From the UHGV virus genome UHGV-1383976: 64,000 nucleotides of DNA. One strand, given 5' to 3'. Source of the DNA: a virus. Both the position numbers and the translations under genes were made by a program. Positions 1 through 64,000 of this stretch are shown here, piece after piece (positions within the stretch are counted from its first letter, which is position 1; every line of letters begins with the position of its first letter). The notes under the pieces were generated by a model. The model saw nothing but the letters and a program-made list of their open reading frames with translations, had not been told where the DNA came from and did not search any database.

Positions 1-2891
1 CCGCATCTCCTGTCAGTGAACCGATGAGTTTTACGACTTCCGCTTCATCTATAATCATTCCGACTGGCTCAATACCCTTGAGCTGGTCGGGCGCGACCGC
101 TGGCGTCAATAATGCTATAAATAAATATAAGATTTTTTGGAAAGCGGGAAGTGCTCCAACAGCCATATCATTTGATGATAGTGCCGAAATAACAAATCCC
201 TCTGCAACATCTTATACAATAAAACTTAGTTTAGATAATACAAGTCGAGGAAAAACCATTTACACCGCGATTCAAACCTGCGGCGAAATGGGCATCAATT
301 ATGATTCTAACCTAAAGAGTGGCCCTTCCGTAAAAATAAACTCGCTACCCGCCGCGCCGATTCTTTCAGCTACAAATGTCAAATTGCCTTCAACTGCTGG
401 CGCGTATAGCGTACAAGTTTCAGCGGGATCTGATGCCGATTCTTCTCAAACTGTAAAAGTTCGTCAAGGAGCTAGCGGCGCGCTTCAAACCAGTGGCTCT
501 CAATTTTCGATTGATTCTGCGGGGGCTTTCACATTTTATTCAAATGATGGACTTGAAAATTCAGTTTCGGGTTCAACGCTTACAATAACTCGTAATGTAG
601 AGCCAAAAGTAAATAATTTTACAACGGCTTTTTCTGCGTCAACTAATACGAATGATAAGTCAATTTCGACAGCAAAATTTACTGATACAACTAAGAAATT
701 GACTGCAGCAAAATGGTATATTCGCTCCGCAGAAGAAAAAGTGAATGTGCTAAGTGCTACTTCAGAAGAAATTATTTCTGGAACTGTTTCAAATACGTCA
801 AATAGTTCAACCCTCACTCTTATAATAGACCCATTAGCACAAAATCCCATTGTAAGCCCCGGCTATTATTATCAAATTGGCGTGCGGCTCAAAGACGAAT
901 ATGAATATACCGCAATCAAATGGTCTGGAACTGAGGCAGCGCAAATTTATGGCAAGCTTCCAGATAATATTAGTGTTCCTACTATACAAAAAACTGACAC
1001 GTTAGATGCAAGCTTAACTGGCGATTATTCAGTTTATTATCGTAATCCTCAAATCAAGTTGGAATGGACAGCACCAGATAGCTTTCCTACAGGCTTATCT
1101 TCTTTATGGTATTCAATTTTTTACTCAATAGATGCAGGTAATTCTTGGAAACAATGGGGTAGTATGCAGCTGTGTACGGCTAAACAAAAATATACTTCTA
1201 CAATTGATTTCTCTAATGCTGGCCGTGGAGATTTCTTAGCTAAAGTTATCGTATATGATAAAAAAGACGGCAGTAATCAGAAAGTTGAATCAAGTCTTTC
1301 AAACAAACTGTTTTATTCGCCTGATCCCCAATGGATTGGAAATTTTACTCCGACGTTAACATATAGCAAGACTTACACAGATGGGCGTAACTATGTTCGT
1401 CCAAATTCAAGCGCAGTCAGCGAAAAGGCTTTGTCTTTGTCTATCCCCTATCCCGGCACGATTTGTACTACTCTTCAAACCAATGCTGCGGATTTACGTT
1501 ATTCCATCTTACTTTATCGAGAGGATATCTCGCAAGGCCAAGAGCTTCGTTCAATTAGGAAAGTCAGTGGAACTGAGAATGGGCCATTAGGCACAAACAT
1601 TACTTATGAAGACTTACAGTCACTTTACACAGTTCTTTTTGGAACTGAGGCTGAAAGAATTGGCCCTTACAGTATGTCAATTGTTGTGCGGTTTTATGAT
1701 GCTTTTGGCCAATCCATTGACACAACGCGAATGGGATTTGTCATTGATTTTCGTGAAAAACCGAAACAAATTACAAACCTCAAAATAGGGCGTGATGGTG
1801 TTATCTCAAATGACTATGCCGCAGTTGCTGCGAAAAAGAGTAGTAACACAGTCTTCTTTCCGAGTGATAGTGCAAGCGATGCTGACAAATCTATTTTGGC
1901 AGGTGAGCACCTGATAATTGCTTTTCAGAAGCCTGCGCTGAGCTATGCCGCACAAGTGATTGGGCAATACATTTTTACATTGTATAGTGGAGATAATGTA
2001 ATATATACCTATCAAACCTCTAATTTAATTTCAGGTTCAATCTATGGCGAATCTGCAATGAGTTGTGTTACAATTCCAACATTGAATTTTGTCAGCTCAG
2101 CCGCAACTTTTTCCGTCAAAATTAGGCAGCAAGATGGCCAGTCTTATAATGATAATATTAGTATTGAAAGTGCTAGTAGCAATTCTTTATGCGGTGGTGC
2201 ACTTGAACAACCGTCAATAGGCTTTCAAATACCAGACATTACGTCTGATGGGAGCAAACTAAAAGTTGTTTATACTGCAAATACAGCTACTCTAAGCTGG
2301 AGTGGAGTTCAAGGCAATTATAATGCTTACTTGCGCGAAATGGAGTATAGCGGAGTTAGCTATTCTCCTTCTTGTAAAATAACTTTACAATTTAGTGCAG
2401 ATAATAATTTTACATCTTCAGAAGAAATTATATTGGCGTCAAGTTCAACATCTTATAATTTGAAGTCTGGCAATGGCACGCAATCTGTCAGTTTAAGTGG
2501 CAAGTGTTTTGTTCGCCTCAAAGTTGAGTATAATACAGGGCTAAGGCTCAATGGTACAGCACTTACAACAAATCAAGTTGTTATTTATACCGCAACTCAA
2601 ATTTATTTCAGCGAAGCTCCAACTGTAAGCTATCGTCAAAATAGCGTTGGTATAAATTGCGTACCAGATAATAATAATGCCTTCAAAGTATCAATGACGC
2701 AAAACAATAATTTGATTACTTTTGATGGTTATGGATATGATGCAAATAACGACTTGATTACTCATTCAATTACTTTCGATCTTGCTAATGGTCAAATAAT
2801 CTCAACTAATTTTATGGCAACGACTGATGATATAGATGATATCTGTAATAGTGAGTTCGTCAATGCACGTGATTTGCATACTAAAATTTGA
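1..2891 (+). CDS. Very large structural protein (tail fibre or Ig-like surface protein candidate). Probably 5'-truncated by the window edge.
   Basis: The ORF track gives 24..2891 (955 aa). There is no in-frame stop between position 1 and 24 and no Shine-Dalgarno before the ATG at 24, so the gene likely starts upstream. The protein is Ser/Thr/Asn-rich and repetitive, typical of phage fibre or decoration proteins. Confidence 0.5.
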   Translation, partial: ASPVSEPMSFTTSASSIIIPTGSIPLSWSGATAGVNNAINKYKIFWKAGSAPTAISFDDSAEITNPSATSYTIKLSLDNTSRGKTIYTAIQTCGEMGINYDSNLKSGPSVKINSLPAAPILSATNVKLPSTAGAYSVQVSAGSDADSSQTVKVRQGASGALQTSGSQFSIDSAGAFTFYSNDGLENSVSGSTLTITRNVEPKVNNFTTAFSASTNTNDKSISTAKFTDTTKKLTAAKWYIRSAEEKVNVLSATSEEIISGTVSNTSNSSTLTLIIDPLAQNPIVSPGYYYQIGVRLKDEYEYTAIKWSGTEAAQIYGKLPDNISVPTIQKTDTLDASLTGDYSVYYRNPQIKLEWTAPDSFPTGLSSLWYSIFYSIDAGNSWKQWGSMQLCTAKQKYTSTIDFSNAGRGDFLAKVIVYDKKDGSNQKVESSLSNKLFYSPDPQWIGNFTPTLTYSKTYTDGRNYVRPNSSAVSEKALSLSIPYPGTICTTLQTNAADLRYSILLYREDISQGQELRSIRKVSGTENGPLGTNITYEDLQSLYTVLFGTEAERIGPYSMSIVVRFYDAFGQSIDTTRMGFVIDFREKPKQITNLKIGRDGVISNDYAAVAAKKSSNTVFFPSDSASDADKSILAGEHLIIAFQKPALSYAAQVIGQYIFTLYSGDNVIYTYQTSNLISGSIYGESAMSCVTIPTLNFVSSAATFSVKIRQQDGQSYNDNISIESASSNSLCGGALEQPSIGFQIPDITSDGSKLKVVYTANTATLSWSGVQGNYNAYLREMEYSGVSYSPSCKITLQFSADNNFTSSEEIILASSSTSYNLKSGNGTQSVSLSGKCFVRLKVEYNTGLRLNGTALTTNQVVIYTATQIYFSEAPTVSYRQNSVGINCVPDNNNAFKVSMTQNNNLITFDGYGYDANNDLITHSITFDLANGQIISTNFMATTDDIDDICNSEFVNARDLHTKI

Positions 2892-2945
2892 CTTTTTACT
2901 TCTTTTATGTTATACTATTTATATATAGAGTAAAGGAGGAATAGT

Positions 2946-3326
2946 ATGTATCTGTCTGAAGTAATACAATTTCAAACTGTATATAATACACTTGCTGAAA
3001 TAAAACTTCCATTCAAAATTGCCTATAAGCTAAACAAAATAAACGAAGAAGCTCAAAAAGAGGCTGAGTGGTATAACAAAGAGTTTGATGCAATTTTGAA
3101 TGAATATGGAATGAAAGATGAGGATGGCCATTTCGTGCGGGCTAATGATGGAATGTCAATAAAAATACAAGATGGTCGCGAAAACGAATGTCAAGCAAAA
3201 ATACAGGAACTCGCACGAGTTAATGTTGAACTTAAATCGCCAAAGCTCACAATGGATGATTTGTCGCAAATGGACGCCGAGCTAACTGTGCGCGAAGTCG
3301 CAATTCTAATGAATTTCATAGAATAA
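2946..3326 (+). CDS. Hypothetical protein
   Basis: 126-aa ORF with a strong RBS (AAGGAGG) 7 nt upstream. A rho-independent terminator follows. Confidence 0.5.
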   Translation: MYLSEVIQFQTVYNTLAEIKLPFKIAYKLNKINEEAQKEAEWYNKEFDAILNEYGMKDEDGHFVRANDGMSIKIQDGRENECQAKIQELARVNVELKSPKLTMDDLSQMDAELTVREVAILMNFIE

Positions 3327-3334
3327 ATAAAAAG

Positions 3335-3368
3335 TCCCGAAGAGGCATAATGCTTCTTCGGGATTTGT
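3335..3368 (+). terminator. Rho-independent terminator
   Basis: GC-rich hairpin tcccgaagaggc...gcttcttcggga followed by a T-rich tract. Confidence 0.6.
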
Positions 3369-3493
3369 GCATTTTGTTCAGTTTATTCTGAGATAATTGA
3401 GTAAATTGCTGAATTTCCTTTACGCTTACCAATAAAATGTCTAATAAGTCCACTAGTGCTACTTCCATATGAAGAAACAAAGGAGGTAGTAAA

Positions 3494-3841
3494 ATGAATC
3501 CTTTTCAAACCAATACCGTGCAGCCACAAAATAGATTTACGCCATCTATGTTTATGACGCCGCAAGGTAATGTTTATGTCATTGATAGCCCACTTGAAGT
3601 AGCCAATGTTCCTATGGGGACGGGTTTATCTGTCGCAATTTGTCCTAATGAAAGTCTTATGTATCTCAAGATGTATCAAAATGGTGCGCCATCAATTACG
3701 GCTTATAAACTCGCTCCCTATGAACAGCCAACTGGCAATAGTAATTTAGACAAAGTTCTACAAAACATAACTGATAGACTTGACAAAATTGAAAAATCTC
3801 TTTTACCTAAAAAGGAGGAAAAAATAAATGACCTTCTCTAA
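3494..3841 (+). CDS. Hypothetical protein
   Basis: 115-aa ORF with RBS AAGGAGG upstream. Overlaps the next ORF by 14 nt. Confidence 0.45.
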   Translation: MNPFQTNTVQPQNRFTPSMFMTPQGNVYVIDSPLEVANVPMGTGLSVAICPNESLMYLKMYQNGAPSITAYKLAPYEQPTGNSNLDKVLQNITDRLDKIEKSLLPKKEEKINDLL

Positions 3842-4067
3842 TCCTTTACAGACACTTATGCAGATGGGAAGAGGCTCAATGATGAACGCTCTTCCCAATA
3901 TACAAAAACCAGCTCAAAATCCCCCGATAAATATACAACAATTGAAACAAGCACTCCCGCAACTCACTAAAGAAAATTATGCGCAATTGGTTTCTCAGGC
4001 CCGCGCGCAAGGAATTAGTGAGCAAGACATTGAGTCAGGACTCAATTTTCTTTTACAATTAAATTGA
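3828..4067 (+). CDS. Hypothetical protein
   Basis: 79-aa ORF with RBS AAGGAGG upstream. Translationally coupled to the previous ORF. Confidence 0.4.
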   Translation: MTFSNPLQTLMQMGRGSMMNALPNIQKPAQNPPINIQQLKQALPQLTKENYAQLVSQARAQGISEQDIESGLNFLLQLN

Positions 4068-4121
4068 TTTACGTCCGGGGTAAGTCAATTTATATTATAA
4101 ATTTTTAGGAGGTTTTTTGTA

Positions 4122-4820
4122 ATGAACGAAGGACTTAGTGCTAGCGATATTCTCGCTTTGACACGTGATAACGATGATGGTATGAATAATGCTTGGAATA
4201 ACCCTTTTATTTATCTTGTTTGGTTGGCATTGTTAGGTGGCAATGGCGGACTTTTTGGCCGTCGTGATGACTGCGCAACGCAAGGCGCAATAACTCGTTC
4301 CGACCTGTTCGAAGGTTTCAACAACCAAGATGTAAATGGCCAACTTCGCGGTATTACTAATGGTATATGTGATGGCTTTTATGCTATCAATAGCGAGATG
4401 AAAGATGGCTTCTATGGCAACCAAGCCACAATCAAAGATGGCTTTTATTCCACTCAAGCAGCGCTTGCTGAAAACAGATTTGCTCAGCAGCAATGCTGCT
4501 GTGAGACGAACCGCAATATTGACAACGTTCGCTCCGAAGCCTATAAGAATACTTGTGAAATTACCACCGCAATTCATAATGAAGGTGAAGCAACTCGTGC
4601 TCTCATAACCGCAAATACAATGCAAGAACTCCGTGATAAGCTCGCTGATCGCGACAGAGATTTGCTTTATGCAAACTTCCAGAACTCTCAGCAGCTCCAG
4701 AACGCATATTTAGTCGATACTTTGCGTCCTGTTAGTAGACCTGCATATATTACCTGCAGTCCATATCAATCTGTTAACTCTTGTGGTACATCTAGCTGCG
4801 GCTGTGGCTATGGCATTTGA
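4122..4820 (+). CDS. Hypothetical protein with Cys-rich segments
   Basis: 232-aa ORF with RBS TAGGAGG. Contains QQCCCE and a C-terminal CGTSSCGCGYG cluster. Confidence 0.5.
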   Translation: MNEGLSASDILALTRDNDDGMNNAWNNPFIYLVWLALLGGNGGLFGRRDDCATQGAITRSDLFEGFNNQDVNGQLRGITNGICDGFYAINSEMKDGFYGNQATIKDGFYSTQAALAENRFAQQQCCCETNRNIDNVRSEAYKNTCEITTAIHNEGEATRALITANTMQELRDKLADRDRDLLYANFQNSQQLQNAYLVDTLRPVSRPAYITCSPYQSVNSCGTSSCGCGYGI

Positions 4821-4864
4821 GCCAACTCACCGTGAGTACATATCCGTATCAGGGGTGAAACTAA

Positions 4865-5281
4865 ATGGTAGATAGTTATAATATTCAATCTCAAACTGTT
4901 GATGTAAATGGCTTACTTACATTTCCTATCAATTCCATATTGACAGGCTGTACCGTTAGCCATACAGCAGGTAGCACAACATTCTCACTCAATAAGCCCG
5001 GACTTTATTTTGTATCATTCAATGCTGTCGGTACAATTTCAGGTGCTACTGCTGGTGCGATAACCGTTCAACTCCAGAATAATGGCACAGCAGTTCCGGG
5101 TGCGCTTAGCTCAGACACATCCGCATCAACAACTGACGTTCGTAATCTTTCCTTCACAAAAGTAATTCGAGTCAATCCATCTTGCTGTGCGGTCAATAAT
5201 CAAGCTAATCTGACATTTGTAAATGCAGGGCTTGGCGCGATTTACACCAATGCTAACGTGGTAATTACCAAGCTAGCGTAA
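4865..5281 (+). CDS. Hypothetical protein (possible virion protein)
   Basis: 138-aa ORF, Thr/Ser/Ala/Gly-rich and beta-rich. Confidence 0.45.
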   Translation: MVDSYNIQSQTVDVNGLLTFPINSILTGCTVSHTAGSTTFSLNKPGLYFVSFNAVGTISGATAGAITVQLQNNGTAVPGALSSDTSASTTDVRNLSFTKVIRVNPSCCAVNNQANLTFVNAGLGAIYTNANVVITKLA

Positions 5282-5290
5282 GGAGGCAAT

Positions 5291-5593
5291 ATGGTAAAAT
5301 ATAAAGCGCTTTATAAAGCTATGTATGATGACTTGAAAGATAGTGAAATGATGATTTGCTATGCTGATGAAATTCGTGAAAATAAAGAAGACGCGGCTTT
5401 GGCCGATGTTATAGCTAAGTATGCGCAATACCGTCTGAATCATTTTATGGAATTTCATAAGTTGTTTGAGAATGAAGCATCAAAAGAACCACAAGTCAAT
5501 GCCGAATCGGTAGCCTATTGTATGTGGGATACAACCCATGAAATGATGATGGAATGGTATGGTTCCATCAAACAAAAAATAGAAAAATTCTAA
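5291..5593 (+). CDS. Hypothetical protein
   Basis: 100-aa ORF with RBS AAGGAGG. A bidirectional terminator lies at its end. Confidence 0.5.
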   Translation: MVKYKALYKAMYDDLKDSEMMICYADEIRENKEDAALADVIAKYAQYRLNHFMEFHKLFENEASKEPQVNAESVAYCMWDTTHEMMMEWYGSIKQKIEKF

Positions 5594-5600
5594 TTTTGGA

Positions 5601-5632
5601 AGAGGAGCGTAATGCTCCTCTTTTTTATTCCC
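5601..5632. terminator. Bidirectional rho-independent terminator between convergent genes
   Basis: Hairpin agaggagcgtaatgctcctct followed by TTTTTT, located between the + strand block and the - strand gene ending at 5625. Confidence 0.6.
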
Positions 5633-6368
5633 AAGAAATCATTTTTCGGTTTGGCGCACACTGCCGGACAGCATAAGTCCCAATTCCTATCGCGTCAGCC
5701 TCATCTTCGCTAACGGAAACATCATACCATTGCTTTGCTAATAAACGCATAGAACTTTTTCGGTCACTCCTCGTGCGCCCTTTGACTCCGCACTCTTGGC
5801 GCCAAACCCCTGTATGGCATAAAGTGTAAGCAATTCCTAACTCAAAGCAACACTCAATCAAAATTCCCTGAAGCCACGCGAGTTGTTGAAATACATCAAC
5901 ACCCATCGTGCGCTTACCTTCACTTTCATTCTGAAGTTGAATGTTCTCTAAGGCCACTAAATCTGGCTGCCAATTATAAAGCATATTGACGAGCCAAACT
6001 TTTACAGCATTGCTGCGCGCAATTGTATCGGGCAATTGTGTTTGATAAGTTCCATATTTGATAAGCTCTTTGTCATCAAAAATTGAAAATCCGGTAATAT
6101 GTGTCGCTTGGTCGAGAGCGAGCACACGAAAAATATTTTTCTTTTTTGGAACAATTTTAGATGTTGCAGCCTCTGTTTTATATACATTAGCTTCACACGT
6201 CGGGCATATGCGTTTTGCACGAAGTTTTTTCCAAGGTGCAAATACGGCATGACCTTCGGGACATTCAAACCGCATTTCTGTTTCAAGATTGGTATATGTA
6301 TCGCTTACGACTTTCCAGCCGTCTTGCTCTAATTCTTCTCTAATTGAATCTAGCGAAATTTTTGCCAT
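5625..6368 (-). CDS. RuvC-like Holliday junction resolvase with N-terminal zinc-finger region
   Basis: The motif RVLALDQATHITGFSIFD resembles the RuvC N-terminal catalytic Asp motif. N-terminal CxxC...CPTC. Acidic residues lie downstream. Confidence 0.45.
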   Translation of the reverse strand: MAKISLDSIREELEQDGWKVVSDTYTNLETEMRFECPEGHAVFAPWKKLRAKRICPTCEANVYKTEAATSKIVPKKKNIFRVLALDQATHITGFSIFDDKELIKYGTYQTQLPDTIARSNAVKVWLVNMLYNWQPDLVALENIQLQNESEGKRTMGVDVFQQLAWLQGILIECCFELGIAYTLCHTGVWRQECGVKGRTRSDRKSSMRLLAKQWYDVSVSEDEADAIGIGTYAVRQCAPNRKMISWE

Positions 6369-7312
6369 TAGAACTTTCCAGTAGAACCGAAACCGCCCTG
6401 ACGGTCTTCCGCTCCATAAAGAGTTATATCATTTACTTCTTGCCAGCTTATTTTAGGAATTTCGGCAAGAACTAACTGGGCGATTTTTTGACCTTTTGTT
6501 ATGTAGACAGGTGAACCATGGAGAATTGATGTGATGATAGGGTGATGAGTTTCATTATCAAAATCATACGCTATGTCTTTGATCGCTGGCTCATTATTTT
6601 CGAGGATTATGCCAATCTCATCATGGAATCCTTCATCAACTGTGCCTATTCCATTCGCAACACGCATATGGGTGCGAGCTGACAGACCAGACTTTGCGCG
6701 CACTTGTATTTCATAGCCTTTTGGTAAAGCCACTCTCAAGCCCGTTGGAATTATTTTGATTTCGCCGGGGTCAATCGTATAATCGTCGAGTGCAAATACG
6801 TCAAGGCCACTGTCAGTTGTATGAGCATATTCAGGAAGTTTTACTTCATCAGACAATCGCTGTATAGGCACACTTACAACACGACGTGCAATTCGCTCAT
6901 TTTCACCAAGCGCATTTGCAACTATACCAAGAATGGATTTGAAGAAATCTATTTTGATTTGAGAAACTTTGCCATCCAAATTGGTTTGGAGTCTTTCTGC
7001 AATGTCGGCCAGTTCATCTATCATATCTTCAGCCGCGACACCTTGAATTGAAAGGTTCTGCGCAATACCAAGCTGAATCTGTGGGTCTTTGAAAGATGTG
7101 TAGAAATTCTCTAGTACATCTGCAGCAATTACCATAAATTTCTCATCATCAAGACTCATCAGACTCGAAAACGCTTTGACGTATTCATCAGCTTCATCAT
7201 CGTCAATCAGATTTCCAAAGAAGAAAGAAAAGGCTTCGCGCAAGGTCTGTTCGACGTCTATTTCTTCAGGCATTTCAATCGGCTGGCCTGAAATATCTAC
7301 TATATCACTCAT
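6368..7312 (-). CDS. dut: dUTP diphosphatase (trimeric dUTPase) with long N-terminal extension
   Basis: The C-terminal half carries dUTPase motifs (AKSGLSAR, GTVDEGFHDEIGIIL). About 170 aa of N-terminal sequence have unknown function. Confidence 0.7.
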   Translation of the reverse strand: MSDIVDISGQPIEMPEEIDVEQTLREAFSFFFGNLIDDDEADEYVKAFSSLMSLDDEKFMVIAADVLENFYTSFKDPQIQLGIAQNLSIQGVAAEDMIDELADIAERLQTNLDGKVSQIKIDFFKSILGIVANALGENERIARRVVSVPIQRLSDEVKLPEYAHTTDSGLDVFALDDYTIDPGEIKIIPTGLRVALPKGYEIQVRAKSGLSARTHMRVANGIGTVDEGFHDEIGIILENNEPAIKDIAYDFDNETHHPIITSILHGSPVYITKGQKIAQLVLAEIPKISWQEVNDITLYGAEDRQGGFGSTGKF

Positions 7313-7530
7313 TCAAGTCCCTCCCATATGGTGCTATATACCATTGTACAAGAAACAACTTCGCAACTGTCAATTATTTCGCCCTTAGACTTCTTATCTT
7401 TGTGAGTGTAGCCGCACTTGGCTATCTGATAACCTCTCTCGCGAGCTTCAGTGCGAAACTTTTCCATCAAATCCTTTGCTTCGTTTTCACTTTCGACTCT
7501 ATATTCCTTAGTTTCTTTGAGCAGTATCAT
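7309..7530 (-). CDS. Hypothetical small protein
   Basis: 73-aa ORF translationally coupled (ATGA overlap) with dut. Confidence 0.4.
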   Translation of the reverse strand: MILLKETKEYRVESENEAKDLMEKFRTEARERGYQIAKCGYTHKDKKSKGEIIDSCEVVSCTMVYSTIWEGLE

Positions 7531-7621
7531 TTTATTTCTCCTTTATCCAATACATATAGAAAGGACTTCCTTTCTTTTTATAATATAATTATACCACAAA
7601 AAGATAAGGAAGTCAAATTTT

Positions 7622-8908
7622 TCAATCTTTATTTTTCAAAACCAGATTGAGAATTATACCAGCCATAAGAGCAAGTGCAGTAGCAGAAATTGAGAAATCA
7701 GTTCCACCAATAGCAAGGCCGCTTATACCGAGAGAAAGAACCGCCGAAACAATTATCAGATTCTTTTGTCCATTCAGATCAACTTGTTGAAGCATCTTTA
7801 TACCACTACAAGCAATAAAACCATAGAGAACAATAGCTGCACCAGCAAAAACACAAGCTGGGATTGAACTGATAAAAGCTTGAACCGGAACGAAAAACCC
7901 CATAAGTATTAGAATAAGAGCGGCTGTCCCACTAACCTTAGCTGAAGCTACTTTACTAAAGCCCACACACGCGACGCCCTCTCCATAAGAGCAAGCGCCA
8001 AGTCCACCAAGTAAACCACTAACAGCATTTGCAAGTCCTTCACCAGCGAAGATGCGGTTAAGGCCGGGCTTCTGATATAGGTCAATACCAATTATGCCGC
8101 CAAGAGCAGCATGGTCGCTAAGGGCCTCCATCATTGCACTTATTGTATAAGCAATAAACAAAAATATCAAAGGAATAAGCTGTGGCAATTCAATGAATTT
8201 GTACCAATTGACATGAGAGATAGCGAGGTCAGGCAAAGCAAAAAGTCTCATATTTTCAAAAATACTAAAATCTACAACAGGAAAAATATTTGTAATTGTA
8301 AGCGCAACCGCATAAGTATAACCAACTAAAGTGCCAAGCAGAAACGGGAGAATCTTTATAATTCCTTTTGCATAATGTGAAAACAGTGCAATTGCTATCA
8401 TTGTGATGATAGCTATACTAACACCCCACATATTAGTTTCGCCATTTATCTGAACATAAGTCAAGATAAAAGGCATAAGATTAATACCTATAACAACCGT
8501 GACCGCGCCGATCAATGATTTGGGGAAAATTTTATATATATTTTCAACGGGAACACGACTAAAGATAAGACCAAAAATTGTATAAACAACCCAAATTACA
8601 AAACAACCAATAATTGCACCTTCATAACCACAAGAAGCAAGTGCAATTAGGATAGGAGCGACGAAAGCACCAGAATTCGAGATGAACATCGGAGACTGGC
8701 CTTTTGTTATAAGAATATAGGCCAAAGTACCGCAACCCGCGCCGACAAGTGCACCAGATATGGCAACGCCGCAAATATTGGCAATAAGCACTGTTGCCAC
8801 AAAAACTGATAACATCATCTGAATGGCAAACAGAATCAGCTTGCCAAAAGGAATTCTATCTCCAAGTGAATAAATCATTCGTGAGTCGCCTCCCAGTCTT
8901 GAAGCCAT
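7622..8908 (-). CDS. Nucleobase:cation symporter (NCS2 / xanthine-uracil permease family)
   Basis: 428 aa with about 12 predicted TM segments. N-terminal GKLILFAIQMMLSVFVATVLIA resembles the NCS2 signature region of uracil/xanthine permeases. Confidence 0.65.
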   Translation of the reverse strand: MASRLGGDSRMIYSLGDRIPFGKLILFAIQMMLSVFVATVLIANICGVAISGALVGAGCGTLAYILITKGQSPMFISNSGAFVAPILIALASCGYEGAIIGCFVIWVVYTIFGLIFSRVPVENIYKIFPKSLIGAVTVVIGINLMPFILTYVQINGETNMWGVSIAIITMIAIALFSHYAKGIIKILPFLLGTLVGYTYAVALTITNIFPVVDFSIFENMRLFALPDLAISHVNWYKFIELPQLIPLIFLFIAYTISAMMEALSDHAALGGIIGIDLYQKPGLNRIFAGEGLANAVSGLLGGLGACSYGEGVACVGFSKVASAKVSGTAALILILMGFFVPVQAFISSIPACVFAGAAIVLYGFIACSGIKMLQQVDLNGQKNLIIVSAVLSLGISGLAIGGTDFSISATALALMAGIILNLVLKNKD

Positions 8909-9432
8909 TTTATTACGTCTTCAATATTATCCACTAAAACGCCACCTTGTTTAATAAGGCCAACAGTATAAAGGTTCTGATAACAAAACTGACTCTCACC
9001 AATATCAAGACGCATTATTTCGGCTTTGGCGTCATTGTATGTGCGACTTGCCATACGACTATCGGTACAAATACCGATAATCATTTTCTTGTCTCCGCGC
9101 GTGATCTTTTCGTGAAATTTGCCAATTTCTGCACTTGTTCCAGAAGGAATCACATCGCCATCAATGCAAGCAACAAGGACATCAGTTTCATCCAAGCGCG
9201 CATTATCTCCATCCGCAATCTGCCAAGAGCTTGCACATTTTGTTTTATCATTTATTTCTTTATTTTCCAGAGGATTATAGAGGTTGATTCCGGGAATAGC
9301 ATCACGAATTTGTGCGCTCCATTTCTCATTTCTCATTCTATCTCCTTCACAAAAGATTGGCCCCGCCAAATAAACATTCATTCGTCTATATCCTCCAAAT
9401 AAATTATTTTTTTCTCTAATTGCTTTGCCCAT
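8875..9432 (-). CDS. Nucleoside 2-deoxyribosyltransferase family protein (NDT/Rcl-like)
   Basis: The motif VYLAGPIF resembles the YFGAGWF motif of NDT enzymes, and GTSAEIGKF is a nucleophile Glu motif. Confidence 0.55.
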   Translation of the reverse strand: MGKAIREKNNLFGGYRRMNVYLAGPIFCEGDRMRNEKWSAQIRDAIPGINLYNPLENKEINDKTKCASSWQIADGDNARLDETDVLVACIDGDVIPSGTSAEIGKFHEKITRGDKKMIIGICTDSRMASRTYNDAKAEIMRLDIGESQFCYQNLYTVGLIKQGGVLVDNIEDVIKWLQDWEATHE

Positions 9433-9779
9433 TCAATTTCACGTTTTGTGGATTCACCAATATAGCCATTCTTGTTTATTACAAAAATCATATCAGACAT
9501 TGAAATTTTAGCTAGATGCATACGGTCGAGCTGTTGTTTTTCTTTCTCTGTCATTGTATCACCGTAATGCCCATAAATCTCAGGACTTAGGACAATATAG
9601 CCTGCAATTGTAAATTCTTTGCGATATTGCTGAAACAAAGGAAGAAACTTAGTACTGCCACACAATGTAATAATGGGAAACTCATTTTGGTAGTTCCGCA
9701 CTAAAATTTTATTAGTTATTTGTTGTCCCACATTCATCCTCGATTCCCATTGCTGCACTAGCTGCTTTATAGCCCTCAA
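9378..9779 (-). CDS. NDT-superfamily-like small protein
   Basis: 133 aa. PIITLCGSTKF and IGESTKREIEWA resemble the NDT/DUF4406-type fold. The match is weaker than for the neighbouring gene. Confidence 0.35.
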   Translation of the reverse strand: MRAIKQLVQQWESRMNVGQQITNKILVRNYQNEFPIITLCGSTKFLPLFQQYRKEFTIAGYIVLSPEIYGHYGDTMTEKEKQQLDRMHLAKISMSDMIFVINKNGYIGESTKREIEWAKQLEKKIIYLEDIDE

Positions 9780-9966
9780 TATAGCCCATTGTATGTTCTT
9801 TATTCAGCCTTTCTTGAATATTCTTATAAACTTGCGGGAATAAACTTGCTATCACAAACTCAAAAGAAAGTTCAAGCTCATCTGTGTTTCCATTATACGT
9901 TTTTTCTACTTGCTCAATTACTCGTTTTATGTGCGTGAATCGAACCTTATCTAAATTTTCGTCCAT
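9712..9966 (-). CDS. Hypothetical small protein
   Basis: 84-aa ORF that overlaps its neighbours. Confidence 0.3.
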   Translation of the reverse strand: MDENLDKVRFTHIKRVIEQVEKTYNGNTDELELSFEFVIASLFPQVYKNIQERLNKEHTMGYIEGYKAASAAMGIEDECGTTNN

Positions 9967-10544
9967 AATGTCTCCTTTCCATAATGTAGGGTTAAAGCGC
10001 CAAATGAATTACCTAATGCAGCAACTAAAATTTTTCGGAAGGAAATTGGTATAGAGCCTGCCGCTGAATAAAACATATTGGCAATGCAGTGATCAAAACC
10101 ACAATAAACAAATAAAAACACAGGGAGCATTATAGCAAGAAGGGACTTTGTTCGTTTGAATCCTTCAACTGCGCAATAGACACATACTCCGCACAAGTAG
10201 GAGCTAAAGAGTAAATTGGCATATGGCATTTCTGCTTTTGAAGAAGCAACTGAGTCGGCCAAAAATGGATTTACCCACCACACCAATAAGCCCAATAGCG
10301 CAGCACCAGCAAAATTTGCAATAAGCATTATACTTAAATCAATAAGATCTGCGCTATCACCTACATAAGCAATACGGCCAGTATAAAGTGGAAGGCTAAG
10401 TTCTAAAATTGAAACAAGCCCAAAGCTAAATAACAGTGCACCCAATATCTTATTTTGGCTAATGAGGTTGGCATATCCGCCAACCCCAATTAGCATACCT
10501 GCAAAGAAAGCAGGAATTATATTATAATTATCTTTTTTTATCAT
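9951..10544 (-). CDS. Small integral membrane protein, possible nucleoside/vitamin-type transporter
   Basis: 197 aa with 5-6 predicted TM helices. Its own consensus promoter lies at 10547-10582. Transporter family not assignable by eye. Confidence 0.45.
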   Translation of the reverse strand: MIKKDNYNIIPAFFAGMLIGVGGYANLISQNKILGALLFSFGLVSILELSLPLYTGRIAYVGDSADLIDLSIMLIANFAGAALLGLLVWWVNPFLADSVASSKAEMPYANLLFSSYLCGVCVYCAVEGFKRTKSLLAIMLPVFLFVYCGFDHCIANMFYSAAGSIPISFRKILVAALGNSFGALTLHYGKETLWTKI

Positions 10545-10546
10545 AT

Positions 10547-10582
10547 TTATATTATATCAAAATTTTATTGAAAAATCAAATT
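10547..10582 (-). promoter_or_regulatory. Consensus phage promoter (TTGATT-N17-TATAAT)
   Basis: Minus-strand reading AAATTTGATTTTT-N-GATATAATATAAATA. The -35 is at 10574-10579 and the -10 at 10551-10556, with a 17-nt spacer. Confidence 0.55.
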
Positions 10583-11145
10583 TCGAGTTCGCAAATGTGC
10601 GCTTTTTCCAAAGTTTGGTGAACATCTATAAGGCGCTGATTACGAGAGCCACGGAATGGCAAAGTTAAATCACGCTGCTCAAGAATAAAAGGACCATCTA
10701 CCACAACATCGCAAAGTTGGAGTGTTGTTGAAATGCGGCGAGGGGGATTGAAATCCTCCCAGTCCAAGTGGTAGCCAGTATAGAGCCAAATGTCCTTATC
10801 AGGAAATTTTTCTTTGATTTCCCTTAACAACTTATAGATAGTATTGTTGTTTTGTGGCTCAAGTGGATGACCGCCAGAAAGAGTAATGCCTTTTACCCAA
10901 GGTTTAGACAGGGCGTCAAACAATTCTTCTTTTGCGGCATCATCAAAAGGCTTACCTGCACAAAAGTCCCAAGTTTCAGGATTATGACATTCTTTACAAT
11001 GGAGGGAACATCCGGATACCCAAAGGACGACACGTACACCAAAGCCATTTGCGATGTCGCATTTTGTTATTTTGATATAATTCATTATGATTCTCCCAAA
11101 TGTAAGACGCGCTCTTTTATTTCTTGGGTACGGCCAAAATTCCAA
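10576..11145 (-). CDS. nrdG: Anaerobic ribonucleotide reductase activating protein (radical SAM)
   Basis: GCSLHCKEC is a Cx3Cx2C radical-SAM cluster motif. About 190 aa, located directly downstream of nrdD. Confidence 0.8.
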   Translation of the reverse strand: MEFWPYPRNKRARLTFGRIIMNYIKITKCDIANGFGVRVVLWVSGCSLHCKECHNPETWDFCAGKPFDDAAKEELFDALSKPWVKGITLSGGHPLEPQNNNTIYKLLREIKEKFPDKDIWLYTGYHLDWEDFNPPRRISTTLQLCDVVVDGPFILEQRDLTLPFRGSRNQRLIDVHQTLEKAHICELEI

Positions 11146-13241
11146 AAATTAGAGCCAATATAGCCGCAAGTACGACGTGCAACATTCAAGGTAGAATGGT
11201 CGCGATTACCACAATTTGGACAATACCATTCCATATTATCATCAATAAGAATTTCGCCATCAAAACCACACTTCTGACAGTAGTCACTTTTTGTGTTAAG
11301 TTCAGCATACATTATGTTATCGTAAATAAACCTATAAAGCTCCAAGACAGCAGGAATGTTGTTTTGTAAATTAGGAACCTCTACATAGCTTATTGCACCA
11401 CCCGGACTAAGTTTTTGAAACTCAGCCTCAAAAGCAAGTTTATCAAAGGCATTGATTTCTTCAAAAACAGGGACATGATAACTGTTTGTAATATAATTAC
11501 GATCATGCTCATCAAGTTTAATAAATATATCATTACCAAATCGCTGCTTCAAACAACGTGCAAACTTATATGTTGTACTCTCAATAGGAGCGCCATAAAG
11601 AGAATAATCAATTTTTTCGACAGCTTTCCATTCAGCACACTTCTCATTTAAACGTGCCATTACTTCAAGAGCAAAAGGTTTTCCATCAGTTTGTGTATGA
11701 CTATGTCCTGTCATATATTTTACGCACTCATAAAGACCAGCATACCCAAGTGAAATTGTTGAATAGCCATTATGAAGCAACTTATCAAGCCTCTCACCTT
11801 TTTCAAGGCGGGCGAGTGCGCCATTTTGCCAAAGAATAGGGGCAACATCACTAAGGGTTCCCTCAAGACGTTTATGCCTAAGCTGAAGTGCTTTGTGGCA
11901 CAGTTCAGTGCGCTCTTCAAATAACTGCCAAAACTTATCAATATTGCCGCCTGAGCTAAAAGCCAAATCTGGTAAACTGATTGTAACAACACCTTGGTTG
12001 AAACGACCGTAGTATTTTGGGTTATTATTTTCATCAATATAAGGAGTTAGAAAACTTCTACAACCCATACAAGGATAGCAACGCCCCTTACCGGTTTTAT
12101 CTTTTTTTAATTCCAGCATCATTTTTTCAGAAATAATATCGGGGACAAGGCGTTTTGCTGTACATTTTGCTGCGAGTTCTGTTAAATAAAAATATTTGTC
12201 GCCCGGCCGTAAATTATCAGGTTCAAGGACATAAAGTAACTTAGGAAATGCAGGTGTGATATAAACGCCTTTTTCATTCTTGAAGCCTAAAATACGTTGC
12301 TTAATAAACTCCTCTATCAACATTGCCAATTCATTCTTATATTCTTCTGTTTCATTTAAATACATAAACACAGAAAGAAATGGTGCTTGGCCATTTGTTG
12401 TTGTCATTGAATTGACTTGATAATTGAAAGTCTGAACAGCATCAACGACTTCTTTTTTTGTATCAAGTTGCGCATACTTGCACGCACTTTCATCATCAAA
12501 GCCCCAATCCTTATACTTTTTAAGATAAGCCTCATAAGAACTTCTAACAAAAGGAGCAAGGTGCGTAAGAGTAATAGTGGCACCGCCATACGAAGAAGAA
12601 GCAACACCAAGAATTACTTGCGTTGCAATCGTAGAAGCTGTTAAAATTCTGTGTGGCTTCTCAATTTTAACATTGTTGATTACAGTTCCATTTTGAAGAA
12701 CATCTTCCAAGTTGATAAGATCGCAATTATGGAGCGTTTTCTGACCAAAATAATCAATATCGTGGAAGTGTATAATGCCTTTCTCGTGAGCATCTACAAT
12801 TTCTGGAGGAAGAAGAAATCGTTTAGAGATATCTTCACTAACAATACCTGCCATGTAATCGCGCTGTGTTGTTACAAGATCAGCGTTTTTGTTTGAATTT
12901 TCCGCGTTCCAATAATCACTTGTGCCGCTAATTAGTTCAAGTAAATCTTTGTCTGTTGTATTACCTTCGCGCGCAAGCCTATGTTTATACCTATATTCAA
13001 CATAGCGCTCAGCTACGTCTTTTCTTGAACTAGCCATAAGCCGCTCAACTACTAAGTCTTGAATTTCTTCAACACTCAAATCTCTATTAAGTTTTTCTAT
13101 TTGAGTGGCCACCATTCGTGCCTTGTTTTTGGCATAAGATGTTTCACGTCCATCTACTTCCAAAAAGGCTTTGAGAATGGCAACTCTAATTTTCTCTTTA
13201 TCAAATGGAACCGTAGTTCCATCACGTTTTATGACGTACAA
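11085..13241 (-). CDS. nrdD: Anaerobic ribonucleoside-triphosphate reductase (class III RNR)
   Basis: 718 aa. C-terminal glycyl-radical motif RRTCGYIG, a C-terminal Zn ribbon (CQKCGF...CPNCG) and an N-terminal ATP-cone-like region. Confidence 0.85.
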   Translation of the reverse strand: MYVIKRDGTTVPFDKEKIRVAILKAFLEVDGRETSYAKNKARMVATQIEKLNRDLSVEEIQDLVVERLMASSRKDVAERYVEYRYKHRLAREGNTTDKDLLELISGTSDYWNAENSNKNADLVTTQRDYMAGIVSEDISKRFLLPPEIVDAHEKGIIHFHDIDYFGQKTLHNCDLINLEDVLQNGTVINNVKIEKPHRILTASTIATQVILGVASSSYGGATITLTHLAPFVRSSYEAYLKKYKDWGFDDESACKYAQLDTKKEVVDAVQTFNYQVNSMTTTNGQAPFLSVFMYLNETEEYKNELAMLIEEFIKQRILGFKNEKGVYITPAFPKLLYVLEPDNLRPGDKYFYLTELAAKCTAKRLVPDIISEKMMLELKKDKTGKGRCYPCMGCRSFLTPYIDENNNPKYYGRFNQGVVTISLPDLAFSSGGNIDKFWQLFEERTELCHKALQLRHKRLEGTLSDVAPILWQNGALARLEKGERLDKLLHNGYSTISLGYAGLYECVKYMTGHSHTQTDGKPFALEVMARLNEKCAEWKAVEKIDYSLYGAPIESTTYKFARCLKQRFGNDIFIKLDEHDRNYITNSYHVPVFEEINAFDKLAFEAEFQKLSPGGAISYVEVPNLQNNIPAVLELYRFIYDNIMYAELNTKSDYCQKCGFDGEILIDDNMEWYCPNCGNRDHSTLNVARRTCGYIGSNFWNFGRTQEIKERVLHLGES

Positions 13242-13242
13242 A

Positions 13243-13443
13243 TCAATCCCTCCCCGGTTCCTCTAAATAACAAAAACGACAATAGCCATCAATAAATTCA
13301 TGAGTACATTGCTTCTGTAATTCACGATTTTCTTTTATCAGCGCAGCTACTGTATTATTCAGAGTATAAACATTCGGGGTCATAATGGACTGAATTATAT
13401 CATTGTTTGCTTCAATTTTTTCATGTATTTCTTGGTTAGACAT
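13243..13443 (-). CDS. Hypothetical small protein
   Basis: 66-aa ORF with CxxC at the C-terminus. Confidence 0.3.
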   Translation of the reverse strand: MSNQEIHEKIEANNDIIQSIMTPNVYTLNNTVAALIKENRELQKQCTHEFIDGYCRFCYLEEPGRD

Positions 13444-14581
13444 ATTTCAGCTTTCCTCCTTTTAGTTCTACATTGCGGGCTTCATAAAAGGCCTTGAATA
13501 AATCATAGTTTTTTACACGGATTTTTGTCAGAGAAAGGCGCGCATCAATCTTAGTGGGGACGTGCGGTCTTTTTGTTTTTTCATCTGGCAATGACCGACA
13601 AAATGCATAGACGCTATCACTATCAAGATATTCCTCAAAGACATCTCGATGGCGTGGAGACATTAGTGATACTGCATAGCAATTCATCAGATCAATTGTT
13701 TTGTCCCATCCCATTTTCTCAAAATATTCTTGGTCGTAGCGGAATTTGATTCGAGAAAATGTGTGGCGAAAATATATAATTTGCTTATGAATTAGCGGCA
13801 AAACGCGCTCATAAAAATCATCTTGTGAATTACATTCACGTGTGATGTCGCATTCAAGTTTACTTTTCTTTTTATCCCCTGTTATATAGACATTTTCCAA
13901 CATATCATTTGGAATAAGCCCATCATAAAGAAAAGTAAAATATTGAGATGAAGTCGGCAGGCTCATCCATTGGAGAAGCGAATTCGTATTCTCCGCATAA
14001 ACAGGAAATTTGCTTGAAACATATGGATGAAAAATTCCATAGTTTTTCATTTGTTTCAATAAGTCTTGAATAATTTCAAACGCTCCATCTATTTGGCCGG
14101 GCGTGAAATCATGTAAGAACAAATTGGTTTTTGAGTTGAATGAAGAGGCGAGCTGCCGCGAGAACTGTGGATTTATTGTCGTTCCATCAAGAGAAAGTCG
14201 CAGATGTTGTGCTTTCGTAAGCGATTGGAACGTTAGTGCCATTACCTCACTTGTCTCAAATAACCGTCGCTGTGTCTGATAGATAGACGTATCAGGCGGC
14301 AAATTTTCAATTTCTGGTGGCAATTGTAGATATTGGTTGTCTGAAAAAGCAAGCCCACCAGTTTCAACATTCTTATAAGTGCGGAAATTGGGAATGAAGT
14401 CGCCATCATTGTAATCCTTGTAATAATACAACTTGGTGTAATATTCTGGCGAAAAAGAGGGAGTTAAAGAAATAATATCCCTCTTTCTGCGGTAATATGT
14501 GGCCATTTTCATTATCTCAAGATTGAAGGCTGTGTGAGTAAAGTGCTTCATATCTTCATCATAGAATCCAATTGCAGCCAT
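13436..14581 (-). CDS. Hypothetical protein (replication-module associated)
   Basis: 381-aa ORF immediately downstream of, and translationally coupled to, the polymerase gene. Confidence 0.5.
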   Translation of the reverse strand: MAAIGFYDEDMKHFTHTAFNLEIMKMATYYRRKRDIISLTPSFSPEYYTKLYYYKDYNDGDFIPNFRTYKNVETGGLAFSDNQYLQLPPEIENLPPDTSIYQTQRRLFETSEVMALTFQSLTKAQHLRLSLDGTTINPQFSRQLASSFNSKTNLFLHDFTPGQIDGAFEIIQDLLKQMKNYGIFHPYVSSKFPVYAENTNSLLQWMSLPTSSQYFTFLYDGLIPNDMLENVYITGDKKKSKLECDITRECNSQDDFYERVLPLIHKQIIYFRHTFSRIKFRYDQEYFEKMGWDKTIDLMNCYAVSLMSPRHRDVFEEYLDSDSVYAFCRSLPDEKTKRPHVPTKIDARLSLTKIRVKNYDLFKAFYEARNVELKGGKLKYV

Positions 14582-17500
14582 TTACTCACCCCTTACGTGC
14601 GTTGTAATGCGACCATATTCATCAATGTCTGTTATTTCTTCGATTAGATGATATGGAGTTCGGGAGTATTTCTTTGCCAGAAACCCGTCATCCCTTCTAA
14701 TACCACACACAATAATCTTGTTGCCGCGTGAAAAGATCGATTTTTCAATAATATGCTTCTTTCCATCTGGCTCTCTTTCAGAAATTTGTTTGTCATAATT
14801 CGCAAATGCTTCTCCAAAAATTTTGACTTGAACAACACCATCTTTTGTCAATAACGAAACAATCTTTTTTGCTTTATCTCTATCCAACACAGTCCCGCAA
14901 ATACGATGTATTCTATAAATCGGAATCGGCGCGCTATCACTATCTTTGCCGCGTGGTTTGAAATAAGTTTCAACGTCAGGCTGCTCTTTCAGCTTGAAAA
15001 AGTCTGAAAAACCTTGAGCGCGCTCATCAATATTTTGCAATTCATGCTCATGGAAATAACACGAAACACTATCCATTTCCCACTTACTTATCGAGCCAAG
15101 ACAATACTTATTCCATACATCTCGCGTCAACCGCTCATTCACGGTGTCTAATAACTCGTCGTGATTTTCTTTTATCCATTTGCGAACATTATCCATATAT
15201 TTCTTATAGATTTTATCCCAAGCTGTGATACTAATTTTGAAACCACTTTCAGTTTCATCACTTGTACTCAAACAGTCGAGTGAGAAGTTTTTATCGAGAA
15301 AATTCAACGCGATATTATCCAGTCCATAGAACGAGGAATCTAACTTCATTTTTTTGAGGTATTTCGTGAAATTATAAACACGACGTTCAAAGTCAAGTTT
15401 TTCTGGTAGCATCCCAAAATTTATCAACATTGCCATATTTTGAAGGGTAATGCGTTTTTTTGTATCACTAATTAGGCCGACATATTCACGCATTAGATTT
15501 ACTCTATCGCCAAAGGCATCAAAAGCGCCGCATTTTATAAGGTTTATCATTTGTGGCTTGTTAATTTTGACTTTAGAGAGAAAGTCTGGAATTGATGTGT
15601 AGGGACGATTGGCAATTATGGATTTGACGATGTCTTCGCCGACCTTGACGATGCCGCTCATACCGTAGCGAATTGTTGAGTTTTCAACATCAGGGGAGAA
15701 GGTAAAAGTGGATTTATTGATATCAGGAGGAGAAATAGAAATCCCGGCCATTCGCATCTTACCAATCGCCGACGCAATTTTACCATAGTTGGTTGTTTTG
15801 ACTTTTTTCTTTTTCTTCTTTATATCAATTTTTTCTTCTTCTTCTTCATCATCGTCGTCATCATCTTCGGTGTCATCGACAAATTCTTCAATACAGTTAT
15901 TATAACTATATTCAATAATGTTTTCTGACGTTTCATCTTCATCATCATTTGACTCATTGCCGCCACTATCGCTAATCAAACACGCGCAATTCCAAAAAAT
16001 TGTTGGAAAACGATATGCAAGATTCATTTCCTGCAAAGCTACAAGCGAATAGGAAAGAGTGTGTGCGCGGCAGAATGAATATCCTCTCTGGACTCTGAAC
16101 AAAACATCCCATACATAATGGGCAAGAGTCATATCACAACCTTTTTCTTTTGCATTTTCAAAATAGGCTTTTTCACATTCATCAAAGAGTTTACCTTGTT
16201 TTTTTGCAATCGCCTTTCGACATTTATCCGCAAAAGTCAGATTATTTCCTCCAAGCCTTTCTTCCTGCAGAAGCTGCATCATTCCTTCTTGACTCTCACA
16301 TATACCACTCGTTATCGCATTATGTCCAATTAACCATTTTATATCTTCATTTTTTAATCCATATTGAATCATTTCGTCTTGCCATTCATTGATATTCAAA
16401 CGATATCTTGCCCACATATCAAGTGGCTGCTCGGCTCCTTTTTCAGGAGCCATTAGACGAATTACTGAATTCAAAACAGCTAATTCACTAACGTTTTTAG
16501 GATGAGTTAGTGCTATTCCAGAAATGCCACTTGGCTGTTCCATTTGGAATAAACTGGATATCTTATGATTCCAAACCATTTCCCACATTTCTGGTGCAGT
16601 TCGTTCAAGATTATATATGCCAATTACACTTTCATAAGTTTCACGTAATGTTGGCTTTCGCTCTATATAACCATAATCACATAATAAGTCTAGCTCATTA
16701 TGTATTTTATCAAGGGCTTCAATTGACAACATATCAATTTTGATTAGCGATGCATCCTCCGCATCGTGAAGCTCAAAAGCCGTGATGACTGTGCCATCAG
16801 GCGCGCGAGTTAACGCTGTCGATTCCGTAAAAGGCTCGTCAACGAAGATTACTCCACCGGCGTGAACACCAATGCCGCAAATTAGCCCCTCAATTTTTGA
16901 AGCAACTTCCCAAACATCGCTGTAGGTTTTCATTGCTTCAACAAATTGTTTTACTGGCTTAAAACCTTTGTCTTCATCGCCCTTTATACATTGAGTAAGT
17001 GAGCGAAGTTGCCCACGATCGGCTGGAATCAGAGACGCCAAATAGGATGCTATATCAACATCAATTCCCAAGCCGCGGCAGGCCGTTAAAATTGCCGATT
17101 TAGATTTTTCTGTTTTGAATGTAATAACATTCGCAACTCTGTCTTCTCCATAAAACTCACGGAACTTCTGTAAAACTTGTGCGCGACGTCCACCTTCAAT
17201 ATCGGTATCGACATCCAATACTGAAGCTCGTTCGGGATTAAGAAAACGCCAATGAAATACTTGAGTTTCTTCTTGGACTGGATTTATCTGTGTTATATCC
17301 AATGCATATAACAAAGTAAATCCTGCACCCGAACCACGCCCCGGCCCGACAAGAGAACCAGCTTCCCAACATAAATCAATATTTTTCTGCAGATTCAGAA
17401 AATAAGTCGACCAATGTGTATGATTCGTTATTGACGAACGCCATGTATCATCAAGACAAATATTTATCTCATCATACGCTCGTTTGTTCTGCAAGCCCGG

Positions 17501-18571
17501 CTTCCGCTGGATGCCATCAATAATCGCCCAAACCAGTTTTCTATCACCCCAATAATCAGAGTTATAGAAAGTTTCCAAATAAGGGATTTCTTGTTTGAGA
17601 ATATCATATGCTGCCTCATCTTCAGGAAAAGTTTTCCAATAAAGTTCTGGAATTTTTAAGGGCCGCATTAGTGAAAAATCCTCACACATTTCACCTATTT
17701 TGAGAATATTGCAATATGCGAGTTGAAGTTGCTCTTCAGTGAAATAGTTGAAATACTCTTCTATTTCTTTTGTATCCATAAGATACGTAGTTGCATAGAA
17801 ATCATCTACTTCTCGCTCACCATTTTGTGCATTAAGATATGCTTTATGAATCGCGCAGTCTTCTTTTTTGAGATAATGGCTGTCAGTTGTTATAACATAG
17901 GAAATGTCATATTTAACTGATAATTCAAGCAACTTCTTATTTACATAAATCTGCTCTTTGTTATAACTTGGTTGCATTTCAAAAAAGAAATTACCGTGCC
18001 CAAAAAGTTTATCCAAAGACAAAATCCAGTTTTCAATTTTGCCATTGAGTGAGCTATCATTTCGCGCTTTGAGAAGCTGAGTAGGAAGACAGCCGCCAAG
18101 ACAAGCTGTCATTCCCACAATATGCCCCGGATTGGCTCCCACGATTTCAAACAAATCACTATAATAAGTTGGCATACGACGCATACCTCGCGCCATATAA
18201 CTACGCAATCCTGCGCGAGTAGATAATTCTCTAATTTGTTTATGCCCGATTGCATCTTTAGCTAACAAGATAAAATGATAATATTTATCTTGTCCCGCAA
18301 TAAAATTCGATGCGTTTAACCCATTTCGACAAAGATAAATTTCATTTCCTTGAATGAATTTGAAATCAGGACATTTTTCTTTTACTTTTTTATAATACTT
18401 TTCTGCCTTAATCGCGCCAGATATTGATTCATGGTCTGTAAGAGCGACGACTTTATGACCTAACTCGATGGCGCGATCAATTAGGTCTGAGACTTTTATT
18501 ATACAGTCTCGAAGCCTTTCATTAGAATAATCCGAATGATTATGTAGCGATCCGGGATACGGAATATTCAA
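14582..18571 (-). CDS. DNA polymerase III alpha subunit (DnaE/PolC family, N-terminal PHP domain)
   Basis: 1329 aa. The N-terminal PHP motif HNHSDYS...LTDHESISG matches the Pol III alpha PHP domain. Contains an acidic/Lys low-complexity insert (DDDDDDEEEEEKIDIKKKKKK). Confidence 0.85.
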   Translation of the reverse strand: MNIPYPGSLHNHSDYSNERLRDCIIKVSDLIDRAIELGHKVVALTDHESISGAIKAEKYYKKVKEKCPDFKFIQGNEIYLCRNGLNASNFIAGQDKYYHFILLAKDAIGHKQIRELSTRAGLRSYMARGMRRMPTYYSDLFEIVGANPGHIVGMTACLGGCLPTQLLKARNDSSLNGKIENWILSLDKLFGHGNFFFEMQPSYNKEQIYVNKKLLELSVKYDISYVITTDSHYLKKEDCAIHKAYLNAQNGEREVDDFYATTYLMDTKEIEEYFNYFTEEQLQLAYCNILKIGEMCEDFSLMRPLKIPELYWKTFPEDEAAYDILKQEIPYLETFYNSDYWGDRKLVWAIIDGIQRKPGLQNKRAYDEINICLDDTWRSSITNHTHWSTYFLNLQKNIDLCWEAGSLVGPGRGSGAGFTLLYALDITQINPVQEETQVFHWRFLNPERASVLDVDTDIEGGRRAQVLQKFREFYGEDRVANVITFKTEKSKSAILTACRGLGIDVDIASYLASLIPADRGQLRSLTQCIKGDEDKGFKPVKQFVEAMKTYSDVWEVASKIEGLICGIGVHAGGVIFVDEPFTESTALTRAPDGTVITAFELHDAEDASLIKIDMLSIEALDKIHNELDLLCDYGYIERKPTLRETYESVIGIYNLERTAPEMWEMVWNHKISSLFQMEQPSGISGIALTHPKNVSELAVLNSVIRLMAPEKGAEQPLDMWARYRLNINEWQDEMIQYGLKNEDIKWLIGHNAITSGICESQEGMMQLLQEERLGGNNLTFADKCRKAIAKKQGKLFDECEKAYFENAKEKGCDMTLAHYVWDVLFRVQRGYSFCRAHTLSYSLVALQEMNLAYRFPTIFWNCACLISDSGGNESNDDEDETSENIIEYSYNNCIEEFVDDTEDDDDDDEEEEEKIDIKKKKKKVKTTNYGKIASAIGKMRMAGISISPPDINKSTFTFSPDVENSTIRYGMSGIVKVGEDIVKSIIANRPYTSIPDFLSKVKINKPQMINLIKCGAFDAFGDRVNLMREYVGLISDTKKRITLQNMAMLINFGMLPEKLDFERRVYNFTKYLKKMKLDSSFYGLDNIALNFLDKNFSLDCLSTSDETESGFKISITAWDKIYKKYMDNVRKWIKENHDELLDTVNERLTRDVWNKYCLGSISKWEMDSVSCYFHEHELQNIDERAQGFSDFFKLKEQPDVETYFKPRGKDSDSAPIPIYRIHRICGTVLDRDKAKKIVSLLTKDGVVQVKIFGEAFANYDKQISEREPDGKKHIIEKSIFSRGNKIIVCGIRRDDGFLAKKYSRTPYHLIEEITDIDEYGRITTHVRGE

Positions 18572-18599
18572 CTTATCACCCCTTTCCTTTATTTTCTAT

Positions 18600-18635
18600 A
18601 TATATTATATCAAAAATTAGCCTAAAAGTCAAACT
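18600..18635 (-). promoter_or_regulatory. Consensus phage promoter upstream of the polymerase gene
   Basis: Minus strand TTGACT (18627-18632 on +) - N17 - TATAAT (18604-18609), with extended GATATAATATATATA. Confidence 0.55.
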
Positions 18636-19717
18636 TAAAAGCTCCACTCCGCGTTTTCGACTTCAACATCTACGATTTGCAATTGGGGGGTGTAATTTCC
18701 TAACCATTCATTAACATTGGGTTTACCCACAATTGTTAAACACATTTCAGGCCATTTATGAAGCTTTTCAATCAAGTCTTTTGCACGGAACTTTATGTAG
18801 GTAATTCCATTTTTTTCAATTCGTATTGTATCTTGATTCTTGCCGATTATTTTTACATCATCGGGTTTTATATAGAGGTTTGTTATCGCTATAAGACTCT
18901 GAGGATTATTTTGACCCCAAACTCTTTCGTAGCGTGCCAAATCAAAAATAATGTTGCTTATATCACTATCACTTGCCTTGCGAACGAAATCGACGTCATA
19001 GTTATTATTACCAAAGTCATAAGATGCCAATTGGGTATTAGAAAGATTCAGTAGTTCATTGCGGCTGTTGGCTGGAATAGCAAACCCAGCAGCGTTAGCG
19101 TGCCCTTGCACATAGTCAAACAATGACGTATCTAACAAATAGTCTTTGAACGACGTGAGCGCACTCTGCGAAAGTCCTCTAATACTTCCCTTTATCATTC
19201 CATCTGAGCCTTCGCGTCCTATCATTGTTGGCTTATGGTATCGCGCGCTAAGTTGCGTGGCAATTAGACCATTCAGCTCAGGAGGAAAGTCATCATCGTC
19301 ATCAAGTTTAACAAACAAAATTTTATTTTCTAGCAAATCATACTTGTGTATCTTATACTCAAGTTGCTCGGTTGCTTTTTCTTTTGCCTTATCTTGATGC
19401 GACTTTGCATTTGTACATTCGCGCGTGCTTTCAATTGCGAGCTTTTCAAGTGTTCCTTTTGCCCCGCGCTTGCCACTTGGCACAAGTGTTTCACCCATAA
19501 CAACTGCACGATAAAGGCGCTCTTTTTCCTCTTGAGAACCTACACGAATCATTGCATTTATCAATGGTGTTATGTAAAATGCAACAGTTGTCGGATTGAT
19601 CTCACCGCCCATTGAGTAGGACTGTTTTTCAACAAGAGTTTTGAGAAAAAAGTTTTGTATGTTAGAACAACCACGCTGAACAATAAATTGATTTTCATAA
19701 GACAACATACTCATCAT
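18635..19717 (-). CDS. RecJ-like ssDNA exonuclease, C-terminal part (DHHA1 region)
   Basis: The motif VQGHANAAGFAI resembles the DHHA1 GGGH motif. Its N-terminus (MMSMLSYENQFIV) continues the RecJ motif IV region that ends the upstream DHH ORF. Confidence 0.6.
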   Translation of the reverse strand: MMSMLSYENQFIVQRGCSNIQNFFLKTLVEKQSYSMGGEINPTTVAFYITPLINAMIRVGSQEEKERLYRAVVMGETLVPSGKRGAKGTLEKLAIESTRECTNAKSHQDKAKEKATEQLEYKIHKYDLLENKILFVKLDDDDDFPPELNGLIATQLSARYHKPTMIGREGSDGMIKGSIRGLSQSALTSFKDYLLDTSLFDYVQGHANAAGFAIPANSRNELLNLSNTQLASYDFGNNNYDVDFVRKASDSDISNIIFDLARYERVWGQNNPQSLIAITNLYIKPDDVKIIGKNQDTIRIEKNGITYIKFRAKDLIEKLHKWPEMCLTIVGKPNVNEWLGNYTPQLQIVDVEVENAEWSF

Positions 19718-20714
19718 ATCGCTTATGCTTTAGCCTATATGTTTCCATATAGAATAGACTATCTTTTGCTATAAAAATATAGTGTGTCTCTTTCGATTTT
19801 CAAAGGTTTCATTTCTTAACACCTTGCTACGTATCAATAGTAGCTCTACTCCCCAGCATTTCAACCTAAGGGATAGTCGTTACAGGCTTATTTTACGTGC
19901 TTCCATGTTATATTATCGCAGACTCGTGAAATAGTAATATAAGAAACAAAAGAATATTGTTGACTAATTTGAGTTTTTGTTTTTCCTTGAGAATAAAGAT
20001 TTCGAATATTACGGACGTCCTGCTCCGTCAGTTTGGCTTTGACATTATTTTCTCCTCTATTTGCGATTGATGAATACTCTTGACGAGTTTTCTTTTCTGC
20101 AAATAATTCTTGTCCAATTTCAGGGTATGTTGTTCCCAACCAAACTTTTTCAAATACAGAGAACTTTCTGTCAGAAAAGTCTCTATATACTTCGCATTTT
20201 CTTTCCCCGTTTTTCTTCCTTTTTCTAATCCATAAAATTTCTTCATCAGAAAAAGAACGTCTAGTTTTTCTTTTTTCTTGCCCGCCTTCGGTTAAATTAT
20301 ATCCAAAATCTTTTTCATTCGCTCGGAAATATTTTATCCAGTATTTTTCTTTTTCATCTAATTCTTCGGGCAAACATTCTTCAAGGATAACAATTCTTTC
20401 TACTCGACCAAAATATTTTTTTATAGCTAAATCACAAGCCTGTTTATTTGAGCTGGGAGTATTATGCTCCCACATCCGTCTTTTTATATTAATACTTTGT
20501 CCAATATAACATTTATTATTTGGAAAATCAATCTTGTAAATACCACAAATATTTTGCTCTAAATCAGAAATTATAACTTGTTTCATAGTCCTCCTTTTTG
20601 GAGGCACGTAAAAAATTCCCACGGGATTACCATGCTTTTCAGTTTAGGTTTCCCCGTTAGCATATATTTCTATATACCCTTACTGATAAGTAAGAAAAGA
20701 CACATTCGCACCAT
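19718..20714 (-). mobile_element. Candidate group I intron (or HEG insertion) splitting the RecJ-like gene. Carries a GIY-YIG endonuclease gene.
   Basis: About 1 kb between the two RecJ halves. Contains 92 nt non-coding 5' of the HEG and 170 nt 3' of it. The 3' part has an R-like element (AACGACTATCCC, + coords 19871-19882) and an S-like element (AAGATAGTCT, + 19753-19768) that can pair as P7. Confidence 0.5.
19888..20622 (-). CDS. GIY-YIG homing endonuclease
   Basis: N-terminal CGIYKIDFPNNKCYIGQSINIKRRMWEHN is a GIY-YIG motif. Has a C-terminal DNA-binding-like region and a strong RBS (AAAGGAGG). Confidence 0.75.
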   Translation of the reverse strand: MGIFYVPPKRRTMKQVIISDLEQNICGIYKIDFPNNKCYIGQSINIKRRMWEHNTPSSNKQACDLAIKKYFGRVERIVILEECLPEELDEKEKYWIKYFRANEKDFGYNLTEGGQEKRKTRRSFSDEEILWIRKRKKNGERKCEVYRDFSDRKFSVFEKVWLGTTYPEIGQELFAEKKTRQEYSSIANRGENNVKAKLTEQDVRNIRNLYSQGKTKTQISQQYSFVSYITISRVCDNITWKHVK

Positions 20715-21344
20715 TCAGTCGATGCCTAATGCAGCTAAATCTGTATAATTCCAAGCCCAATCGTGTCCAAATGCATCATCAAGTGCTCTACAAAACTGCC
20801 ATACAACACCAGCACCACATAGGTCTTTATTCTTGTAGGCGAAGCTTGTCTGATTATTTATAAGAATCATATTGGACGGGATTTCACTTATAGGTTCTAA
20901 TTCGTGATGGTCAAGAACCAATACGGGGCAATCTAATTGTTTAATATACTCGCCATCATTAGTCCCGGCATCTGGAATTAGAACACCGCTCCAACTATGT
21001 TCAAGTAATTGTTCCATCACATCACTACAACCGTGCTGCTTACCACTATGTATTATCTGTATAATATGTTTTACAGGATTGAGTCGCTTTATATATTGAT
21101 AAATAATGCCACTTGATGTCAAGCCATCAGCGTCGCAATCACAAATAATAGCCAGTGGTTTTTCATCATCAATGTTTTGCTTGATAAATTCAATACCCTT
21201 ATCCACATTGTCAAGTGCCCGCCAGCTTTGCAGGCAGGTTTCGTCAGGATTCAAGAACAGCTCAACATTTTCAATCCCTCTAAGCCGTAAAATTTGTTCT
21301 CCATAATTATCATATATTCCATCATTTGTCAATTTATATTTCAC
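20715..21344 (-). CDS. RecJ-like ssDNA exonuclease, N-terminal DHH domain part
   Basis: AIICDCDADGLTS (motifs I/II), LVLDHHE (DHH motif) and a C-terminus ...DLAALGID (motif IV region). GTG start. Confidence 0.65.
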   Translation of the reverse strand: MKYKLTNDGIYDNYGEQILRLRGIENVELFLNPDETCLQSWRALDNVDKGIEFIKQNIDDEKPLAIICDCDADGLTSSGIIYQYIKRLNPVKHIIQIIHSGKQHGCSDVMEQLLEHSWSGVLIPDAGTNDGEYIKQLDCPVLVLDHHELEPISEIPSNMILINNQTSFAYKNKDLCGAGVVWQFCRALDDAFGHDWAWNYTDLAALGID

Positions 21345-22387
21345 TGCACTTTTACCCTCCTACGTAGCAGTTCACGAAAAATCTTTTCGCCTTTATCAGT
21401 GGGACTATCCTTTGGCTCAGTAAGTCCATCTCTATCATAAATAAAAGAAAAATTAATAAGTTTACTATACTTTTTACACATTGTGTAGAGCTTGTTGAAA
21501 TATATATATTCGCCGGGTTTTTCTTCATTATCAAAACAAAGAACAACTTCATCTGGACGCCCAATCTTGATAATTTCACGCATTGTCCATTTATTCAAAT
21601 GAGAACCACATACTGCAACCGAGCAATTGTTCATATTGAAACTCTCTTGCTGAAGGACGGACTTTTCTCCTTCATATATATAGCAGATATGATCTTGTTT
21701 TATCTTTTGTTTATTCTGATAAAGTCCATATGGGTTAAGGGAAAGCGGATGGCTATACCAAATTCCTTCAACCTGAACTGGCATATATTTACCCACATTT
21801 TCAACTTCCCATGAATTGAGCGCACGTCCTCTTATTCCAACTAACTCTCCGTTTATATTATAATGAGGAATTATAATTTTGTTCTGGCTTATCGAATAAC
21901 GAATATCAAACTTATCCATTGCTTCTTTTGTAATTCCATCATTCAACCATTCGGGTGGATAAAACTTTGTAAATACGTCTAAGACACGTTTATCATAGAT
22001 CTTCAATTCTTTTGGTTTTTGTGGTTTATACTTGTCTTTCTCACTTACATATGGTTGAATCAAAAATGAACGTTCAGCCGCTGTGTAAGTAGAACAATTC
22101 AGCGCAGGAAGTAAAATATCATTATGCCAATCATACAAGATGTTTCTTGTGTCATAATAATGTTTTAAAAAACTAAAAATTGACATATTGCCGCACTCAC
22201 TATAACAAACAAATAAATGCGTGTCAAAATAATAGTATAATTTTGGACTTCCTTCGTATGCGTTATGACAAATTGTTGTGCAGACTAAACAATTATCTTT
22301 TCTCTGGACATCACCACCAAGTTGCCGGAGTAGATTTTCTACCCCATCTGGCGTTAGTCCTTTTACAATGCCTTCGTAATCAATCAA
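21341..22387 (-). CDS. DNA primase (DnaG-like, zinc-binding plus TOPRIM)
   Basis: An N-terminal Cys/His Zn-binding segment (CTTICHNAYEG...CYSECG) and TOPRIM-like IYEGEKS / VVLCFDNEEKPGE. Overlaps the helicase gene. Confidence 0.6.
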   Translation of the reverse strand: MIDYEGIVKGLTPDGVENLLRQLGGDVQRKDNCLVCTTICHNAYEGSPKLYYYFDTHLFVCYSECGNMSIFSFLKHYYDTRNILYDWHNDILLPALNCSTYTAAERSFLIQPYVSEKDKYKPQKPKELKIYDKRVLDVFTKFYPPEWLNDGITKEAMDKFDIRYSISQNKIIIPHYNINGELVGIRGRALNSWEVENVGKYMPVQVEGIWYSHPLSLNPYGLYQNKQKIKQDHICYIYEGEKSVLQQESFNMNNCSVAVCGSHLNKWTMREIIKIGRPDEVVLCFDNEEKPGEYIYFNKLYTMCKKYSKLINFSFIYDRDGLTEPKDSPTDKGEKIFRELLRRRVKVQ

Positions 22388-23939
22388 TCTTATTCAACCT
22401 TTCTATCAGTTCTTTTATTTCATTTGCTTCACTATCATCCCAATTATATACTTCAATTTCATTGACAACAAAGTCATCAAGTGGTTCCAACAAAGAGTTT
22501 GTAATAAACAAATCTTTCTTTTTCAAACGCCCCAAATCAACATATGACCAAATGCGCGTTTGCGTCCATCGCCCGCTTCTCAATTTATAAACATCGGCAA
22601 CCTGATTGGGCGTTCCATACATACTGATAAAATTATCCTTTAGAATTAGCAATTCATCATTTGTTGGGCGCGACATAATCAAACCATTATCTGCCTTATT
22701 GATAATTGCACGGCTACCCGCAAGAGAAGATTCATTTCTTATGTCTTTGTTATCATCGGCTTTTGCATTTACTTGCGTTGAAGTAAAAACCGCAACATTC
22801 AACTCAACTGCTAAATTTTTCAGTGCGGTTGTCATAAACAAAAGCAACTCATCATTTCTAAGTGCAGCTCCTTTGAACTCATTTACTAACGAAGGACTTA
22901 TGAAAATATAGTCGTAAAATACAACATCAACTTCATTTATAATACACTGGTCGCGCACAACTGCATTTATGAGTTCAATTGTTGGCTCTGGCATACGTAT
23001 AACAATAAAGCTTTTTTCATATTGCTTCATTATTTCAAGGGCTTGTTTGATGATGCGCTGTTCTGTCTTATCAAAATTTGCATAGCGAAATCTATCTTCA
23101 TTGATGTCAGTGAGGTAAGCTAGAACCATTTTTTGAATCTCTTTTTTCTGCTGCTCCGTTATAATAAATAGAACTTTTTGCGTATTACCGCACTGAATCC
23201 ATTTACCATTCTCTGTATTATAACGAATAGGATAAGCAAGATAACAAGCATCCATTACTGCAGTACGCGTCTTACCAAGGCCGCTACTCGCTGAACGAAC
23301 TGTCAAAGTTCCTTTTAACGCGCCATTCATTATCTCATTACAAATCGCGCCCTGTATTGGATAACCAATTTCTTCTGTGGAGCCAAAACTTTCAACCAAT
23401 TCCTCAATGCCATCCGCGAGACTTTCAATTTCAACTTCTTCGCCAGCCGCATATTCACTTTCCAAATGAACAAGTTGCTTTTTTAGACCTTTGATGATAT
23501 CTTGCGGCGTCAGTTCTTTGAATCTCTCATTTATCTCACTTGCACGTGGAGCCGTCAAATCTTTCTCATAGAATGACTTGACACTATATCCTTGCTTTTC
23601 AAGATCTGTCATTAAATTGAACTTTTTGAGTTGGTTATAATAAAAGCCGAAGTTTTCAACTTCTGCCAACTCAATCAAATCCTGAACTCTTTCAAGCCCA
23701 TTTGACTGTTCAAATAAAGACTTTGACATTGGATCTTGTCCAAAAACTCCTTCAATATCAATCGGCCTTATTTTAGGAGCGCCGCTCGTGTATAACATAT
23801 AAATGGCTTTGAAAACTCGTCTATCAAACTTATCCTCAAAGTCCAGCGGTGTCAATGAATATTTGTCTGTTTCGTTTAGGAGTTTAGGCTGAAGAATCAA
23901 ACCGCCAAGAACCTGATTTATAGAAGTGCGGTCAATCAA
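22380..23939 (-). CDS. Replicative DNA helicase (DnaB family)
   Basis: 519 aa. Walker A SASSGLGKT, Walker B-like VVFYDYI, and the N-terminal DnaB domain (SINQVLGGLILQP). Confidence 0.8.
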   Translation of the reverse strand: MIDRTSINQVLGGLILQPKLLNETDKYSLTPLDFEDKFDRRVFKAIYMLYTSGAPKIRPIDIEGVFGQDPMSKSLFEQSNGLERVQDLIELAEVENFGFYYNQLKKFNLMTDLEKQGYSVKSFYEKDLTAPRASEINERFKELTPQDIIKGLKKQLVHLESEYAAGEEVEIESLADGIEELVESFGSTEEIGYPIQGAICNEIMNGALKGTLTVRSASSGLGKTRTAVMDACYLAYPIRYNTENGKWIQCGNTQKVLFIITEQQKKEIQKMVLAYLTDINEDRFRYANFDKTEQRIIKQALEIMKQYEKSFIVIRMPEPTIELINAVVRDQCIINEVDVVFYDYIFISPSLVNEFKGAALRNDELLLFMTTALKNLAVELNVAVFTSTQVNAKADDNKDIRNESSLAGSRAIINKADNGLIMSRPTNDELLILKDNFISMYGTPNQVADVYKLRSGRWTQTRIWSYVDLGRLKKKDLFITNSLLEPLDDFVVNEIEVYNWDDSEANEIKELIERLNKID

Positions 23940-24511
23940 TCTTCATCATCCTCCATTGAATAAGTTTTACGATTATTTTTCTTTTTGAAAGTGGTTTGTC
24001 GCACAATCTGTTTCTGTGCTTCAGCTTGTTTTTTCGCTTGCTCTTCAATTCGTTTGATAATATCACTGTCACGCTGATTCTGCTGTTTCCAATATTCGCG
24101 TGAATCGTCATAAATATAATCTACAATTCCGATCGCGCCATTAGAACGTTCAACTGAGTTTTTCTTTATGTCGTAAAAATATACAAGTGCAAAATAAATA
24201 CCTTTCGGAGTACGTTTCTTTTTAAGATTTGATTGCCATTGTTTGTCAAATAATGGATAATTGACAGCTATCTTTAAATGATTCTTCAAGAAATAATATG
24301 TACTATCTTTCCATTCAGTCTCTGACGCTGTATCCGTTATTTTTTTTGTCTTTCTAAGCTCCATTGCTTTTGGATAACATTCGGTGTGATAAAACCACTT
24401 TGTTGGACTTTCAATCCACGTACCTTCTGGCACGACATTTCGGTCAAACTTTTTGTGGCAATGGCGGCACTCGACTTCTCTTTTTGGATATTTCAATTGT
24501 GTTTTTGCCAC
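23936..24511 (-). CDS. Hypothetical basic protein with N-terminal Zn ribbon
   Basis: 191 aa. CRHCHKKF...C near the N-terminus and a Lys/Gln-rich C-terminus. Own promoter upstream. Confidence 0.45.
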   Translation of the reverse strand: MAKTQLKYPKREVECRHCHKKFDRNVVPEGTWIESPTKWFYHTECYPKAMELRKTKKITDTASETEWKDSTYYFLKNHLKIAVNYPLFDKQWQSNLKKKRTPKGIYFALVYFYDIKKNSVERSNGAIGIVDYIYDDSREYWKQQNQRDSDIIKRIEEQAKKQAEAQKQIVRQTTFKKKNNRKTYSMEDDED

Positions 24512-24532
24512 TTTCTCACTCCTTTCATATAT

Positions 24533-24568
24533 AAATATTATATCACAATTTTTCTAAAAAGTCAAATT
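24533..24568 (-). promoter_or_regulatory. Consensus phage promoter
   Basis: Minus strand AATTTGACTTTTT-N-GATATAATATTTATA. The -35 is at + 24560-24565 and the -10 at + 24537-24542, with a 17-nt spacer. Confidence 0.55.
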
Positions 24569-24593
24569 AGAAAAGGGGCGACTACAATATAAA

Positions 24594-24622
24594 GTAGTCG
24601 CCCGTGAGCAGTTATACAATAT
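24594..24622 (-). terminator. Rho-independent terminator
   Basis: Hairpin gggcgactac...gtagtcgccc followed by a T-rich tract on the minus strand, downstream of the ATPase gene. Confidence 0.5.
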
Positions 24623-25609
24623 TTAGTTGCTCTTCTCTTTGAGAAGGTCTTCCATCTCAAGATTGACAAGATTGAGCAAATCGACTTGGTCTTCGGTAGC
24701 TTCGCTGAGCTTCATTGGATGACCGAAAATCATTTCGATCTTCTTAGAAATGCGACGAGCCATATCAGCATCAGCATTTTCACCTGTACCGACAAGCTTA
24801 ACCCAAAGGTCTTGTGCGTGATTACGAACAGTTATGTAATCAAGAGTCTCTTCATCCTTGATTACAACATTATCTACTGCTGAGCCACCACTTACTTCAA
24901 TTTCCTTATCTATTGCGCGGCCTACCGCATCCTCAAGATAAGAATATCCGAATGGAAGAACAGGGTCAAGGAAACGAAAACGACTACCCGCGGTGATAGT
25001 AGGTGTTGCTCTCGTAACGAGATATCTTTCACATTCACCCTTATCATTCCATTTCTTAGTAATAACTCCAATGACATCAACGAGACTATTCACAACCTTG
25101 AGACAACGAGGATTAAGGTCGGGCTTATAGCCAATAACCGCACCTTTGTCATCAAGTTCTTCCTTCAAGTGAGAAGTTAAAATCTCGCCATAACCAAGCA
25201 TTGTAATTTTACGAAGAGTCCGCTCAAATTCCTGAGACAAAGATTTATAGCCAGCGCCATAAGGAATATCACCAATCTTTTGAACGCCAGCCTGCGCGCA
25301 AATATATTGCTCACACAAATCCCAAGCAATTGCAACAGTGTCAAAGCAAATAACCTTAAACCGTTGCTTTATTTCAGGCTTTTCAAGCTGTCTTACAATA
25401 AGTTTGACATCACTCCATTTCTCTACTGGCTGAATCATTGCTCCCGGACGAGCGTTAGTGCCCATTTCAAAAGCAAGAATTAGAGAATCTTTTGCCGTTG
25501 TGCAAAATTCCGTTTTCCCAATCTTAGGTTCTCCAGAAAGCAGAATATATTTGCCAGACAGATTTCTTGGAATAACGCTCGGCTGTATTGCCATTAAATC
25601 AATAGCCAT
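24623..25609 (-). CDS. RecA-like / Sak4-like recombination ATPase
   Basis: 328 aa. Walker A LLSGEPKIGKTEF and Walker B-like KVICFDTV. Sits beside the putative SSB. Confidence 0.5.
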   Translation of the reverse strand: MAIDLMAIQPSVIPRNLSGKYILLSGEPKIGKTEFCTTAKDSLILAFEMGTNARPGAMIQPVEKWSDVKLIVRQLEKPEIKQRFKVICFDTVAIAWDLCEQYICAQAGVQKIGDIPYGAGYKSLSQEFERTLRKITMLGYGEILTSHLKEELDDKGAVIGYKPDLNPRCLKVVNSLVDVIGVITKKWNDKGECERYLVTRATPTITAGSRFRFLDPVLPFGYSYLEDAVGRAIDKEIEVSGGSAVDNVVIKDEETLDYITVRNHAQDLWVKLVGTGENADADMARRISKKIEMIFGHPMKLSEATEDQVDLLNLVNLEMEDLLKEKSN

Positions 25610-25623
25610 AGGTCAAGACCTCC

Positions 25624-26565
25624 TTAGAAACCAAGGTCAAGACCCATAGATGCAGTTGAAGAATTCTGAGCCGGTGCTTTACGCTGTGCAGCACGAGCAC
25701 GGCCATTGGCTTTCTGCTGCTCCTGACGCTCCTTTCTCTTACTGAGGCCCGCGCTTATCTCTTCAAGAGTCCAAGCTTTATCACCTTCAAGAGGGGTTGG
25801 GCAGCCGCCAGTGATGACAAGTTCACTCAGATTCAGAGTGCGAGTTTCTTCATGCGGTTCGCCAAAGCCCGGATTGACTATCTCAGTACGCACAGTTGAA
25901 GTAAAGTTCAAACGACCCTCAGCTGCAACGCAATCATTTTCCTGCCAATATTCACTTATTGCCGCGCGAACATTCTCGCTCTTGACAATAAATGGAATAA
26001 CATCAACAGTATCACCCCAGCCGGGAACAACACCCCGGATTATCATATTACCAGTCTCAATGCCTTCCTTATCAAGTTCAGGAGACATATTAGCCAGCAT
26101 CATCTCAATAGAGAAATCAGCCTTGGGCTTCATCTCATCCTTACGCACAACATTGACAAAAGATGCTTGAATCTGAGGATAAGAAACCATAGAAGAACCA
26201 TCCTGAGATGGATATTCATTCATAGAAATCTTGCCAGTCAGACGGACACGAGTTGCATCAGCCTCGCCAACCTGCGCAATACTATGCATTTCGTCCAGAA
26301 TACGCTGAACAGATGCATACGCAGGATTAGCATTACCATCACGCTTAGTTTTATTTGCAAACAGCTTTACAGGGATTTCAAGAAGTCCCTCTTTGCTATT
26401 GACTCTTATCTTTATAGAACCACCAAGATACTCAGTGGTGCGGCCGTCCTTTTCAAAAGAGCCATTCTTCAGGTCAGTTTCACTCAATATTCCTTCAATA
26501 TATACTTTATTAGTTGCTTCTCTCATTTCCTTACTCCTTATTTTTATTTTGACTCTTTTGAACAT
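25624..26565 (-). CDS. Putative single-stranded DNA-binding protein
   Basis: 313 aa, OB-fold-like composition. The basic, Gln-rich tail ends in an acidic/hydrophobic tip (MGLDLGF) reminiscent of SSB C-terminal tails. Position in the replication module supports the call. Weak. Confidence 0.3.
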   Translation of the reverse strand: MFKRVKIKIRSKEMREATNKVYIEGILSETDLKNGSFEKDGRTTEYLGGSIKIRVNSKEGLLEIPVKLFANKTKRDGNANPAYASVQRILDEMHSIAQVGEADATRVRLTGKISMNEYPSQDGSSMVSYPQIQASFVNVVRKDEMKPKADFSIEMMLANMSPELDKEGIETGNMIIRGVVPGWGDTVDVIPFIVKSENVRAAISEYWQENDCVAAEGRLNFTSTVRTEIVNPGFGEPHEETRTLNLSELVITGGCPTPLEGDKAWTLEEISAGLSKRKERQEQQKANGRARAAQRKAPAQNSSTASMGLDLGF

Positions 26566-26605
26566 AAGGAGCCTGACTATTCATCAGGCTCCGATATATT
26601 CAAAA

Positions 26606-26860
26606 TTACTCTTCGTCAGTGGACGGAACGAAAACCTTGCCTTCATCAGTCAGATTGACATAGGTGATGTCCTTGGCGTCCTCGCCTTCACCAGCAACCT
26701 TCTCACGAACAACAAGACCCTTCTTCTGAAGGTCAGTTACGTTTGCGCCAATAGAACGAGCAGCACGGCCAAGAGCGGAAACCAGCTCATCAATGGAAAT
26801 GTGACCACCATTGTCGCGAATGTAATCAAAAACCTGACTGGACTTTTCTGTGAGTTTCAT
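26606..26860 (-). CDS. Small putative DNA-binding protein (MKLTEK paralog 1)
   Basis: 84 aa, probable winged-helix. Paralog of the CDS at 48255..48515. Confidence 0.45.
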   Translation of the reverse strand: MKLTEKSSQVFDYIRDNGGHISIDELVSALGRAARSIGANVTDLQKKGLVVREKVAGEGEDAKDITYVNLTDEGKVFVPSTDEE

Positions 26861-26935
26861 AATGTGTTTTTCTCCTTGTTTTGTTTCATAAATTTTTTAT
26901 TTTATATAAATGGGAATTATTTCCCCATTCAACAA

Positions 26936-26971
26936 ATATATTATATCAAAAATTTCACTCAAAGTCAAATT
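26936..26971 (-). promoter_or_regulatory. Consensus phage promoter
   Basis: Minus strand TTGACT (+ 26963-26968) - N17 - TATAAT (+ 26940-26945). Confidence 0.55.
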
Positions 26972-27025
26972 TTCAATATTCAATTTTAGAAAAGAATAAT
27001 TTCTTTCTTTCCTTATCTTGTATAT

Positions 27026-27061
27026 ATATATTATATCGCAGATTTTGAAAAAAGTCAAATT
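27026..27061 (-). promoter_or_regulatory. Consensus phage promoter (tandem with the previous one)
   Basis: Minus strand TTGACT (+ 27053-27058) - N17 - TATAAT (+ 27030-27035). Confidence 0.5.
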
Positions 27062-29427
27062 TTGACCAGACCAATTACTTCATTTTTACCAGACAACTTC
27101 AATGTCTTGACTCCTTGCGCTGTTCGACTCTGAAGCGGCAAATCATTTACTTTGATGCGAAGGCGCGCACTTGTCGATATAACAACCAGTTCGCGCTCAT
27201 TCTGTAGAGCAACAAAATCAACAATTCCTTCTGGCATTGCTTTCACGCCCTTTGTATAGCGACCCTGAACAGGTAGCTCGTCAACAGACAACCGCTTTGC
27301 CAATCCTTCTTTTGACACAACGACAATTTCTTTTTCCGATGTAATAGCACGGGCACTTGATACTTCATCGCCGAGACTTAGCTTGATGCCATGAACACCT
27401 TTTGTAGCACGTCCAATGGCATTTATCGAGTCAGTCTCAATTATGAGGAACTGGCCCTTCTTTGTGGAAAGTGCAAGATTTTCCTCGTTTATTAGCAATA
27501 CATTGACTAATTCATCACCAGTAGTAAACTCAATTGCTTTTATACCGCCAGAACGATTAGTATTATATTCTTTGAGTTCAGTTTTTTTGACAAAACCTTG
27601 CTTCGTGATAAACATAGCATGGCGCGCACTTGTGGTTTTGTTGTAAGATGTAAGTGTAAGAACCTTGTCATCACCCGCAAAATCGAGATAGGTTTTCTTT
27701 TCATTTTCAAAAGATGACAAAGGCCGTACATACATCTGCCCTTTTTGTGTAAAAAACAAGAGCACATCGCCTGTCATACAGGAAGTTGAATATGTGATAT
27801 ATTCGCCATCTGCCAATTTCATTTTATTGCCAACCGTATTACGGCTTTGGGAATAAAGAGAAGAAATCTCATTGACATAAATCTCATTCTGATTTGTCAG
27901 ACTTACCTGATATTTTTTTACTTCAACAGGTTCATCGTTTTCATCTGCTGACAAATTCAAAATCTGTGTGCGACGGTCATCTCCAAATTTCTCGGCAACT
28001 TCACGCCATCCCTTTTTGATTTCTTCTTTGAACAGTTCCTCATTATTGAGAGTTTTTTCAATAGACTCCGCTTTAGAAATCAAATCAGCCCTTTCGTTTT
28101 CCAGCTTTTGAACTTCTAAGTGTGCTAAACGGCTTAACTTCATATCTAATACAGCTTTGGCTTGTGCTTCATCGAGTAAAAAATTCTGTCGCAATGCAAC
28201 AGAGGCAGCGCTAGCTGACGTGGAACTGCGAATTGTTTGAACAATCTCCTCAATATGTGCCATACAAATCAGCAGACCATCAATAATGTGAATACGAGAT
28301 TTGATTTTATTAAGGTCAAATTCAAAAGCACGACGATACACAACGCGCTCATGGTCGATATGAGACTGAAGCATCTCCTTCCAACCAAATACACGAGGAA
28401 AACGGCCATTATCTAGCATTGTGAAGTTGATGCCATAATGGTACTGAAGAAACGTATTTTTGAACAGATACTTTAGTACTTTATCAGGATTTGCTTTCTT
28501 TGTTAAGTAAATTTTAATTAGCGGAGTAGAACCGGTAAGGTCATTAAATCTTTCGATGCCGGGGTTATCCTCTCCGTTCACAATTTCCTCAAGTTGGCCG
28601 CAGATTGTATTGGTGTAAACCCCATATGGAATTTCAGTTATAGTAAAACATTTTTCCTTAGAGTCATACTTAGCCACACTGCGCAACTTACAAGCAAATC
28701 CCTGACCATTCTTCATAGATTTCTTTACATCATCTTCGTTATAAAGAATAGCGCCAGTAGCAAAATCGGGGGCGCAATAGATTTCATTAAAATCGCAATC
28801 TGGATTGTCAATAAGATAAATAAGCGCATTGTTCAATTCACGCAGGTTATATTGAGGAATAGAGCAGGCCATACCCGTTGCAATACCACTACTACCATTT
28901 ACGATGTTGTAATACCCCTTAGTAGGAAGTACAGATGGATACAGCTCATTATCAGCATAATTATCACGCCAATCATCAATAGTATCTTTATCAATGTCAG
29001 CAAATAAATATGCAGCGAGCTTAGAGAGCCTTGTCTCCGTATAACGAGGAGCCGCCCAGTTGCCAGATGATAACAAAGTTCCGCCATTGCCTTTTACTTC
29101 TACAAGTGGATATCTCATAGCAAAAGCCTGACCAGCACGCATTATAATACCTTCACAAGAACTGTCACCGTGAATATAAAAATGTTTCATAGCATCACCA
29201 ATCGCGGCCATTGTTTTTTGAAAGGGCTTGGTTGCCACATATTTATATTTATCCATACAGTAAAAAATTTGACGCGCAGATGGTTTAAGTCCATCGCGCA
29301 CATCGACCAATGCTCGCGATTGAATAACTGCAGCTGCGTATTGCGCGAAACTTTGCTTTATTATGTCGGTCATATTATTGCTGTTCACTAAATATTTCCT
29401 CCAATCTATCTTCAATAATTTCTTCAT
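27055..29427 (-). CDS. Type II DNA topoisomerase, A-like (GyrA/ParC/T4 gp52-like) subunit
   Basis: 790 aa. DVRDGLKPSARQIFYCM resembles the GyrA N-terminal motif around the catalytic-Tyr region. Confidence 0.85.
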   Translation of the reverse strand: MKKLLKIDWRKYLVNSNNMTDIIKQSFAQYAAAVIQSRALVDVRDGLKPSARQIFYCMDKYKYVATKPFQKTMAAIGDAMKHFYIHGDSSCEGIIMRAGQAFAMRYPLVEVKGNGGTLLSSGNWAAPRYTETRLSKLAAYLFADIDKDTIDDWRDNYADNELYPSVLPTKGYYNIVNGSSGIATGMACSIPQYNLRELNNALIYLIDNPDCDFNEIYCAPDFATGAILYNEDDVKKSMKNGQGFACKLRSVAKYDSKEKCFTITEIPYGVYTNTICGQLEEIVNGEDNPGIERFNDLTGSTPLIKIYLTKKANPDKVLKYLFKNTFLQYHYGINFTMLDNGRFPRVFGWKEMLQSHIDHERVVYRRAFEFDLNKIKSRIHIIDGLLICMAHIEEIVQTIRSSTSASAASVALRQNFLLDEAQAKAVLDMKLSRLAHLEVQKLENERADLISKAESIEKTLNNEELFKEEIKKGWREVAEKFGDDRRTQILNLSADENDEPVEVKKYQVSLTNQNEIYVNEISSLYSQSRNTVGNKMKLADGEYITYSTSCMTGDVLLFFTQKGQMYVRPLSSFENEKKTYLDFAGDDKVLTLTSYNKTTSARHAMFITKQGFVKKTELKEYNTNRSGGIKAIEFTTGDELVNVLLINEENLALSTKKGQFLIIETDSINAIGRATKGVHGIKLSLGDEVSSARAITSEKEIVVVSKEGLAKRLSVDELPVQGRYTKGVKAMPEGIVDFVALQNERELVVISTSARLRIKVNDLPLQSRTAQGVKTLKLSGKNEVIGLVKI

Positions 29428-30301
29428 AAGTAATATAATATAATTTTATATTATGTTCTTGGCAATAATTATATTTAATTTTATCTCGCTTTTGGCAATC
29501 TTTTAGAGCTTCTTCTGTATTCCAACCAGTTCCAATTTTAAAATGAATATTACCTTGAAATTCAATTAAAAAATCAAGCTCTCCACTATCCTTAAATATT
29601 GCAAAATCAAATTTATAATAATTGCCTAAAGTTGTGTAAAAATCCTTAAAGAAATATTCAGCTTGATAATTCTTATGATTAGCATTTAACCAACGCGCTA
29701 TACTTGCATTGCCTCTTGACTTAGTACATCCACAAGATTCCGTATCACCAAAGCGCAGATACCTATGATTGACAATACATTCATTACCACAATCGCATTT
29801 ACATAGCCACATTCTATCTCTATGCCCATTATTATGGTCTAGCCAATGACTAAATTTTATTACAGTTAACTTACCAAACCGTTGTCCTGCTAAATTGTTA
29901 AAATTTGTTCTTTCAATGTGATTGTTTTTATTTCCACAATAATGAACTACATTTGAAGTTAATTGAGTTCTTTCAAAAACAACTTCATCACCACAAGAGC
30001 ATTTACACTTATATAAACGAGGAGAGGAATTTTCTATTTCCTCTATAACAGTTAAATCACCAAACTGCATACCCGGTAGATATAATCCATTTTTACAACC
30101 GCAGCTCGTGGTACGATAATTCTTTCTGGTCAAATTATTACCTCTCACTTCTACAATTTTTCCACAACTACATTGGCATTTCCAAGCTACTGCATTTCCT
30201 TTATTTTTTACTCTATATAAAACTGTTAATCTACCAAAAACTTTTCCTCTTAAATCCTTAGCTTTTCCAACAGGAATCTCATCTTCATGCATTTTATTCA
30301 A
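29375..30301 (-). CDS. Putative homing endonuclease: four Cys-rich repeats plus a C-terminal PD-(D/E)XK (DUF559/Vsr-like) domain
   Basis: The repeat unit WxCxCxCG-x(14-17)-SCGC occurs four times. The C-terminus FDFAIF...LIEFQGNIH resembles the DUF559 core. Paralog of 32536..33255 and, in the C-terminal domain, of 37176..37583. Confidence 0.55.
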   Translation of the reverse strand: MNKMHEDEIPVGKAKDLRGKVFGRLTVLYRVKNKGNAVAWKCQCSCGKIVEVRGNNLTRKNYRTTSCGCKNGLYLPGMQFGDLTVIEEIENSSPRLYKCKCSCGDEVVFERTQLTSNVVHYCGNKNNHIERTNFNNLAGQRFGKLTVIKFSHWLDHNNGHRDRMWLCKCDCGNECIVNHRYLRFGDTESCGCTKSRGNASIARWLNANHKNYQAEYFFKDFYTTLGNYYKFDFAIFKDSGELDFLIEFQGNIHFKIGTGWNTEEALKDCQKRDKIKYNYCQEHNIKLYYITYEEIIEDRLEEIFSEQQ

Positions 30302-30515
30302 CCTCTACTAAAATTATCATATTATTATTTTCATTATTGAAACTAACATTTCTGACGATTTTATTATAATAAGGCTCTAATTTGTCTAAGGTTCTTCCAA
30401 TTTTAGGACTATTATCCATAATAATACGCCAACAATATTCTTTTCCCTCAATTGAGGTAAAGAAATATATGCCATCTAAATTACAGAGAGAAGTAAATTG
30501 CTCTAAATTAATCAT
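30294..30515 (-). CDS. Hypothetical small protein
   Basis: 73-aa ORF with ATGA overlap to the upstream small ORF and to the endonuclease gene. Confidence 0.4.
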   Translation of the reverse strand: MINLEQFTSLCNLDGIYFFTSIEGKEYCWRIIMDNSPKIGRTLDKLEPYYNKIVRNVSFNNENNNMIILVEVE

Positions 30516-30667
30516 GTATCTAGACTATCCTTTTCTTTATTTTCCTCAATTAACTTTTTAAAATATTTATACCAATAGCAGGACTTATCTGGTAGACAAG
30601 TCCTGCACATAGCAGTTTTGCAATTACAGAATTCAAACAAAGGGCATTTATTCCATTTATTAGTCAT
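30512..30667 (-). CDS. Unlisted small Cys-rich ORF (51 aa) translationally coupled to the topoisomerase B gene
   Basis: Hand translation gives MTNKWNKCPLFEFCNCKTAMCRTCLPDKSCYWYKYFKKLIEENKEKDSLDT. The start overlaps the topoisomerase B stop (gaATGA) and the stop overlaps the next ATG. Confidence 0.3.
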   Translation of the reverse strand: MTNKWNKCPLFEFCNCKTAMCRTCLPDKSCYWYKYFKKLIEENKEKDSLDT

Positions 30668-32523
30668 TCTCTGATCTCCGAAAAGTCTACATTCTGTATA
30701 ATAAAGTCACGTCTTGGACTTACTTCACTTCCCATTAGAGAATAAAGTAAATCCATTGCCTCTTCATCATACTCTATCACGTCCATACGCTGATATTCAG
30801 GATCAAACATAGATTTACGTGCCTGATTGGGTTCAAGAGAACCGAGGCCCTTATTACGCTGAACTTCGCCCTTTACCTTGGTTTTATTTGCTTCATATTC
30901 TGCATCAGTAAAGAAATAAGACTCAGTTTTTCCATTATTTACAATCCACAAAGGAGAGCGCAACCAACACAGTCTGCCTTCACGAATAAACTGAGGAGCA
31001 ATATGTGCTAAAGCTGCCATAATAAGTAGGCCAATATGATAGCCGTCACTATCAGCATCGGTACAGATGGCAAGCTTGCCGTATCGAAGTTTTTTTGCAT
31101 CATACTTTTCAGGTACAATGTTCATAGCACTTAATAGCAATTTAATTTCTTCATTCTCATAAACCTTCTCATCAGGATTAGATAAGGCATTGATAATTTT
31201 ACCTCGAATAGCCATAATACCATACTTAGTATAATCACGACCCTGCGCCAAGCCTCCTAGTGCAGAATCACCCTCAGCAATCAACAGAGTGGAATCTTCT
31301 CCCAAAAATTCCGCGTCTTTCAATTTATCACTTGAAAAGACTTTTCGCTTTTGATTTTTTTCAACTTCTTTAGAAGCGTTCAAAACTTGCTGACGCGCAC
31401 GCTCAGCCATCATTTCAGCTTTCTTTTCTTTAGCCAAAAGTTCAACAACTTTATCAAATTCATCCTTATGCTTTCTTACAAACTCTTTTATCGCTTCGGT
31501 AAAAACTATTTGTGTATAACCTCGAAGTTCAGGATTCTGAATACGAGATTTAGTTTGATTCTGATAAATTGGATGAGGATGCCGTACATTTACAATATAT
31601 ACAAGTCCTTTACGTATCATATCGGCGTTATAATCACCTTTAGATAAAGAATTGATAGTGCGCGTAAAAGCTGTTTTTGCACCCGTACTGGGTGTTCCTC
31701 CATCTATATTAAGTGCGCCATTAGAAAAAATGTATTCAGTTTCTTTTCCACTCGTCCATTGGGCAAAAACCTCAACTTCAACCTCATCATCAAACTCTTT
31801 ATATCCATAAATATAAGACTTATGAAGCGGCTTGCTAATATTGTCTTTTGCAAAATCTTTCAGCCCATTTAGTGAATAAAAGGTTTCACTTTTACCTTTA
31901 TAAGTAAAAACAAAATAAACCTTTGGAATAAAGTAAGATGTAAGTCGAAGTTCTTCTCTAATTCGCTCACACTGAAAGGCTGGTTGGTCTTTTTCAATGT
32001 TCAATACCTCTTTATTAGGAGTAAATCTAAAAGTAGAACCGGTAGTTAATATATCTCGAACTTTCTGGCTTTTAGGAGAAGCAGGAATACCATCATTAAA
32101 TTTTAAATAATATTCTGCGCCTTCTCTTCGACTCCATACTTCAAATATACTTGAACAAACGCAAACCGCCGATGTCCCAATTCCATGACAACCGCGTACC
32201 TTTTTGTAATTTATCGTATCAAATTTACCTGAGCTGTGCGCGGAACTGAAAAGTTCAATAAGAACTTCCTCACAGTCCTTATTTGGTCCCCTAGGGACTC
32301 CCGCCCCACTATCTACACACATTAAAGTATTGCAATCATCAGAAAGAGTAATTTCAATTTTATTTCCTCGGCCCATCATTGCTTCATCACAAGCATTATT
32401 CAAGACTTCAAGAAAACAATTGAACGCCGCATCTTGCGCGGTTGCACCTAAGTACATACCCGGAGTTGAGCGGCAGGCCGTTCTGAAGTCTCTTACTTGG
32501 ATAGAATTAGCATCATAACTCAT
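30664..32523 (-). CDS. Type II DNA topoisomerase, B-like (GyrB/T4 gp39-like ATPase plus TOPRIM) subunit
   Basis: 619 aa. GHKL ATPase motifs (NNACDEAMMG, GxGxPRG) and TOPRIM LLIAEGDSALGG. Confidence 0.85.
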   Translation of the reverse strand: MSYDANSIQVRDFRTACRSTPGMYLGATAQDAAFNCFLEVLNNACDEAMMGRGNKIEITLSDDCNTLMCVDSGAGVPRGPNKDCEEVLIELFSSAHSSGKFDTINYKKVRGCHGIGTSAVCVCSSIFEVWSRREGAEYYLKFNDGIPASPKSQKVRDILTTGSTFRFTPNKEVLNIEKDQPAFQCERIREELRLTSYFIPKVYFVFTYKGKSETFYSLNGLKDFAKDNISKPLHKSYIYGYKEFDDEVEVEVFAQWTSGKETEYIFSNGALNIDGGTPSTGAKTAFTRTINSLSKGDYNADMIRKGLVYIVNVRHPHPIYQNQTKSRIQNPELRGYTQIVFTEAIKEFVRKHKDEFDKVVELLAKEKKAEMMAERARQQVLNASKEVEKNQKRKVFSSDKLKDAEFLGEDSTLLIAEGDSALGGLAQGRDYTKYGIMAIRGKIINALSNPDEKVYENEEIKLLLSAMNIVPEKYDAKKLRYGKLAICTDADSDGYHIGLLIMAALAHIAPQFIREGRLCWLRSPLWIVNNGKTESYFFTDAEYEANKTKVKGEVQRNKGLGSLEPNQARKSMFDPEYQRMDVIEYDEEAMDLLYSLMGSEVSPRRDFIIQNVDFSEIRE

Positions 32524-32535
32524 TTTTTTACCTCA

Positions 32536-33255
32536 TCATTCTAACTCTAAATCTTCCCATATAACATCTCGTCCTCTTTGATAATAAACACATAAAAGCG
32601 GAATATTATTTTTCTTACAATATTCTTCTTTCATTTTATCGTGTTTTATCAATTCATCACTAAAAAATCCATTAGAGGGCTGGGTATGTTGTTCCCCTTG
32701 AAATTCAATTAATTTTATTAGTTCTCTATTGTTATTAAAAATGGCGAAATCAAAGCGAAGCGACAACTGATCTTTCAAATCATCAAAAATATATTCTTTC
32801 TCATATAAAATTCCGTGTTTTTTCAAAAGCGTTTCTATTTGAAATTCTCCTTTTGATCGCATACAACCACAAGACGTAGTGTCTCCAATAGCAAGATAAG
32901 TATGTTGAACACGGCAATAATTTCCACAATCGCACAGACACTTATATATCCGATTTCTTTTTCCATTTGGTTTTACAATAAATCCATCTTCAGACAGCAC
33001 TTGTAATTTTCCAATTTTTTGGCCAACTAAAGAACCGCCGCGTTTTAGATTCGACTCAACAGCTCTTTGCTTTTGATAACACCCGCAAGATTTTGTGTTG
33101 CCACTTCTAAGATGCTTCCCCAGAACGACAACCCCATTGCCACATCTACAACGGCATTTCCAACGTGCCCTTCTATCTTTAGAATTTTCGGCTCTTCCTA
33201 TTACTTCCAAATAGCCATATTGATTACCTATTTCATTTATTACGGTGCTTCCCAT
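32536..33255 (-). CDS. Putative homing endonuclease paralog: two Cys-rich repeats plus PD-(D/E)XK (DUF559-like) domain
   Basis: Repeats KCRCRCGNGVVV...SCGCY and KCLCDCGNYCRV...SCGCM. C-terminus FDFAIF...LIEFQGEQH. Confidence 0.55.
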   Translation of the reverse strand: MGSTVINEIGNQYGYLEVIGRAENSKDRRARWKCRCRCGNGVVVLGKHLRSGNTKSCGCYQKQRAVESNLKRGGSLVGQKIGKLQVLSEDGFIVKPNGKRNRIYKCLCDCGNYCRVQHTYLAIGDTTSCGCMRSKGEFQIETLLKKHGILYEKEYIFDDLKDQLSLRFDFAIFNNNRELIKLIEFQGEQHTQPSNGFFSDELIKHDKMKEEYCKKNNIPLLCVYYQRGRDVIWEDLELE

Positions 33256-33319
33256 TTATAGCTATTTCATCTCCAATCTTATTTTTCTTTTTTAATTATA
33301 ACAAAAATTGAGGAAGAAA

Positions 33320-33547
33320 TCAAATTTCTTCCTCTAAATTCATTTTGTCGATTTGTCTTTTATCTCTTGGTGAATGGTCAACGGCTGCACCATAGGCCCC
33401 TTTATGTCGATATGATGCGTGACCATTTTTGGCTTTAGTTTTCTTTGATTTTCCTGCTGTTATGTATTTACTTATTTCACCGCTATTGGCAAAATAGCCG
33501 TCCTTTACATCGACAGCGCGCCCAGCATGATCAAGATGAGATAACAA
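33320..33547 (-). CDS. Hypothetical small basic protein
   Basis: 75-aa ORF. Confidence 0.3.
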   Translation of the reverse strand: MLSHLDHAGRAVDVKDGYFANSGEISKYITAGKSKKTKAKNGHASYRHKGAYGAAVDHSPRDKRQIDKMNLEEEI

Positions 33548-33597
33548 ATGGCGGCGGCGTTCAATTTTTCTTTTTGCGAGCTTTGCGCATTTCTTCT

Positions 33598-34014
33598 TTA
33601 GTTCGACTCATTTCCTATTTCAACTCTCATTAGTTCATTATTCCCAAAAGGAATTCCACTAAAAGAAATATTTGTTGTCAATCCTTTTTCAAATGTCTCT
33701 CTTAGTATTGTCAAATTACCTCGTCCTCCAGTAATATCATTTGTCGAATAAGACTGTTCAATTGTTGTTAATTTTGGTTTTACAAATTGTGTAATATAGC
33801 AATTAAAACCTTTATATTTTGTCTTTATCTTTAAATAAAAAGGCTTTTCGTTTTCAAAATCAATACAGCTCATATCAAAATAAGTAGTTCCGCAATATGG
33901 GCATTTATTTAGTTCGGGTTCGATTGGAGCCGCGCAATTAGGACAGTTTATTTTCAAGGCTTTTCTTCCTCCCAATTTGGTGGAACAAAATTTGTTGCAA
34001 AATCCCAAACCCAC
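33598..34014 (-). CDS. Zinc-ribbon protein (start uncertain, probably a TTG near 33958)
   Basis: CPNCAAP...CPYCG zinc ribbon. GGGAGG RBS 8 nt upstream of an in-frame TTG. An unlisted 55-aa ORF (about 33955..34122, -) lies upstream in another frame, behind the promoter at 34142-34177. Confidence 0.35.
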   Translation of the reverse strand: MGLGFCNKFCSTKLGGRKALKINCPNCAAPIEPELNKCPYCGTTYFDMSCIDFENEKPFYLKIKTKYKGFNCYITQFVKPKLTTIEQSYSTNDITGGRGNLTILRETFEKGLTTNISFSGIPFGNNELMRVEIGNESN

Positions 34015-34141
34015 TTACCACGCCATACAAGAAAAAAGGTAGTGCCGCACGTATTATCAACATAAGTATCCAAAATGGGTTCAATTTTTTGTGTTTTTAT
34101 ATTCTTTGCTTTGAACATTCATTCCACCACCTTTTATTTTA

Positions 34142-34177
34142 TTATATTATATCAAAATTTCTTTTCAAAATCAAATT
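34142..34177 (-). promoter_or_regulatory. Consensus phage promoter
   Basis: Minus strand TTGATT (+ 34169-34174) - N17 - TATAAT (+ 34146-34151). Confidence 0.5.
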
Positions 34178-34224
34178 TGTAGAGTTTCGGTTATATTAGC
34201 CTACTTATATAAGTCAAAGGAGGG

Positions 34225-34410
34225 ATGATATCTATGGCTGATACCAAAAAAGCCCATGAATGCCGTAATAGAATTATGGCATATGTTGCAAATAAACGCA
34301 TTAATTATCGTGTATTAGAAACTCTGTTGGACAATCTCGAAGCGGCTATTATTACTGATAATAAAACCGAAGAAACACCGATTCAACCGGAAGGCCCTTC
34401 AGAGGGATAA
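34225..34410 (+). CDS. Hypothetical small protein
   Basis: 61-aa ORF with RBS AAGGAGGG. A bidirectional terminator follows. Confidence 0.4.
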   Translation: MISMADTKKAHECRNRIMAYVANKRINYRVLETLLDNLEAAIITDNKTEETPIQPEGPSEG

Positions 34411-34411
34411 A

Positions 34412-34450
34412 TTATGCGCCAGTCTTTTAATAAGACTGGCGTTTTTTATT
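34412..34450. terminator. Bidirectional rho-independent terminator
   Basis: Hairpin cgccagtctt...aagactggcg flanked by T/A-rich tracts. Confidence 0.6.
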
Positions 34451-34742
34451 TATCTTCAGAACTCCATTTGTTAAGAGTTTTTTGATCAACTCGCAAAATG
34501 TATAAATCATCATCCTCTCCATTTTTCTGAATGAGAAGTGTATTGATGCCAAATCTATTTAAATGCGGCATAAACAAATATAGTCCTTCCAAAGTAGTGC
34601 CACAGAAGTTCATATTACGCAGATTATGATAAATAAACTGGCGTGTTGTTTCGTTTTCTCTTTCCCAATCTATTCTTTCTATCATTCCCAACTCCTGAAT
34701 TTTTGTTCTTGTTCTTTCTTGACGCGACGGCGTTTTACCCAT
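34446..34742 (-). CDS. Hypothetical protein
   Basis: 98-aa ORF overlapping the helicase gene end. Confidence 0.4.
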   Translation of the reverse strand: MGKTPSRQERTRTKIQELGMIERIDWERENETTRQFIYHNLRNMNFCGTTLEGLYLFMPHLNRFGINTLLIQKNGEDDDLYILRVDQKTLNKWSSEDK

Positions 34743-35791
34743 AAAAGAAAGTCCTGAGCACGTGTAATAGCAACATAAGCAAGACGTCCTTCTTCGACCA
34801 TACCAAGCGGCGCTCTGTGAGTATAATAGTTCGGCTCAGGAATTGTTGCGCCTATTACAACGACTTTCTTTTGTTGAAGTCCTTTTGAAGAATGTATTGT
34901 GAGGACTTTAACGGTATTCTGTTTCATTTTTTCTTGGAGTTGCCCAAGATTTACTTCCTTTTGCTTGAAAGTATCGCAAAAAATGCCGCGGCTTTCAAGA
35001 TAAGATTTGACAGTTTCAAGCTGTGCATTAGTGCGAGTCAATACAAACCATTCACCAAATTTACCATCTTGAAGTATATAATTTGCAACCGTTTCCAAAT
35101 TGTAAAGAATTGTAATCTTTTTCCCCATTTCATCTCGCATTAGAGTAGAATTGTCATAATAGCCACAATTCATCCGCTCAATAGCCCATTTTCCAAATTC
35201 GTGAATAACGCGCGCATTGCGGAAATTTTCAGATAGCTTATAAGTTGCTACTCCATCAGTTTGGCTCAAATTTACAATAAGGTCAGGATTACTGCCTGCA
35301 AATGCATATATCGTTTGCTTCTCGTCCCCTAATATTGTAAATCGTTTTGGATTTACCATTTCCAGAATAAATTCAAACTGATGGTTATTACTATCCTGCG
35401 CCTCGTCAAGCAGCAAATGATCAACAGGAAAATTACTTACACAGCGCGGGTTTTGTTTTACTAAATTGAATAGTTCATCAAAATCCTCACTTTCAATCGT
35501 CTCTCTGGTTGCAATTTGTTCAGTATGAAGTAAAAAGTTTGCAAATGAATGAACAGTGCCGCAAAATCCAATTTGTAAAGGTTCAAGGCGATTTATAATT
35601 TCTTGCGCCGCATTATTTGTAAATGTAATAGCCACAATATGTGAGGGCAATGTTCCCTGAGATACAAGCCACTTTATGCGTTCAATAAGACAAAAAGTCT
35701 TTGAAGTACCCGCGCTAGACATTACGACAACCTTGTCTTCTGGTGCGGTTATTATTCTACGCTGTTGTTCTGTTATTTTTATTTCATTCAT
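34682..35791 (-). CDS. UvrD/Rep-like superfamily 1 DNA helicase (short form)
   Basis: Walker A MSSAGTSKTF, motif II LLLDEAQD, and a C-terminal VLTIHSSKGLQ / VAITRA (motifs V/VI). Confidence 0.6.
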   Translation of the reverse strand: MNEIKITEQQRRIITAPEDKVVVMSSAGTSKTFCLIERIKWLVSQGTLPSHIVAITFTNNAAQEIINRLEPLQIGFCGTVHSFANFLLHTEQIATRETIESEDFDELFNLVKQNPRCVSNFPVDHLLLDEAQDSNNHQFEFILEMVNPKRFTILGDEKQTIYAFAGSNPDLIVNLSQTDGVATYKLSENFRNARVIHEFGKWAIERMNCGYYDNSTLMRDEMGKKITILYNLETVANYILQDGKFGEWFVLTRTNAQLETVKSYLESRGIFCDTFKQKEVNLGQLQEKMKQNTVKVLTIHSSKGLQQKKVVVIGATIPEPNYYTHRAPLGMVEEGRLAYVAITRAQDFLLWVKRRRVKKEQEQKFRSWE

Positions 35792-36603
35792 TATCCTACT
35801 CTCTCATTCAATCCAAATTTTTTTGTATCATAAAATTCAGTCCAATATTTTTCGCGTTCAGTTAGCTTATCTTTTGAAACTTTTTCCAGCAATTCAAAAG
35901 TAAAGTTTTCAATCCCATCTTCCTCCATTATGGTATGAAGGCGCGAATGACTGATGGTGCCACAATGATAGGCAGACTTAGCGTGTTGAACCCAACGGTC
36001 GCGCACATTTGTGGATTTGCCTATATAAATTTCGCCTGTTTTTTCACGTGTGATTTTATAGATGCCACTTGGTTGTTCTCCGTTTAAGACACGGCGTGTC
36101 ATTTCAAGGACAGGTTTAGCACAATAAGTATCATAAATCATCTTGTCAATATCAATTCGACGATTGAGCCGTGGAGCAATTTCTCGCAAAACTTGTATAT
36201 CACTTAACGCTTCAGGAGACAAATTGATTTTGAAGAAGGTTTGTTCTTCGATTTTCTTTTTTTCACGACGTATATCTTCATTTAGAACTTCGCGGCGTTC
36301 ACGCAAAGCGTCAAGAGTCTTTTGGACAATATCACATTGATATTGCGCGTCTTGCGTTTCTTGACTTATTTGTTCCATTCGAGCGTTATGTTGAAGTTCA
36401 ACCTCATCAAGCTCTTGTCGATATTTTTCTCTTACTTCTAAGACATTGCGCGCTGCTTCGTCTATAATTTCTTTTTCTTTTCGTAAAACTAAATTTCTTT
36501 TATAATAGTGAATGTATATAAAGTTAACAATTATCAGAGCAGCTATTATGAATATGGCCATCACAATTCCTCCTATATTTCTTACTATATATAAGTATAA
36601 CAT
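35791..36603 (-). CDS. Membrane-anchored coiled-coil protein with C-terminal GIY-YIG nuclease domain
   Basis: An N-terminal TM helix (IVMAIFIIAALIIVNFIYI), a long coiled coil, then GIYKITREKTGEIYIGKSTNVRDRWVQH (GIY-YIG). Confidence 0.5.
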   Translation of the reverse strand: MLYLYIVRNIGGIVMAIFIIAALIIVNFIYIHYYKRNLVLRKEKEIIDEAARNVLEVREKYRQELDEVELQHNARMEQISQETQDAQYQCDIVQKTLDALRERREVLNEDIRREKKKIEEQTFFKINLSPEALSDIQVLREIAPRLNRRIDIDKMIYDTYCAKPVLEMTRRVLNGEQPSGIYKITREKTGEIYIGKSTNVRDRWVQHAKSAYHCGTISHSRLHTIMEEDGIENFTFELLEKVSKDKLTEREKYWTEFYDTKKFGLNERVG

Positions 36604-36605
36604 AA

Positions 36606-36640
36606 AAAAGGCTGGAAGTCAAATTTTTGACTTCCAGCTT
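36606..36640 (-). terminator. Hairpin terminator overlapping a -35-like TTGACTT
   Basis: Near-perfect inverted repeat gctggaagtcaaa-ttttt-gacttccagc between two minus-strand genes. Confidence 0.4.
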
Positions 36641-36645
36641 ATATT

Positions 36646-37203
36646 TTATGGGTTGGGTTCATCCTCTAATACTTGCCAACACGACATTCGTGTATAATAT
36701 TTGTCTATATAACTATTACCTTTGAGCTTTTTATAGTCTTTATAAAGAGTATCCAATTGTTCTTTTACAGACATAGGAAAAATTCTTACATCTCGATAGG
36801 CATGATATATATCCATTATATTCGCGCGCAAGATATTCTTTTGGCTAATGGCTAGTAAATTTATTTGTTCGCTTTGTCGAGTATTGGTTTCTTCAATTCT
36901 ATCTAAGCGTTCATCAATCCCGTCAAGCCGAGTATCAATATTACCCAACTGTTTTTGTATAGGGGCGAGTTTCTTTTCAATTTCTTTTCCGACTTCTCCT
37001 GCTCGTCTCTGTTTTATTTTACTCCAAAGACCTTGAAAGAAGCCAAATTTTTTACAAATTTTTTCAAATCCATCGGCGACAAGGTAAATAGCTATAACTA
37101 CGCCACCGATAAGTTCTGGTGAAAGTTCCATTCGCTCACCTCCTCGTCTTATAGAAGTAGCAATTAGAGCATTTATTATACAGAATTTTGATGCTCTCTC
37201 CAA
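36646..37203 (-). CDS. Membrane plus coiled-coil protein
   Basis: 185 aa. An N-terminal TM segment (LIGGVVIAIYLV) and a coiled-coil middle. Confidence 0.4.
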   Translation of the reverse strand: MERASKFCIINALIATSIRRGGERMELSPELIGGVVIAIYLVADGFEKICKKFGFFQGLWSKIKQRRAGEVGKEIEKKLAPIQKQLGNIDTRLDGIDERLDRIEETNTRQSEQINLLAISQKNILRANIMDIYHAYRDVRIFPMSVKEQLDTLYKDYKKLKGNSYIDKYYTRMSCWQVLEDEPNP

Positions 37204-37583
37204 ACTTCATCATTATGCCAACGAGATTTCGCGCGATATTTATCCTGAAATAGTTCGTGCGCATTAGTAAGCGAATAAATATCCCAAAATGGGATGATAT
37301 ACAAGGGAATACAATTGGCTAGTGCATAACTGATTTTTCGGCGATCATGCTCTTGTTGTTTCAGTAAGCCACTACGACCGCCAAAGACTTCATAATAATG
37401 TTGTTGACCATTTACTTCGATAAGGCCGTGCGGCGTTGAAAAATCATAACGGAACCGACCGCCGCGCAAATCCGTGTAAGATACTTCTTTTTGATAATCA
37501 ATATGAGATTTTTGAAGTAAATCGCTTATAAAATTTTCATAATGGCTAGCCATTATATTTCCTCTATTTGACGCCACAAGCAC
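37176..37583 (-). CDS. Small PD-(D/E)XK (DUF559/Vsr-like) endonuclease
   Basis: RFRYDFSTPHGLIEVNGQQHY shares its core with the C-terminal domains of 29375..30301 and 32536..33255. Confidence 0.5.
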   Translation of the reverse strand: MLVASNRGNIMASHYENFISDLLQKSHIDYQKEVSYTDLRGGRFRYDFSTPHGLIEVNGQQHYYEVFGGRSGLLKQQEHDRRKISYALANCIPLYIIPFWDIYSLTNAHELFQDKYRAKSRWHNDEVWREHQNSV

Positions 37584-38662
37584 TCAGATTTGTCTTTGTC
37601 ATCACGGAAGCGCACAAATTTAGGATGTCGCAACATTTTATCATCCGTTAGCTGCATTGCGCTTACTTCAATAACACGGCCAGCATAAGATTCGGGATGA
37701 GACTTTATTTCTTCAGTAAGGCCACTAAGAAAACCAATAGGATGAATCTTATCATTATTATACACCGCGATTTCAAGACTGCCGGCCATTCCATAAAAGA
37801 ATGATTTTGTGACAGGTTCATACTGCGCGCCTTTTGAAAATTCTTTATAAAAATTGCCTTTCTTGAACTCGTTAGTTTTAGTATCAAGCCAATACTCCCA
37901 CGTTTCAATCTCTTTGCCAATATAAGTGCGGGTTGGCTTTGTATAGCGTCCAGTAAAGAAACAATCAATTGTGTCTTCAAGTTCCTTCTTTATTTTGAGG
38001 GAAATCTTAGTTGAACGTTTGCCCGGCTGGTAGATACCATTCTCATTTAGAATAACACCACCCTCACCGCCAGCCGCAAGAGTGTCAGCTATCATATTCC
38101 ACAGTTCCTGTCCCCAATAAAACCTTGCGGCAGTTGCATAGAGATAATGATTATCTTTTACTATATCATCAATATGCGCTAAATAAGACATACGAACTTT
38201 TGCTGGTTGATTCATAAGAGATATGCCATCCCAAGCCAGTATATCAAAAGCATAAAAATGAAGCTTATCATTTTTCTGGCGTGCGATTGCCTTGTCGGTA
38301 AGAGCGCCCATTACTTTGGTGACTTCGCTAGATCCTTCGTGTGTTGGAAAATAAATTTCACCAAGAATACAGGTTCCAATCGGCAAGGCATCAAAAAATG
38401 ATTGAAGTTGTGGGACGTGGTCGAGTTTATCAGCAAAATCGCCACTTACACCACGAGAGCGACTAAGTAGCATCATATTGTTATCTTCATCTTTTACAAA
38501 TTTAGAGAAGTAGCCATCCATCTTACGAGCACCCATCCATTCACCAGAAAAGACGCGCTTACGTGCCTCTTCTTTTGGATCACCTTTATAGGACTTTGGA
38601 TGAGCGTAATAACGCATTGGTTCCATCTCTTTGAAATTAAATCCATCTATATAGCCAAGCAT
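37553..38662 (-). CDS. ATP-dependent DNA ligase
   Basis: The adenylation motif ARKMDGYFSKF (KxDG), downstream ligase motifs and an OB-fold C-terminus. Confidence 0.8.
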   Translation of the reverse strand: MLGYIDGFNFKEMEPMRYYAHPKSYKGDPKEEARKRVFSGEWMGARKMDGYFSKFVKDEDNNMMLLSRSRGVSGDFADKLDHVPQLQSFFDALPIGTCILGEIYFPTHEGSSEVTKVMGALTDKAIARQKNDKLHFYAFDILAWDGISLMNQPAKVRMSYLAHIDDIVKDNHYLYATAARFYWGQELWNMIADTLAAGGEGGVILNENGIYQPGKRSTKISLKIKKELEDTIDCFFTGRYTKPTRTYIGKEIETWEYWLDTKTNEFKKGNFYKEFSKGAQYEPVTKSFFYGMAGSLEIAVYNNDKIHPIGFLSGLTEEIKSHPESYAGRVIEVSAMQLTDDKMLRHPKFVRFRDDKDKSECLWRQIEEI

Positions 38663-38832
38663 TTTGTGGCCTCCTATCTTTTCTTTTTTAGAAACATTCT
38701 TTTTGTTTATTTTTCTTGAAGTAATTTTTTCTTTTCTTAACTTATAAGTATTACTTATAAGTAAGACACATACATATCTTACTTATAAGTACAACTTACA
38801 TTTTATATTATATATTTATAATACGCTTTGGC

Positions 38833-39402
38833 TTACGTGTTTACTATACCAGAATTTTGGAAAGAAGTCAAATTTTTGATAAATCGCTTTGCTTCAACTT
38901 CTAAGTCCTCAAAAGTTTGATTGTTGTCTATTATATAGTCATATTCATAGTTAAGGACATTTGCATCAGCATGATTTGATGCCTTTGAAGCCTCCGCTGA
39001 ATCGCGCCGTATAAGTAAGGTCGTACCATTTGTGGCCTTCTTGAGCTTGTCAATTTCGGCAGGTTCGCGCACATCTACAAAAATAAAACCTTTTCGCGGA
39101 TCGATTTGATAGGACAGCAATTCATCTTCAAACTCGCGCACGTATTTCATTATATCACGGAAAGGCGCATTGTTGTATGCACTCATTAGATCTTTTAAGT
39201 CTGACAGAAATTTACGATCACGTGGTTCTTTTACACCTTGCCAACCAACTTTCGCGGCAACCTCTTTTACCAGATCTACGCTACTACGCGCCCTATAATA
39301 TGGGCCGAGAATAAAGCTACACATTTGTTCAAACGTAGTTTTGCCACTACTGGGCGCACCATTTACTATAACCACATTTACGTGATTTTCAGCTATTTCC
39401 AT
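38833..39402 (-). CDS. P-loop nucleotide kinase-like protein (dNMP kinase candidate)
   Basis: Walker A VNGAPSSGKTTF near the N-terminus. 189 aa. Confidence 0.45.
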   Translation of the reverse strand: MEIAENHVNVVIVNGAPSSGKTTFEQMCSFILGPYYRARSSVDLVKEVAAKVGWQGVKEPRDRKFLSDLKDLMSAYNNAPFRDIMKYVREFEDELLSYQIDPRKGFIFVDVREPAEIDKLKKATNGTTLLIRRDSAEASKASNHADANVLNYEYDYIIDNNQTFEDLEVEAKRFIKNLTSFQNSGIVNT

Positions 39403-39922
39403 TTACCATTTCTCCTTCAATTTTTTTTCGAGCCTTGACGGCAAGCTTATCAACTCGCTCATTATAATCTATTCCTATGTGCCCGCGCACTTTTTTCCAT
39501 TGAATGCGAGCGTTTTCAAAGTAAGGAATAAGTTCTAGCCAAAGGCCCTTATTTGCAACAGGCTTTTTTTGTGAGTTCAACCAATTGTATCTCTGCCACG
39601 ACTTGTACCATTTCTGTTCATAACAATTATGAATGTAGGCGCTGTCAGTAAATATCACACATTCATCGAAGCCAGTAAAAGGCGTTTGTTCTGTTAGATA
39701 TTTCAGCCCTTCAATAATGCCGCGCATCTCCATTTGGTTGTTGGTTGCGCCAACCTCACCGCCGCTTTGTTCAGCGATTATTCCTTTGCCTTTCTGAATC
39801 AATACAAAGCCCCAACCGCCAATAGCGCCATCCTTGCCATTTTTACTACAAGCGCCATCAGCCCAAAGCTCATACGTCATAAATCGTTGCCCCTTTCGCA
39901 AAATATGTATCATAAATGTCAC
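39389..39922 (-). CDS. Ribonuclease H (RNase HI type)
   Basis: YELWADGACSKNG...GGWGFVL, TNNQMEMRG and FTDSAY carry the RNase H catalytic D/E/D residues. Confidence 0.8.
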   Translation of the reverse strand: MTFMIHILRKGQRFMTYELWADGACSKNGKDGAIGGWGFVLIQKGKGIIAEQSGGEVGATNNQMEMRGIIEGLKYLTEQTPFTGFDECVIFTDSAYIHNCYEQKWYKSWQRYNWLNSQKKPVANKGLWLELIPYFENARIQWKKVRGHIGIDYNERVDKLAVKARKKIEGEMVNGNS

Positions 39923-40337
39923 TAAAAATATTTACATTGCTTACTCGATTAGAGTGAAGTTCAAAAGCAATTAGATCAAGCGGGTCAATTTTGACATCAC
40001 CGCGTGGTTTAGCAAATGCACCAGCATAGCGGAAGTAATGGAATGACTTAGGCCCAAACTCCTTCCAAACAAATTTGACAAATGCAAACCAATTTTTTGC
40101 GGGCAAATAAATTTTGCTATCTTTTGAGAAGATTACAGTTTTAAGCGCAAGGTGTACTATAGCTTTGTAATTATTGTCAGCCGTGTCTACATTTACAGTG
40201 AACTGTATGTCACCACCCTGTATGTAATGCGAAAAATTTAGATAAGTAATCTGACAAAGGTAATCATAATAGTTATACTTATCATTTATGTCAGCAAATT
40301 CATCAGAGCGATCTTCTCCTGTTTTGAAATCATACAT
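39870..40337 (-). CDS. Hypothetical protein
   Basis: 155-aa ORF, first gene of the minus-strand block. Confidence 0.45.
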   Translation of the reverse strand: MYDFKTGEDRSDEFADINDKYNYYDYLCQITYLNFSHYIQGGDIQFTVNVDTADNNYKAIVHLALKTVIFSKDSKIYLPAKNWFAFVKFVWKEFGPKSFHYFRYAGAFAKPRGDVKIDPLDLIAFELHSNRVSNVNIFSDIYDTYFAKGATIYDV

Positions 40338-40487
40338 AATAGAAACCTCCTTTTCCTATTTTACTATATATAGTATAGCATAAAACTGCTAAAATTTCAA
40401 GTTTCCCCTCTTTTTTGTAAAGTAAGTCTTATAAATTTACTTCTATATGAATAGAGATATTCAAATAATTTTGGGAGGTTTGACATA

Positions 40488-40772
40488 ATGGATATGTTAG
40501 CTCTTCTGCTTGCCGTTTCTATGATTGAGTGGTATATTATCGACAGAGCCAAGTCCGCAATTTGGGACCAGCTTTCTTTTGGTAAATACATCACTATGGC
40601 GGTCAGCCTGATTGCGTCCTTCTGCCTTGCCTTTGCTTTCAAGCTTGATGTGCTTGTTGCTGTTGGCCTTGTTGAGGAAGTTTCCAATGCGGGTATTATC
40701 CTGACTGGTTTTGCACTGTCTAGCGGTAGTTCTGCTATCGCTGAGATTGTTGGCGGAATTAGCGGTAAGTGA
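40488..40772 (+). CDS. Small membrane protein (holin-like)
   Basis: 94 aa with 2-3 TM helices and a strong RBS (GGGAGG). A terminator follows. The antisense ORF 40397..40807 is rejected. Confidence 0.45.
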   Translation: MDMLALLLAVSMIEWYIIDRAKSAIWDQLSFGKYITMAVSLIASFCLAFAFKLDVLVAVGLVEEVSNAGIILTGFALSSGSSAIAEIVGGISGK

Positions 40773-40781
40773 TATAACAAG

Positions 40782-40815
40782 TGGGAGTAGAATTTTTCTA
40801 CTCCCAATTTTTTCT
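40782..40815 (+). terminator. Rho-independent terminator
   Basis: Hairpin gggagtagaa-ttt-ttctactccc followed by aatttttt. Confidence 0.6.
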
Positions 40816-40929
40816 ATCCACACCTTTTATTATAATTATATAAAATATTTTGGGTTACGCTTTTAGCATAATCCAATTTTTTTATTTTTTCAAGTTTTTG
40901 AAATTGCTTATCCATTGGATTTTATGAAA

Positions 40930-40966
40930 AAAATTTGATTTTTCAAAAAAATGATGATATAATAAA
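40930..40966 (+). promoter_or_regulatory. Consensus phage promoter
   Basis: AAATTTGATTTTT, TTGATT at 40935-40940, N17, TATAAT at 40958-40963. Confidence 0.55.
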
Positions 40967-40988
40967 TATATAAAATGAGAAAGGAGAT

Positions 40989-42347
40989 ATGTCAATGGTC
41001 AAAGTAGGATTGCGTTTTCTTGATAAAAATAATGACATTGGTAATAAAACATATTGGTATATTGTAAAAGATAAAAAGGTTTGGGCAGACTTAAACAAAG
41101 CTGCAATGGTAAGCATTTCGACTCAAAATTCAACAGCATTTAAAATCACAAACGAGACTGGATATGGATATAGAGATGCTTGGGTTGTTTGGGTTGATAT
41201 TGATACAGTAAAAGAGGGTGATGATAAAGAACTTGTTGTCATAAGCGAAATTAGAGGATATGATGACACAAGACCCAGAAAGAAGGTTTCTTTTCCTGTT
41301 TGGGGGATTTGTGGAATAAATAGGCCTGAGTGTTATGATAGTTATTTTTCCGAGCCTATATCGTATAACTTTGATGCTGGTTTGGATCTCACTGTAAACA
41401 ATGGCGCATTTTATCTTAATACTTCTGACGGTTATAAGCCGCTCAAGGTTTCGTTTGATGGTTCAATGTCTAATATGACGAACACTTGTGAGTCAGAGAA
41501 TTCTAAACTTCAATCTCTTTTCGGTAGCTCTGAAAATATTACTCATACATTAACTGATACTCTCACTACGTCTAATTTTGAAGACTTGAAAAATTTGATT
41601 TATGAAAAAAATTCATCTATAATAAATACACAAAATAAAAAGGAGAAAAATGAAATGAATATGAAAATTTTTGACACTCAGTTCGGCAAAGTTGATGATG
41701 TAGCAATGTCTATCTATGGCGCGACTTTCAAGACCGTAGGTACTGATGGCCTTGCGCGCTCTATCGCATATGACCCTAATACTCAGGAGTATATCGACGT
41801 CCCCAATGAGATGATTATCGCAAAAGGCTCTTATTGTTATGCCATGCCTTGCACTGCCGATAATCTTCATATTGGTGAGTATATTCGTCATAATGGAGCA
41901 TGGGCACGTGTAATTGATGTTGATGATGCTGCGCGACTTGTAATTGAAAAGATATCGACTCGTGAGGTAGCGACTATTCTGCCTGTACGTTCTATGTTTG
42001 GCTATTCTTTCTATACTAAGCTCATTACTCCATTCCAGAGTGGCTTTACGACTGCTGATGCGGCTCATCCTTTTGGCGATATGCTTCCCTTCCTTATGAT
42101 GGACGATGAAAAGATGGATGATATGCTTCCTCTTATATTGATGATGGGTCAGAACGGTGCGGCGCAGTTTGATATGTCAAATCCTATGATGCTTATGATG
42201 CTTATGAATGAAAAAGATGGCAAGGATTCTGATGTATTCAAAATGATGGCAATGATGTCTATGTTCAATCAGGCAAAGCCTGTTGTTAAGACCGATGCCC
42301 GCCACTGTGAGTGTGATTGTTGCGACACTGAAAGGAAGTCTTACTAA
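40989..42347 (+). CDS. Hypothetical protein with Met-rich, Cys-clustered C-terminus
   Basis: 452 aa with RBS AAAGGAG. The C-terminal 90 aa contain about 25 Met (MLPFLMMDD...MMLMMLMNEK...MMAMMSMF) and end in HCECDCCD. Confidence 0.55.
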   Translation: MSMVKVGLRFLDKNNDIGNKTYWYIVKDKKVWADLNKAAMVSISTQNSTAFKITNETGYGYRDAWVVWVDIDTVKEGDDKELVVISEIRGYDDTRPRKKVSFPVWGICGINRPECYDSYFSEPISYNFDAGLDLTVNNGAFYLNTSDGYKPLKVSFDGSMSNMTNTCESENSKLQSLFGSSENITHTLTDTLTTSNFEDLKNLIYEKNSSIINTQNKKEKNEMNMKIFDTQFGKVDDVAMSIYGATFKTVGTDGLARSIAYDPNTQEYIDVPNEMIIAKGSYCYAMPCTADNLHIGEYIRHNGAWARVIDVDDAARLVIEKISTREVATILPVRSMFGYSFYTKLITPFQSGFTTADAAHPFGDMLPFLMMDDEKMDDMLPLILMMGQNGAAQFDMSNPMMLMMLMNEKDGKDSDVFKMMAMMSMFNQAKPVVKTDARHCECDCCDTERKSY

Positions 42348-42802
42348 TGGATAGTCGTATTCAGTATTCGGTTGATTATGAAAATGGGGTTGTGCTGGCT
42401 TGGTTCAACCCCGACGAGATAATGAGCGACCTTATTGAGGAAACTATACATCTTGCTGATAAGATGCAGAATTCAACTTTGCGTTGGGGCGTTGTGTTTG
42501 AGCAGTTTGAAAAGTTTAGAAAGCAGAATAAGACTGCTCTTGGCAATCTGTGCGGTAAGGCAAAGTGTAATATGGATGCGGGAGACAAGTTCGACGTTAA
42601 GATAGGTGAAGAGCTTGCCAAACGCCGTTTGCTTATAAAGGTAGCAAGCCTTCGCTCTCGTTGGTTTTGGAAGCTTGAGTTTATGGTGATGGATGATATG
42701 TTTCGTTTTATCGATCGGCAGTGTCATCATCAGAAGATCGCTTGTGATTATGATGAAGAACTTATAAACTATGCCCCGTTTGGCAGTCAATCTTTACATT
42801 GA
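42347..42802 (+). CDS. Hypothetical protein
   Basis: 151-aa ORF with ATGA-type coupling to the previous gene. Confidence 0.5.
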   Translation: MDSRIQYSVDYENGVVLAWFNPDEIMSDLIEETIHLADKMQNSTLRWGVVFEQFEKFRKQNKTALGNLCGKAKCNMDAGDKFDVKIGEELAKRRLLIKVASLRSRWFWKLEFMVMDDMFRFIDRQCHHQKIACDYDEELINYAPFGSQSLH

Positions 42803-42811
42803 ATTGAAATT

Positions 42812-43369
42812 TTGAAAGGGGCGAGTGCTACGCGAATTGCAAAGAATTTAGATAACTATGACTATACAAATCGGCTCAAAACCCGCAATCTTGATAATAC
42901 TGATATGCTCGATTTCAACTGCGGTGGAGCCGCGCTAATGACGTTTGACGGATTTGTTCCTGACCATGAGCGTGATTCATATGAAGAAGGTATAGATGAA
43001 GATATCGAGGCCGGACTTGCGTCTTGGGAAATTATTGATAGGCTTCTTTGGCGTGATGTTGATGAGATGCTTCATCTATTTGCAGGACGTCTTCGATTGG
43101 CTGATGCGGGAGAACAACCACGAGAAAATGAACGTCTTATTGCGTATCGGGTAGCACTTTCTTATGAAAAAGATGGCGATACAGGCGCACCGTTTGATAC
43201 CGACTTTCATTTCAAATATATGGATAGTGATGGGCAGTGGTATGAGAAAAGAGGGTTTTTCAATCCTATTGAGAAGTGCGATCTTTCTGCCGATTCAATT
43301 TGGGAATGTGGGCCTTTTTGCCCGCCTTATACATCAGATATTGTGTTTATGATGCTTACGAAAATTTGA
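42812..43369 (+). CDS. Hypothetical protein (possible Cys-nucleophile hydrolase)
   Basis: 185 aa. NCGGAALMTF and a downstream His. Function not assignable. Confidence 0.4.
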   Translation: MKGASATRIAKNLDNYDYTNRLKTRNLDNTDMLDFNCGGAALMTFDGFVPDHERDSYEEGIDEDIEAGLASWEIIDRLLWRDVDEMLHLFAGRLRLADAGEQPRENERLIAYRVALSYEKDGDTGAPFDTDFHFKYMDSDGQWYEKRGFFNPIEKCDLSADSIWECGPFCPPYTSDIVFMMLTKI

Positions 43370-43394
43370 TTTTCTTTCAGATTTTTTATATAAT
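43366..43394 (+). promoter_or_regulatory. Consensus phage promoter
   Basis: TTGATT at 43366-43371, N17, TATAAT at 43389-43394. Followed by the duplicated leader ATATATATAGAAAGTTGAGAGAGA. Confidence 0.55.
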
Positions 43395-43427
43395 ATATAT
43401 AGAAAGTTGAGAGAGAGGAGCTTGAAA

Positions 43428-43721
43428 ATGGCTAATCGTATAACCCCCGAACAGATAAAACAAATCAATTTAGCTTATCTTTCGTGCCACACATATAGTG
43501 GTGCGGCAAAAGCAGCGGGTGTTAGCCCGTCAACAGCAAAGAAATATATCGATCCAAATTTTCAAGCTCCGGATGCGAATATTGTAGCTAAAGTAGTAGA
43601 GCCGCTACCTATGAATACAATCAATCCGTTTGTGTGCGCGAGTGAAATTTTTGAAGCAACTCAGTTATCTGACGCAGAAAAATCTGAAATGCCATTGTTT
43701 TGGAAGGAGATTTTGATATGA
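43428..43721 (+). CDS. Small HTH DNA-binding protein (regulator candidate)
   Basis: The likely start is MANRITPEQ (RBS GAGAGAGGAG). The listed ORF starts at 43407. Helix-turn-helix LSCHTYSGAAKAAGVSPSTAKKYI. Confidence 0.45.
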   Translation: MANRITPEQIKQINLAYLSCHTYSGAAKAAGVSPSTAKKYIDPNFQAPDANIVAKVVEPLPMNTINPFVCASEIFEATQLSDAEKSEMPLFWKEILI

Positions 43722-43999
43722 AAACTTGGTTTATGTATCGAGAGAATCCAGACGGGAAATTTACAATAGTTCCTATTTATAAAAACTTTGGTGAAGATTG
43801 GAAAATAATGGGATCTTGGGCGGTGCTTCCCGCACGGCTGTTTGGATTGAGTTGGGCCGACTATTTACGTTATTGTAGGCAGTGTGGCGCCGATGTGCGA
43901 GGTAAGACGCATCAGTATCCCATTATTGCGTGGAATGAAAAGAATAATGAATTTTTAAATGAATTGAATAAACGCGCGAATCAGTTAATTAAAATTTGA
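43700..43999 (+). CDS. Hypothetical protein
   Basis: 99-aa ORF that overlaps the previous gene. Confidence 0.4.
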   Translation: MEGDFDMKTWFMYRENPDGKFTIVPIYKNFGEDWKIMGSWAVLPARLFGLSWADYLRYCRQCGADVRGKTHQYPIIAWNEKNNEFLNELNKRANQLIKI

Positions 44000-44023
44000 T
44001 TTTTCTAAAAAATTTGTATATAA
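43995..44023 (+). promoter_or_regulatory. Consensus phage promoter driving the tRNA island
   Basis: TTGATT at 43995-44000, N17, TATAAT at 44018-44023. Confidence 0.55.
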
Positions 44024-44044
44024 TATATATACAAAATAAGAAAT

Positions 44045-44130
44045 GCGGGTGTGTCGGAATGGGTAGACGATATGGACTTAAAATCCATTGGCGGGATGCT
44101 GTACGGGTTCGAGTCCCGTCACCCGTACCA
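44045..44130 (+). tRNA. tRNA-Leu (anticodon TAA), type II
   Basis: Cloverleaf by eye. Anticodon stem atgga/tccat with loop cttaaaa, a long variable arm, T-loop gggttcgagtccc and encoded CCA. Confidence 0.75.
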
Positions 44131-44313
44131 AATGATAATAAGTAGTGCAGTGAATTCTTCCTAAGCCAATGTGTATGGTAGGCCAATCAAGATAATTAGG
44201 GTTAAGTATTCATGGGTCATGCACGGCTCTGCTTATTATCATTACCAACTGTCGTTCTCAATAGCGACTTAGAAGCAATTCTCAAAAAGTATCAAAAAGA
44301 AAGGAGAAAAGGG

Positions 44314-45216
44314 ATGTCATTTTTCGTAAGGACAGCAACTGATCGGTATGGGGATACAAATAGTTATCCTCGTTGGGGCAGAATAGTGGGATGCGCTATA
44401 GGAGCACTACTTGTTCTGATTATAATTCTCTCTTGTTTCACCAAAGTTCCTACTGGTAATACTGGTATCGTCACTACATTTGGTAAGGTTGAGAATTATA
44501 CGCTGGATTCAGGTTTTCATCTAAAGGCTCCATGGCAGAAGATAGTTAAGATGGATAATCGCGTTCAGAAGCAGAGTATTGATTTGATGTGTTTTTCTTC
44601 TGATATTCAGGAAGTATCTATGACTTATACAATTAACTTCCAGATTAGTAAGAGTGATGCAATGACGATTTATTCTACCATCGGAACTCATTATTATGAA
44701 ACCGTTATTATGCCTTGTATTACTGAGTCAGTTAAGACAGTTTGCGCACGATATACCGCTGAAGAGTTAGTGGGCATGAGAAGTGAACTTGCTTCAGCAA
44801 TAGAGGCAGATCTTTCTGAGAAGCTAATTAATTACAACATAGAGCTTGTTTCTACCTCTGTTGAGAACATGGATTTTACTGATGTCTTTACTGATGCTGT
44901 TGAAGCAAAGCAGGTTGCAGCACAGAATAAGCTCACTGCACAGACTCGTGCCGAGCAGGAAGTTATTGAAGCCGAAGCGGCGGCTAAGGTTCAGGTAATT
45001 CAGGCACAGGCTGATGCAGATGCCATGGTTGCTAAGGCCCAAGCCGAGGCAGAAGCAACTCGGATTCGTGCAGAAGCTGAAGCAGAAGCCAATGCAAAGG
45101 TCGCAGCGTCTCTAACAAATGCACTAATTGATTATACTTATGCGCAGCATTGGGATGGTAAGTATCCTACCTATTATGGTGGTAACGGTACAACTCCTGT
45201 TATCGATCTTAGATAA
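44314..45216 (+). CDS. SPFH/band-7 (prohibitin/HflK-like) domain protein with Ala/Glu-rich coiled-coil tail
   Basis: The listed ORF (44212) starts inside the tRNA spacer. The real start is the ATG at 44314 (RBS AAAGGAG). A TM segment is followed by the SPFH core (TGNTGIVTTFGKV...) and AEAEA repeats. Confidence 0.65.
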   Translation: MSFFVRTATDRYGDTNSYPRWGRIVGCAIGALLVLIIILSCFTKVPTGNTGIVTTFGKVENYTLDSGFHLKAPWQKIVKMDNRVQKQSIDLMCFSSDIQEVSMTYTINFQISKSDAMTIYSTIGTHYYETVIMPCITESVKTVCARYTAEELVGMRSELASAIEADLSEKLINYNIELVSTSVENMDFTDVFTDAVEAKQVAAQNKLTAQTRAEQEVIEAEAAAKVQVIQAQADADAMVAKAQAEAEATRIRAEAEAEANAKVAASLTNALIDYTYAQHWDGKYPTYYGGNGTTPVIDLR

Positions 45217-45254
45217 ATAAATGAGCTGGCATCTCAATAAACTGCCATTAATAT

Positions 45255-45330
45255 GCCCAGATAGCTCAGCAGGTAGAGCAGAGGATTGAAGATCCCCGTG
45301 TCGCTAGTTCGATTCTGGCTCTGGGCACCA
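45255..45330 (+). tRNA. tRNA-Phe (GAA)
   Basis: 76 nt with perfect acceptor gcccaga/tctgggc, anticodon loop ttGAAga, T-loop ttcgatt and CCA. Closely resembles the canonical bacterial tRNA-Phe (GAA) anticodon arm. Confidence 0.85.
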
Positions 45331-45501
45331 TTTGGGATTGTTTACTGTTTCTTGTTCCCTTAATTGCAAAAGTGCATGAGTAGCAATTAAAAAACATCTA
45401 AGCGGCGTGTATCGTTGGTCATTCGAGGGCTATGTCAAGGCTTAAAAGACCACAGTCGATTGGGGTTGGTAAACCTCCTGCGGGGAAGCTTCCATTATTA
45501 T

Positions 45502-45584
45502 GGGCGAGTGGTGGAACTGGTAGACACAGTAGCCTTAGGAGCTACCACTTCAGTGTAGGGGTTCGAGTCCCCTCCCGCCCACCA
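45502..45584 (+). tRNA. tRNA-Leu (TAG), type II
   Basis: Anticodon stem gtagc/gctac with loop ctTAGga, a long variable arm, T-loop ttcgagt and CCA. Confidence 0.75.
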
Positions 45585-45704
45585 TAAGTCTCCAAGAGGA
45601 TGGATTCCGGCTAAACTACCACCGGCGCACAATGTGTGATATGTGGCTTTGTCATTTGTGGAGACTATAATAAATAAAAACGAAAGTAAGCCGTTTTGAA
45701 ATAT

Positions 45705-45789
45705 GGGGGATTGGTGAAATAGGTAGACACGTGGCACTCAAAATGCTATGGCGAGAGCCGTATCAGTTCAAATCTGATATCCCCTACCA
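45705..45789 (+). tRNA. tRNA-Leu (CAA), type II
   Basis: Anticodon stem tggca/tgcta with loop ctCAAaa, long variable arm tggcgagagccgta, T-loop ttcaaat and CCA. Confidence 0.75.
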
Positions 45790-45812
45790 TTTACACAATA
45801 AAAGGAGATAAA

Positions 45813-46397
45813 ATGTCAAAGAATTTTTACATTAGTGACACCCATTTTGGACACGCTAACATTCTGAGATTTGATAGACGCCCATTCAATTCTGTTGAAG
45901 AAATGAACGCCGCGCTCATCAAGAATTGGAATGACGCAGTTGACCCGAATGACAATATTTACATACTGGGCGATTTTTGCTGGGGCAAGTCTGATGAATG
46001 GATTGATATTTTGTCTCAGCTCCAAGGCAACAAATATCTTATTGCAGGCAACCATGACTTGCGTAATCCTCCTTCTACTGTGCGGCGGTTCTTTCAGGAT
46101 TGGCGCGACTACAAAGAAATTTCTAACAACGATCGTAAGGTTATAATGTGTCATTATCCGATTCCATTTTACAAGTCAGATTACAACTCAAACACTTATA
46201 TGTTATTTGGTCATTTGCATACAACATTTGAGAATGAATATCTGGAAAATTTGCGATATCAAATAGAAAATGATCCTTATGAGCGGCCAGCCAAAAATCT
46301 TTGTCAGTTTTATAACGTCGGCTGTATGATGCCGTGGATGGACTATACACCGCGCACATTGGATGAAATTGTAGATGGATTTGCTAAGTTCCATTGA
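45813..46397 (+). CDS. Calcineurin-like metallophosphoesterase
   Basis: DTHFGH, GDF and GNHD motifs. 194 aa. RBS AAAGGAGA. Confidence 0.7.
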   Translation: MSKNFYISDTHFGHANILRFDRRPFNSVEEMNAALIKNWNDAVDPNDNIYILGDFCWGKSDEWIDILSQLQGNKYLIAGNHDLRNPPSTVRRFFQDWRDYKEISNNDRKVIMCHYPIPFYKSDYNSNTYMLFGHLHTTFENEYLENLRYQIENDPYERPAKNLCQFYNVGCMMPWMDYTPRTLDEIVDGFAKFH

Positions 46398-46409
46398 AGG
46401 GGAATAGGC

Positions 46410-46961
46410 ATGGCAGTAAATAAAGGATATTTAACAGCAAAAACAGATAAAGAGTCTGATGAAGTATATACACCAGCATATGCTGTTCGACCTTTGGTTA
46501 AGTATTTGCGATTTTTTGAAAAAATAAAGGGGCATCCAATAAAAATTTGGTGTCCTTTTGATACGCAAAGCTCGCAATATGTTCAAGTGTTTAGAGAAGC
46601 TGGTTTTGAGGTTATTCACTCTCATATTGAGGAAGGGAAAAATTTCTTTTTCTACGAACCCGATGAACGGTATGATATTATTATTTCGAATCCACCTTTT
46701 TCACAAAAGGACAATGTTTTGAAACGTTTGTTTGAGTTAAACAAGCCATATGCGATGTTATTGCCAATTCCAGCCTTGCAAGGGCAAAAGCGTTTCCCTT
46801 ATATAAAAGATGGACTACAATATCTTGGTTTTGATAAGAGAATTAATTATTATACTAATGCAGATTTTTCTCAAGTGCAAAAAGGGGTTTCTTTTGGTTC
46901 TTGTTATTTGTGTAAGCAATTTCTTCCAAGAGATTTAATTCTTGAAGAGTTGGAAGCGTAA
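46410..46961 (+). CDS. Phage Dam-like N6-adenine DNA methyltransferase (NPPF motif)
   Basis: DEVYTP followed by DIIISNPPFS. The small size (183 aa) is typical of phage Dam-family MTases. Confidence 0.55.
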   Translation: MAVNKGYLTAKTDKESDEVYTPAYAVRPLVKYLRFFEKIKGHPIKIWCPFDTQSSQYVQVFREAGFEVIHSHIEEGKNFFFYEPDERYDIIISNPPFSQKDNVLKRLFELNKPYAMLLPIPALQGQKRFPYIKDGLQYLGFDKRINYYTNADFSQVQKGVSFGSCYLCKQFLPRDLILEELEA

Positions 46962-46966
46962 AAAAT

Positions 46967-47054
46967 GCGGGATGAACTCAGACGGCTCTGAAACCGGTCT
47001 TGAAAACCGTGGGCAGGCAAAACCTGTGGGGATCGACACCTCCGTCCCGCGCCA
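46967..47054 (+). tRNA. tRNA-Ser (TGA), type II
   Basis: Acceptor gcgggat/gtcccgc, anticodon loop ctTGAaa (4 bp plus C-T at the stem top), a long variable arm and CCA. Confidence 0.65.
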
Positions 47055-47058
47055 ATAT

Positions 47059-47144
47059 GCGGAGTAAATTTAGAAGGTCTAAAGCTCCCCTGCTAAGGGA
47101 TGCGTGGTGAAAACCATGGGGTTCGCGTCCTCTGCTCCGCGCCA
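47059..47144 (+). tRNA. tRNA-Ser (GCT), type II
   Basis: Acceptor gcggagt/gctccgc, anticodon loop ctGCTaa, variable arm gtggtgaaaaccat and CCA. Same architecture as the neighbouring Ser tRNA. Confidence 0.65.
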
Positions 47145-47232
47145 GCCCCATCTTCAGTTCTATAGCTGGTGAAGATGGATAGGCGATGAAGTATAGCAAT
47201 AATATGGCATGAGAACTATGATAGTGTTTCAT

Positions 47233-47322
47233 GAGAGCGTAACTCAGTCGGTAGAGTTTTATAGCGTGAAGGGATATGCTATTGAATGCCCTTAGTCGCC
47301 AGTTCGAATCTGGCCGCTCTCA
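47233..47322 (+). tRNA. Aberrant tRNA-like gene (perfect acceptor, D and T arms; about 17 extra nt in the anticodon/variable region; no encoded CCA)
   Basis: Acceptor gagagcg/cgctctc, D-arm actcagtcggtagagt, T-arm gccagttcgaatctggc. The central 40 nt do not give a canonical 5-7-5 anticodon arm. A 5-bp atagc/gctat helix encloses a 12-nt loop. Confidence 0.4.
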
Positions 47323-47350
47323 TTAAAAATATATATGAAGAGGAATAGTT

Positions 47351-47605
47351 ATGGCAATTAATATCATTAGTAAAGGAATAGATTTAAATAATCCTACCTA
47401 TGAAACACAGTGTCCTCATTGTAAATGTGTGTTTACCTATCAAGATTCTGATACTACTCAAAAACCTACTGGTAGATATTATAAAGATTTTGAGGAGTAT
47501 TTCATTAAGATGGATGATTGCAATAGGAAAGAAATTGCTGTGTATATTGATTGCCCTTGGTGCCATGAAAGAAACCATGTGAAAGATAAATATGTAAAAA
47601 TATAA
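47351..47605 (+). CDS. Small zinc-ribbon protein
   Basis: 84 aa. CPHCKC...CPWCHE. RBS GAGGAA. Confidence 0.45.
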   Translation: MAINIISKGIDLNNPTYETQCPHCKCVFTYQDSDTTQKPTGRYYKDFEEYFIKMDDCNRKEIAVYIDCPWCHERNHVKDKYVKI

Positions 47606-47610
47606 TAAAT

Positions 47611-48153
47611 GGCTCAGTAGCTCAGAGGCAGAGCGTGCGGCTGTTTACTTGACCTTATCATTCTTTATGAAAAAGATAATGAATAGTAAGCAAAAAGGAA
47701 ACATTACAGAACTTGAAACAATGTTAGCATTTCTAAAACTTGGTTATAATGTTTTAACTCCATATGGAGATTGTGAGAGATATGACTTTGTTGTAGATGT
47801 TAATGGAAAATTTATTCGAGTTCAAGCTAAAACATCAAATACTGAAGATGATGGTGCATCATTTAAATTTTCTTGTAGAAGTTGCAATAGAAAAGATGGT
47901 AAAATTGTGCATCATATATATTTAAGCGAAGAAATTGATTACTTCGTAACTACTTTTAATGGAAAATGTTATTTAATTCCAGTTGAAGAGTGCGGAGCTG
48001 ATAAAAGACTTCGTATTCTTCCAACAAAAAATGGACAGGTAAGAGGTATTACTTGGGCAAAAGATTATGAATTGGAGGAAGTAGTAAAGAATTGGTAAGC
48101 TGATGTGTAAGCAACCGCAAGGTCGAGATATCGTAATTCTCCTGAGCCTCCAT
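47611..48153 (+). tRNA. tRNA (Asn GTT or Asp GTC) interrupted in the anticodon loop by an insertion of about 467 nt that carries a PD-(D/E)XK endonuclease ORF
   Basis: The 5' half is 47611-47645: ggctcag-ta-gctc-agaggca-gagc-g-tgcgg-ctgtt. The 3' half is 48113-48153: aa-ccgca-aggtc-gagat-atcgtaa-ttctc-ctgagcc-t-cca. The acceptor pairs 7/7, the D-stem 4/4 and the anticodon stem tgcgg/ccgca 5/5, with CCA encoded. Confidence 0.55.
47649..48098 (+). CDS. Small PD-(D/E)XK nuclease-like protein inside the interrupted tRNA (homing endonuclease candidate)
   Basis: ERYDFVVDVNGKFIRVQAKT is a D...(E/Q)xK signature. Paralog of 49599..49958. The start may be the internal Met at 47667. Confidence 0.5.
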   Translation: MTLSFFMKKIMNSKQKGNITELETMLAFLKLGYNVLTPYGDCERYDFVVDVNGKFIRVQAKTSNTEDDGASFKFSCRSCNRKDGKIVHHIYLSEEIDYFVTTFNGKCYLIPVEECGADKRLRILPTKNGQVRGITWAKDYELEEVVKNW

Positions 48154-48158
48154 ATTAT

Positions 48159-48234
48159 GCGCCATTAGCTCAGTTGGTAGAGCATGGCACTTTTAATGCT
48201 GGGGTCTGCGGTTCAAGTCCGCAATGGCGCACCA
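48159..48234 (+). tRNA. tRNA-Lys (TTT)
   Basis: Perfect acceptor gcgccat/atggcgc, anticodon loop ctTTTaa, T-loop ttcaagt and CCA. Confidence 0.8.
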
Positions 48235-48254
48235 TAAATTTTGGAGGAAGTAAA

Positions 48255-48515
48255 ATGAAGCTGACAGAGAAAGGGACAATTGTATTTGCCGCTGCGTTAG
48301 AGCATTGTCCCAATGAACCTTTTACAGCGGCCAGTTTATCAACAAAGTGTGGCCTTCCTATTTCTGCAGCTACACTCAATGGTATCACCAATCAGGGACT
48401 TATGACTCGACTTGGCGGTTCGCCCGTTAAGTTTGAGTTAGTTTCTAACGCGAAAGACTTGTATAACAAGGCGCGCGAAGGCAAATCGGCGAATGAAAAT
48501 TTAAATAAAGCGTAG
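48255..48515 (+). CDS. Small putative DNA-binding protein (MKLTEK paralog 2)
   Basis: The listed ORF 48174.. begins inside tRNA-Lys. The real start is the ATG at 48255 with RBS GGAGGAAG. Paralog of 26606..26860. Confidence 0.45.
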   Translation: MKLTEKGTIVFAAALEHCPNEPFTAASLSTKCGLPISAATLNGITNQGLMTRLGGSPVKFELVSNAKDLYNKAREGKSANENLNKA

Positions 48516-48581
48516 GTTGCGAAAAATGATGAGTTTTATACTCAATATCAAGACATTGAAAAAGAGATTCTGCAGTATGAC

Positions 48582-49358
48582 TTGCGTGGTAAAAAGGTTT
48601 TATGTAATTGTAATGATGGTTTGACAAGTGAGTTCTTAAATTATTTTGTCAATAATTTTGATTGTCTTGAACTTGATGAACTTGTTTGTTTGACTTATAA
48701 TAAAGATGGAAAGGCATATAAGTATACCAAGCGTCCTAAAGTTGACCTTATGGTTGAACCACTCATCGGTTCTGGTGCATTTGATTCACAGGAAGGCCGA
48801 GATGCTCTTGCCGCTTGTGATATTGTTATAACAAATCCTCCCTTTAGTCAATTTCGAGATTTTGTCAATTTGATTTTGTCTTACAAAAAAGATTTTTTGA
48901 TAATTGGCAGTAAAAATGCTATTACCTACAAAGAATTTTTTCCACTTTTAATGAGTGGTAAAGTTCATATTGGCAATTTCAATGTTTCTACTTTTAAACA
49001 GCCAGATGGTACTGATAAAAAATTTGGTAATATCGGTTGGTTTACGACTCTTTCTGTTGTAAAAGCGGCACAACCAATTCCTTTAACAGCAACCTATGAT
49101 CCGCAAAATTATCCTACTTATGATAACTTCCGTGCAATTGAAGTAAGTCGCACAGCTAATATTCCTAAGGACTATGATGGCGTAATGGGGGTTCCTATTT
49201 CATTTCTGGACAAATTTTGTCCTACTCAATTTAAAATTGTTGGATGGAGTCGTCATAATGACGAAGGAATGGATGGCGGATACTGGACGGGTGGTTGTGC
49301 TGATGCTACTATAAATGGTAAGCAAGTTTATCGCAGAATTTTGATTCAGAAAATTTGA
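48582..49358 (+). CDS. Second N6-adenine DNA methyltransferase-like protein (NPPF motif)
   Basis: CDIVITNPPFSQFRDF. 258 aa. Paralogous catalytic motif to the CDS at 46410..46961. Confidence 0.5.
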   Translation: MRGKKVLCNCNDGLTSEFLNYFVNNFDCLELDELVCLTYNKDGKAYKYTKRPKVDLMVEPLIGSGAFDSQEGRDALAACDIVITNPPFSQFRDFVNLILSYKKDFLIIGSKNAITYKEFFPLLMSGKVHIGNFNVSTFKQPDGTDKKFGNIGWFTTLSVVKAAQPIPLTATYDPQNYPTYDNFRAIEVSRTANIPKDYDGVMGVPISFLDKFCPTQFKIVGWSRHNDEGMDGGYWTGGCADATINGKQVYRRILIQKI

Positions 49359-49383
49359 TTTTTATTAAAATTTTCGATATAAT
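49355..49383 (+). promoter_or_regulatory. Consensus phage promoter with duplicated leader
   Basis: TTGATT at 49355-49360, N17, TATAAT at 49378-49383, then ATATATATAGAAAGTTGAGAGAGA, identical to the leader at 43389-43412. Confidence 0.55.
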
Positions 49384-49598
49384 ATATATAGAAAGTTGAG
49401 AGAGAAACTTCCAGAGGTTGCGAATTAGCTATTCAATACAAAATCTCTCAAAATGATAAGGTTTTCGGTGTTTTACTTATCGGTTTTCTATGCAAAATGG
49501 TTCTAACAAGCCAGCGTGCGCGCGAGTAAAAGTTGTTAATAAGCGGTTGGCATACGTGATAAGCCGTTGCCCCAGCGAGAAGATTTAATAAATCTTCT

Positions 49599-49958
49599 TT
49601 GTTGGTGGTGTTTAATAAAAATGCGTCAGTAGCAACCCAGTGGTATGATTTGATTATAGAAAAAGATGATAAATTTGAAACAGTACAATGTAAGTGTACT
49701 GGTTCTCAGAACAACGTCATTAGTCTAAAGTCTTGTGGCGGTACAAAAGGTGAAGCTTATGACAATGTTCTTAATCATTCTGGGCTTGATAAATTATTTT
49801 GCGTGGATATAAATGGTAATATGTACGTGATCCCGATGTCAGAGGTTGTGGCATCTGGAAATACTAAGCAAATTACTTTACGTACTGAACCCACAGCAAA
49901 TAATCAAGGTTTTCAAACTCATAAATTTCGAGTTCAATTCTCGTTTCAAGCGTCGTAA
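49599..49958 (+). CDS. PD-(D/E)XK nuclease-like paralog (TTG start, long 5' leader)
   Basis: Shares YDxxxxxxxKFxxVQxK...SxKSC and a C-terminal (M/C)Y(L/V)IP(V/M)xE with the CDS at 47649..48098. No clear RBS. Confidence 0.35.
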   Translation: MLVVFNKNASVATQWYDLIIEKDDKFETVQCKCTGSQNNVISLKSCGGTKGEAYDNVLNHSGLDKLFCVDINGNMYVIPMSEVVASGNTKQITLRTEPTANNQGFQTHKFRVQFSFQAS

Positions 49959-50009
49959 ACCCGTTTCCTTCGAGAGTAACTGGATCGACACCAGTCTGAC
50001 GCACCATTT

Positions 50010-50083
50010 CGGGAATGTGGTGTAATGGTAGCACACTTGATTTGGGGTCAAGGAGAGTGGTTCGAATCCAACATTTCCGACCA
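50010..50083 (+). tRNA. tRNA-Pro (TGG)
   Basis: C1-G72 acceptor cgggaat/atttccg, anticodon stem cttga/tcaag with loop ttTGGgg, T-loop ttcgaat and CCA. Confidence 0.7.
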
Positions 50084-50087
50084 AGAT

Positions 50088-50174
50088 GCTGAGTTCCCAT
50101 AGTGGTCGATTGGAGCGGTCTTGTAAGCCGCAGACTTCGTGTCCGCATCAGTTCGAATCTGATACTCAGCTCCA
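50088..50174 (+). tRNA. Type II tRNA with ambiguous anticodon (TGT by canonical parse; Tyr-like architecture)
   Basis: Acceptor gctgagt/actcagc, 3-bp D-stem, anticodon stem gcggt/gccgc with loop cttgtaa, a 15-nt variable arm, T-arm atcagttcgaatctgat and CCA. Confidence 0.55.
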
Positions 50175-50178
50175 CTAT

Positions 50179-50254
50179 AAGGGAGTAGCCCAATAGGTAA
50201 GGCAGCAGTCTCCAAAACTGAAGATTAAAGGTTCGAGTCCTTTCTCTCTTGCCA
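50179..50254 (+). tRNA. tRNA-Trp (CCA)
   Basis: Acceptor aagggag/ctctctt, anticodon loop ctCCAaa, T-arm aaaggttcgagtccttt and CCA. Confidence 0.7.
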
Positions 50255-50287
50255 ATAATTTCATTTTTCAAATTTCCTTTCTTAAAA

Positions 50288-50317
50288 TTTGACTTTTTCA
50301 AAAAATCTTGATATAAT
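50288..50317 (+). promoter_or_regulatory. Consensus phage promoter in front of the GC-rich ORF-free region
   Basis: AAAATTTGACTTTTT, TTGACT at 50288-50293, N18, TATAAT at 50312-50317. Confidence 0.55.
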
Positions 50318-50324
50318 ATATACA

Positions 50325-51060
50325 TAAGATAAAGAAAAGAAAAAGTCAAAAGGAGGACAATGCTAGTGCCACCTACACGTGGTGTCCTCTGTTTTCGCTA
50401 AGAGCGCTGGCATATATCCAATTAAATAATACTAACTCAGTGAAGACGGAATTCGATGTTCCGGCTGAGAAATTCCAGCTAGCACAGCAGAAACGAAACA
50501 AGGATACTTGTGGATACTGGACTGAGAGGCCATCGAGAGATGAGCCGAAGTAGAGCGGTCGCTCAAGTGGGAAGAAGAGCAGGAATTGTGCTGAGTGAAT
50601 CGCAAGCAAACGCAGCCGTGGAGTGGCGAGCGCAATAGACAGCTTGGTGAATAGCCAAGCCGAACCCAAGTTAGGTCTTAGTTGGTGCCTGTGGCAATCC
50701 TTGGGAAAACCAATAAGCTCGTTCCGTTGAGACGACAGGGAATGTGAAATCTGTCTTTGACACTCTACAGCATCCGAGTAGCGGAACACAACGGGGACTT
50801 ATAGAAAAGATGGTCAGTAATAATAGAAATTGCTATTTTATCTTTCTGAACATCCCGTGAAAGGTAGAGGTAATCAACCCTCTGGCGGATTAGGCGACAT
50901 TAGACACTTGGGCTATCCAAGAGTAACAAGTCAATGTTGTTGCTGGGGTAAGAAGTGTATGGGCGACGGCCTGTATGCTCAGACTTATCTCCCGCGTGGC
51001 AGAATATGCTTGAAGGTTTATCGAGGTAGGGCGAAGGCCCAGTAATATTTAGTTGGATTT
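50325..51060 (+). ncRNA. Candidate large structured non-coding RNA (about 0.7 kb, GC-rich, no credible ORF)
   Basis: Local GC is well above the roughly 36% background. Only short mutually overlapping ORFs occur on both strands, none with an RBS. The region is preceded by a consensus promoter, contains many stable local hairpins and is flanked by tRNA-Trp and tRNA-Met. Confidence 0.4.
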
Positions 51061-51064
51061 ATAT

Positions 51065-51137
51065 GGCAGGACGAGAAGGTTCTCCATTTGGCCTCATAAG
51101 CCAGATTTCGTGGGTTCGATTCCCACTCCTGCATCCA
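51065..51137 (+). tRNA. tRNA-Met or tRNA-Ile2 (CAT), short D-arm
   Basis: Anticodon stem ttggc/gccag with loop ctCATaa, T-arm gtgggttcgattcccac and CCA. G1-A72 mismatch and a compact D-arm. Confidence 0.55.
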
Positions 51138-51140
51138 TAT

Positions 51141-51215
51141 GTCGTATTGGTGTTAGTGGCAGCACGATAGCCTTCCAAGCTATATGGAGGAGTTCGAGTC
51201 TCCTATACGACTCCA
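51141..51215 (+). tRNA. tRNA-Gly (TCC)
   Basis: Acceptor gtcgtat/atacgac, anticodon stem atagc/gctat with loop ctTCCaa, T-arm aggagttcgagtctcct and CCA. Confidence 0.7.
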
Positions 51216-51361
51216 TTTTAGAAATGTCTTGAACGACAGGAGGTTTTGCTTATGGATATAACAAAATCTAATGAGGACTGCGGTCCAACGAACAGGACAA
51301 AGAGTTGGGCCTCTCTATAAAAAGGCCCTCGTAAGAAAATTTGGAAAGGAAGTAAAGTAAA

Positions 51362-51775
51362 ATGAAGTATTATAGTGATGTTCTTCATACGCTGTTTGAT
51401 ACTCAGGATGCGCTTGAGGAAGCCGAAGCGAAGAAAACCGCGGCAGATGCTGAGAAAGTACATGCAAAAGAAACGGCTAGAAAACGTAGAGAAGAAGATA
51501 AAGAACGTTTCCTTGAGTTGAGAAAGAAGTTCAATAAGATCAGCACTGAGTATGACAAGACATCTAAAGAGTATATGGACTATGCTGATAAGATGATGCA
51601 GGAGTATTCATTAGATGCTGTGCTGGATTGGCTTTCTGATGCTTTTCTTTATGATTGTGCCACAGCTAAGACGAAAGCAGATGCATCATCTACCACAACT
51701 GCTACCACGAAAACTGCGCGGGAGCCTGAAAACTTGGGAGAAATTCTTGCCCGTATTTTTGAGGATATGCGCTGA
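51362..51775 (+). CDS. Hypothetical coiled-coil protein
   Basis: 137 aa, Lys/Glu/Ala-rich. RBS AAAGGAAG. Confidence 0.45.
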   Translation: MKYYSDVLHTLFDTQDALEEAEAKKTAADAEKVHAKETARKRREEDKERFLELRKKFNKISTEYDKTSKEYMDYADKMMQEYSLDAVLDWLSDAFLYDCATAKTKADASSTTTATTKTAREPENLGEILARIFEDMR

Positions 51776-51779
51776 GAAT

Positions 51780-52340
51780 TTTGAATAAATTGGCGCGATT
51801 GATTATCAAATCGTCCCACGGAGTTGAAGCTAAAACGTTAGCGGTGAATATGGCCATTCCCGCAAGCTCGGCGGTTTGTTAGGCAACCGCGCGGATGTAA
51901 ATTATTGATAGGAAACTTTGGTTTAATTTACTCACTGAAGTTCTCCAAAAGTCGAACTAGAGCCTAAACTGAGTTCGCAGTGCTGAGGCCGGCATACGCT
52001 CGGAGAGGATGCGTTATTGAGCTAATTGGATTAGTGTCAATGTGAGGCAACGGTGGCCAACTCTTAGAGAGCCACGCGACAGAGTTATGCTAAAAGGCAA
52101 TGCCCAGTATCGGTGCCACTAGGGTTGATAGACAAGTAGTAAAAGTCAGGTGAAGACAATACCGGCTGACATAATTGGGACGTAGTCATAGGCGTAGGCC
52201 GTGCCAAAACTAAAAATCAAAGTGTGCGGCACACGAAACCCAAGTCAGATGCGGGCGATTGAAACGGCGCCCTCAACCCATATAAGGTTTTACAAGAGAT
52301 TTTCCTTGTGTTAGACTAAAAAATCTCTTTTTTGTATAAA
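51780..52340 (+). ncRNA. Second candidate large structured non-coding RNA (about 0.55 kb, GC-rich, completely free of ORFs of 60 aa or more)
   Basis: No ORF is listed on either strand across 51776-52525. GC is elevated. The region ends in an intrinsic terminator (52296-52340) just before tRNA-Gln. Confidence 0.4.
52296..52340 (+). terminator. Rho-independent terminator at the end of the ORF-free region
   Basis: Hairpin aagagatttt...aaaatctctt followed by TTTTTTG. Confidence 0.55.
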
Positions 52341-52343
52341 TTT

Positions 52344-52418
52344 AGAGGTATAGTGTAATTGGCAACACATCGGCCTTTGACGCCGTATTTATAGGTTCGA
52401 GTCCTGTTACCTCTGCCA
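52344..52418 (+). tRNA. tRNA-Gln (TTG)
   Basis: Acceptor agaggta/tacctct, anticodon loop ctTTGac, T-arm ataggttcgagtcctgt and CCA. Confidence 0.65.
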
Positions 52419-52525
52419 ACAGTTCCACATTAGAAAAACCTAATGTGGACTTTTTTATATATATCAGCTACAAAAAATCTACTTAGAAATGCGGGCAACC
52501 GCAAAACACATCAAAGGAGGAGCCT

Positions 52526-53149
52526 ATGGAAGAATTAGGTCTGTTTTTGGGTTTGGGAGATGATGCTAACTATCAGCTTGCTAATCCAAGCCTGTTAGCG
52601 TATTACAAAGAACTCAATGAGCGTCGTCTCTGGCTCGATTGCGAGGTAGATGATGAAGCGATAGGTGATATGTGCCGCCAGATTATTCGCTGGAATAAGG
52701 AGGATGACGCAATAGAACCTTCGAAGAGGAAAAAGATTATTATCTATTTTGTCAGCCCCGGTGGCAGTTTAGACAGCTATCTATGGCTCAAAGACGTAAT
52801 AAATCTGAGTATTACTCCGATAGTTGGTATTATGATGAGCCGCACAGCTAGCGCGGCTGCTCTGATATATCTTCATTGCCACGAACGCTATGCTCTTGAG
52901 AGTTCAAAAATCTTGTTCCATTATGGTTCGATTTCTCTCGCACAAGACGCCGCAAATGCGATTGAGGCGGTAAAAAATTATGAGCAGGAAATCAAAAAGT
53001 TTGTTGACGTAATTCGTGAGCACTCTGACTTTTCAGATGATTATATTCGTGATAAGTTGGTCAAGGATTGGGAACTTACGGCTGACGAAGCTCTCGAACA
53101 TGGCATTGTTCAAAAAATAATAAGCGATATCAGCGAACTCTGGAACTAA
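52526..53149 (+). CDS. ClpP-family serine protease (possible prohead protease)
   Basis: VSPGGSLDS and MMSRTASAAALIY match the ClpP active-site Ser region. RBS AAAGGAGGAG. Confidence 0.6.
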   Translation: MEELGLFLGLGDDANYQLANPSLLAYYKELNERRLWLDCEVDDEAIGDMCRQIIRWNKEDDAIEPSKRKKIIIYFVSPGGSLDSYLWLKDVINLSITPIVGIMMSRTASAAALIYLHCHERYALESSKILFHYGSISLAQDAANAIEAVKNYEQEIKKFVDVIREHSDFSDDYIRDKLVKDWELTADEALEHGIVQKIISDISELWN

Positions 53150-53160
53150 GGAGGTTTGTT

Positions 53161-53481
53161 ATGGATAAATATACTGGCTATTATGAGTGGCATCCATCAG
53201 AACAAGGACTTGAGGATTTTTATTCTGGCCTTTTTACACCTGCAGGGATGGGCTTGGTTGAAAACCAGTATTTGATTATCTATGACTCCGAAGATAAGGT
53301 TATAGATAAATATTTTTGTAAGAACAATGAATTTGAAAAGGTTCATTATATGGCGCTTCAAAGCGATTACTGTGGGGTTATCAAACCACGCAATGTATAT
53401 CAGGAATTGGCTATTCATTCCCTTATGGATAGACGTGTTCCCGTAAAAGTTTTGGGTGGCGTCTTTGGCTCGGGTAAATAA
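53161..53481 (+). CDS. PhoH-like ATPase, exon 1 (ends inside the Walker A motif)
   Basis: Ends ...AIHSLMDRRVPVKVLGGVFGSGK followed by a stop. GxxGSGK is a P-loop truncated just before the expected T/S. The remainder of PhoH is encoded by 54409..54942. Confidence 0.6.
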   Translation: MDKYTGYYEWHPSEQGLEDFYSGLFTPAGMGLVENQYLIIYDSEDKVIDKYFCKNNEFEKVHYMALQSDYCGVIKPRNVYQELAIHSLMDRRVPVKVLGGVFGSGK

Positions 53482-54411
53482 CTTGCCCCTTCTTAGGGCG
53501 ACCTAAGAATGAAAATCGCGTGAATTGCTGGAAGCCTAAGCCGCAAGGTATGGTAATCAGCAGCCAAGCCGTTTTAGCAACGGAAGGTTCAACGACTATC
53601 CCGGCAGGGAGTAGGGAGCAATCCCGAAGCGCGCGACAACTTTTGTTTTGTTTTTATTTTAATAAAGGAGGTGAGGTTATAAATAAGTGGACAGATGAAC
53701 AAAAAGCAGAAATTATTGATGATTATACCAAAAAAGGTATGACTTTGGCAGAGATTGGAAAAAAATTTCATTCTAAAGGAGATACAATTAGTAAATATCT
53801 AAAGTCTTGGGATATTCCCATCAATCGTAGAAAGAAAAATCGGCTTATGAATGAAAAGTTTTTTTCTATAATTGACTCAGCTGAAAAGAGTTATTTTCTG
53901 GGCTTGTTATTCGCTGATGGTTCAGTTGTTTTAAATAGCGAGCGGGCGCCATATGTTTCTTTAGAATTAGTAGAAAAGGACAAAGAAATATTAGAAATTT
54001 TCCGTTCATTATTAAATTGTCAAAATGACTTATACTACAATAAGCGAGATAATCGGAAGAATGGAACATATACTTTTGGAGTAAGAAGTCAATTACTAGC
54101 TGATGATTTAGCTAAATTTAATATCATTCCAAATAAAACTTATGAAACAACCCAAGTAATTTTCCCAGAAAATTTTCTTATTGATTTTCTAAGAGGGTAT
54201 ATTGATGGCGATGGCTCTATTTATCAAAATGTTTATAAGGCCGTTTGGAATGGACAAGATGCTAAACGAATTATAAACATTCTCTATTTAAAGAACGATG
54301 GCATTGCGCTCTCTCGAAAACGAGAACGAGCTAAGTTAGCTCAACAAAACAAAAGTTGATGATATAGTCTAATCCCTTTTTAAAAATATCGGGAAACCGA
54401 GGGTATAAATG
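53476..54411 (+). mobile_element. Group I intron (IA-like) in the phoH-like gene, carrying a LAGLIDADG homing endonuclease ORF
   Basis: Q-like AATCAGCAGCC (53555-53565), R-like GGTTCAACGACTATCCC (53586-53602) and S-like TGATGATATAGTCTAATCC (54357-54376). R/S give a GACTAT/ATAGTC P7 pairing. Proposed splice sites are after U53475 and after G54411, giving an in-frame junction GSG/KDLL. Confidence 0.6.
53520..54359 (+). CDS. LAGLIDADG homing endonuclease (double-motif)
   Basis: Two LAGLIDADG motifs, LGLLFADGSV and LRGYIDGDGSI. The true start is uncertain because the upstream part of the listed ORF overlaps conserved intron elements. The likely start is near 53680, after AAAGGAGG. Confidence 0.75.
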   Translation: MNCWKPKPQGMVISSQAVLATEGSTTIPAGSREQSRSARQLLFCFYFNKGGEVINKWTDEQKAEIIDDYTKKGMTLAEIGKKFHSKGDTISKYLKSWDIPINRRKKNRLMNEKFFSIIDSAEKSYFLGLLFADGSVVLNSERAPYVSLELVEKDKEILEIFRSLLNCQNDLYYNKRDNRKNGTYTFGVRSQLLADDLAKFNIIPNKTYETTQVIFPENFLIDFLRGYIDGDGSIYQNVYKAVWNGQDAKRIINILYLKNDGIALSRKRERAKLAQQNKS

Positions 54412-54942
54412 AAGGATCTTCTAATGAGCGGGGCTTGTTTTAGCTTTATCGAAAAAGGTATTTTTGAAAAACTTGTTTATATACGCCCCAATATCACGCT
54501 TGAAGGAGTGCCTGATATTGGCTACCTCAAAGGCGGAATGGACGAAAAGCTTGAATGGACTTTAGCTCCATTATGGGATAAGTTCGGTGGCCGCGAAGCT
54601 ACTCAAAATCTTGTTGCTTCTGGCAAGATTGAGCTTGTAGCCTTACCTTTTATCAAAGGTCGCAGTTTTGAAAACAGCATTATTTATGTCAGTGAAGGCC
54701 AGAACATTACTCGTAAAGTCGCTGGCAATATTATTAGTCGCGCTGGTGAGGGCACTGAAATTTGGATAAATGGCGACTATCACAGTCAGACCGATCGCAG
54801 AATGTTTGAGGTTGATAATGGTATGCGTGCGATGGAGGAAACCCTGAAAGGCAATGCGCTCTATGAAACTATTTATCTTCCTATTACAGAGCGTTCTGCT
54901 GTAGCTCAACTTGCTGGAATTGTTTGTAACACTGAAAATTGA
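54409..54942 (+). CDS. PhoH-like ATPase, exon 2
   Basis: IELVALPFIKGRSFENSIIYVSEGQNIT and GEGTEIWINGDYHSQTD resemble PhoH Walker B and downstream motifs. Confidence 0.6.
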   Translation: MKDLLMSGACFSFIEKGIFEKLVYIRPNITLEGVPDIGYLKGGMDEKLEWTLAPLWDKFGGREATQNLVASGKIELVALPFIKGRSFENSIIYVSEGQNITRKVAGNIISRAGEGTEIWINGDYHSQTDRRMFEVDNGMRAMEETLKGNALYETIYLPITERSAVAQLAGIVCNTEN

Positions 54943-55043
54943 GCAACTCTTTTTTAGAATGAAGTTTCACTAAATCTACTTACTATTGCCACAGGTCAGT
55001 TAGTTCCGTAGTGGCAGCGGCATTGAAAGACTAACTGTTTATA

Positions 55044-55074
55044 TATCGTGAGGGGCAATCGCCCCTCTTTTTTT
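55044..55074 (+). terminator. Rho-independent terminator
   Basis: Hairpin gaggggcaatcgcccctc followed by TTTTTTT. Confidence 0.6.
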
Positions 55075-55097
55075 ATATCTAAAAGGAGGGCTTGTAG

Positions 55098-56789
55098 ATG
55101 GGAACGGTTTATAATGATGTATTACATACTTATTCGCCTTACGGCCCGAATAATTATATGCCGCGCACAGGTCGCTACAAATTTAACCAGCGGCACAATT
55201 ATGAGAACAATATAAAAGCTTTGCGAGAAAAAGAGAATACTTTTTATAGCGCCATACTAGGGACAACGGTTTCTTCTTTTGGAGAATTTGTGCGGCAAGT
55301 CAAAGAAAAACTGTCAAAATTTCAGCAAGATACAAATGCTTTGCGGCAATTAGATAACGATAGGCTTACTCAAGCGCTTTACCGTAAATATGGTTTTTCT
55401 ACAAAAGGGCAATGGGATCAAGACGCTACTTTTTCTCGTCTTGTCGTTAAATTGGACGCTTCTGTTGCTGAGAACACCTTGAATACTTATATTAAAGAGA
55501 TAGAAAAAACTGTTATTGCTGAACTCCAAAAGATAGGCCAAGTTGGGAAGGCTGATTTAAAGCTATCAGTTAGTGGCAATTTGAAGGCTGGCACACTTAC
55601 TATAGATTTTGGTCTTGACAAGGGCGCAATTGAGAAAAAACTAGACGAAACTGGCTTGCTAAAAGGTGTTGTCAATGCCGCAATGGGTCGTAAGTTGAAA
55701 GTCGAAGCACAAAGTCTTGAATGGTTTAAAAACCAAATTTTGAATGATCCAAATTTGATAAGCTTGACAACTAATAAAAAAGAATTTGTTTGGGAAGCTA
55801 ATTCAAAACTTAGGACAAAAGATAGAGAAGGCAATGCGAATCCTTTTGCGATAAGTAAAAAAGGCTTAGCAAAAAAGAATATTAGTCAACAGCAACAAAT
55901 TGAGGAAGAAATCAAATCTTTTATAATGGCTACAATTGGCTATGGTCAGACATCGCAAGATTTTCAAAATGTTTTTCAAGAAGCTTGGCGCACACAAATC
56001 TCTAGCCGGAAATTAGGTATTGCAGGATATACTTGGAATGGTGCAATAGCTAATATAGTTGGCGCTTTTGGTGAGTTTCAAACTTATGTTTTATTCCAAT
56101 ACATCTCACATTTGTTTGGGGGAAAAGCGCAAGGTAAAATAGCTGACGCTTTTGCTAGTGGCGAACAAATGAAAGCCGATATCCAGTTTTTCCAAGGGTT
56201 TGGCATCCAAGTAAAAAATTATTCTGGCTATGGTTCTGAACTAAAGGAACTTAAATTTAATATTCATCCAAATAAACTTATTCAATATCCGCAAATCAGC
56301 GAATGGATTGGTTCAAGTTTTTCAGAATATATTGCAAATTACTACTTCAATAAAGATATCAATCGCACGCCATTTGCGAGCATTATTGATGGACTAAAGC
56401 GAGCTTTTGCTGAAATAGCTTCAATGGGAACAACAGATGATGTGCCTGACACCGTTTGTCTTTATAATTTAGGTGGTGGTTATCTAATTCCAGCGTCAGA
56501 TTTACTTGAGCAAGTTTATTTACGGTCTTATCGCTTAGACGATACTCAAGTTGCGATTACATCCGCTTTTGAAGGCTCTACAAATAAAGAGTTTCATAAA
56601 AAGAAAAAAGGAAAGGATGGAAAACAACAAGAGCCAACTTTTTTGAAATACTGGGAAAGAGATGGAGAAAGCTGGAAGCCAAAAGATGAAAACAGAAACC
56701 TCTACGCACAAATGCTCAATTCAAAAATTTCAATCCGCGCGGTAGTTCCTTATGAACAATTTCTCCGTGAGGGTTATAAATTATGGTGA
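55098..56789 (+). CDS. Hypothetical large protein (virion or baseplate candidate)
   Basis: 563 aa with RBS AAAGGAGGG. First gene of the late block that ends in tail fibres. Confidence 0.45.
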   Translation: MGTVYNDVLHTYSPYGPNNYMPRTGRYKFNQRHNYENNIKALREKENTFYSAILGTTVSSFGEFVRQVKEKLSKFQQDTNALRQLDNDRLTQALYRKYGFSTKGQWDQDATFSRLVVKLDASVAENTLNTYIKEIEKTVIAELQKIGQVGKADLKLSVSGNLKAGTLTIDFGLDKGAIEKKLDETGLLKGVVNAAMGRKLKVEAQSLEWFKNQILNDPNLISLTTNKKEFVWEANSKLRTKDREGNANPFAISKKGLAKKNISQQQQIEEEIKSFIMATIGYGQTSQDFQNVFQEAWRTQISSRKLGIAGYTWNGAIANIVGAFGEFQTYVLFQYISHLFGGKAQGKIADAFASGEQMKADIQFFQGFGIQVKNYSGYGSELKELKFNIHPNKLIQYPQISEWIGSSFSEYIANYYFNKDINRTPFASIIDGLKRAFAEIASMGTTDDVPDTVCLYNLGGGYLIPASDLLEQVYLRSYRLDDTQVAITSAFEGSTNKEFHKKKKGKDGKQQEPTFLKYWERDGESWKPKDENRNLYAQMLNSKISIRAVVPYEQFLREGYKLW

Positions 56790-56795
56790 TTCAAA

Positions 56796-57050
56796 ATGCT
56801 CTATTTTGCGCAATGCGGCGACCCTATCAATTATGAATCCTTTATTGTCGATGCCGAAAGTCTTTCGGATGTTGTAGAATGGATAAAGGACTTTTCTTCA
56901 ATTGATGAGGAGCCGCAAGACGAAGACCAAACATATGCTTCTGCTATATCTGGACATTTGTGGTATAACATTGAACAGTTTGACTCTCGTAATGAGGAAC
57001 ATTCTGATGTCTTATCACAAATGAATGGAATCCCACTCTGTATAGAGTAA
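56796..57050 (+). CDS. Hypothetical acidic small protein
   Basis: 84-aa ORF. Confidence 0.4.
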   Translation: MLYFAQCGDPINYESFIVDAESLSDVVEWIKDFSSIDEEPQDEDQTYASAISGHLWYNIEQFDSRNEEHSDVLSQMNGIPLCIE

Positions 57051-57054
57051 AAAC

Positions 57055-57083
57055 TTGATTTTCGACGAAATTTTCGTTATAAT
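57055..57083 (+). promoter_or_regulatory. Consensus phage promoter
   Basis: TTGATT at 57055-57060, N17, TATAAT at 57078-57083. Confidence 0.5.
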
Positions 57084-57116
57084 AAATTGTAAAAAGTTTT
57101 ACTGGGAGAGATACAT

Positions 57117-57443
57117 ATGGAAGCTAAAAAAGACATAAACGTTTCAATATCCAAAGAAGACTTTATCGGCTTATTGATTTCAGCCGTTGAATATGACGAT
57201 TGGATAGATATGTTGGATAAAAATGGAATTTCTTTCAACGCTCCTGCGCTCGATGGCGTAACTCGTAAGATAATAGACTTCTTCGAGAGAGTGCTGGATG
57301 ACGATGAGGGGGTAATAAAATACTACCTTTGGGGTATTGCTGGTGGGCATTATAAATCTGAAAAGAGAATGATAACTCGCACAGGCAAACCCATACTTAT
57401 TGAAAGTGCGGAAGATGTTTGGGACTATCTTACAAATAAATAA
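57117..57443 (+). CDS. Hypothetical protein
   Basis: 108-aa ORF with RBS GGGAGAGA. A terminator follows. Confidence 0.45.
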   Translation: MEAKKDINVSISKEDFIGLLISAVEYDDWIDMLDKNGISFNAPALDGVTRKIIDFFERVLDDDEGVIKYYLWGIAGGHYKSEKRMITRTGKPILIESAEDVWDYLTNK

Positions 57444-57451
57444 GACATTTA

Positions 57452-57480
57452 CAGTCGTGAGAAATCACGGCCTGTTTTTA
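57452..57480 (+). terminator. Rho-independent terminator
   Basis: Hairpin cgtgagaaatcacg followed by GCCTGTTTTTA. Confidence 0.45.
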
Positions 57481-57540
57481 TTGGACTAAAGAACGGTTTT
57501 AGCTACTTTACAGAAGAGAAAATCTGTGAGGTGAGAAACA

Positions 57541-57870
57541 ATGGTTCGTGGTGGCACACACCGTCATAATTTCTATATTCCATTCGACGCGGCGCAAATT
57601 GAAAAAGTATTTGTGTCTTATTCTCAGAATGGAGAAGTAGTTTTAGAAAAATCAACAGATGATTGCGTATTCAACTCTACCAAAAATTGCCTTCAAGTTG
57701 ATTTATCTCAAGAGGATACTTTGTCTTTTGCCGCGCCCGGAATTATTACGACACCAGAACGGAGCCTCGTGATTATTCAACTCAGAGTCTTATTGGCAAA
57801 TGGACACAGTTATGTATCCGCACCAATCAAAGAGAGATTGTTTGATGTTCTGAAAGGAGGACAAATCTAA
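57541..57870 (+). CDS. Hypothetical protein (tail-associated candidate)
   Basis: 109-aa ORF with RBS GAGGTGAG. Confidence 0.45.
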   Translation: MVRGGTHRHNFYIPFDAAQIEKVFVSYSQNGEVVLEKSTDDCVFNSTKNCLQVDLSQEDTLSFAAPGIITTPERSLVIIQLRVLLANGHSYVSAPIKERLFDVLKGGQI

Positions 57871-58033
57871 TGCTTAGAACTATTGATGAAATAGAGCACA
57901 TTAGTGAGGACTATCAAGTCAAGTTCTATGATTATGAGAAGACTTTCTATGGTTCAACCTCCAATCCTGATGAATCCGATGATAACGTCATTATATATGA
58001 TGGCGGCGGCGTCTCTGGCTGGACGAAGGAGAA

Positions 58034-58417
58034 ATGATGGCAAGAGTAATAAAAATCACATTTCAACTGCGCCGCGGCCTGCACGATAAATGGATTGAAG
58101 AGAATCCAATACTCAGTGAAGGAGAGCCGGCCTTTGAGACAGATACCTTCCGTCTGAAAATTGGCGATGGCAAAACCGCGTATCAGGCTTTACCTTATAT
58201 TGGTGGAGATGGGAGTGAGGATGACGCCCGCGTGGTAAATGCGGATACTCACTATGATTTTCCATCTATAGGCAAAGCCAATACGATATATAAGGCGGAC
58301 AAAGAAAGAACTCTCTATCAATGGGACGAAGAAACATTGACTTATGTTTCACTAAATTCTTTTGAAAATGTAAAAATTATCCACGGAGGGAACGCTGATG
58401 GCTACGACTACATTTAA
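58034..58417 (+). CDS. Short tail-fibre-family protein (HylP-like N-terminal domain only)
   Basis: KITFQLRRGLHDKWIEENPILSEGEPAFETDTFRLKIGDGKTAYQALPY matches the conserved N-terminal module of the downstream fibre genes and of streptococcal prophage hyaluronidase/tail-fibre N-termini. Confidence 0.5.
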   Translation: MMARVIKITFQLRRGLHDKWIEENPILSEGEPAFETDTFRLKIGDGKTAYQALPYIGGDGSEDDARVVNADTHYDFPSIGKANTIYKADKERTLYQWDEETLTYVSLNSFENVKIIHGGNADGYDYI

Positions 58418-59651
58418 CACTCGCATAGTCCTGCGCAATGATAGCACAGCAAAATGGCTTGAGAACAAAGATCAAGTTTTACTCAAGGGCGAACTTGGTG
58501 TCGAATTCGAAGCTGATGGCGGTGTCAAGATAAAAATTGGCGACGGTGCAAAAACTTGGGAACAGCTCGAATATTTTGGTGGGGCAAGCGCCGCGCAAGT
58601 ATTTCAGGCCGAGTCTGCAAACGCTGCAGGCGACCTTGCTGCTATTACTACCGCAGTAGGCAGTGCAAAACTTCAATCTGGCGATTTCGCTATTGTGAGC
58701 CATGATATTGATGGCACGCATAAATCTTATACAGCCTATGTTTATGATGGTGAAAGCTGGAAAGCAATGGACGGCAACTATGATGCGTCCAATGTTTATT
58801 TCGGCGATAACATTACAATGGCTGGTTCTTACAGCCAAATCGGTAATTTGACCAAAACTCAAAATGGTACAGCAACTTTTGCTGTCAAAGGTAAGTCTGT
58901 TGCTGAAGCTTTTACTCAAATCTTCTCTAAGAGACTTCAGCCCGGTGCTCCTACTCAGCCGTCTGTTAGCTTGACCTTTAGCCAAGCAAAAGCTTATGAA
59001 GTCGGTACTACTGTCACTCCGACTTGGAGCGCGACTTTGAGCACTGGTTCTTATACTTACGGCCCTGCTACTGGTATTACTGCTATGGCTTGGGAAATTA
59101 GTGATACGGCTGGCAACACCGCTACCACAGCAAGCGGCTCTTTTGATGCTATTACTGTTGCTGATGGTACCAACTACAAGATAACTGCTAAAGCAACTCA
59201 TGGAGCCGGCGCGGTTGCAAATGATAACCTTGGTAGCCCGTCTAGTCCAGAAGTCAAAATTGCGGCTGGTTCTAAGAGTAAAACTTCTGATGCAATCACT
59301 GGCTACCGCAATACTTTCTATGGTACTAAAACTACAAAGGATGCACTTGATAGTGCGGCGATTCGTAGCTTGTCTAACAAATCCAATACTGCTTGGGCCA
59401 ATGGCAAGTCTTTTACCGTGCAAATTCCTGTTGGTGCAGTTCGTGTTGTTTTTGCTTATCCTGCGACGCTGCGTGATGTCAACTCCGTAAAGGATGTTAA
59501 CGGTTTGAACGCGGAGATCAAGAGCGCATTTGCTAAATCCACTATTGCTGTTGAAGGTGCAAATGGTGCAACTGCAATTGACTATAAGGTTTATACGACT
59601 GATTTCGCTGAGCCTGTCGCAAAGGCAAACAGCTACACTATCACAATTTGA
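58398..59651 (+). CDS. Tail fibre protein paralog
   Basis: N-terminus ATTTFNTRIVLRNDSTAKWLENKDQVLLKGELGVEFEADGGVKIKIGDGAKTWEQLEY, then a Thr/Ser/Ala-rich beta-rich region. Confidence 0.55.
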   Translation: MATTTFNTRIVLRNDSTAKWLENKDQVLLKGELGVEFEADGGVKIKIGDGAKTWEQLEYFGGASAAQVFQAESANAAGDLAAITTAVGSAKLQSGDFAIVSHDIDGTHKSYTAYVYDGESWKAMDGNYDASNVYFGDNITMAGSYSQIGNLTKTQNGTATFAVKGKSVAEAFTQIFSKRLQPGAPTQPSVSLTFSQAKAYEVGTTVTPTWSATLSTGSYTYGPATGITAMAWEISDTAGNTATTASGSFDAITVADGTNYKITAKATHGAGAVANDNLGSPSSPEVKIAAGSKSKTSDAITGYRNTFYGTKTTKDALDSAAIRSLSNKSNTAWANGKSFTVQIPVGAVRVVFAYPATLRDVNSVKDVNGLNAEIKSAFAKSTIAVEGANGATAIDYKVYTTDFAEPVAKANSYTITI

Positions 59652-59669
59652 TAAAGGAGGGAAAATATA

Positions 59670-60965
59670 ATGGCACTGACATTTGGTACTCTTGATTTTG
59701 CTGTTGCTTTTAGCCGTCAGACGGCATTCCCTCTGGACGCTAAAAGTTATTTTGAAAGTTTAGAACTTGCTCAAGCAGCCGCGGCAACTGCGCAAGAAGC
59801 GGGCAGTTCTGAAACCGTTTATTATTTCGGTCAAACTATCGCTGTTGTTGAGAACAGTGTTGCGACTCTTTATGTAATACAACCAGACAAAACCTTGAAA
59901 GAGGTTGGCGGTAATATTGCCATCAATGAGAATGTATTTGTCAAGAGCGACGACAAGCTCGATCTCGTTGGTTTTTCGAGTGCTGTCGCTGGCGCACAAC
60001 TTGTCAAAGGTGCCGATGGTAGACTTAGTTGGGTAAAGCCTGATACTACTACTGTTGAAGGCCTTTCAACAAGCGTAACGGCCCTTGAACATACTGTCAA
60101 TGGTTATACTGATGATGGTGGCGTTGTTCACGAGGGGCTTGGCTCTAAGGTTTCTACTTTGGAAACCAAGGTGGGCAATATCTATACAAAAGCCGAAGTC
60201 GATGCAAAAGTTTCCAGCGTTATGCGCTATAAGGGTAGTAAAGACACTTATGCAGAGCTGCCTTCTGAAGGAAATGAAATCGGCGATGTTTGGAACGTTG
60301 TAGGCGCTGATGCTGCAAATGGCGTGCGCGCCGGTGATAATTTTGCTTGGAATGGTACTGGCTGGGATAATCTTGGTGGCGCGGTTGTTCTTGATGGCTA
60401 TGCAACCAAAGATGACCTCAATGGGAAAGTTGACAAGGTTGAAGGCTCTCGTTTGATGACTTCAGCTGAGGGCGAAAAACTTGCTGGTATAGCGACCGGC
60501 GCGGAAGTCAATGTTGTAAAGTCTGTTGATGATGTAGAATTTACACTTGATGAGAACGGTAAGCTCAACATCAAGGCTCTTGGTCAAGACAAAATAACAG
60601 GTCTGGCTGATGCGCTCGCTGGTAAGGTTTCTACCGAAACTGGCAAAGGGTTGTCCTCTAATGACTATACCGATGCTGAAAAGGAAAAATTAGGGGCAAT
60701 TGAGGCTGGCTCTCAAGCAAACATCCTTGAGGCTATTTCCATTGGCGGCACTGATGCTCCGATTAGCGAAAAGAAAGTCGATATTCCTGTTGCTACTGCT
60801 GAGAAACTTGGCGTTGTCAAGAGTTCTTCCGCGAAAGACCAAATTGCGGTTGGTGCAGACGGCATTATGTCTATCAATACGGTAAGTCTTTCTAAGATAG
60901 TTCAAGCAGCTGATGAAACTCTCATCATAAATGGCGGTAATAGTGGCCTTACTATAGGGGAGTGA
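59670..60965 (+). CDS. Tail fibre protein paralog with phage tail-fibre repeat
   Basis: Contains ETGKGLSSNDYTDAEKEKLGAIEAGSQANI (GLSxNDYT...EKxKL fibre repeat). RBS AAAGGAGGG. Confidence 0.6.
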   Translation: MALTFGTLDFAVAFSRQTAFPLDAKSYFESLELAQAAAATAQEAGSSETVYYFGQTIAVVENSVATLYVIQPDKTLKEVGGNIAINENVFVKSDDKLDLVGFSSAVAGAQLVKGADGRLSWVKPDTTTVEGLSTSVTALEHTVNGYTDDGGVVHEGLGSKVSTLETKVGNIYTKAEVDAKVSSVMRYKGSKDTYAELPSEGNEIGDVWNVVGADAANGVRAGDNFAWNGTGWDNLGGAVVLDGYATKDDLNGKVDKVEGSRLMTSAEGEKLAGIATGAEVNVVKSVDDVEFTLDENGKLNIKALGQDKITGLADALAGKVSTETGKGLSSNDYTDAEKEKLGAIEAGSQANILEAISIGGTDAPISEKKVDIPVATAEKLGVVKSSSAKDQIAVGADGIMSINTVSLSKIVQAADETLIINGGNSGLTIGE

Positions 60966-60970
60966 TATAA

Positions 60971-62446
60971 ATGGCAAACACTACATTCAATACAAGAATA
61001 CAGAATAAAATAGACACTTTTGCAAATTGGCAAACCAACAACCCTAAGTTGTTGAATGGCGAAATTGCAATTGTTGTCGTCCCAGCAAAAGCTGGTGCCG
61101 TTGCCCAAGAGCCGGCCATTTTGTTCAAGGTTGGCGATGGCGTAAAGTTATTCAAAGAATTGGGCTGGGCAAGCGGTATTGCGGCTGATGTTTATGATTG
61201 GGCGAAAGCCGCCAGTAAGCCATCCTATAGTGCGGACGAAATTGACGGTTTGGAAGGTTATATTGCTGGCCAGATTCAGGACACTGACACTCAATATAAG
61301 ATTGAGGTTGATGCGGATGATCCTCATAAGTATTACCTATACTCTAAGAGCAAAGGTGGTGCTTGGGGGACTACTCCTATAAGCACCATTACCATTCCTG
61401 CCGATAAGGTTTATACCCTTGTTGAAGGTACGGCTAACGGTACGGTAAAGTTCGATGGAACCGATGTAAAAGTTCATGGCCTTGGCTCTGCAGCTTATAC
61501 TGATTCTACAGCATATGACGCGAAAGGCGCGGCAGATACGGCATTAGAAGCTGCGAAAGAGTATGCTAATGGCAAAGACGTATCTATTGCTGAAGCTAAA
61601 GCGGCTGGTGATAATGCAAAAGCAGCTGTCGATGCTCTGAGCGAAAAAGTTGGTACTGTTCCTAGTGATAAGACTGTCGTTCAAATGATTGCAGATGCGA
61701 AAACTGCTGCAACTTATGATGACACTGCAATCAAAGCATCAATCAAGACAAATACTGACGCCATTACTAAGTTAAATGGTGCGGATACTGTTGAAGGTTC
61801 TGTTGATAAGAAGATAAAAGATGCAATCAATAAGTTTGCAACTGATGTTAGCGATAATAGTACAATCGACACATTCAAAGAGCTGATTGATTATGCGGCT
61901 AGCCATCAAGGTGAGTATTCTACCCTGTCTGCTGAAGTTCAAAAGAACACGACCGCAATAGCAACTTTGAATGGTGATGGCGCGGGTTCTGTCACTAAGG
62001 CCATCAGCGATGCAGTTGATGCTGCGAAAACTGAACTGCAGACCAGCATTGGCGGTAAGGTCGATAAGGAAGAAGGCAAAGGGCTTTCTACTAATGACTA
62101 TACGACAACTGAGAAGACTAAGCTTTCTAAAATCGCTGAAGGCGCACAAGTCAATGTCATTGAAGAAATTCAAGTCAATGGAACAAAAGTCGCTCCTTCT
62201 GGTAAGAAAGTCAATATTTCTGTCCCGACTGGCGCGCTGGCAAGTAAGAGTGAAGTGGCTAAAACGGACTTGGCCGCGGCTCTTAAAACTGAAATTGAAG
62301 GGAAGGTCAATTCAGCCGATTGTGGCGATATTATTTCTCATAACGCAAGTGAGTTTGCTGTCGCTAATCACAATCACAAAATTGAAGACTTAACTCAAAC
62401 AGATTATATAATTTTTAACTGCGGTTCTTCTTCTACGGTAATATAA
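60971..62446 (+). CDS. Tail fibre protein paralog
   Basis: N-terminus ANTTFNTRIQNKIDTFANWQTNNPKLLNGEIAIV...KVGDG. The fibre repeat EEGKGLSTNDYTTTEKTKLSKIAEGAQVNV occurs later. Confidence 0.6.
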   Translation: MANTTFNTRIQNKIDTFANWQTNNPKLLNGEIAIVVVPAKAGAVAQEPAILFKVGDGVKLFKELGWASGIAADVYDWAKAASKPSYSADEIDGLEGYIAGQIQDTDTQYKIEVDADDPHKYYLYSKSKGGAWGTTPISTITIPADKVYTLVEGTANGTVKFDGTDVKVHGLGSAAYTDSTAYDAKGAADTALEAAKEYANGKDVSIAEAKAAGDNAKAAVDALSEKVGTVPSDKTVVQMIADAKTAATYDDTAIKASIKTNTDAITKLNGADTVEGSVDKKIKDAINKFATDVSDNSTIDTFKELIDYAASHQGEYSTLSAEVQKNTTAIATLNGDGAGSVTKAISDAVDAAKTELQTSIGGKVDKEEGKGLSTNDYTTTEKTKLSKIAEGAQVNVIEEIQVNGTKVAPSGKKVNISVPTGALASKSEVAKTDLAAALKTEIEGKVNSADCGDIISHNASEFAVANHNHKIEDLTQTDYIIFNCGSSSTVI

Positions 62447-62454
62447 ATCTATGA

Positions 62455-62500
62455 AAACCCGCCTCGTTTTTAAAACGAACGGGGCGGGTGTTTCTATTTT
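62455..62500 (+). terminator. Rho-independent terminator between fibre genes
   Basis: Hairpin cccgcctcgtt...aacgaacggggcggg followed by a T-rich tract. Confidence 0.5.
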
Positions 62501-62513
62501 AGGAGGTTTTTCA

Positions 62514-63398
62514 ATGGCTCGTGAATTTCTTTCAAGAATACAAAATAAACGAGACACTAGTGCAAACTGGACAAAAAATAATCCTGTAATTCTCAATGGC
62601 GAAATTATTCTGGTTGATACAGCGGAAGGCGAACTTCGCGCGAAAATTGGTGATGGGACTAAAACTTATACACAGTTGCCGTTTTCTGACGAGGCATTGA
62701 AAAGCCTCATAAATACGGTAGCGCAAAATGTAGCGGATAATACAACGGCGAGGCATAGTCATAGTAATAAAGATGTGTTGGATAAAATTACAGGAATTGT
62801 TACGAAAGATAATGTTAACAAGCCCGCGCATACTAGTGATCTTGTTGACTATTCAGGGTTTCAAGCTGGAAGCCAGCAAATTATAAATCAGATTCCTACT
62901 AAAACAAGTGATATTACTAATGATAGTGGGTTTACAACTGAAACTTATGTAAACACCAAAGTAGCTGGTATTGTAAATTCCGCACCTGAAACTCTCGACA
63001 CTCTAAACGAACTTGCGGAAGCCCTTGGTAATGACCCAAATTTTGCAACTACGATGGCAACTGAGCTGGGCAAAAAGGTTAATGCTGAAACAGGCAAGGG
63101 CTTATCTACAAATGACCTAACTACGACCCTCAAATCACATTATGATACAGCTTACACGCATAGCCAAACCGCGCACGCGCCTTCAAATGCGGAGCGTAAC
63201 GTAATTGTCGGTATTCAGAAGAATGGAACAGATATTAGTGTAAATGCCTCTACTCGTAAGGTAAATATCACCGTTCCAACAAAGACATCTGAGCTAACTA
63301 ATGACAGCAGTTTTATCAAAGGCCCTTTTCTAACAGAGGGTGAGATCGATACGATTTGCGGAACGGCTGTGGCAAATGCATCTAATTTGACTTACTAA
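62514..63398 (+). CDS. Tail fibre protein paralog
   Basis: The real start is MAREFLSRIQNKRDTSANW at 62514 (RBS AGGAGG). The listed ORF 62451 starts inside the terminator. Contains ETGKGLSTNDLTTT. Confidence 0.6.
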   Translation: MAREFLSRIQNKRDTSANWTKNNPVILNGEIILVDTAEGELRAKIGDGTKTYTQLPFSDEALKSLINTVAQNVADNTTARHSHSNKDVLDKITGIVTKDNVNKPAHTSDLVDYSGFQAGSQQIINQIPTKTSDITNDSGFTTETYVNTKVAGIVNSAPETLDTLNELAEALGNDPNFATTMATELGKKVNAETGKGLSTNDLTTTLKSHYDTAYTHSQTAHAPSNAERNVIVGIQKNGTDISVNASTRKVNITVPTKTSELTNDSSFIKGPFLTEGEIDTICGTAVANASNLTY

Positions 63399-63420
63399 TT
63401 GGAGTAAAGGAGGAATATAA

Positions 63421-64000
63421 ATGGCACAAACTGAGAAACCTTTAGGCACGACAGGCGCAGCACGCCTATGGCATAATTTTATACAAAAATTAAATACTGT
63501 AAAAACTGAGCTTCAGGCAGATATTGACAATAAGGTTGATAAAGAAACTGGCAAAGGATTGTCTTCTAATGATTATACGTCTGGAGAGAAATCCAAACTT
63601 GCTGGTATTGCCGCGAATGCAAACAATTATAGTCTGCCCAAAGCAGGGAGCTCTCTTGGTGGTGTTCAAAGTGGTGGTGACGTGTCTATTGCAAATGGCT
63701 TAATTTCTTATGAGTCTACAATGCCTATAGCAAAAGGCGGTACTGGAGCGACAAACGCTGCGCAAGCCTGTACGAATTTGGGGGCTTTACCTACGGCTGG
63801 TGGTACAATGACTGGCCCACTCAAGTTGACCAAAGATGTTCACTATGGTGCGACTGAACCTTCTCATCCAACCACTGGTCAAATGTTCTTGAAAGAAGTC
63901 AATGTTGCACAGCTTGTCTATCCGGTTGGTGCGATTTATATGTCAACTGTTGCAACTAATCCAAGTACGCTGTTTGGATTCGGCACGTGGGAGCAAATCA
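63421..64000 (+). CDS. Tail fibre protein paralog (3'-truncated by the window end)
   Basis: ATG at 63421 with RBS AAAGGAGG. Contains ETGKGLSSNDYTSGEKSKLAGIAANANNY. Runs off the window. Confidence 0.55.
   Translation, partial: MAQTEKPLGTTGAARLWHNFIQKLNTVKTELQADIDNKVDKETGKGLSSNDYTSGEKSKLAGIAANANNYSLPKAGSSLGGVQSGGDVSIANGLISYESTMPIAKGGTGATNAAQACTNLGALPTAGGTMTGPLKLTKDVHYGATEPSHPTTGQMFLKEVNVAQLVYPVGAIYMSTVATNPSTLFGFGTWEQI

Follow-up and report, generated by a model that had tools for sequence, protein, structure and literature searches.

A group I intron that interrupts the Walker A codons of phage phoH, with a most likely nuclease-dead LAGLIDADG endonuclease

The closest described relatives of the element analyzed here are the subgroup IA2 introns of phages, such as those in the td, nrdB and nrdD/sunY genes of T4, in bnrdE and bnrdF of SPbeta, and in the DNA polymerase genes of Felix-O1-like and T7-like phages. 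These introns share a core with two additional helices, P7.1 and P7.2, located between P7 and P3', a U at position -1, a terminal G, an in-frame stop codon just inside the intron, an open reading frame (ORF) that resides in a peripheral loop and has its own Shine-Dalgarno sequence, and insertion into highly conserved codons of enzyme genes. According to a 2014 review, phage introns mostly encode endonucleases of the GIY-YIG, HNH, PD-(D/E)xK or EDxHD types (PMC3984707).

All these features of the phage IA2 introns are found in an insertion within the phoH gene of UHGV-1383976, of which we analyzed a stretch of 64,000 nucleotides (hereafter, the window). The phoH intron differs from those listed above in its host gene and in its endonuclease, which belongs to the LAGLIDADG type; a literature search for an intron in phoH found no report. 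The host phage, about 129 kb in size, is uncultured and has been encountered exclusively in metagenomes; its polymerase shares 38% identity with YorL of SPbeta, and a megablast search of the region against deposited phage genomes returned no match. Over bases 45–125, the intron shares about 80% identity with introns that are annotated in DNA polymerase genes of phages infecting Salmonella and E. coli, and the Q...R core pattern was detected in at least 120 IMG/VR contigs. We consider it very likely that the insertion is a splicing group I intron within the Walker A codons of phoH that carries an endonuclease remnant, most likely nuclease-dead.

The phoH locus and the intron boundaries

On the plus strand of the window, phoH adjoins, within the same transcription unit, an upstream gene for a ClpP-like protease (52526–53149; Pfam CLP_protease, E = 3.2e-18) that is present in all alleles of the locus. 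A terminator-like site (52424–52449) lies upstream of clpP, and an intrinsic-terminator-like hairpin with a T-run on the plus strand (55050–55067) closes the clpP-phoH unit. A promoter scan yielded 11 sites compared to 8.4 expected, that is, no excess over chance.

The first exon of phoH (53161–53475, plus strand) encompasses codons 1–105 and ends in ...GVFGSG; the second exon (54412–54942, plus strand) encompasses codons 106–281, with the stop codon at 54940–54942. The two exons align without gaps to positions 6001–6315 and 6316–6846, respectively, of the intron-less allele L001, such that the spliced coding sequence of 846 nt matches the uninterrupted one, also 846 nt, base for base. The gapless match extends to six intron-less alleles, with 99% identity of the protein. 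Accordingly, the intron occupies 53476–54411 on the plus strand (936 nt, the last base being the terminal G54411) and is inserted between the phoH codons G105 (GGU, with U53475 as the last base) and K106 (AAG, starting at 54412). The splice points that had been proposed in the earlier note, after U53475 and after G54411 with an in-frame GSG|KD junction, are exactly the exon boundaries 53475/54412 defined by the intron-less alleles of syntenic sister phages. The sequence itself would permit a slippage of 0 to +2 nt, and only the zero position combines a U at -1 with a terminal G. The ligated exons are expected to read ...GGCUCGGGU|AAGGAUCUU..., and the empty site in L001 (approximately 6285–6345) reads ...TTTGGTTCAGGTAAAGATCTTCTAATG....

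The spliced protein matches the Pfam PhoH family (PF02562) with an E-value of 1.1e-27 and 97.3 bits (cut-off 27) over profile positions 2–186, and residues 73–252 match PDB 3b85 (E = 5e-11). Instead of the canonical Walker A (GxxxxGK[ST]) and Walker B (hhhhDE) motifs, it contains GVFGSGKD and IIYVSE: compared to other PhoH-like ATPases, GSGKD replaces GSGKT, and YVSEGQN of the segment IIYVSEGQN, which aligns with the Walker B segment ILDEAQN of 3b85, replaces ILDEAQN. Both substitutions are conserved throughout the phage PhoH family, and the GSG|KD junction fits the family-wide motif, in which K106 is invariant and D107 nearly so. The ORF at 53161–53481 indeed ends in ...VLGGVFGSGK followed by TAA, as observed previously; the final lysine, however, comes from the AAA with which the intron begins, and the actual Walker lysine is the AAG of the second exon. 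Similarly, the ORF at 54409–54942 had been correctly recognized as the rest of PhoH (Pfam PhoH, E = 1.3e-22, profile positions 40–186 of 205, including IIYVSEGQN), but its ATG at 54409–54411 is the end of the intron rather than a start codon.

Ribozyme structure and covariation

The region 53476–54411 is confirmed as a group I intron. The Rfam model RF00028 matched the window at 53466–53741 with 66.7 bits (E = 1e-14), above the curated gathering score of 50 bits, in support of an assignment that originally relied on consensus boxes and for which the earlier note had named a covariance model as the test; a second, sub-threshold match to the 3' part of the model was detected at 54178–54391. The 3' half of the main match (53640–53741) is misaligned and enters the ORF, and was rejected; the true 3' strands of P8 and P7, together with P9, lie at 54343–54411. 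The alleles with an intron at the same site scored 70 bits (L006), 62 bits (L007) and 68.8 bits (L136), and a natural 232-nt allele that lacks the ORF, L135, matched the full-length model with 85.7 bits (E = 5.6e-21), whereas no match was obtained for the intron-less loci L001 and L134. Two diverged introns inserted at the same phoH codon, L131 and L132, went undetected even at E <= 0.01, so their helices were verified by hand and with a script, and the group I assignment of these two rests on our own helix-by-helix reading. A search for a second intron across the window at E <= 0.05 found none.

The Q (AATCAGCAGCC, at 53555), R (GGTTCAACGACTATCCC, at 53586) and S (GATATAGTCTAATCC, at 54361) boxes pointed out earlier are all present, and R and S pair to form P7 as GACUA/UAGUC. 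The intron belongs to subgroup IA and is phage IA2-like, a placement that is based on P7.1 and P7.2 and lies outside the formal IA1/IA2/IA3 scheme. All helices are on the plus strand. P1 (53472–53488) is formed by GGGU of the exon and AA of the intron (53472–53477) together with the internal guide UUGCCC (53483–53488); complementarity places the wobble pair at U53475-G53485, and the loop contains the in-frame stop UAA (53479–53481). P10 can form between CUU (53482–53484) and AAG of the second exon (54412–54414). Exon positions -4 and +3 are occupied by G wherever the intron is present and by A in every allele without it; the two G bases strengthen P1 and P10.

P1 is followed by the P2 hairpin, UUCUUAGG-GCGA-CCUAAGAA (53490–53509), and by the catalytic core (53516–53636), the helices of which were recovered in the MFE fold of an ORF-less construct. 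The core, with its P3/P7 pseudoknot, consists of P3 (53516–53520 with 53632–53636), P4 (53526–53531 with 53557–53562), P5 with a GCAA loop (53534–53554, likewise seen in the MFE fold), P6/P6a (53563–53588), the 5' strand of P7 (GACUA, 53594–53598), P7.1 (UCCC-GGCA-GGGA, 53599–53610) and P7.2 (GGGA-GCAA-UCCC, 53614–53625). P8 is a 16-bp stem between CAACUUUUGUUUUGUU (53637–53652) and AACAAAACAAAAGUUG (54343–54358), with the endonuclease ORF as its loop; in the ORF-less allele, the P8 stem is present as well and closes a short loop. The remaining part of the intron, 54365–54411, includes the 3' strand of P7 (UAGUC, 54365–54369), P9 (CCCU, 54374–54377, with AGGG, 54400–54403), which encloses the hairpin CGG-GAAA-CCG (54390–54399), and the tail UAUAAAUG that finishes at G54411.

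Covariation was assessed in a structure-blind alignment with 47 distant relatives, with slid pairings and 500 shuffles as controls. Among these relatives, 75.1% of the cells paired, compared to 30–43% in the slid controls, and the covariation score was 0.335, compared to 0.06–0.12, a value that none of the 500 shuffles reached. Compensatory changes were found in P2 (all 8 pairs changed on both sides), P3 (5 of the 5 pairs), P6a, P7.1 and P7.2 (4 of 4 in each), and P8 (9 of the 9 basal pairs changed on both sides). P4 and P7 are invariant among the relatives, partly because both served to select them. P5 and P9 are unsupported in the alignment with the 47 relatives and co-vary among the phoH introns. 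The two diverged introns at the same codon provide further support for P1 (compensatory pair UGCGGU/GCCGCG in L132), P10 (UCUUU:AAAGA in L131) and the P9 hairpin (GGU/ACC in L131, CAG/CUG in L132, and also GUC/GAC in L123); in the window, L131 and L132, every helix is complementary even though the sequences differ. Automatic detection of P8 in L131 and L132 yielded spurious matches that were replaced by hand-picked, verified strands.

Given that the endonuclease gene is decaying (see below), the whole element could be decaying too, in which case the ribozyme would be dead, the insertion would stay in the mRNA, and phoH would be a pseudogene. We regard this as very improbable. None of the core helices is disrupted in the window, and variation among the close alleles avoids paired positions, with 17 of the 20 variable core positions unpaired and 3 paired (binomial P = 0.005). 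The exons carry the bases that reinforce P1 and P10, and the identical intron was recovered from several samples. Furthermore, the exons differ from the intron-less allele by 41 synonymous compared to 3 non-synonymous codons, without stops or frameshifts, a pattern that speaks for retention of the phoH function. The exons are also intact in diverged intron-bearing phages, the PhoH proteins of which are about 50% identical.

Another reading takes phoH to be a gene in pieces, split by a free-standing endonuclease, with the two halves translated separately, the second one from the ATG at 54409, and reassembled; nrdA of Aeromonas phage Aeh1 is a split gene of this kind (PMC10448857). The ATG formed by the last three bases of the insert, with the Shine-Dalgarno-like GAGGG 5 nt upstream and a similar arrangement in L131, would be compatible with such a scheme. 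However, the insert contains a complete group I core that scores above the Rfam cut-off, GAGGG is accounted for by the 3' strand of P9, L132 has no ATG in that place, and the split would part the G from the K of the P-loop. In addition, the ORF-less allele has the same boundaries and no endonuclease gene at all, and separate translation appears exceedingly unlikely.

Under the reading that we favor, a splicing intron, the clpP-phoH transcript would fold into P1 through P9, and free guanosine bound at P7 would attack after U53475, held in P1 by the U-G wobble with the guide. The freed 3'-OH of the first exon would then attack after G54411, with P10 aligning the second exon, so that GGU and AAG would be joined to encode ...GVFGSG-KDLLMSGA... 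within a PhoH of 281 amino acids. On unspliced RNA, ribosomes would halt at the UAA, two codons into the intron.

The endonuclease ORF in the P8 loop

The ORF in the P8 loop (53679–54359, plus strand, 226 codons) is a deletion derivative of an HTH-LAGLIDADG homing endonuclease gene. It matches Pfam LAGLIDADG_3 (E = 6e-9, 36.4 bits, cut-off 22.5) and contains both motifs, LGLLFADGS (53898–53924) and LRGYIDGDGS (54189–54218), with D80 and D178, at the ends of the LAGLIDADG helices, invariant in 50 homologs; the UGA stop (54357–54359) lies inside the 3' strand of P8. Thus, the earlier note correctly placed a two-motif LAGLIDADG ORF between R and S, but missed that this copy lacks 40 residues and starts with ATA in the P8 loop.

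From the sequence, we identified a Shine-Dalgarno element, AAAGGAGGUGA (53664–53674, plus strand), that is retained in L006, L007 and L131. No ATG, GTG or TTG is found at the right spacing from it, and the ORF starts with ATA at 53679, where L007 has ATG. We considered and dropped the ATA start as a sign of decay: the ORF differs from that of L006, which also starts with ATA, by 16 synonymous and 3 non-synonymous changes. This ratio suggests purifying selection after the ATG-to-ATA change, so ATA by itself is no evidence of decay and more likely is a weak working start.

The deletion is a different matter. The relatives of this protein consist of 265–280 amino acids, and all of them contain 40 residues, YQDAQGWHLNITGHSKSVISQFQEQLDKLIEKTKPNAITC, that are absent from the window copy. 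In DNA alignments, the loss corresponds to an in-frame segment of 120 bp between two direct TATCAA repeats, of which one is left at the junction (54222–54227, plus strand); the segment is retained in L006, L007 and L136, and L009 and L010, two independent assemblies, share the deletion with the window. A sequence-only PDB search with the endonuclease was non-significant (best E = 0.06), so we resorted to a fold search. The model of a full-length relative, P0123 (pLDDT 94.4), contains an N-terminal three-helix HTH and two alpha-beta-beta-alpha-beta-beta-alpha LAGLIDADG domains, with four strands each. Foldseek matched it to I-Tsp061I, I-AniI, bI3 maturase and I-OnuI (E-values from 7e-9 to 1e-6), with WhiA also among the structural matches. 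P0123 is therefore predicted to resemble the two-domain LAGLIDADG enzymes (I-Tsp061I, I-AniI, bI3 maturase, the I-OnuI family and I-SceI), including the two helices that end in a conserved aspartate, but differs from them by the extra HTH, and its identity to the solved LAGLIDADG structures is merely 12–21%. In the model of the window copy, by contrast, domain 2 has no beta strands, and residues 177–191 form a low-confidence coil, such that the DNA-binding saddle of two complete domains that is predicted for P0123 is absent. Judging from the models, the 120-bp deletion removes the beta-sheet of domain 2, and nuclease activity of the window copy is therefore improbable.

It is conceivable that the truncated protein, which consists of the HTH, one LAGLIDADG domain and the second helix, is functional all the same, either domesticated after the loss of nuclease activity, as a DNA-binding regulator akin to WhiA or as a maturase of the intron that encodes it, or acting as a nuclease that dimerizes via domain 1. 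The deletion is in frame and leaves an ORF without stop codons; neither the HTH nor domain 1 is damaged, and both catalytic aspartates are retained, so that some residual activity is possible; the LAGLIDADG maturases bI3 and I-AniI as well as WhiA are among the structural matches; the deleted allele occurs in at least three independent assemblies; and the synonymous changes outnumber the non-synonymous ones as given above. Nevertheless, the L006 branch and the period that preceded the deletion could together account for all of the purifying signal, one in three deletions between 6-bp repeats would preserve the frame by chance alone, and all four strands of the domain 2 DNA-binding sheet are gone in the model. 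Moreover, the ORF-less L135 has intact exons and a core 95–96% identical to those of the ORF-bearing alleles (with a single helix-disrupting change), which suggests that the intron can do without a protein of its own. Altogether, we consider a function of the truncated protein improbable, and a nuclease-dead remnant remains the preferred reading.

Six allele states and the homing cycle

Among closely related phages, a single insertion site is found in six states, a polymorphism spanning all stages from the empty site to an ORF-less intron that the earlier note had missed. The site is empty in L001–L005 and L134, and these six intron-less alleles share the context of clpP, phoH and a 563-aa gene. 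The intron contains an intact ORF with an ATG start in L007/8, an intact ORF with an ATA start in L006, a frameshifted ORF in L136, an ORF with the in-frame deletion of 40 codons in the window, L009 and L010, and no ORF in L135. The frameshift in L136 results from the shortening of a run of six A bases by one (A6 to A5) and may be a sequencing error. Identity is 97.6% for the intron and 91–96.6% for the flanks, a gap too small for any conclusion on recent horizontal transfer of the intron.

In the model of Goddard and Burt, a homing element reportedly invades, becomes fixed, undergoes decay of its endonuclease and is lost, in a cycle. The six states of the phoH site in closely related phages resemble such a cycle; here, we infer the order of the states, and a precise removal that would regenerate the empty site is a step taken from the model. 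Upon co-infection, intact endonucleases of the sister phages would presumably cleave the unoccupied phoH site, into which the intron would then be copied by repair. In the window phage, the gene lost 120 bp between the TATCAA repeats and its product is most likely nuclease-dead; the intron would continue to splice, and homing by its own means would be impossible. Sister phages feature unoccupied sites as well as the complete element and an ORF-free intron, in what appears to be a clear but ordinary life cycle of a selfish intron.

A species-level population that contains the whole allele series provides ready material for tests of the homing cycle and also supplies a natural minimal ribozyme of 232 nt. 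The HTH-LAGLIDADG family, with more than 200 metagenomic homologs, of which the members with context checked all reside in phoH introns, is tied here to phage introns, the typical endonucleases of which are considered to be of the GIY-YIG and HNH types. As for annotation of the locus, three called ORFs (106, 269–279 and 172–177 aa) would be replaced by one spliced PhoH of 281 aa and one endonuclease pseudogene. With this intron, phoH joins the genes that are known to carry phage group I introns, and because phoH is a widely used phage marker, surveys based on amplicons or gene calling would miss or truncate the split copies.

Structure and boundaries of the phoH intron

The phoH-like gene of the window is divided between two open reading frames that are present as the earlier note described them, an upstream ORF at 53161–53481 that ends in ...VLGGVFGSGK followed by TAA, and a downstream ORF at 54409–54942 that contains the rest of PhoH (Pfam PhoH, E 1.3e-22, profile positions 40–186 of 205). 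With the joined exons as the query, we recovered P0001, an uninterrupted 281-aa relative with 99% identity; the contigs that encode it are as long as 129 kb and have the gene order of the window (clpP, phoH and the gene for a 563-aa protein). The spliced window coding sequence (53161–53475 plus 54412–54942) and the uninterrupted gene have the same length, 846 nt, and align without gaps, with 46 mismatches, in agreement with the splice points that the note had proposed. The sequence alone permits the boundaries to slide by 0 to +2 nt, and because only at slide 0 is the 5' splice site preceded by U while the last intron base is G, the intron is placed at 53476–54411 (936 nt). The insertion point is between codons G105 and K106, in the Walker A motif of PhoH. 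The GSGK-stop end of the upstream ORF exists as noted, but its K comes from intron bases, and the ATG at 54409 consists of the final three intron bases. The GSGKD junction is consistent with the PhoH family, K106 being invariant and D107 nearly invariant among 18 homologs.

The intron end (54399–54411, GAGGGUAUAAAUG) resembles a Shine-Dalgarno sequence with an ATG in the exon 2 reading frame, so that gene callers begin a 177-aa 'PhoH' ORF within the intron; this appearance recurs in the diverged phage L131 and is absent in another, L132. Aligned to PDB 3b85, the PhoH family of the window has GSGKD, not GSGKT, as Walker A (53461–53478 with 54412–54417, spliced residues 100–107) and YVSEGQN, not ILDEAQN, as Walker B (54682–54702, residues 196–202). 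The two Mg-coordinating positions are thereby swapped, Thr to Asp and Asp to Ser, and remain so in homologs down to 48% identity.

The Rfam group I intron model RF00028 matches 53466–53741 with 66.7 bits (E 1e-14; gathering score 50), which bears out the group I assignment, and a second, sub-threshold match in a permissive scan (54178–54391) represents the 3' portion of this intron, beyond the ORF. The Q, R and S boxes reported between the phoH ORFs lie at 53555, 53586 and 54361, and the pairing of R and S in P7 holds (GACUA, 53594–53598, with UAGUC, 54365–54369). The intron-split phoH is real and far beyond chance. We mapped the helices from the sequence and verified their complementarity by script: P1 (GGGUAA 53472–53477 with UUGCCC 53483–53488, including the U53475–G53485 wobble), P10 (CUU 53482–53484 with AAG of exon 2), P2 (53490–53509, loop GCGA), P3 (53516–53520 with 53632–53636), P4 (53526–53531 with 53557–53562), P5 (loop GCAA), P6/P6a (53563–53588), P7.1 (53599–53610), P7.2 (53614–53625), P8, a 16-bp stem (53637–53652 with 54343–54358) enclosing the loop that holds the ORF, and P9 (CCCU/AGGG, with an inner CGG-GAAA-CCG hairpin), followed by the terminal G at 54411. 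Given the presence of P7.1 and P7.2, we take the intron to belong to subgroup IA, with an overall layout presumably like that of phage IA2 introns.

Comparative support for the fold

The Q...R core pattern was found in at least 120 IMG/VR contigs. In a MAFFT alignment of the ORF-deleted window intron with 47 ORF-less relatives, built with no structure information, standard pairs occupied 75.1% of the cells, compared with 30–43% when partners were slid by 1–3 columns, and the covariation score of 0.335 (0.06–0.12 in controls) was reached by none of 500 shuffles. Every pair of P2, P3, P6a, P7.1, P7.2 and P8 showed changes on both sides; P4, P6 and P7 were invariant, partly because Q, R and S had served as selection patterns, and P5 and P9 received no support in this alignment. 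Among close alleles, 17 of the 20 variable core positions are unpaired and only one change disrupts a pair (binomial P = 0.005).

Two endonuclease homologs that are only about 47% identical (P0134 and P0144) reside in phoH genes that are interrupted at the identical codon in the more distant phages L131 (ENA ERZ919312 scaffold_31) and L132 (ENA ERZ920292 scaffold_500), within HTH-LAGLIDADG introns of 1083 and 1146 nt. Every helix is again complementary with different sequences, for example, P1 in L132 (UGCGGU/GCCGCG), P10 in L131 (UCUUU:AAAGA) and the P9 hairpin (GGU/ACC in L131, CAG/CUG in L132). RF00028 gave no match to either intron, even at E <= 0.01, which illustrates how insensitive the model is to introns that carry an ORF. 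The exon bases at -4 and +3, which take part in P1 and P10 pairing, are G in all intron-bearing alleles and A in all intron-less ones, both differences being synonymous. Over 80 nt, the intron core shares about 80% identity with introns that lie in DNA polymerase genes of Felix-O1-like phages. On the viral contig of the IMG/VR locus L128, three or more distinct Q...R group I cores lie within about 4 kb (1313, 3636 and 4977), suggesting a multi-intron gene or gene cluster.

Alleles and the probably inactive endonuclease

Six states of the insertion site were seen in the window and its sister phages: empty (L001–L005, L134); intron with an intact, ATG-initiated ORF (L007, L008); the same, but with ATA as the start codon (L006, 1061 nt); ORF with an A6-to-A5 frameshift, possibly a sequencing error (L136, 1059 nt); in-frame 40-aa ORF deletion (window, L009, L010; 936 nt); and an ORF-less intron of 232 nt (L135), which scores 85.7 bits over the whole RF00028 model and leaves an intact 846-nt coding sequence. 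Judged from these sequences, the series fits the classical cycle in which an intron invades, its endonuclease decays and the ORF is then lost. Of the 80 top-ranking PhoH-family loci in IMG/VR, only two, those nearest to the window, carry an interruption at this position.

As claimed, a two-motif LAGLIDADG ORF lies between R and S (Pfam LAGLIDADG_3, E 6e-9). Compared with its more than 200 homologs of 265–280 aa, it lacks about 40 residues past the second motif that all of them retain; in L006, L007 and L136, a pair of TATCAA repeats flanks the corresponding 120 bp (junction at 54222–54227 in the window). The deletion is no assembly artefact, because two independent assemblies, L009 and L010, contain an identical intron with the same deletion. 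An AlphaFold model of the full-length relative P0123 (pLDDT 94.4) has an HTH of three helices at the N terminus and two entire LAGLIDADG domains, the best PDB matches being I-Tsp061I, I-AniI, bI3 maturase, the I-OnuI family, I-SceI and WhiA. In domain 2, the deleted segment covers the end of strand 1, strand 2, helix 2 and strand 3; in the model of the window protein, domain 1 is kept, domain 2 has no strands and the junction is of low confidence, so by this modeling, the window copy is very probably unable to bind and cut its target.

The ORF starts with ATA (53679), 7 nt after GGAGG, where L007 has ATG. Because the ATA is common to L006, with 16 synonymous and 3 non-synonymous codon differences between L006 and the window, the ORF appears to have been under purifying selection after the ATG/ATA change, and the ATA is therefore probably a weak but working start.

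Exon 1 (53161–53475) is 91% identical to L006 and 86% to L007, and the flanks are less diverged (clpP, 52526–53149, 96% and 94%; the 563-aa gene, 55098–56789, 96.6%). This divergence may reflect a recombination or co-conversion hotspot adjoining the homing site.

Expression, phage context and significance

The window and the intron-less phoH allele differ by 41 synonymous and 3 non-synonymous codons, and every intron-bearing lineage has undamaged exons, even where PhoH identity is only about 50%. Terminator-like hairpins border the clpP–phoH unit at 52424–52449 and 55050–55067, and none was found on the plus strand inside the intron. From this exon conservation and terminator layout, we argue that the intron would be taken out of the mRNA and that the split gene would still work.

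The uncultured source phage has sister contigs of roughly 129 kb and no nucleotide-level match to deposited phages; its gene products include a PolC/DnaE-like polymerase (38% identical to SPbeta YorL), NrdD, topoisomerase II and a DnaB-like helicase. Twelve tRNA genes (Leu x3, Phe x2, Lys, Pro, Thr, Trp, Met, Gly, Gln) form an array spanning 44045–52418 on the plus strand; a 92-nt 'tRNA-Phe' (47232–47323) is called by ARAGORN only, and a tRNA-Sec-like match (46966–47051) scores 41.2 bits, under the Rfam cut-off of 47. Within the array is a full-length ROOL RNA (50412–51059, plus strand; RF03087, 271.8 bits), conserved in the sister phages L001, L006, L007, L134 and L135, with tRNA-Met (51060–51137) abutting its 3' end. 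Two large conserved plus-strand ORFs, 55098–56789 (563 aa, directly 3' of phoH) and 24–2891 (955 aa), have no Pfam or PHROG matches.

Our literature search found no published intron in phoH. The usual endonucleases of phage introns are GIY-YIG, HNH, PD-(D/E)xK and EDxHD (2014 review, PMC3984707), whereas the phoH intron carries a LAGLIDADG ORF; in a 2023 survey, phage LAGLIDADG genes were mostly located in inteins (PMC10448857). The analysis confirms the split phoH and refines its description. Both the mechanism and this type of element are already well known, and the main value lies in the natural allele series and in the unusual combination of host gene with endonuclease class.
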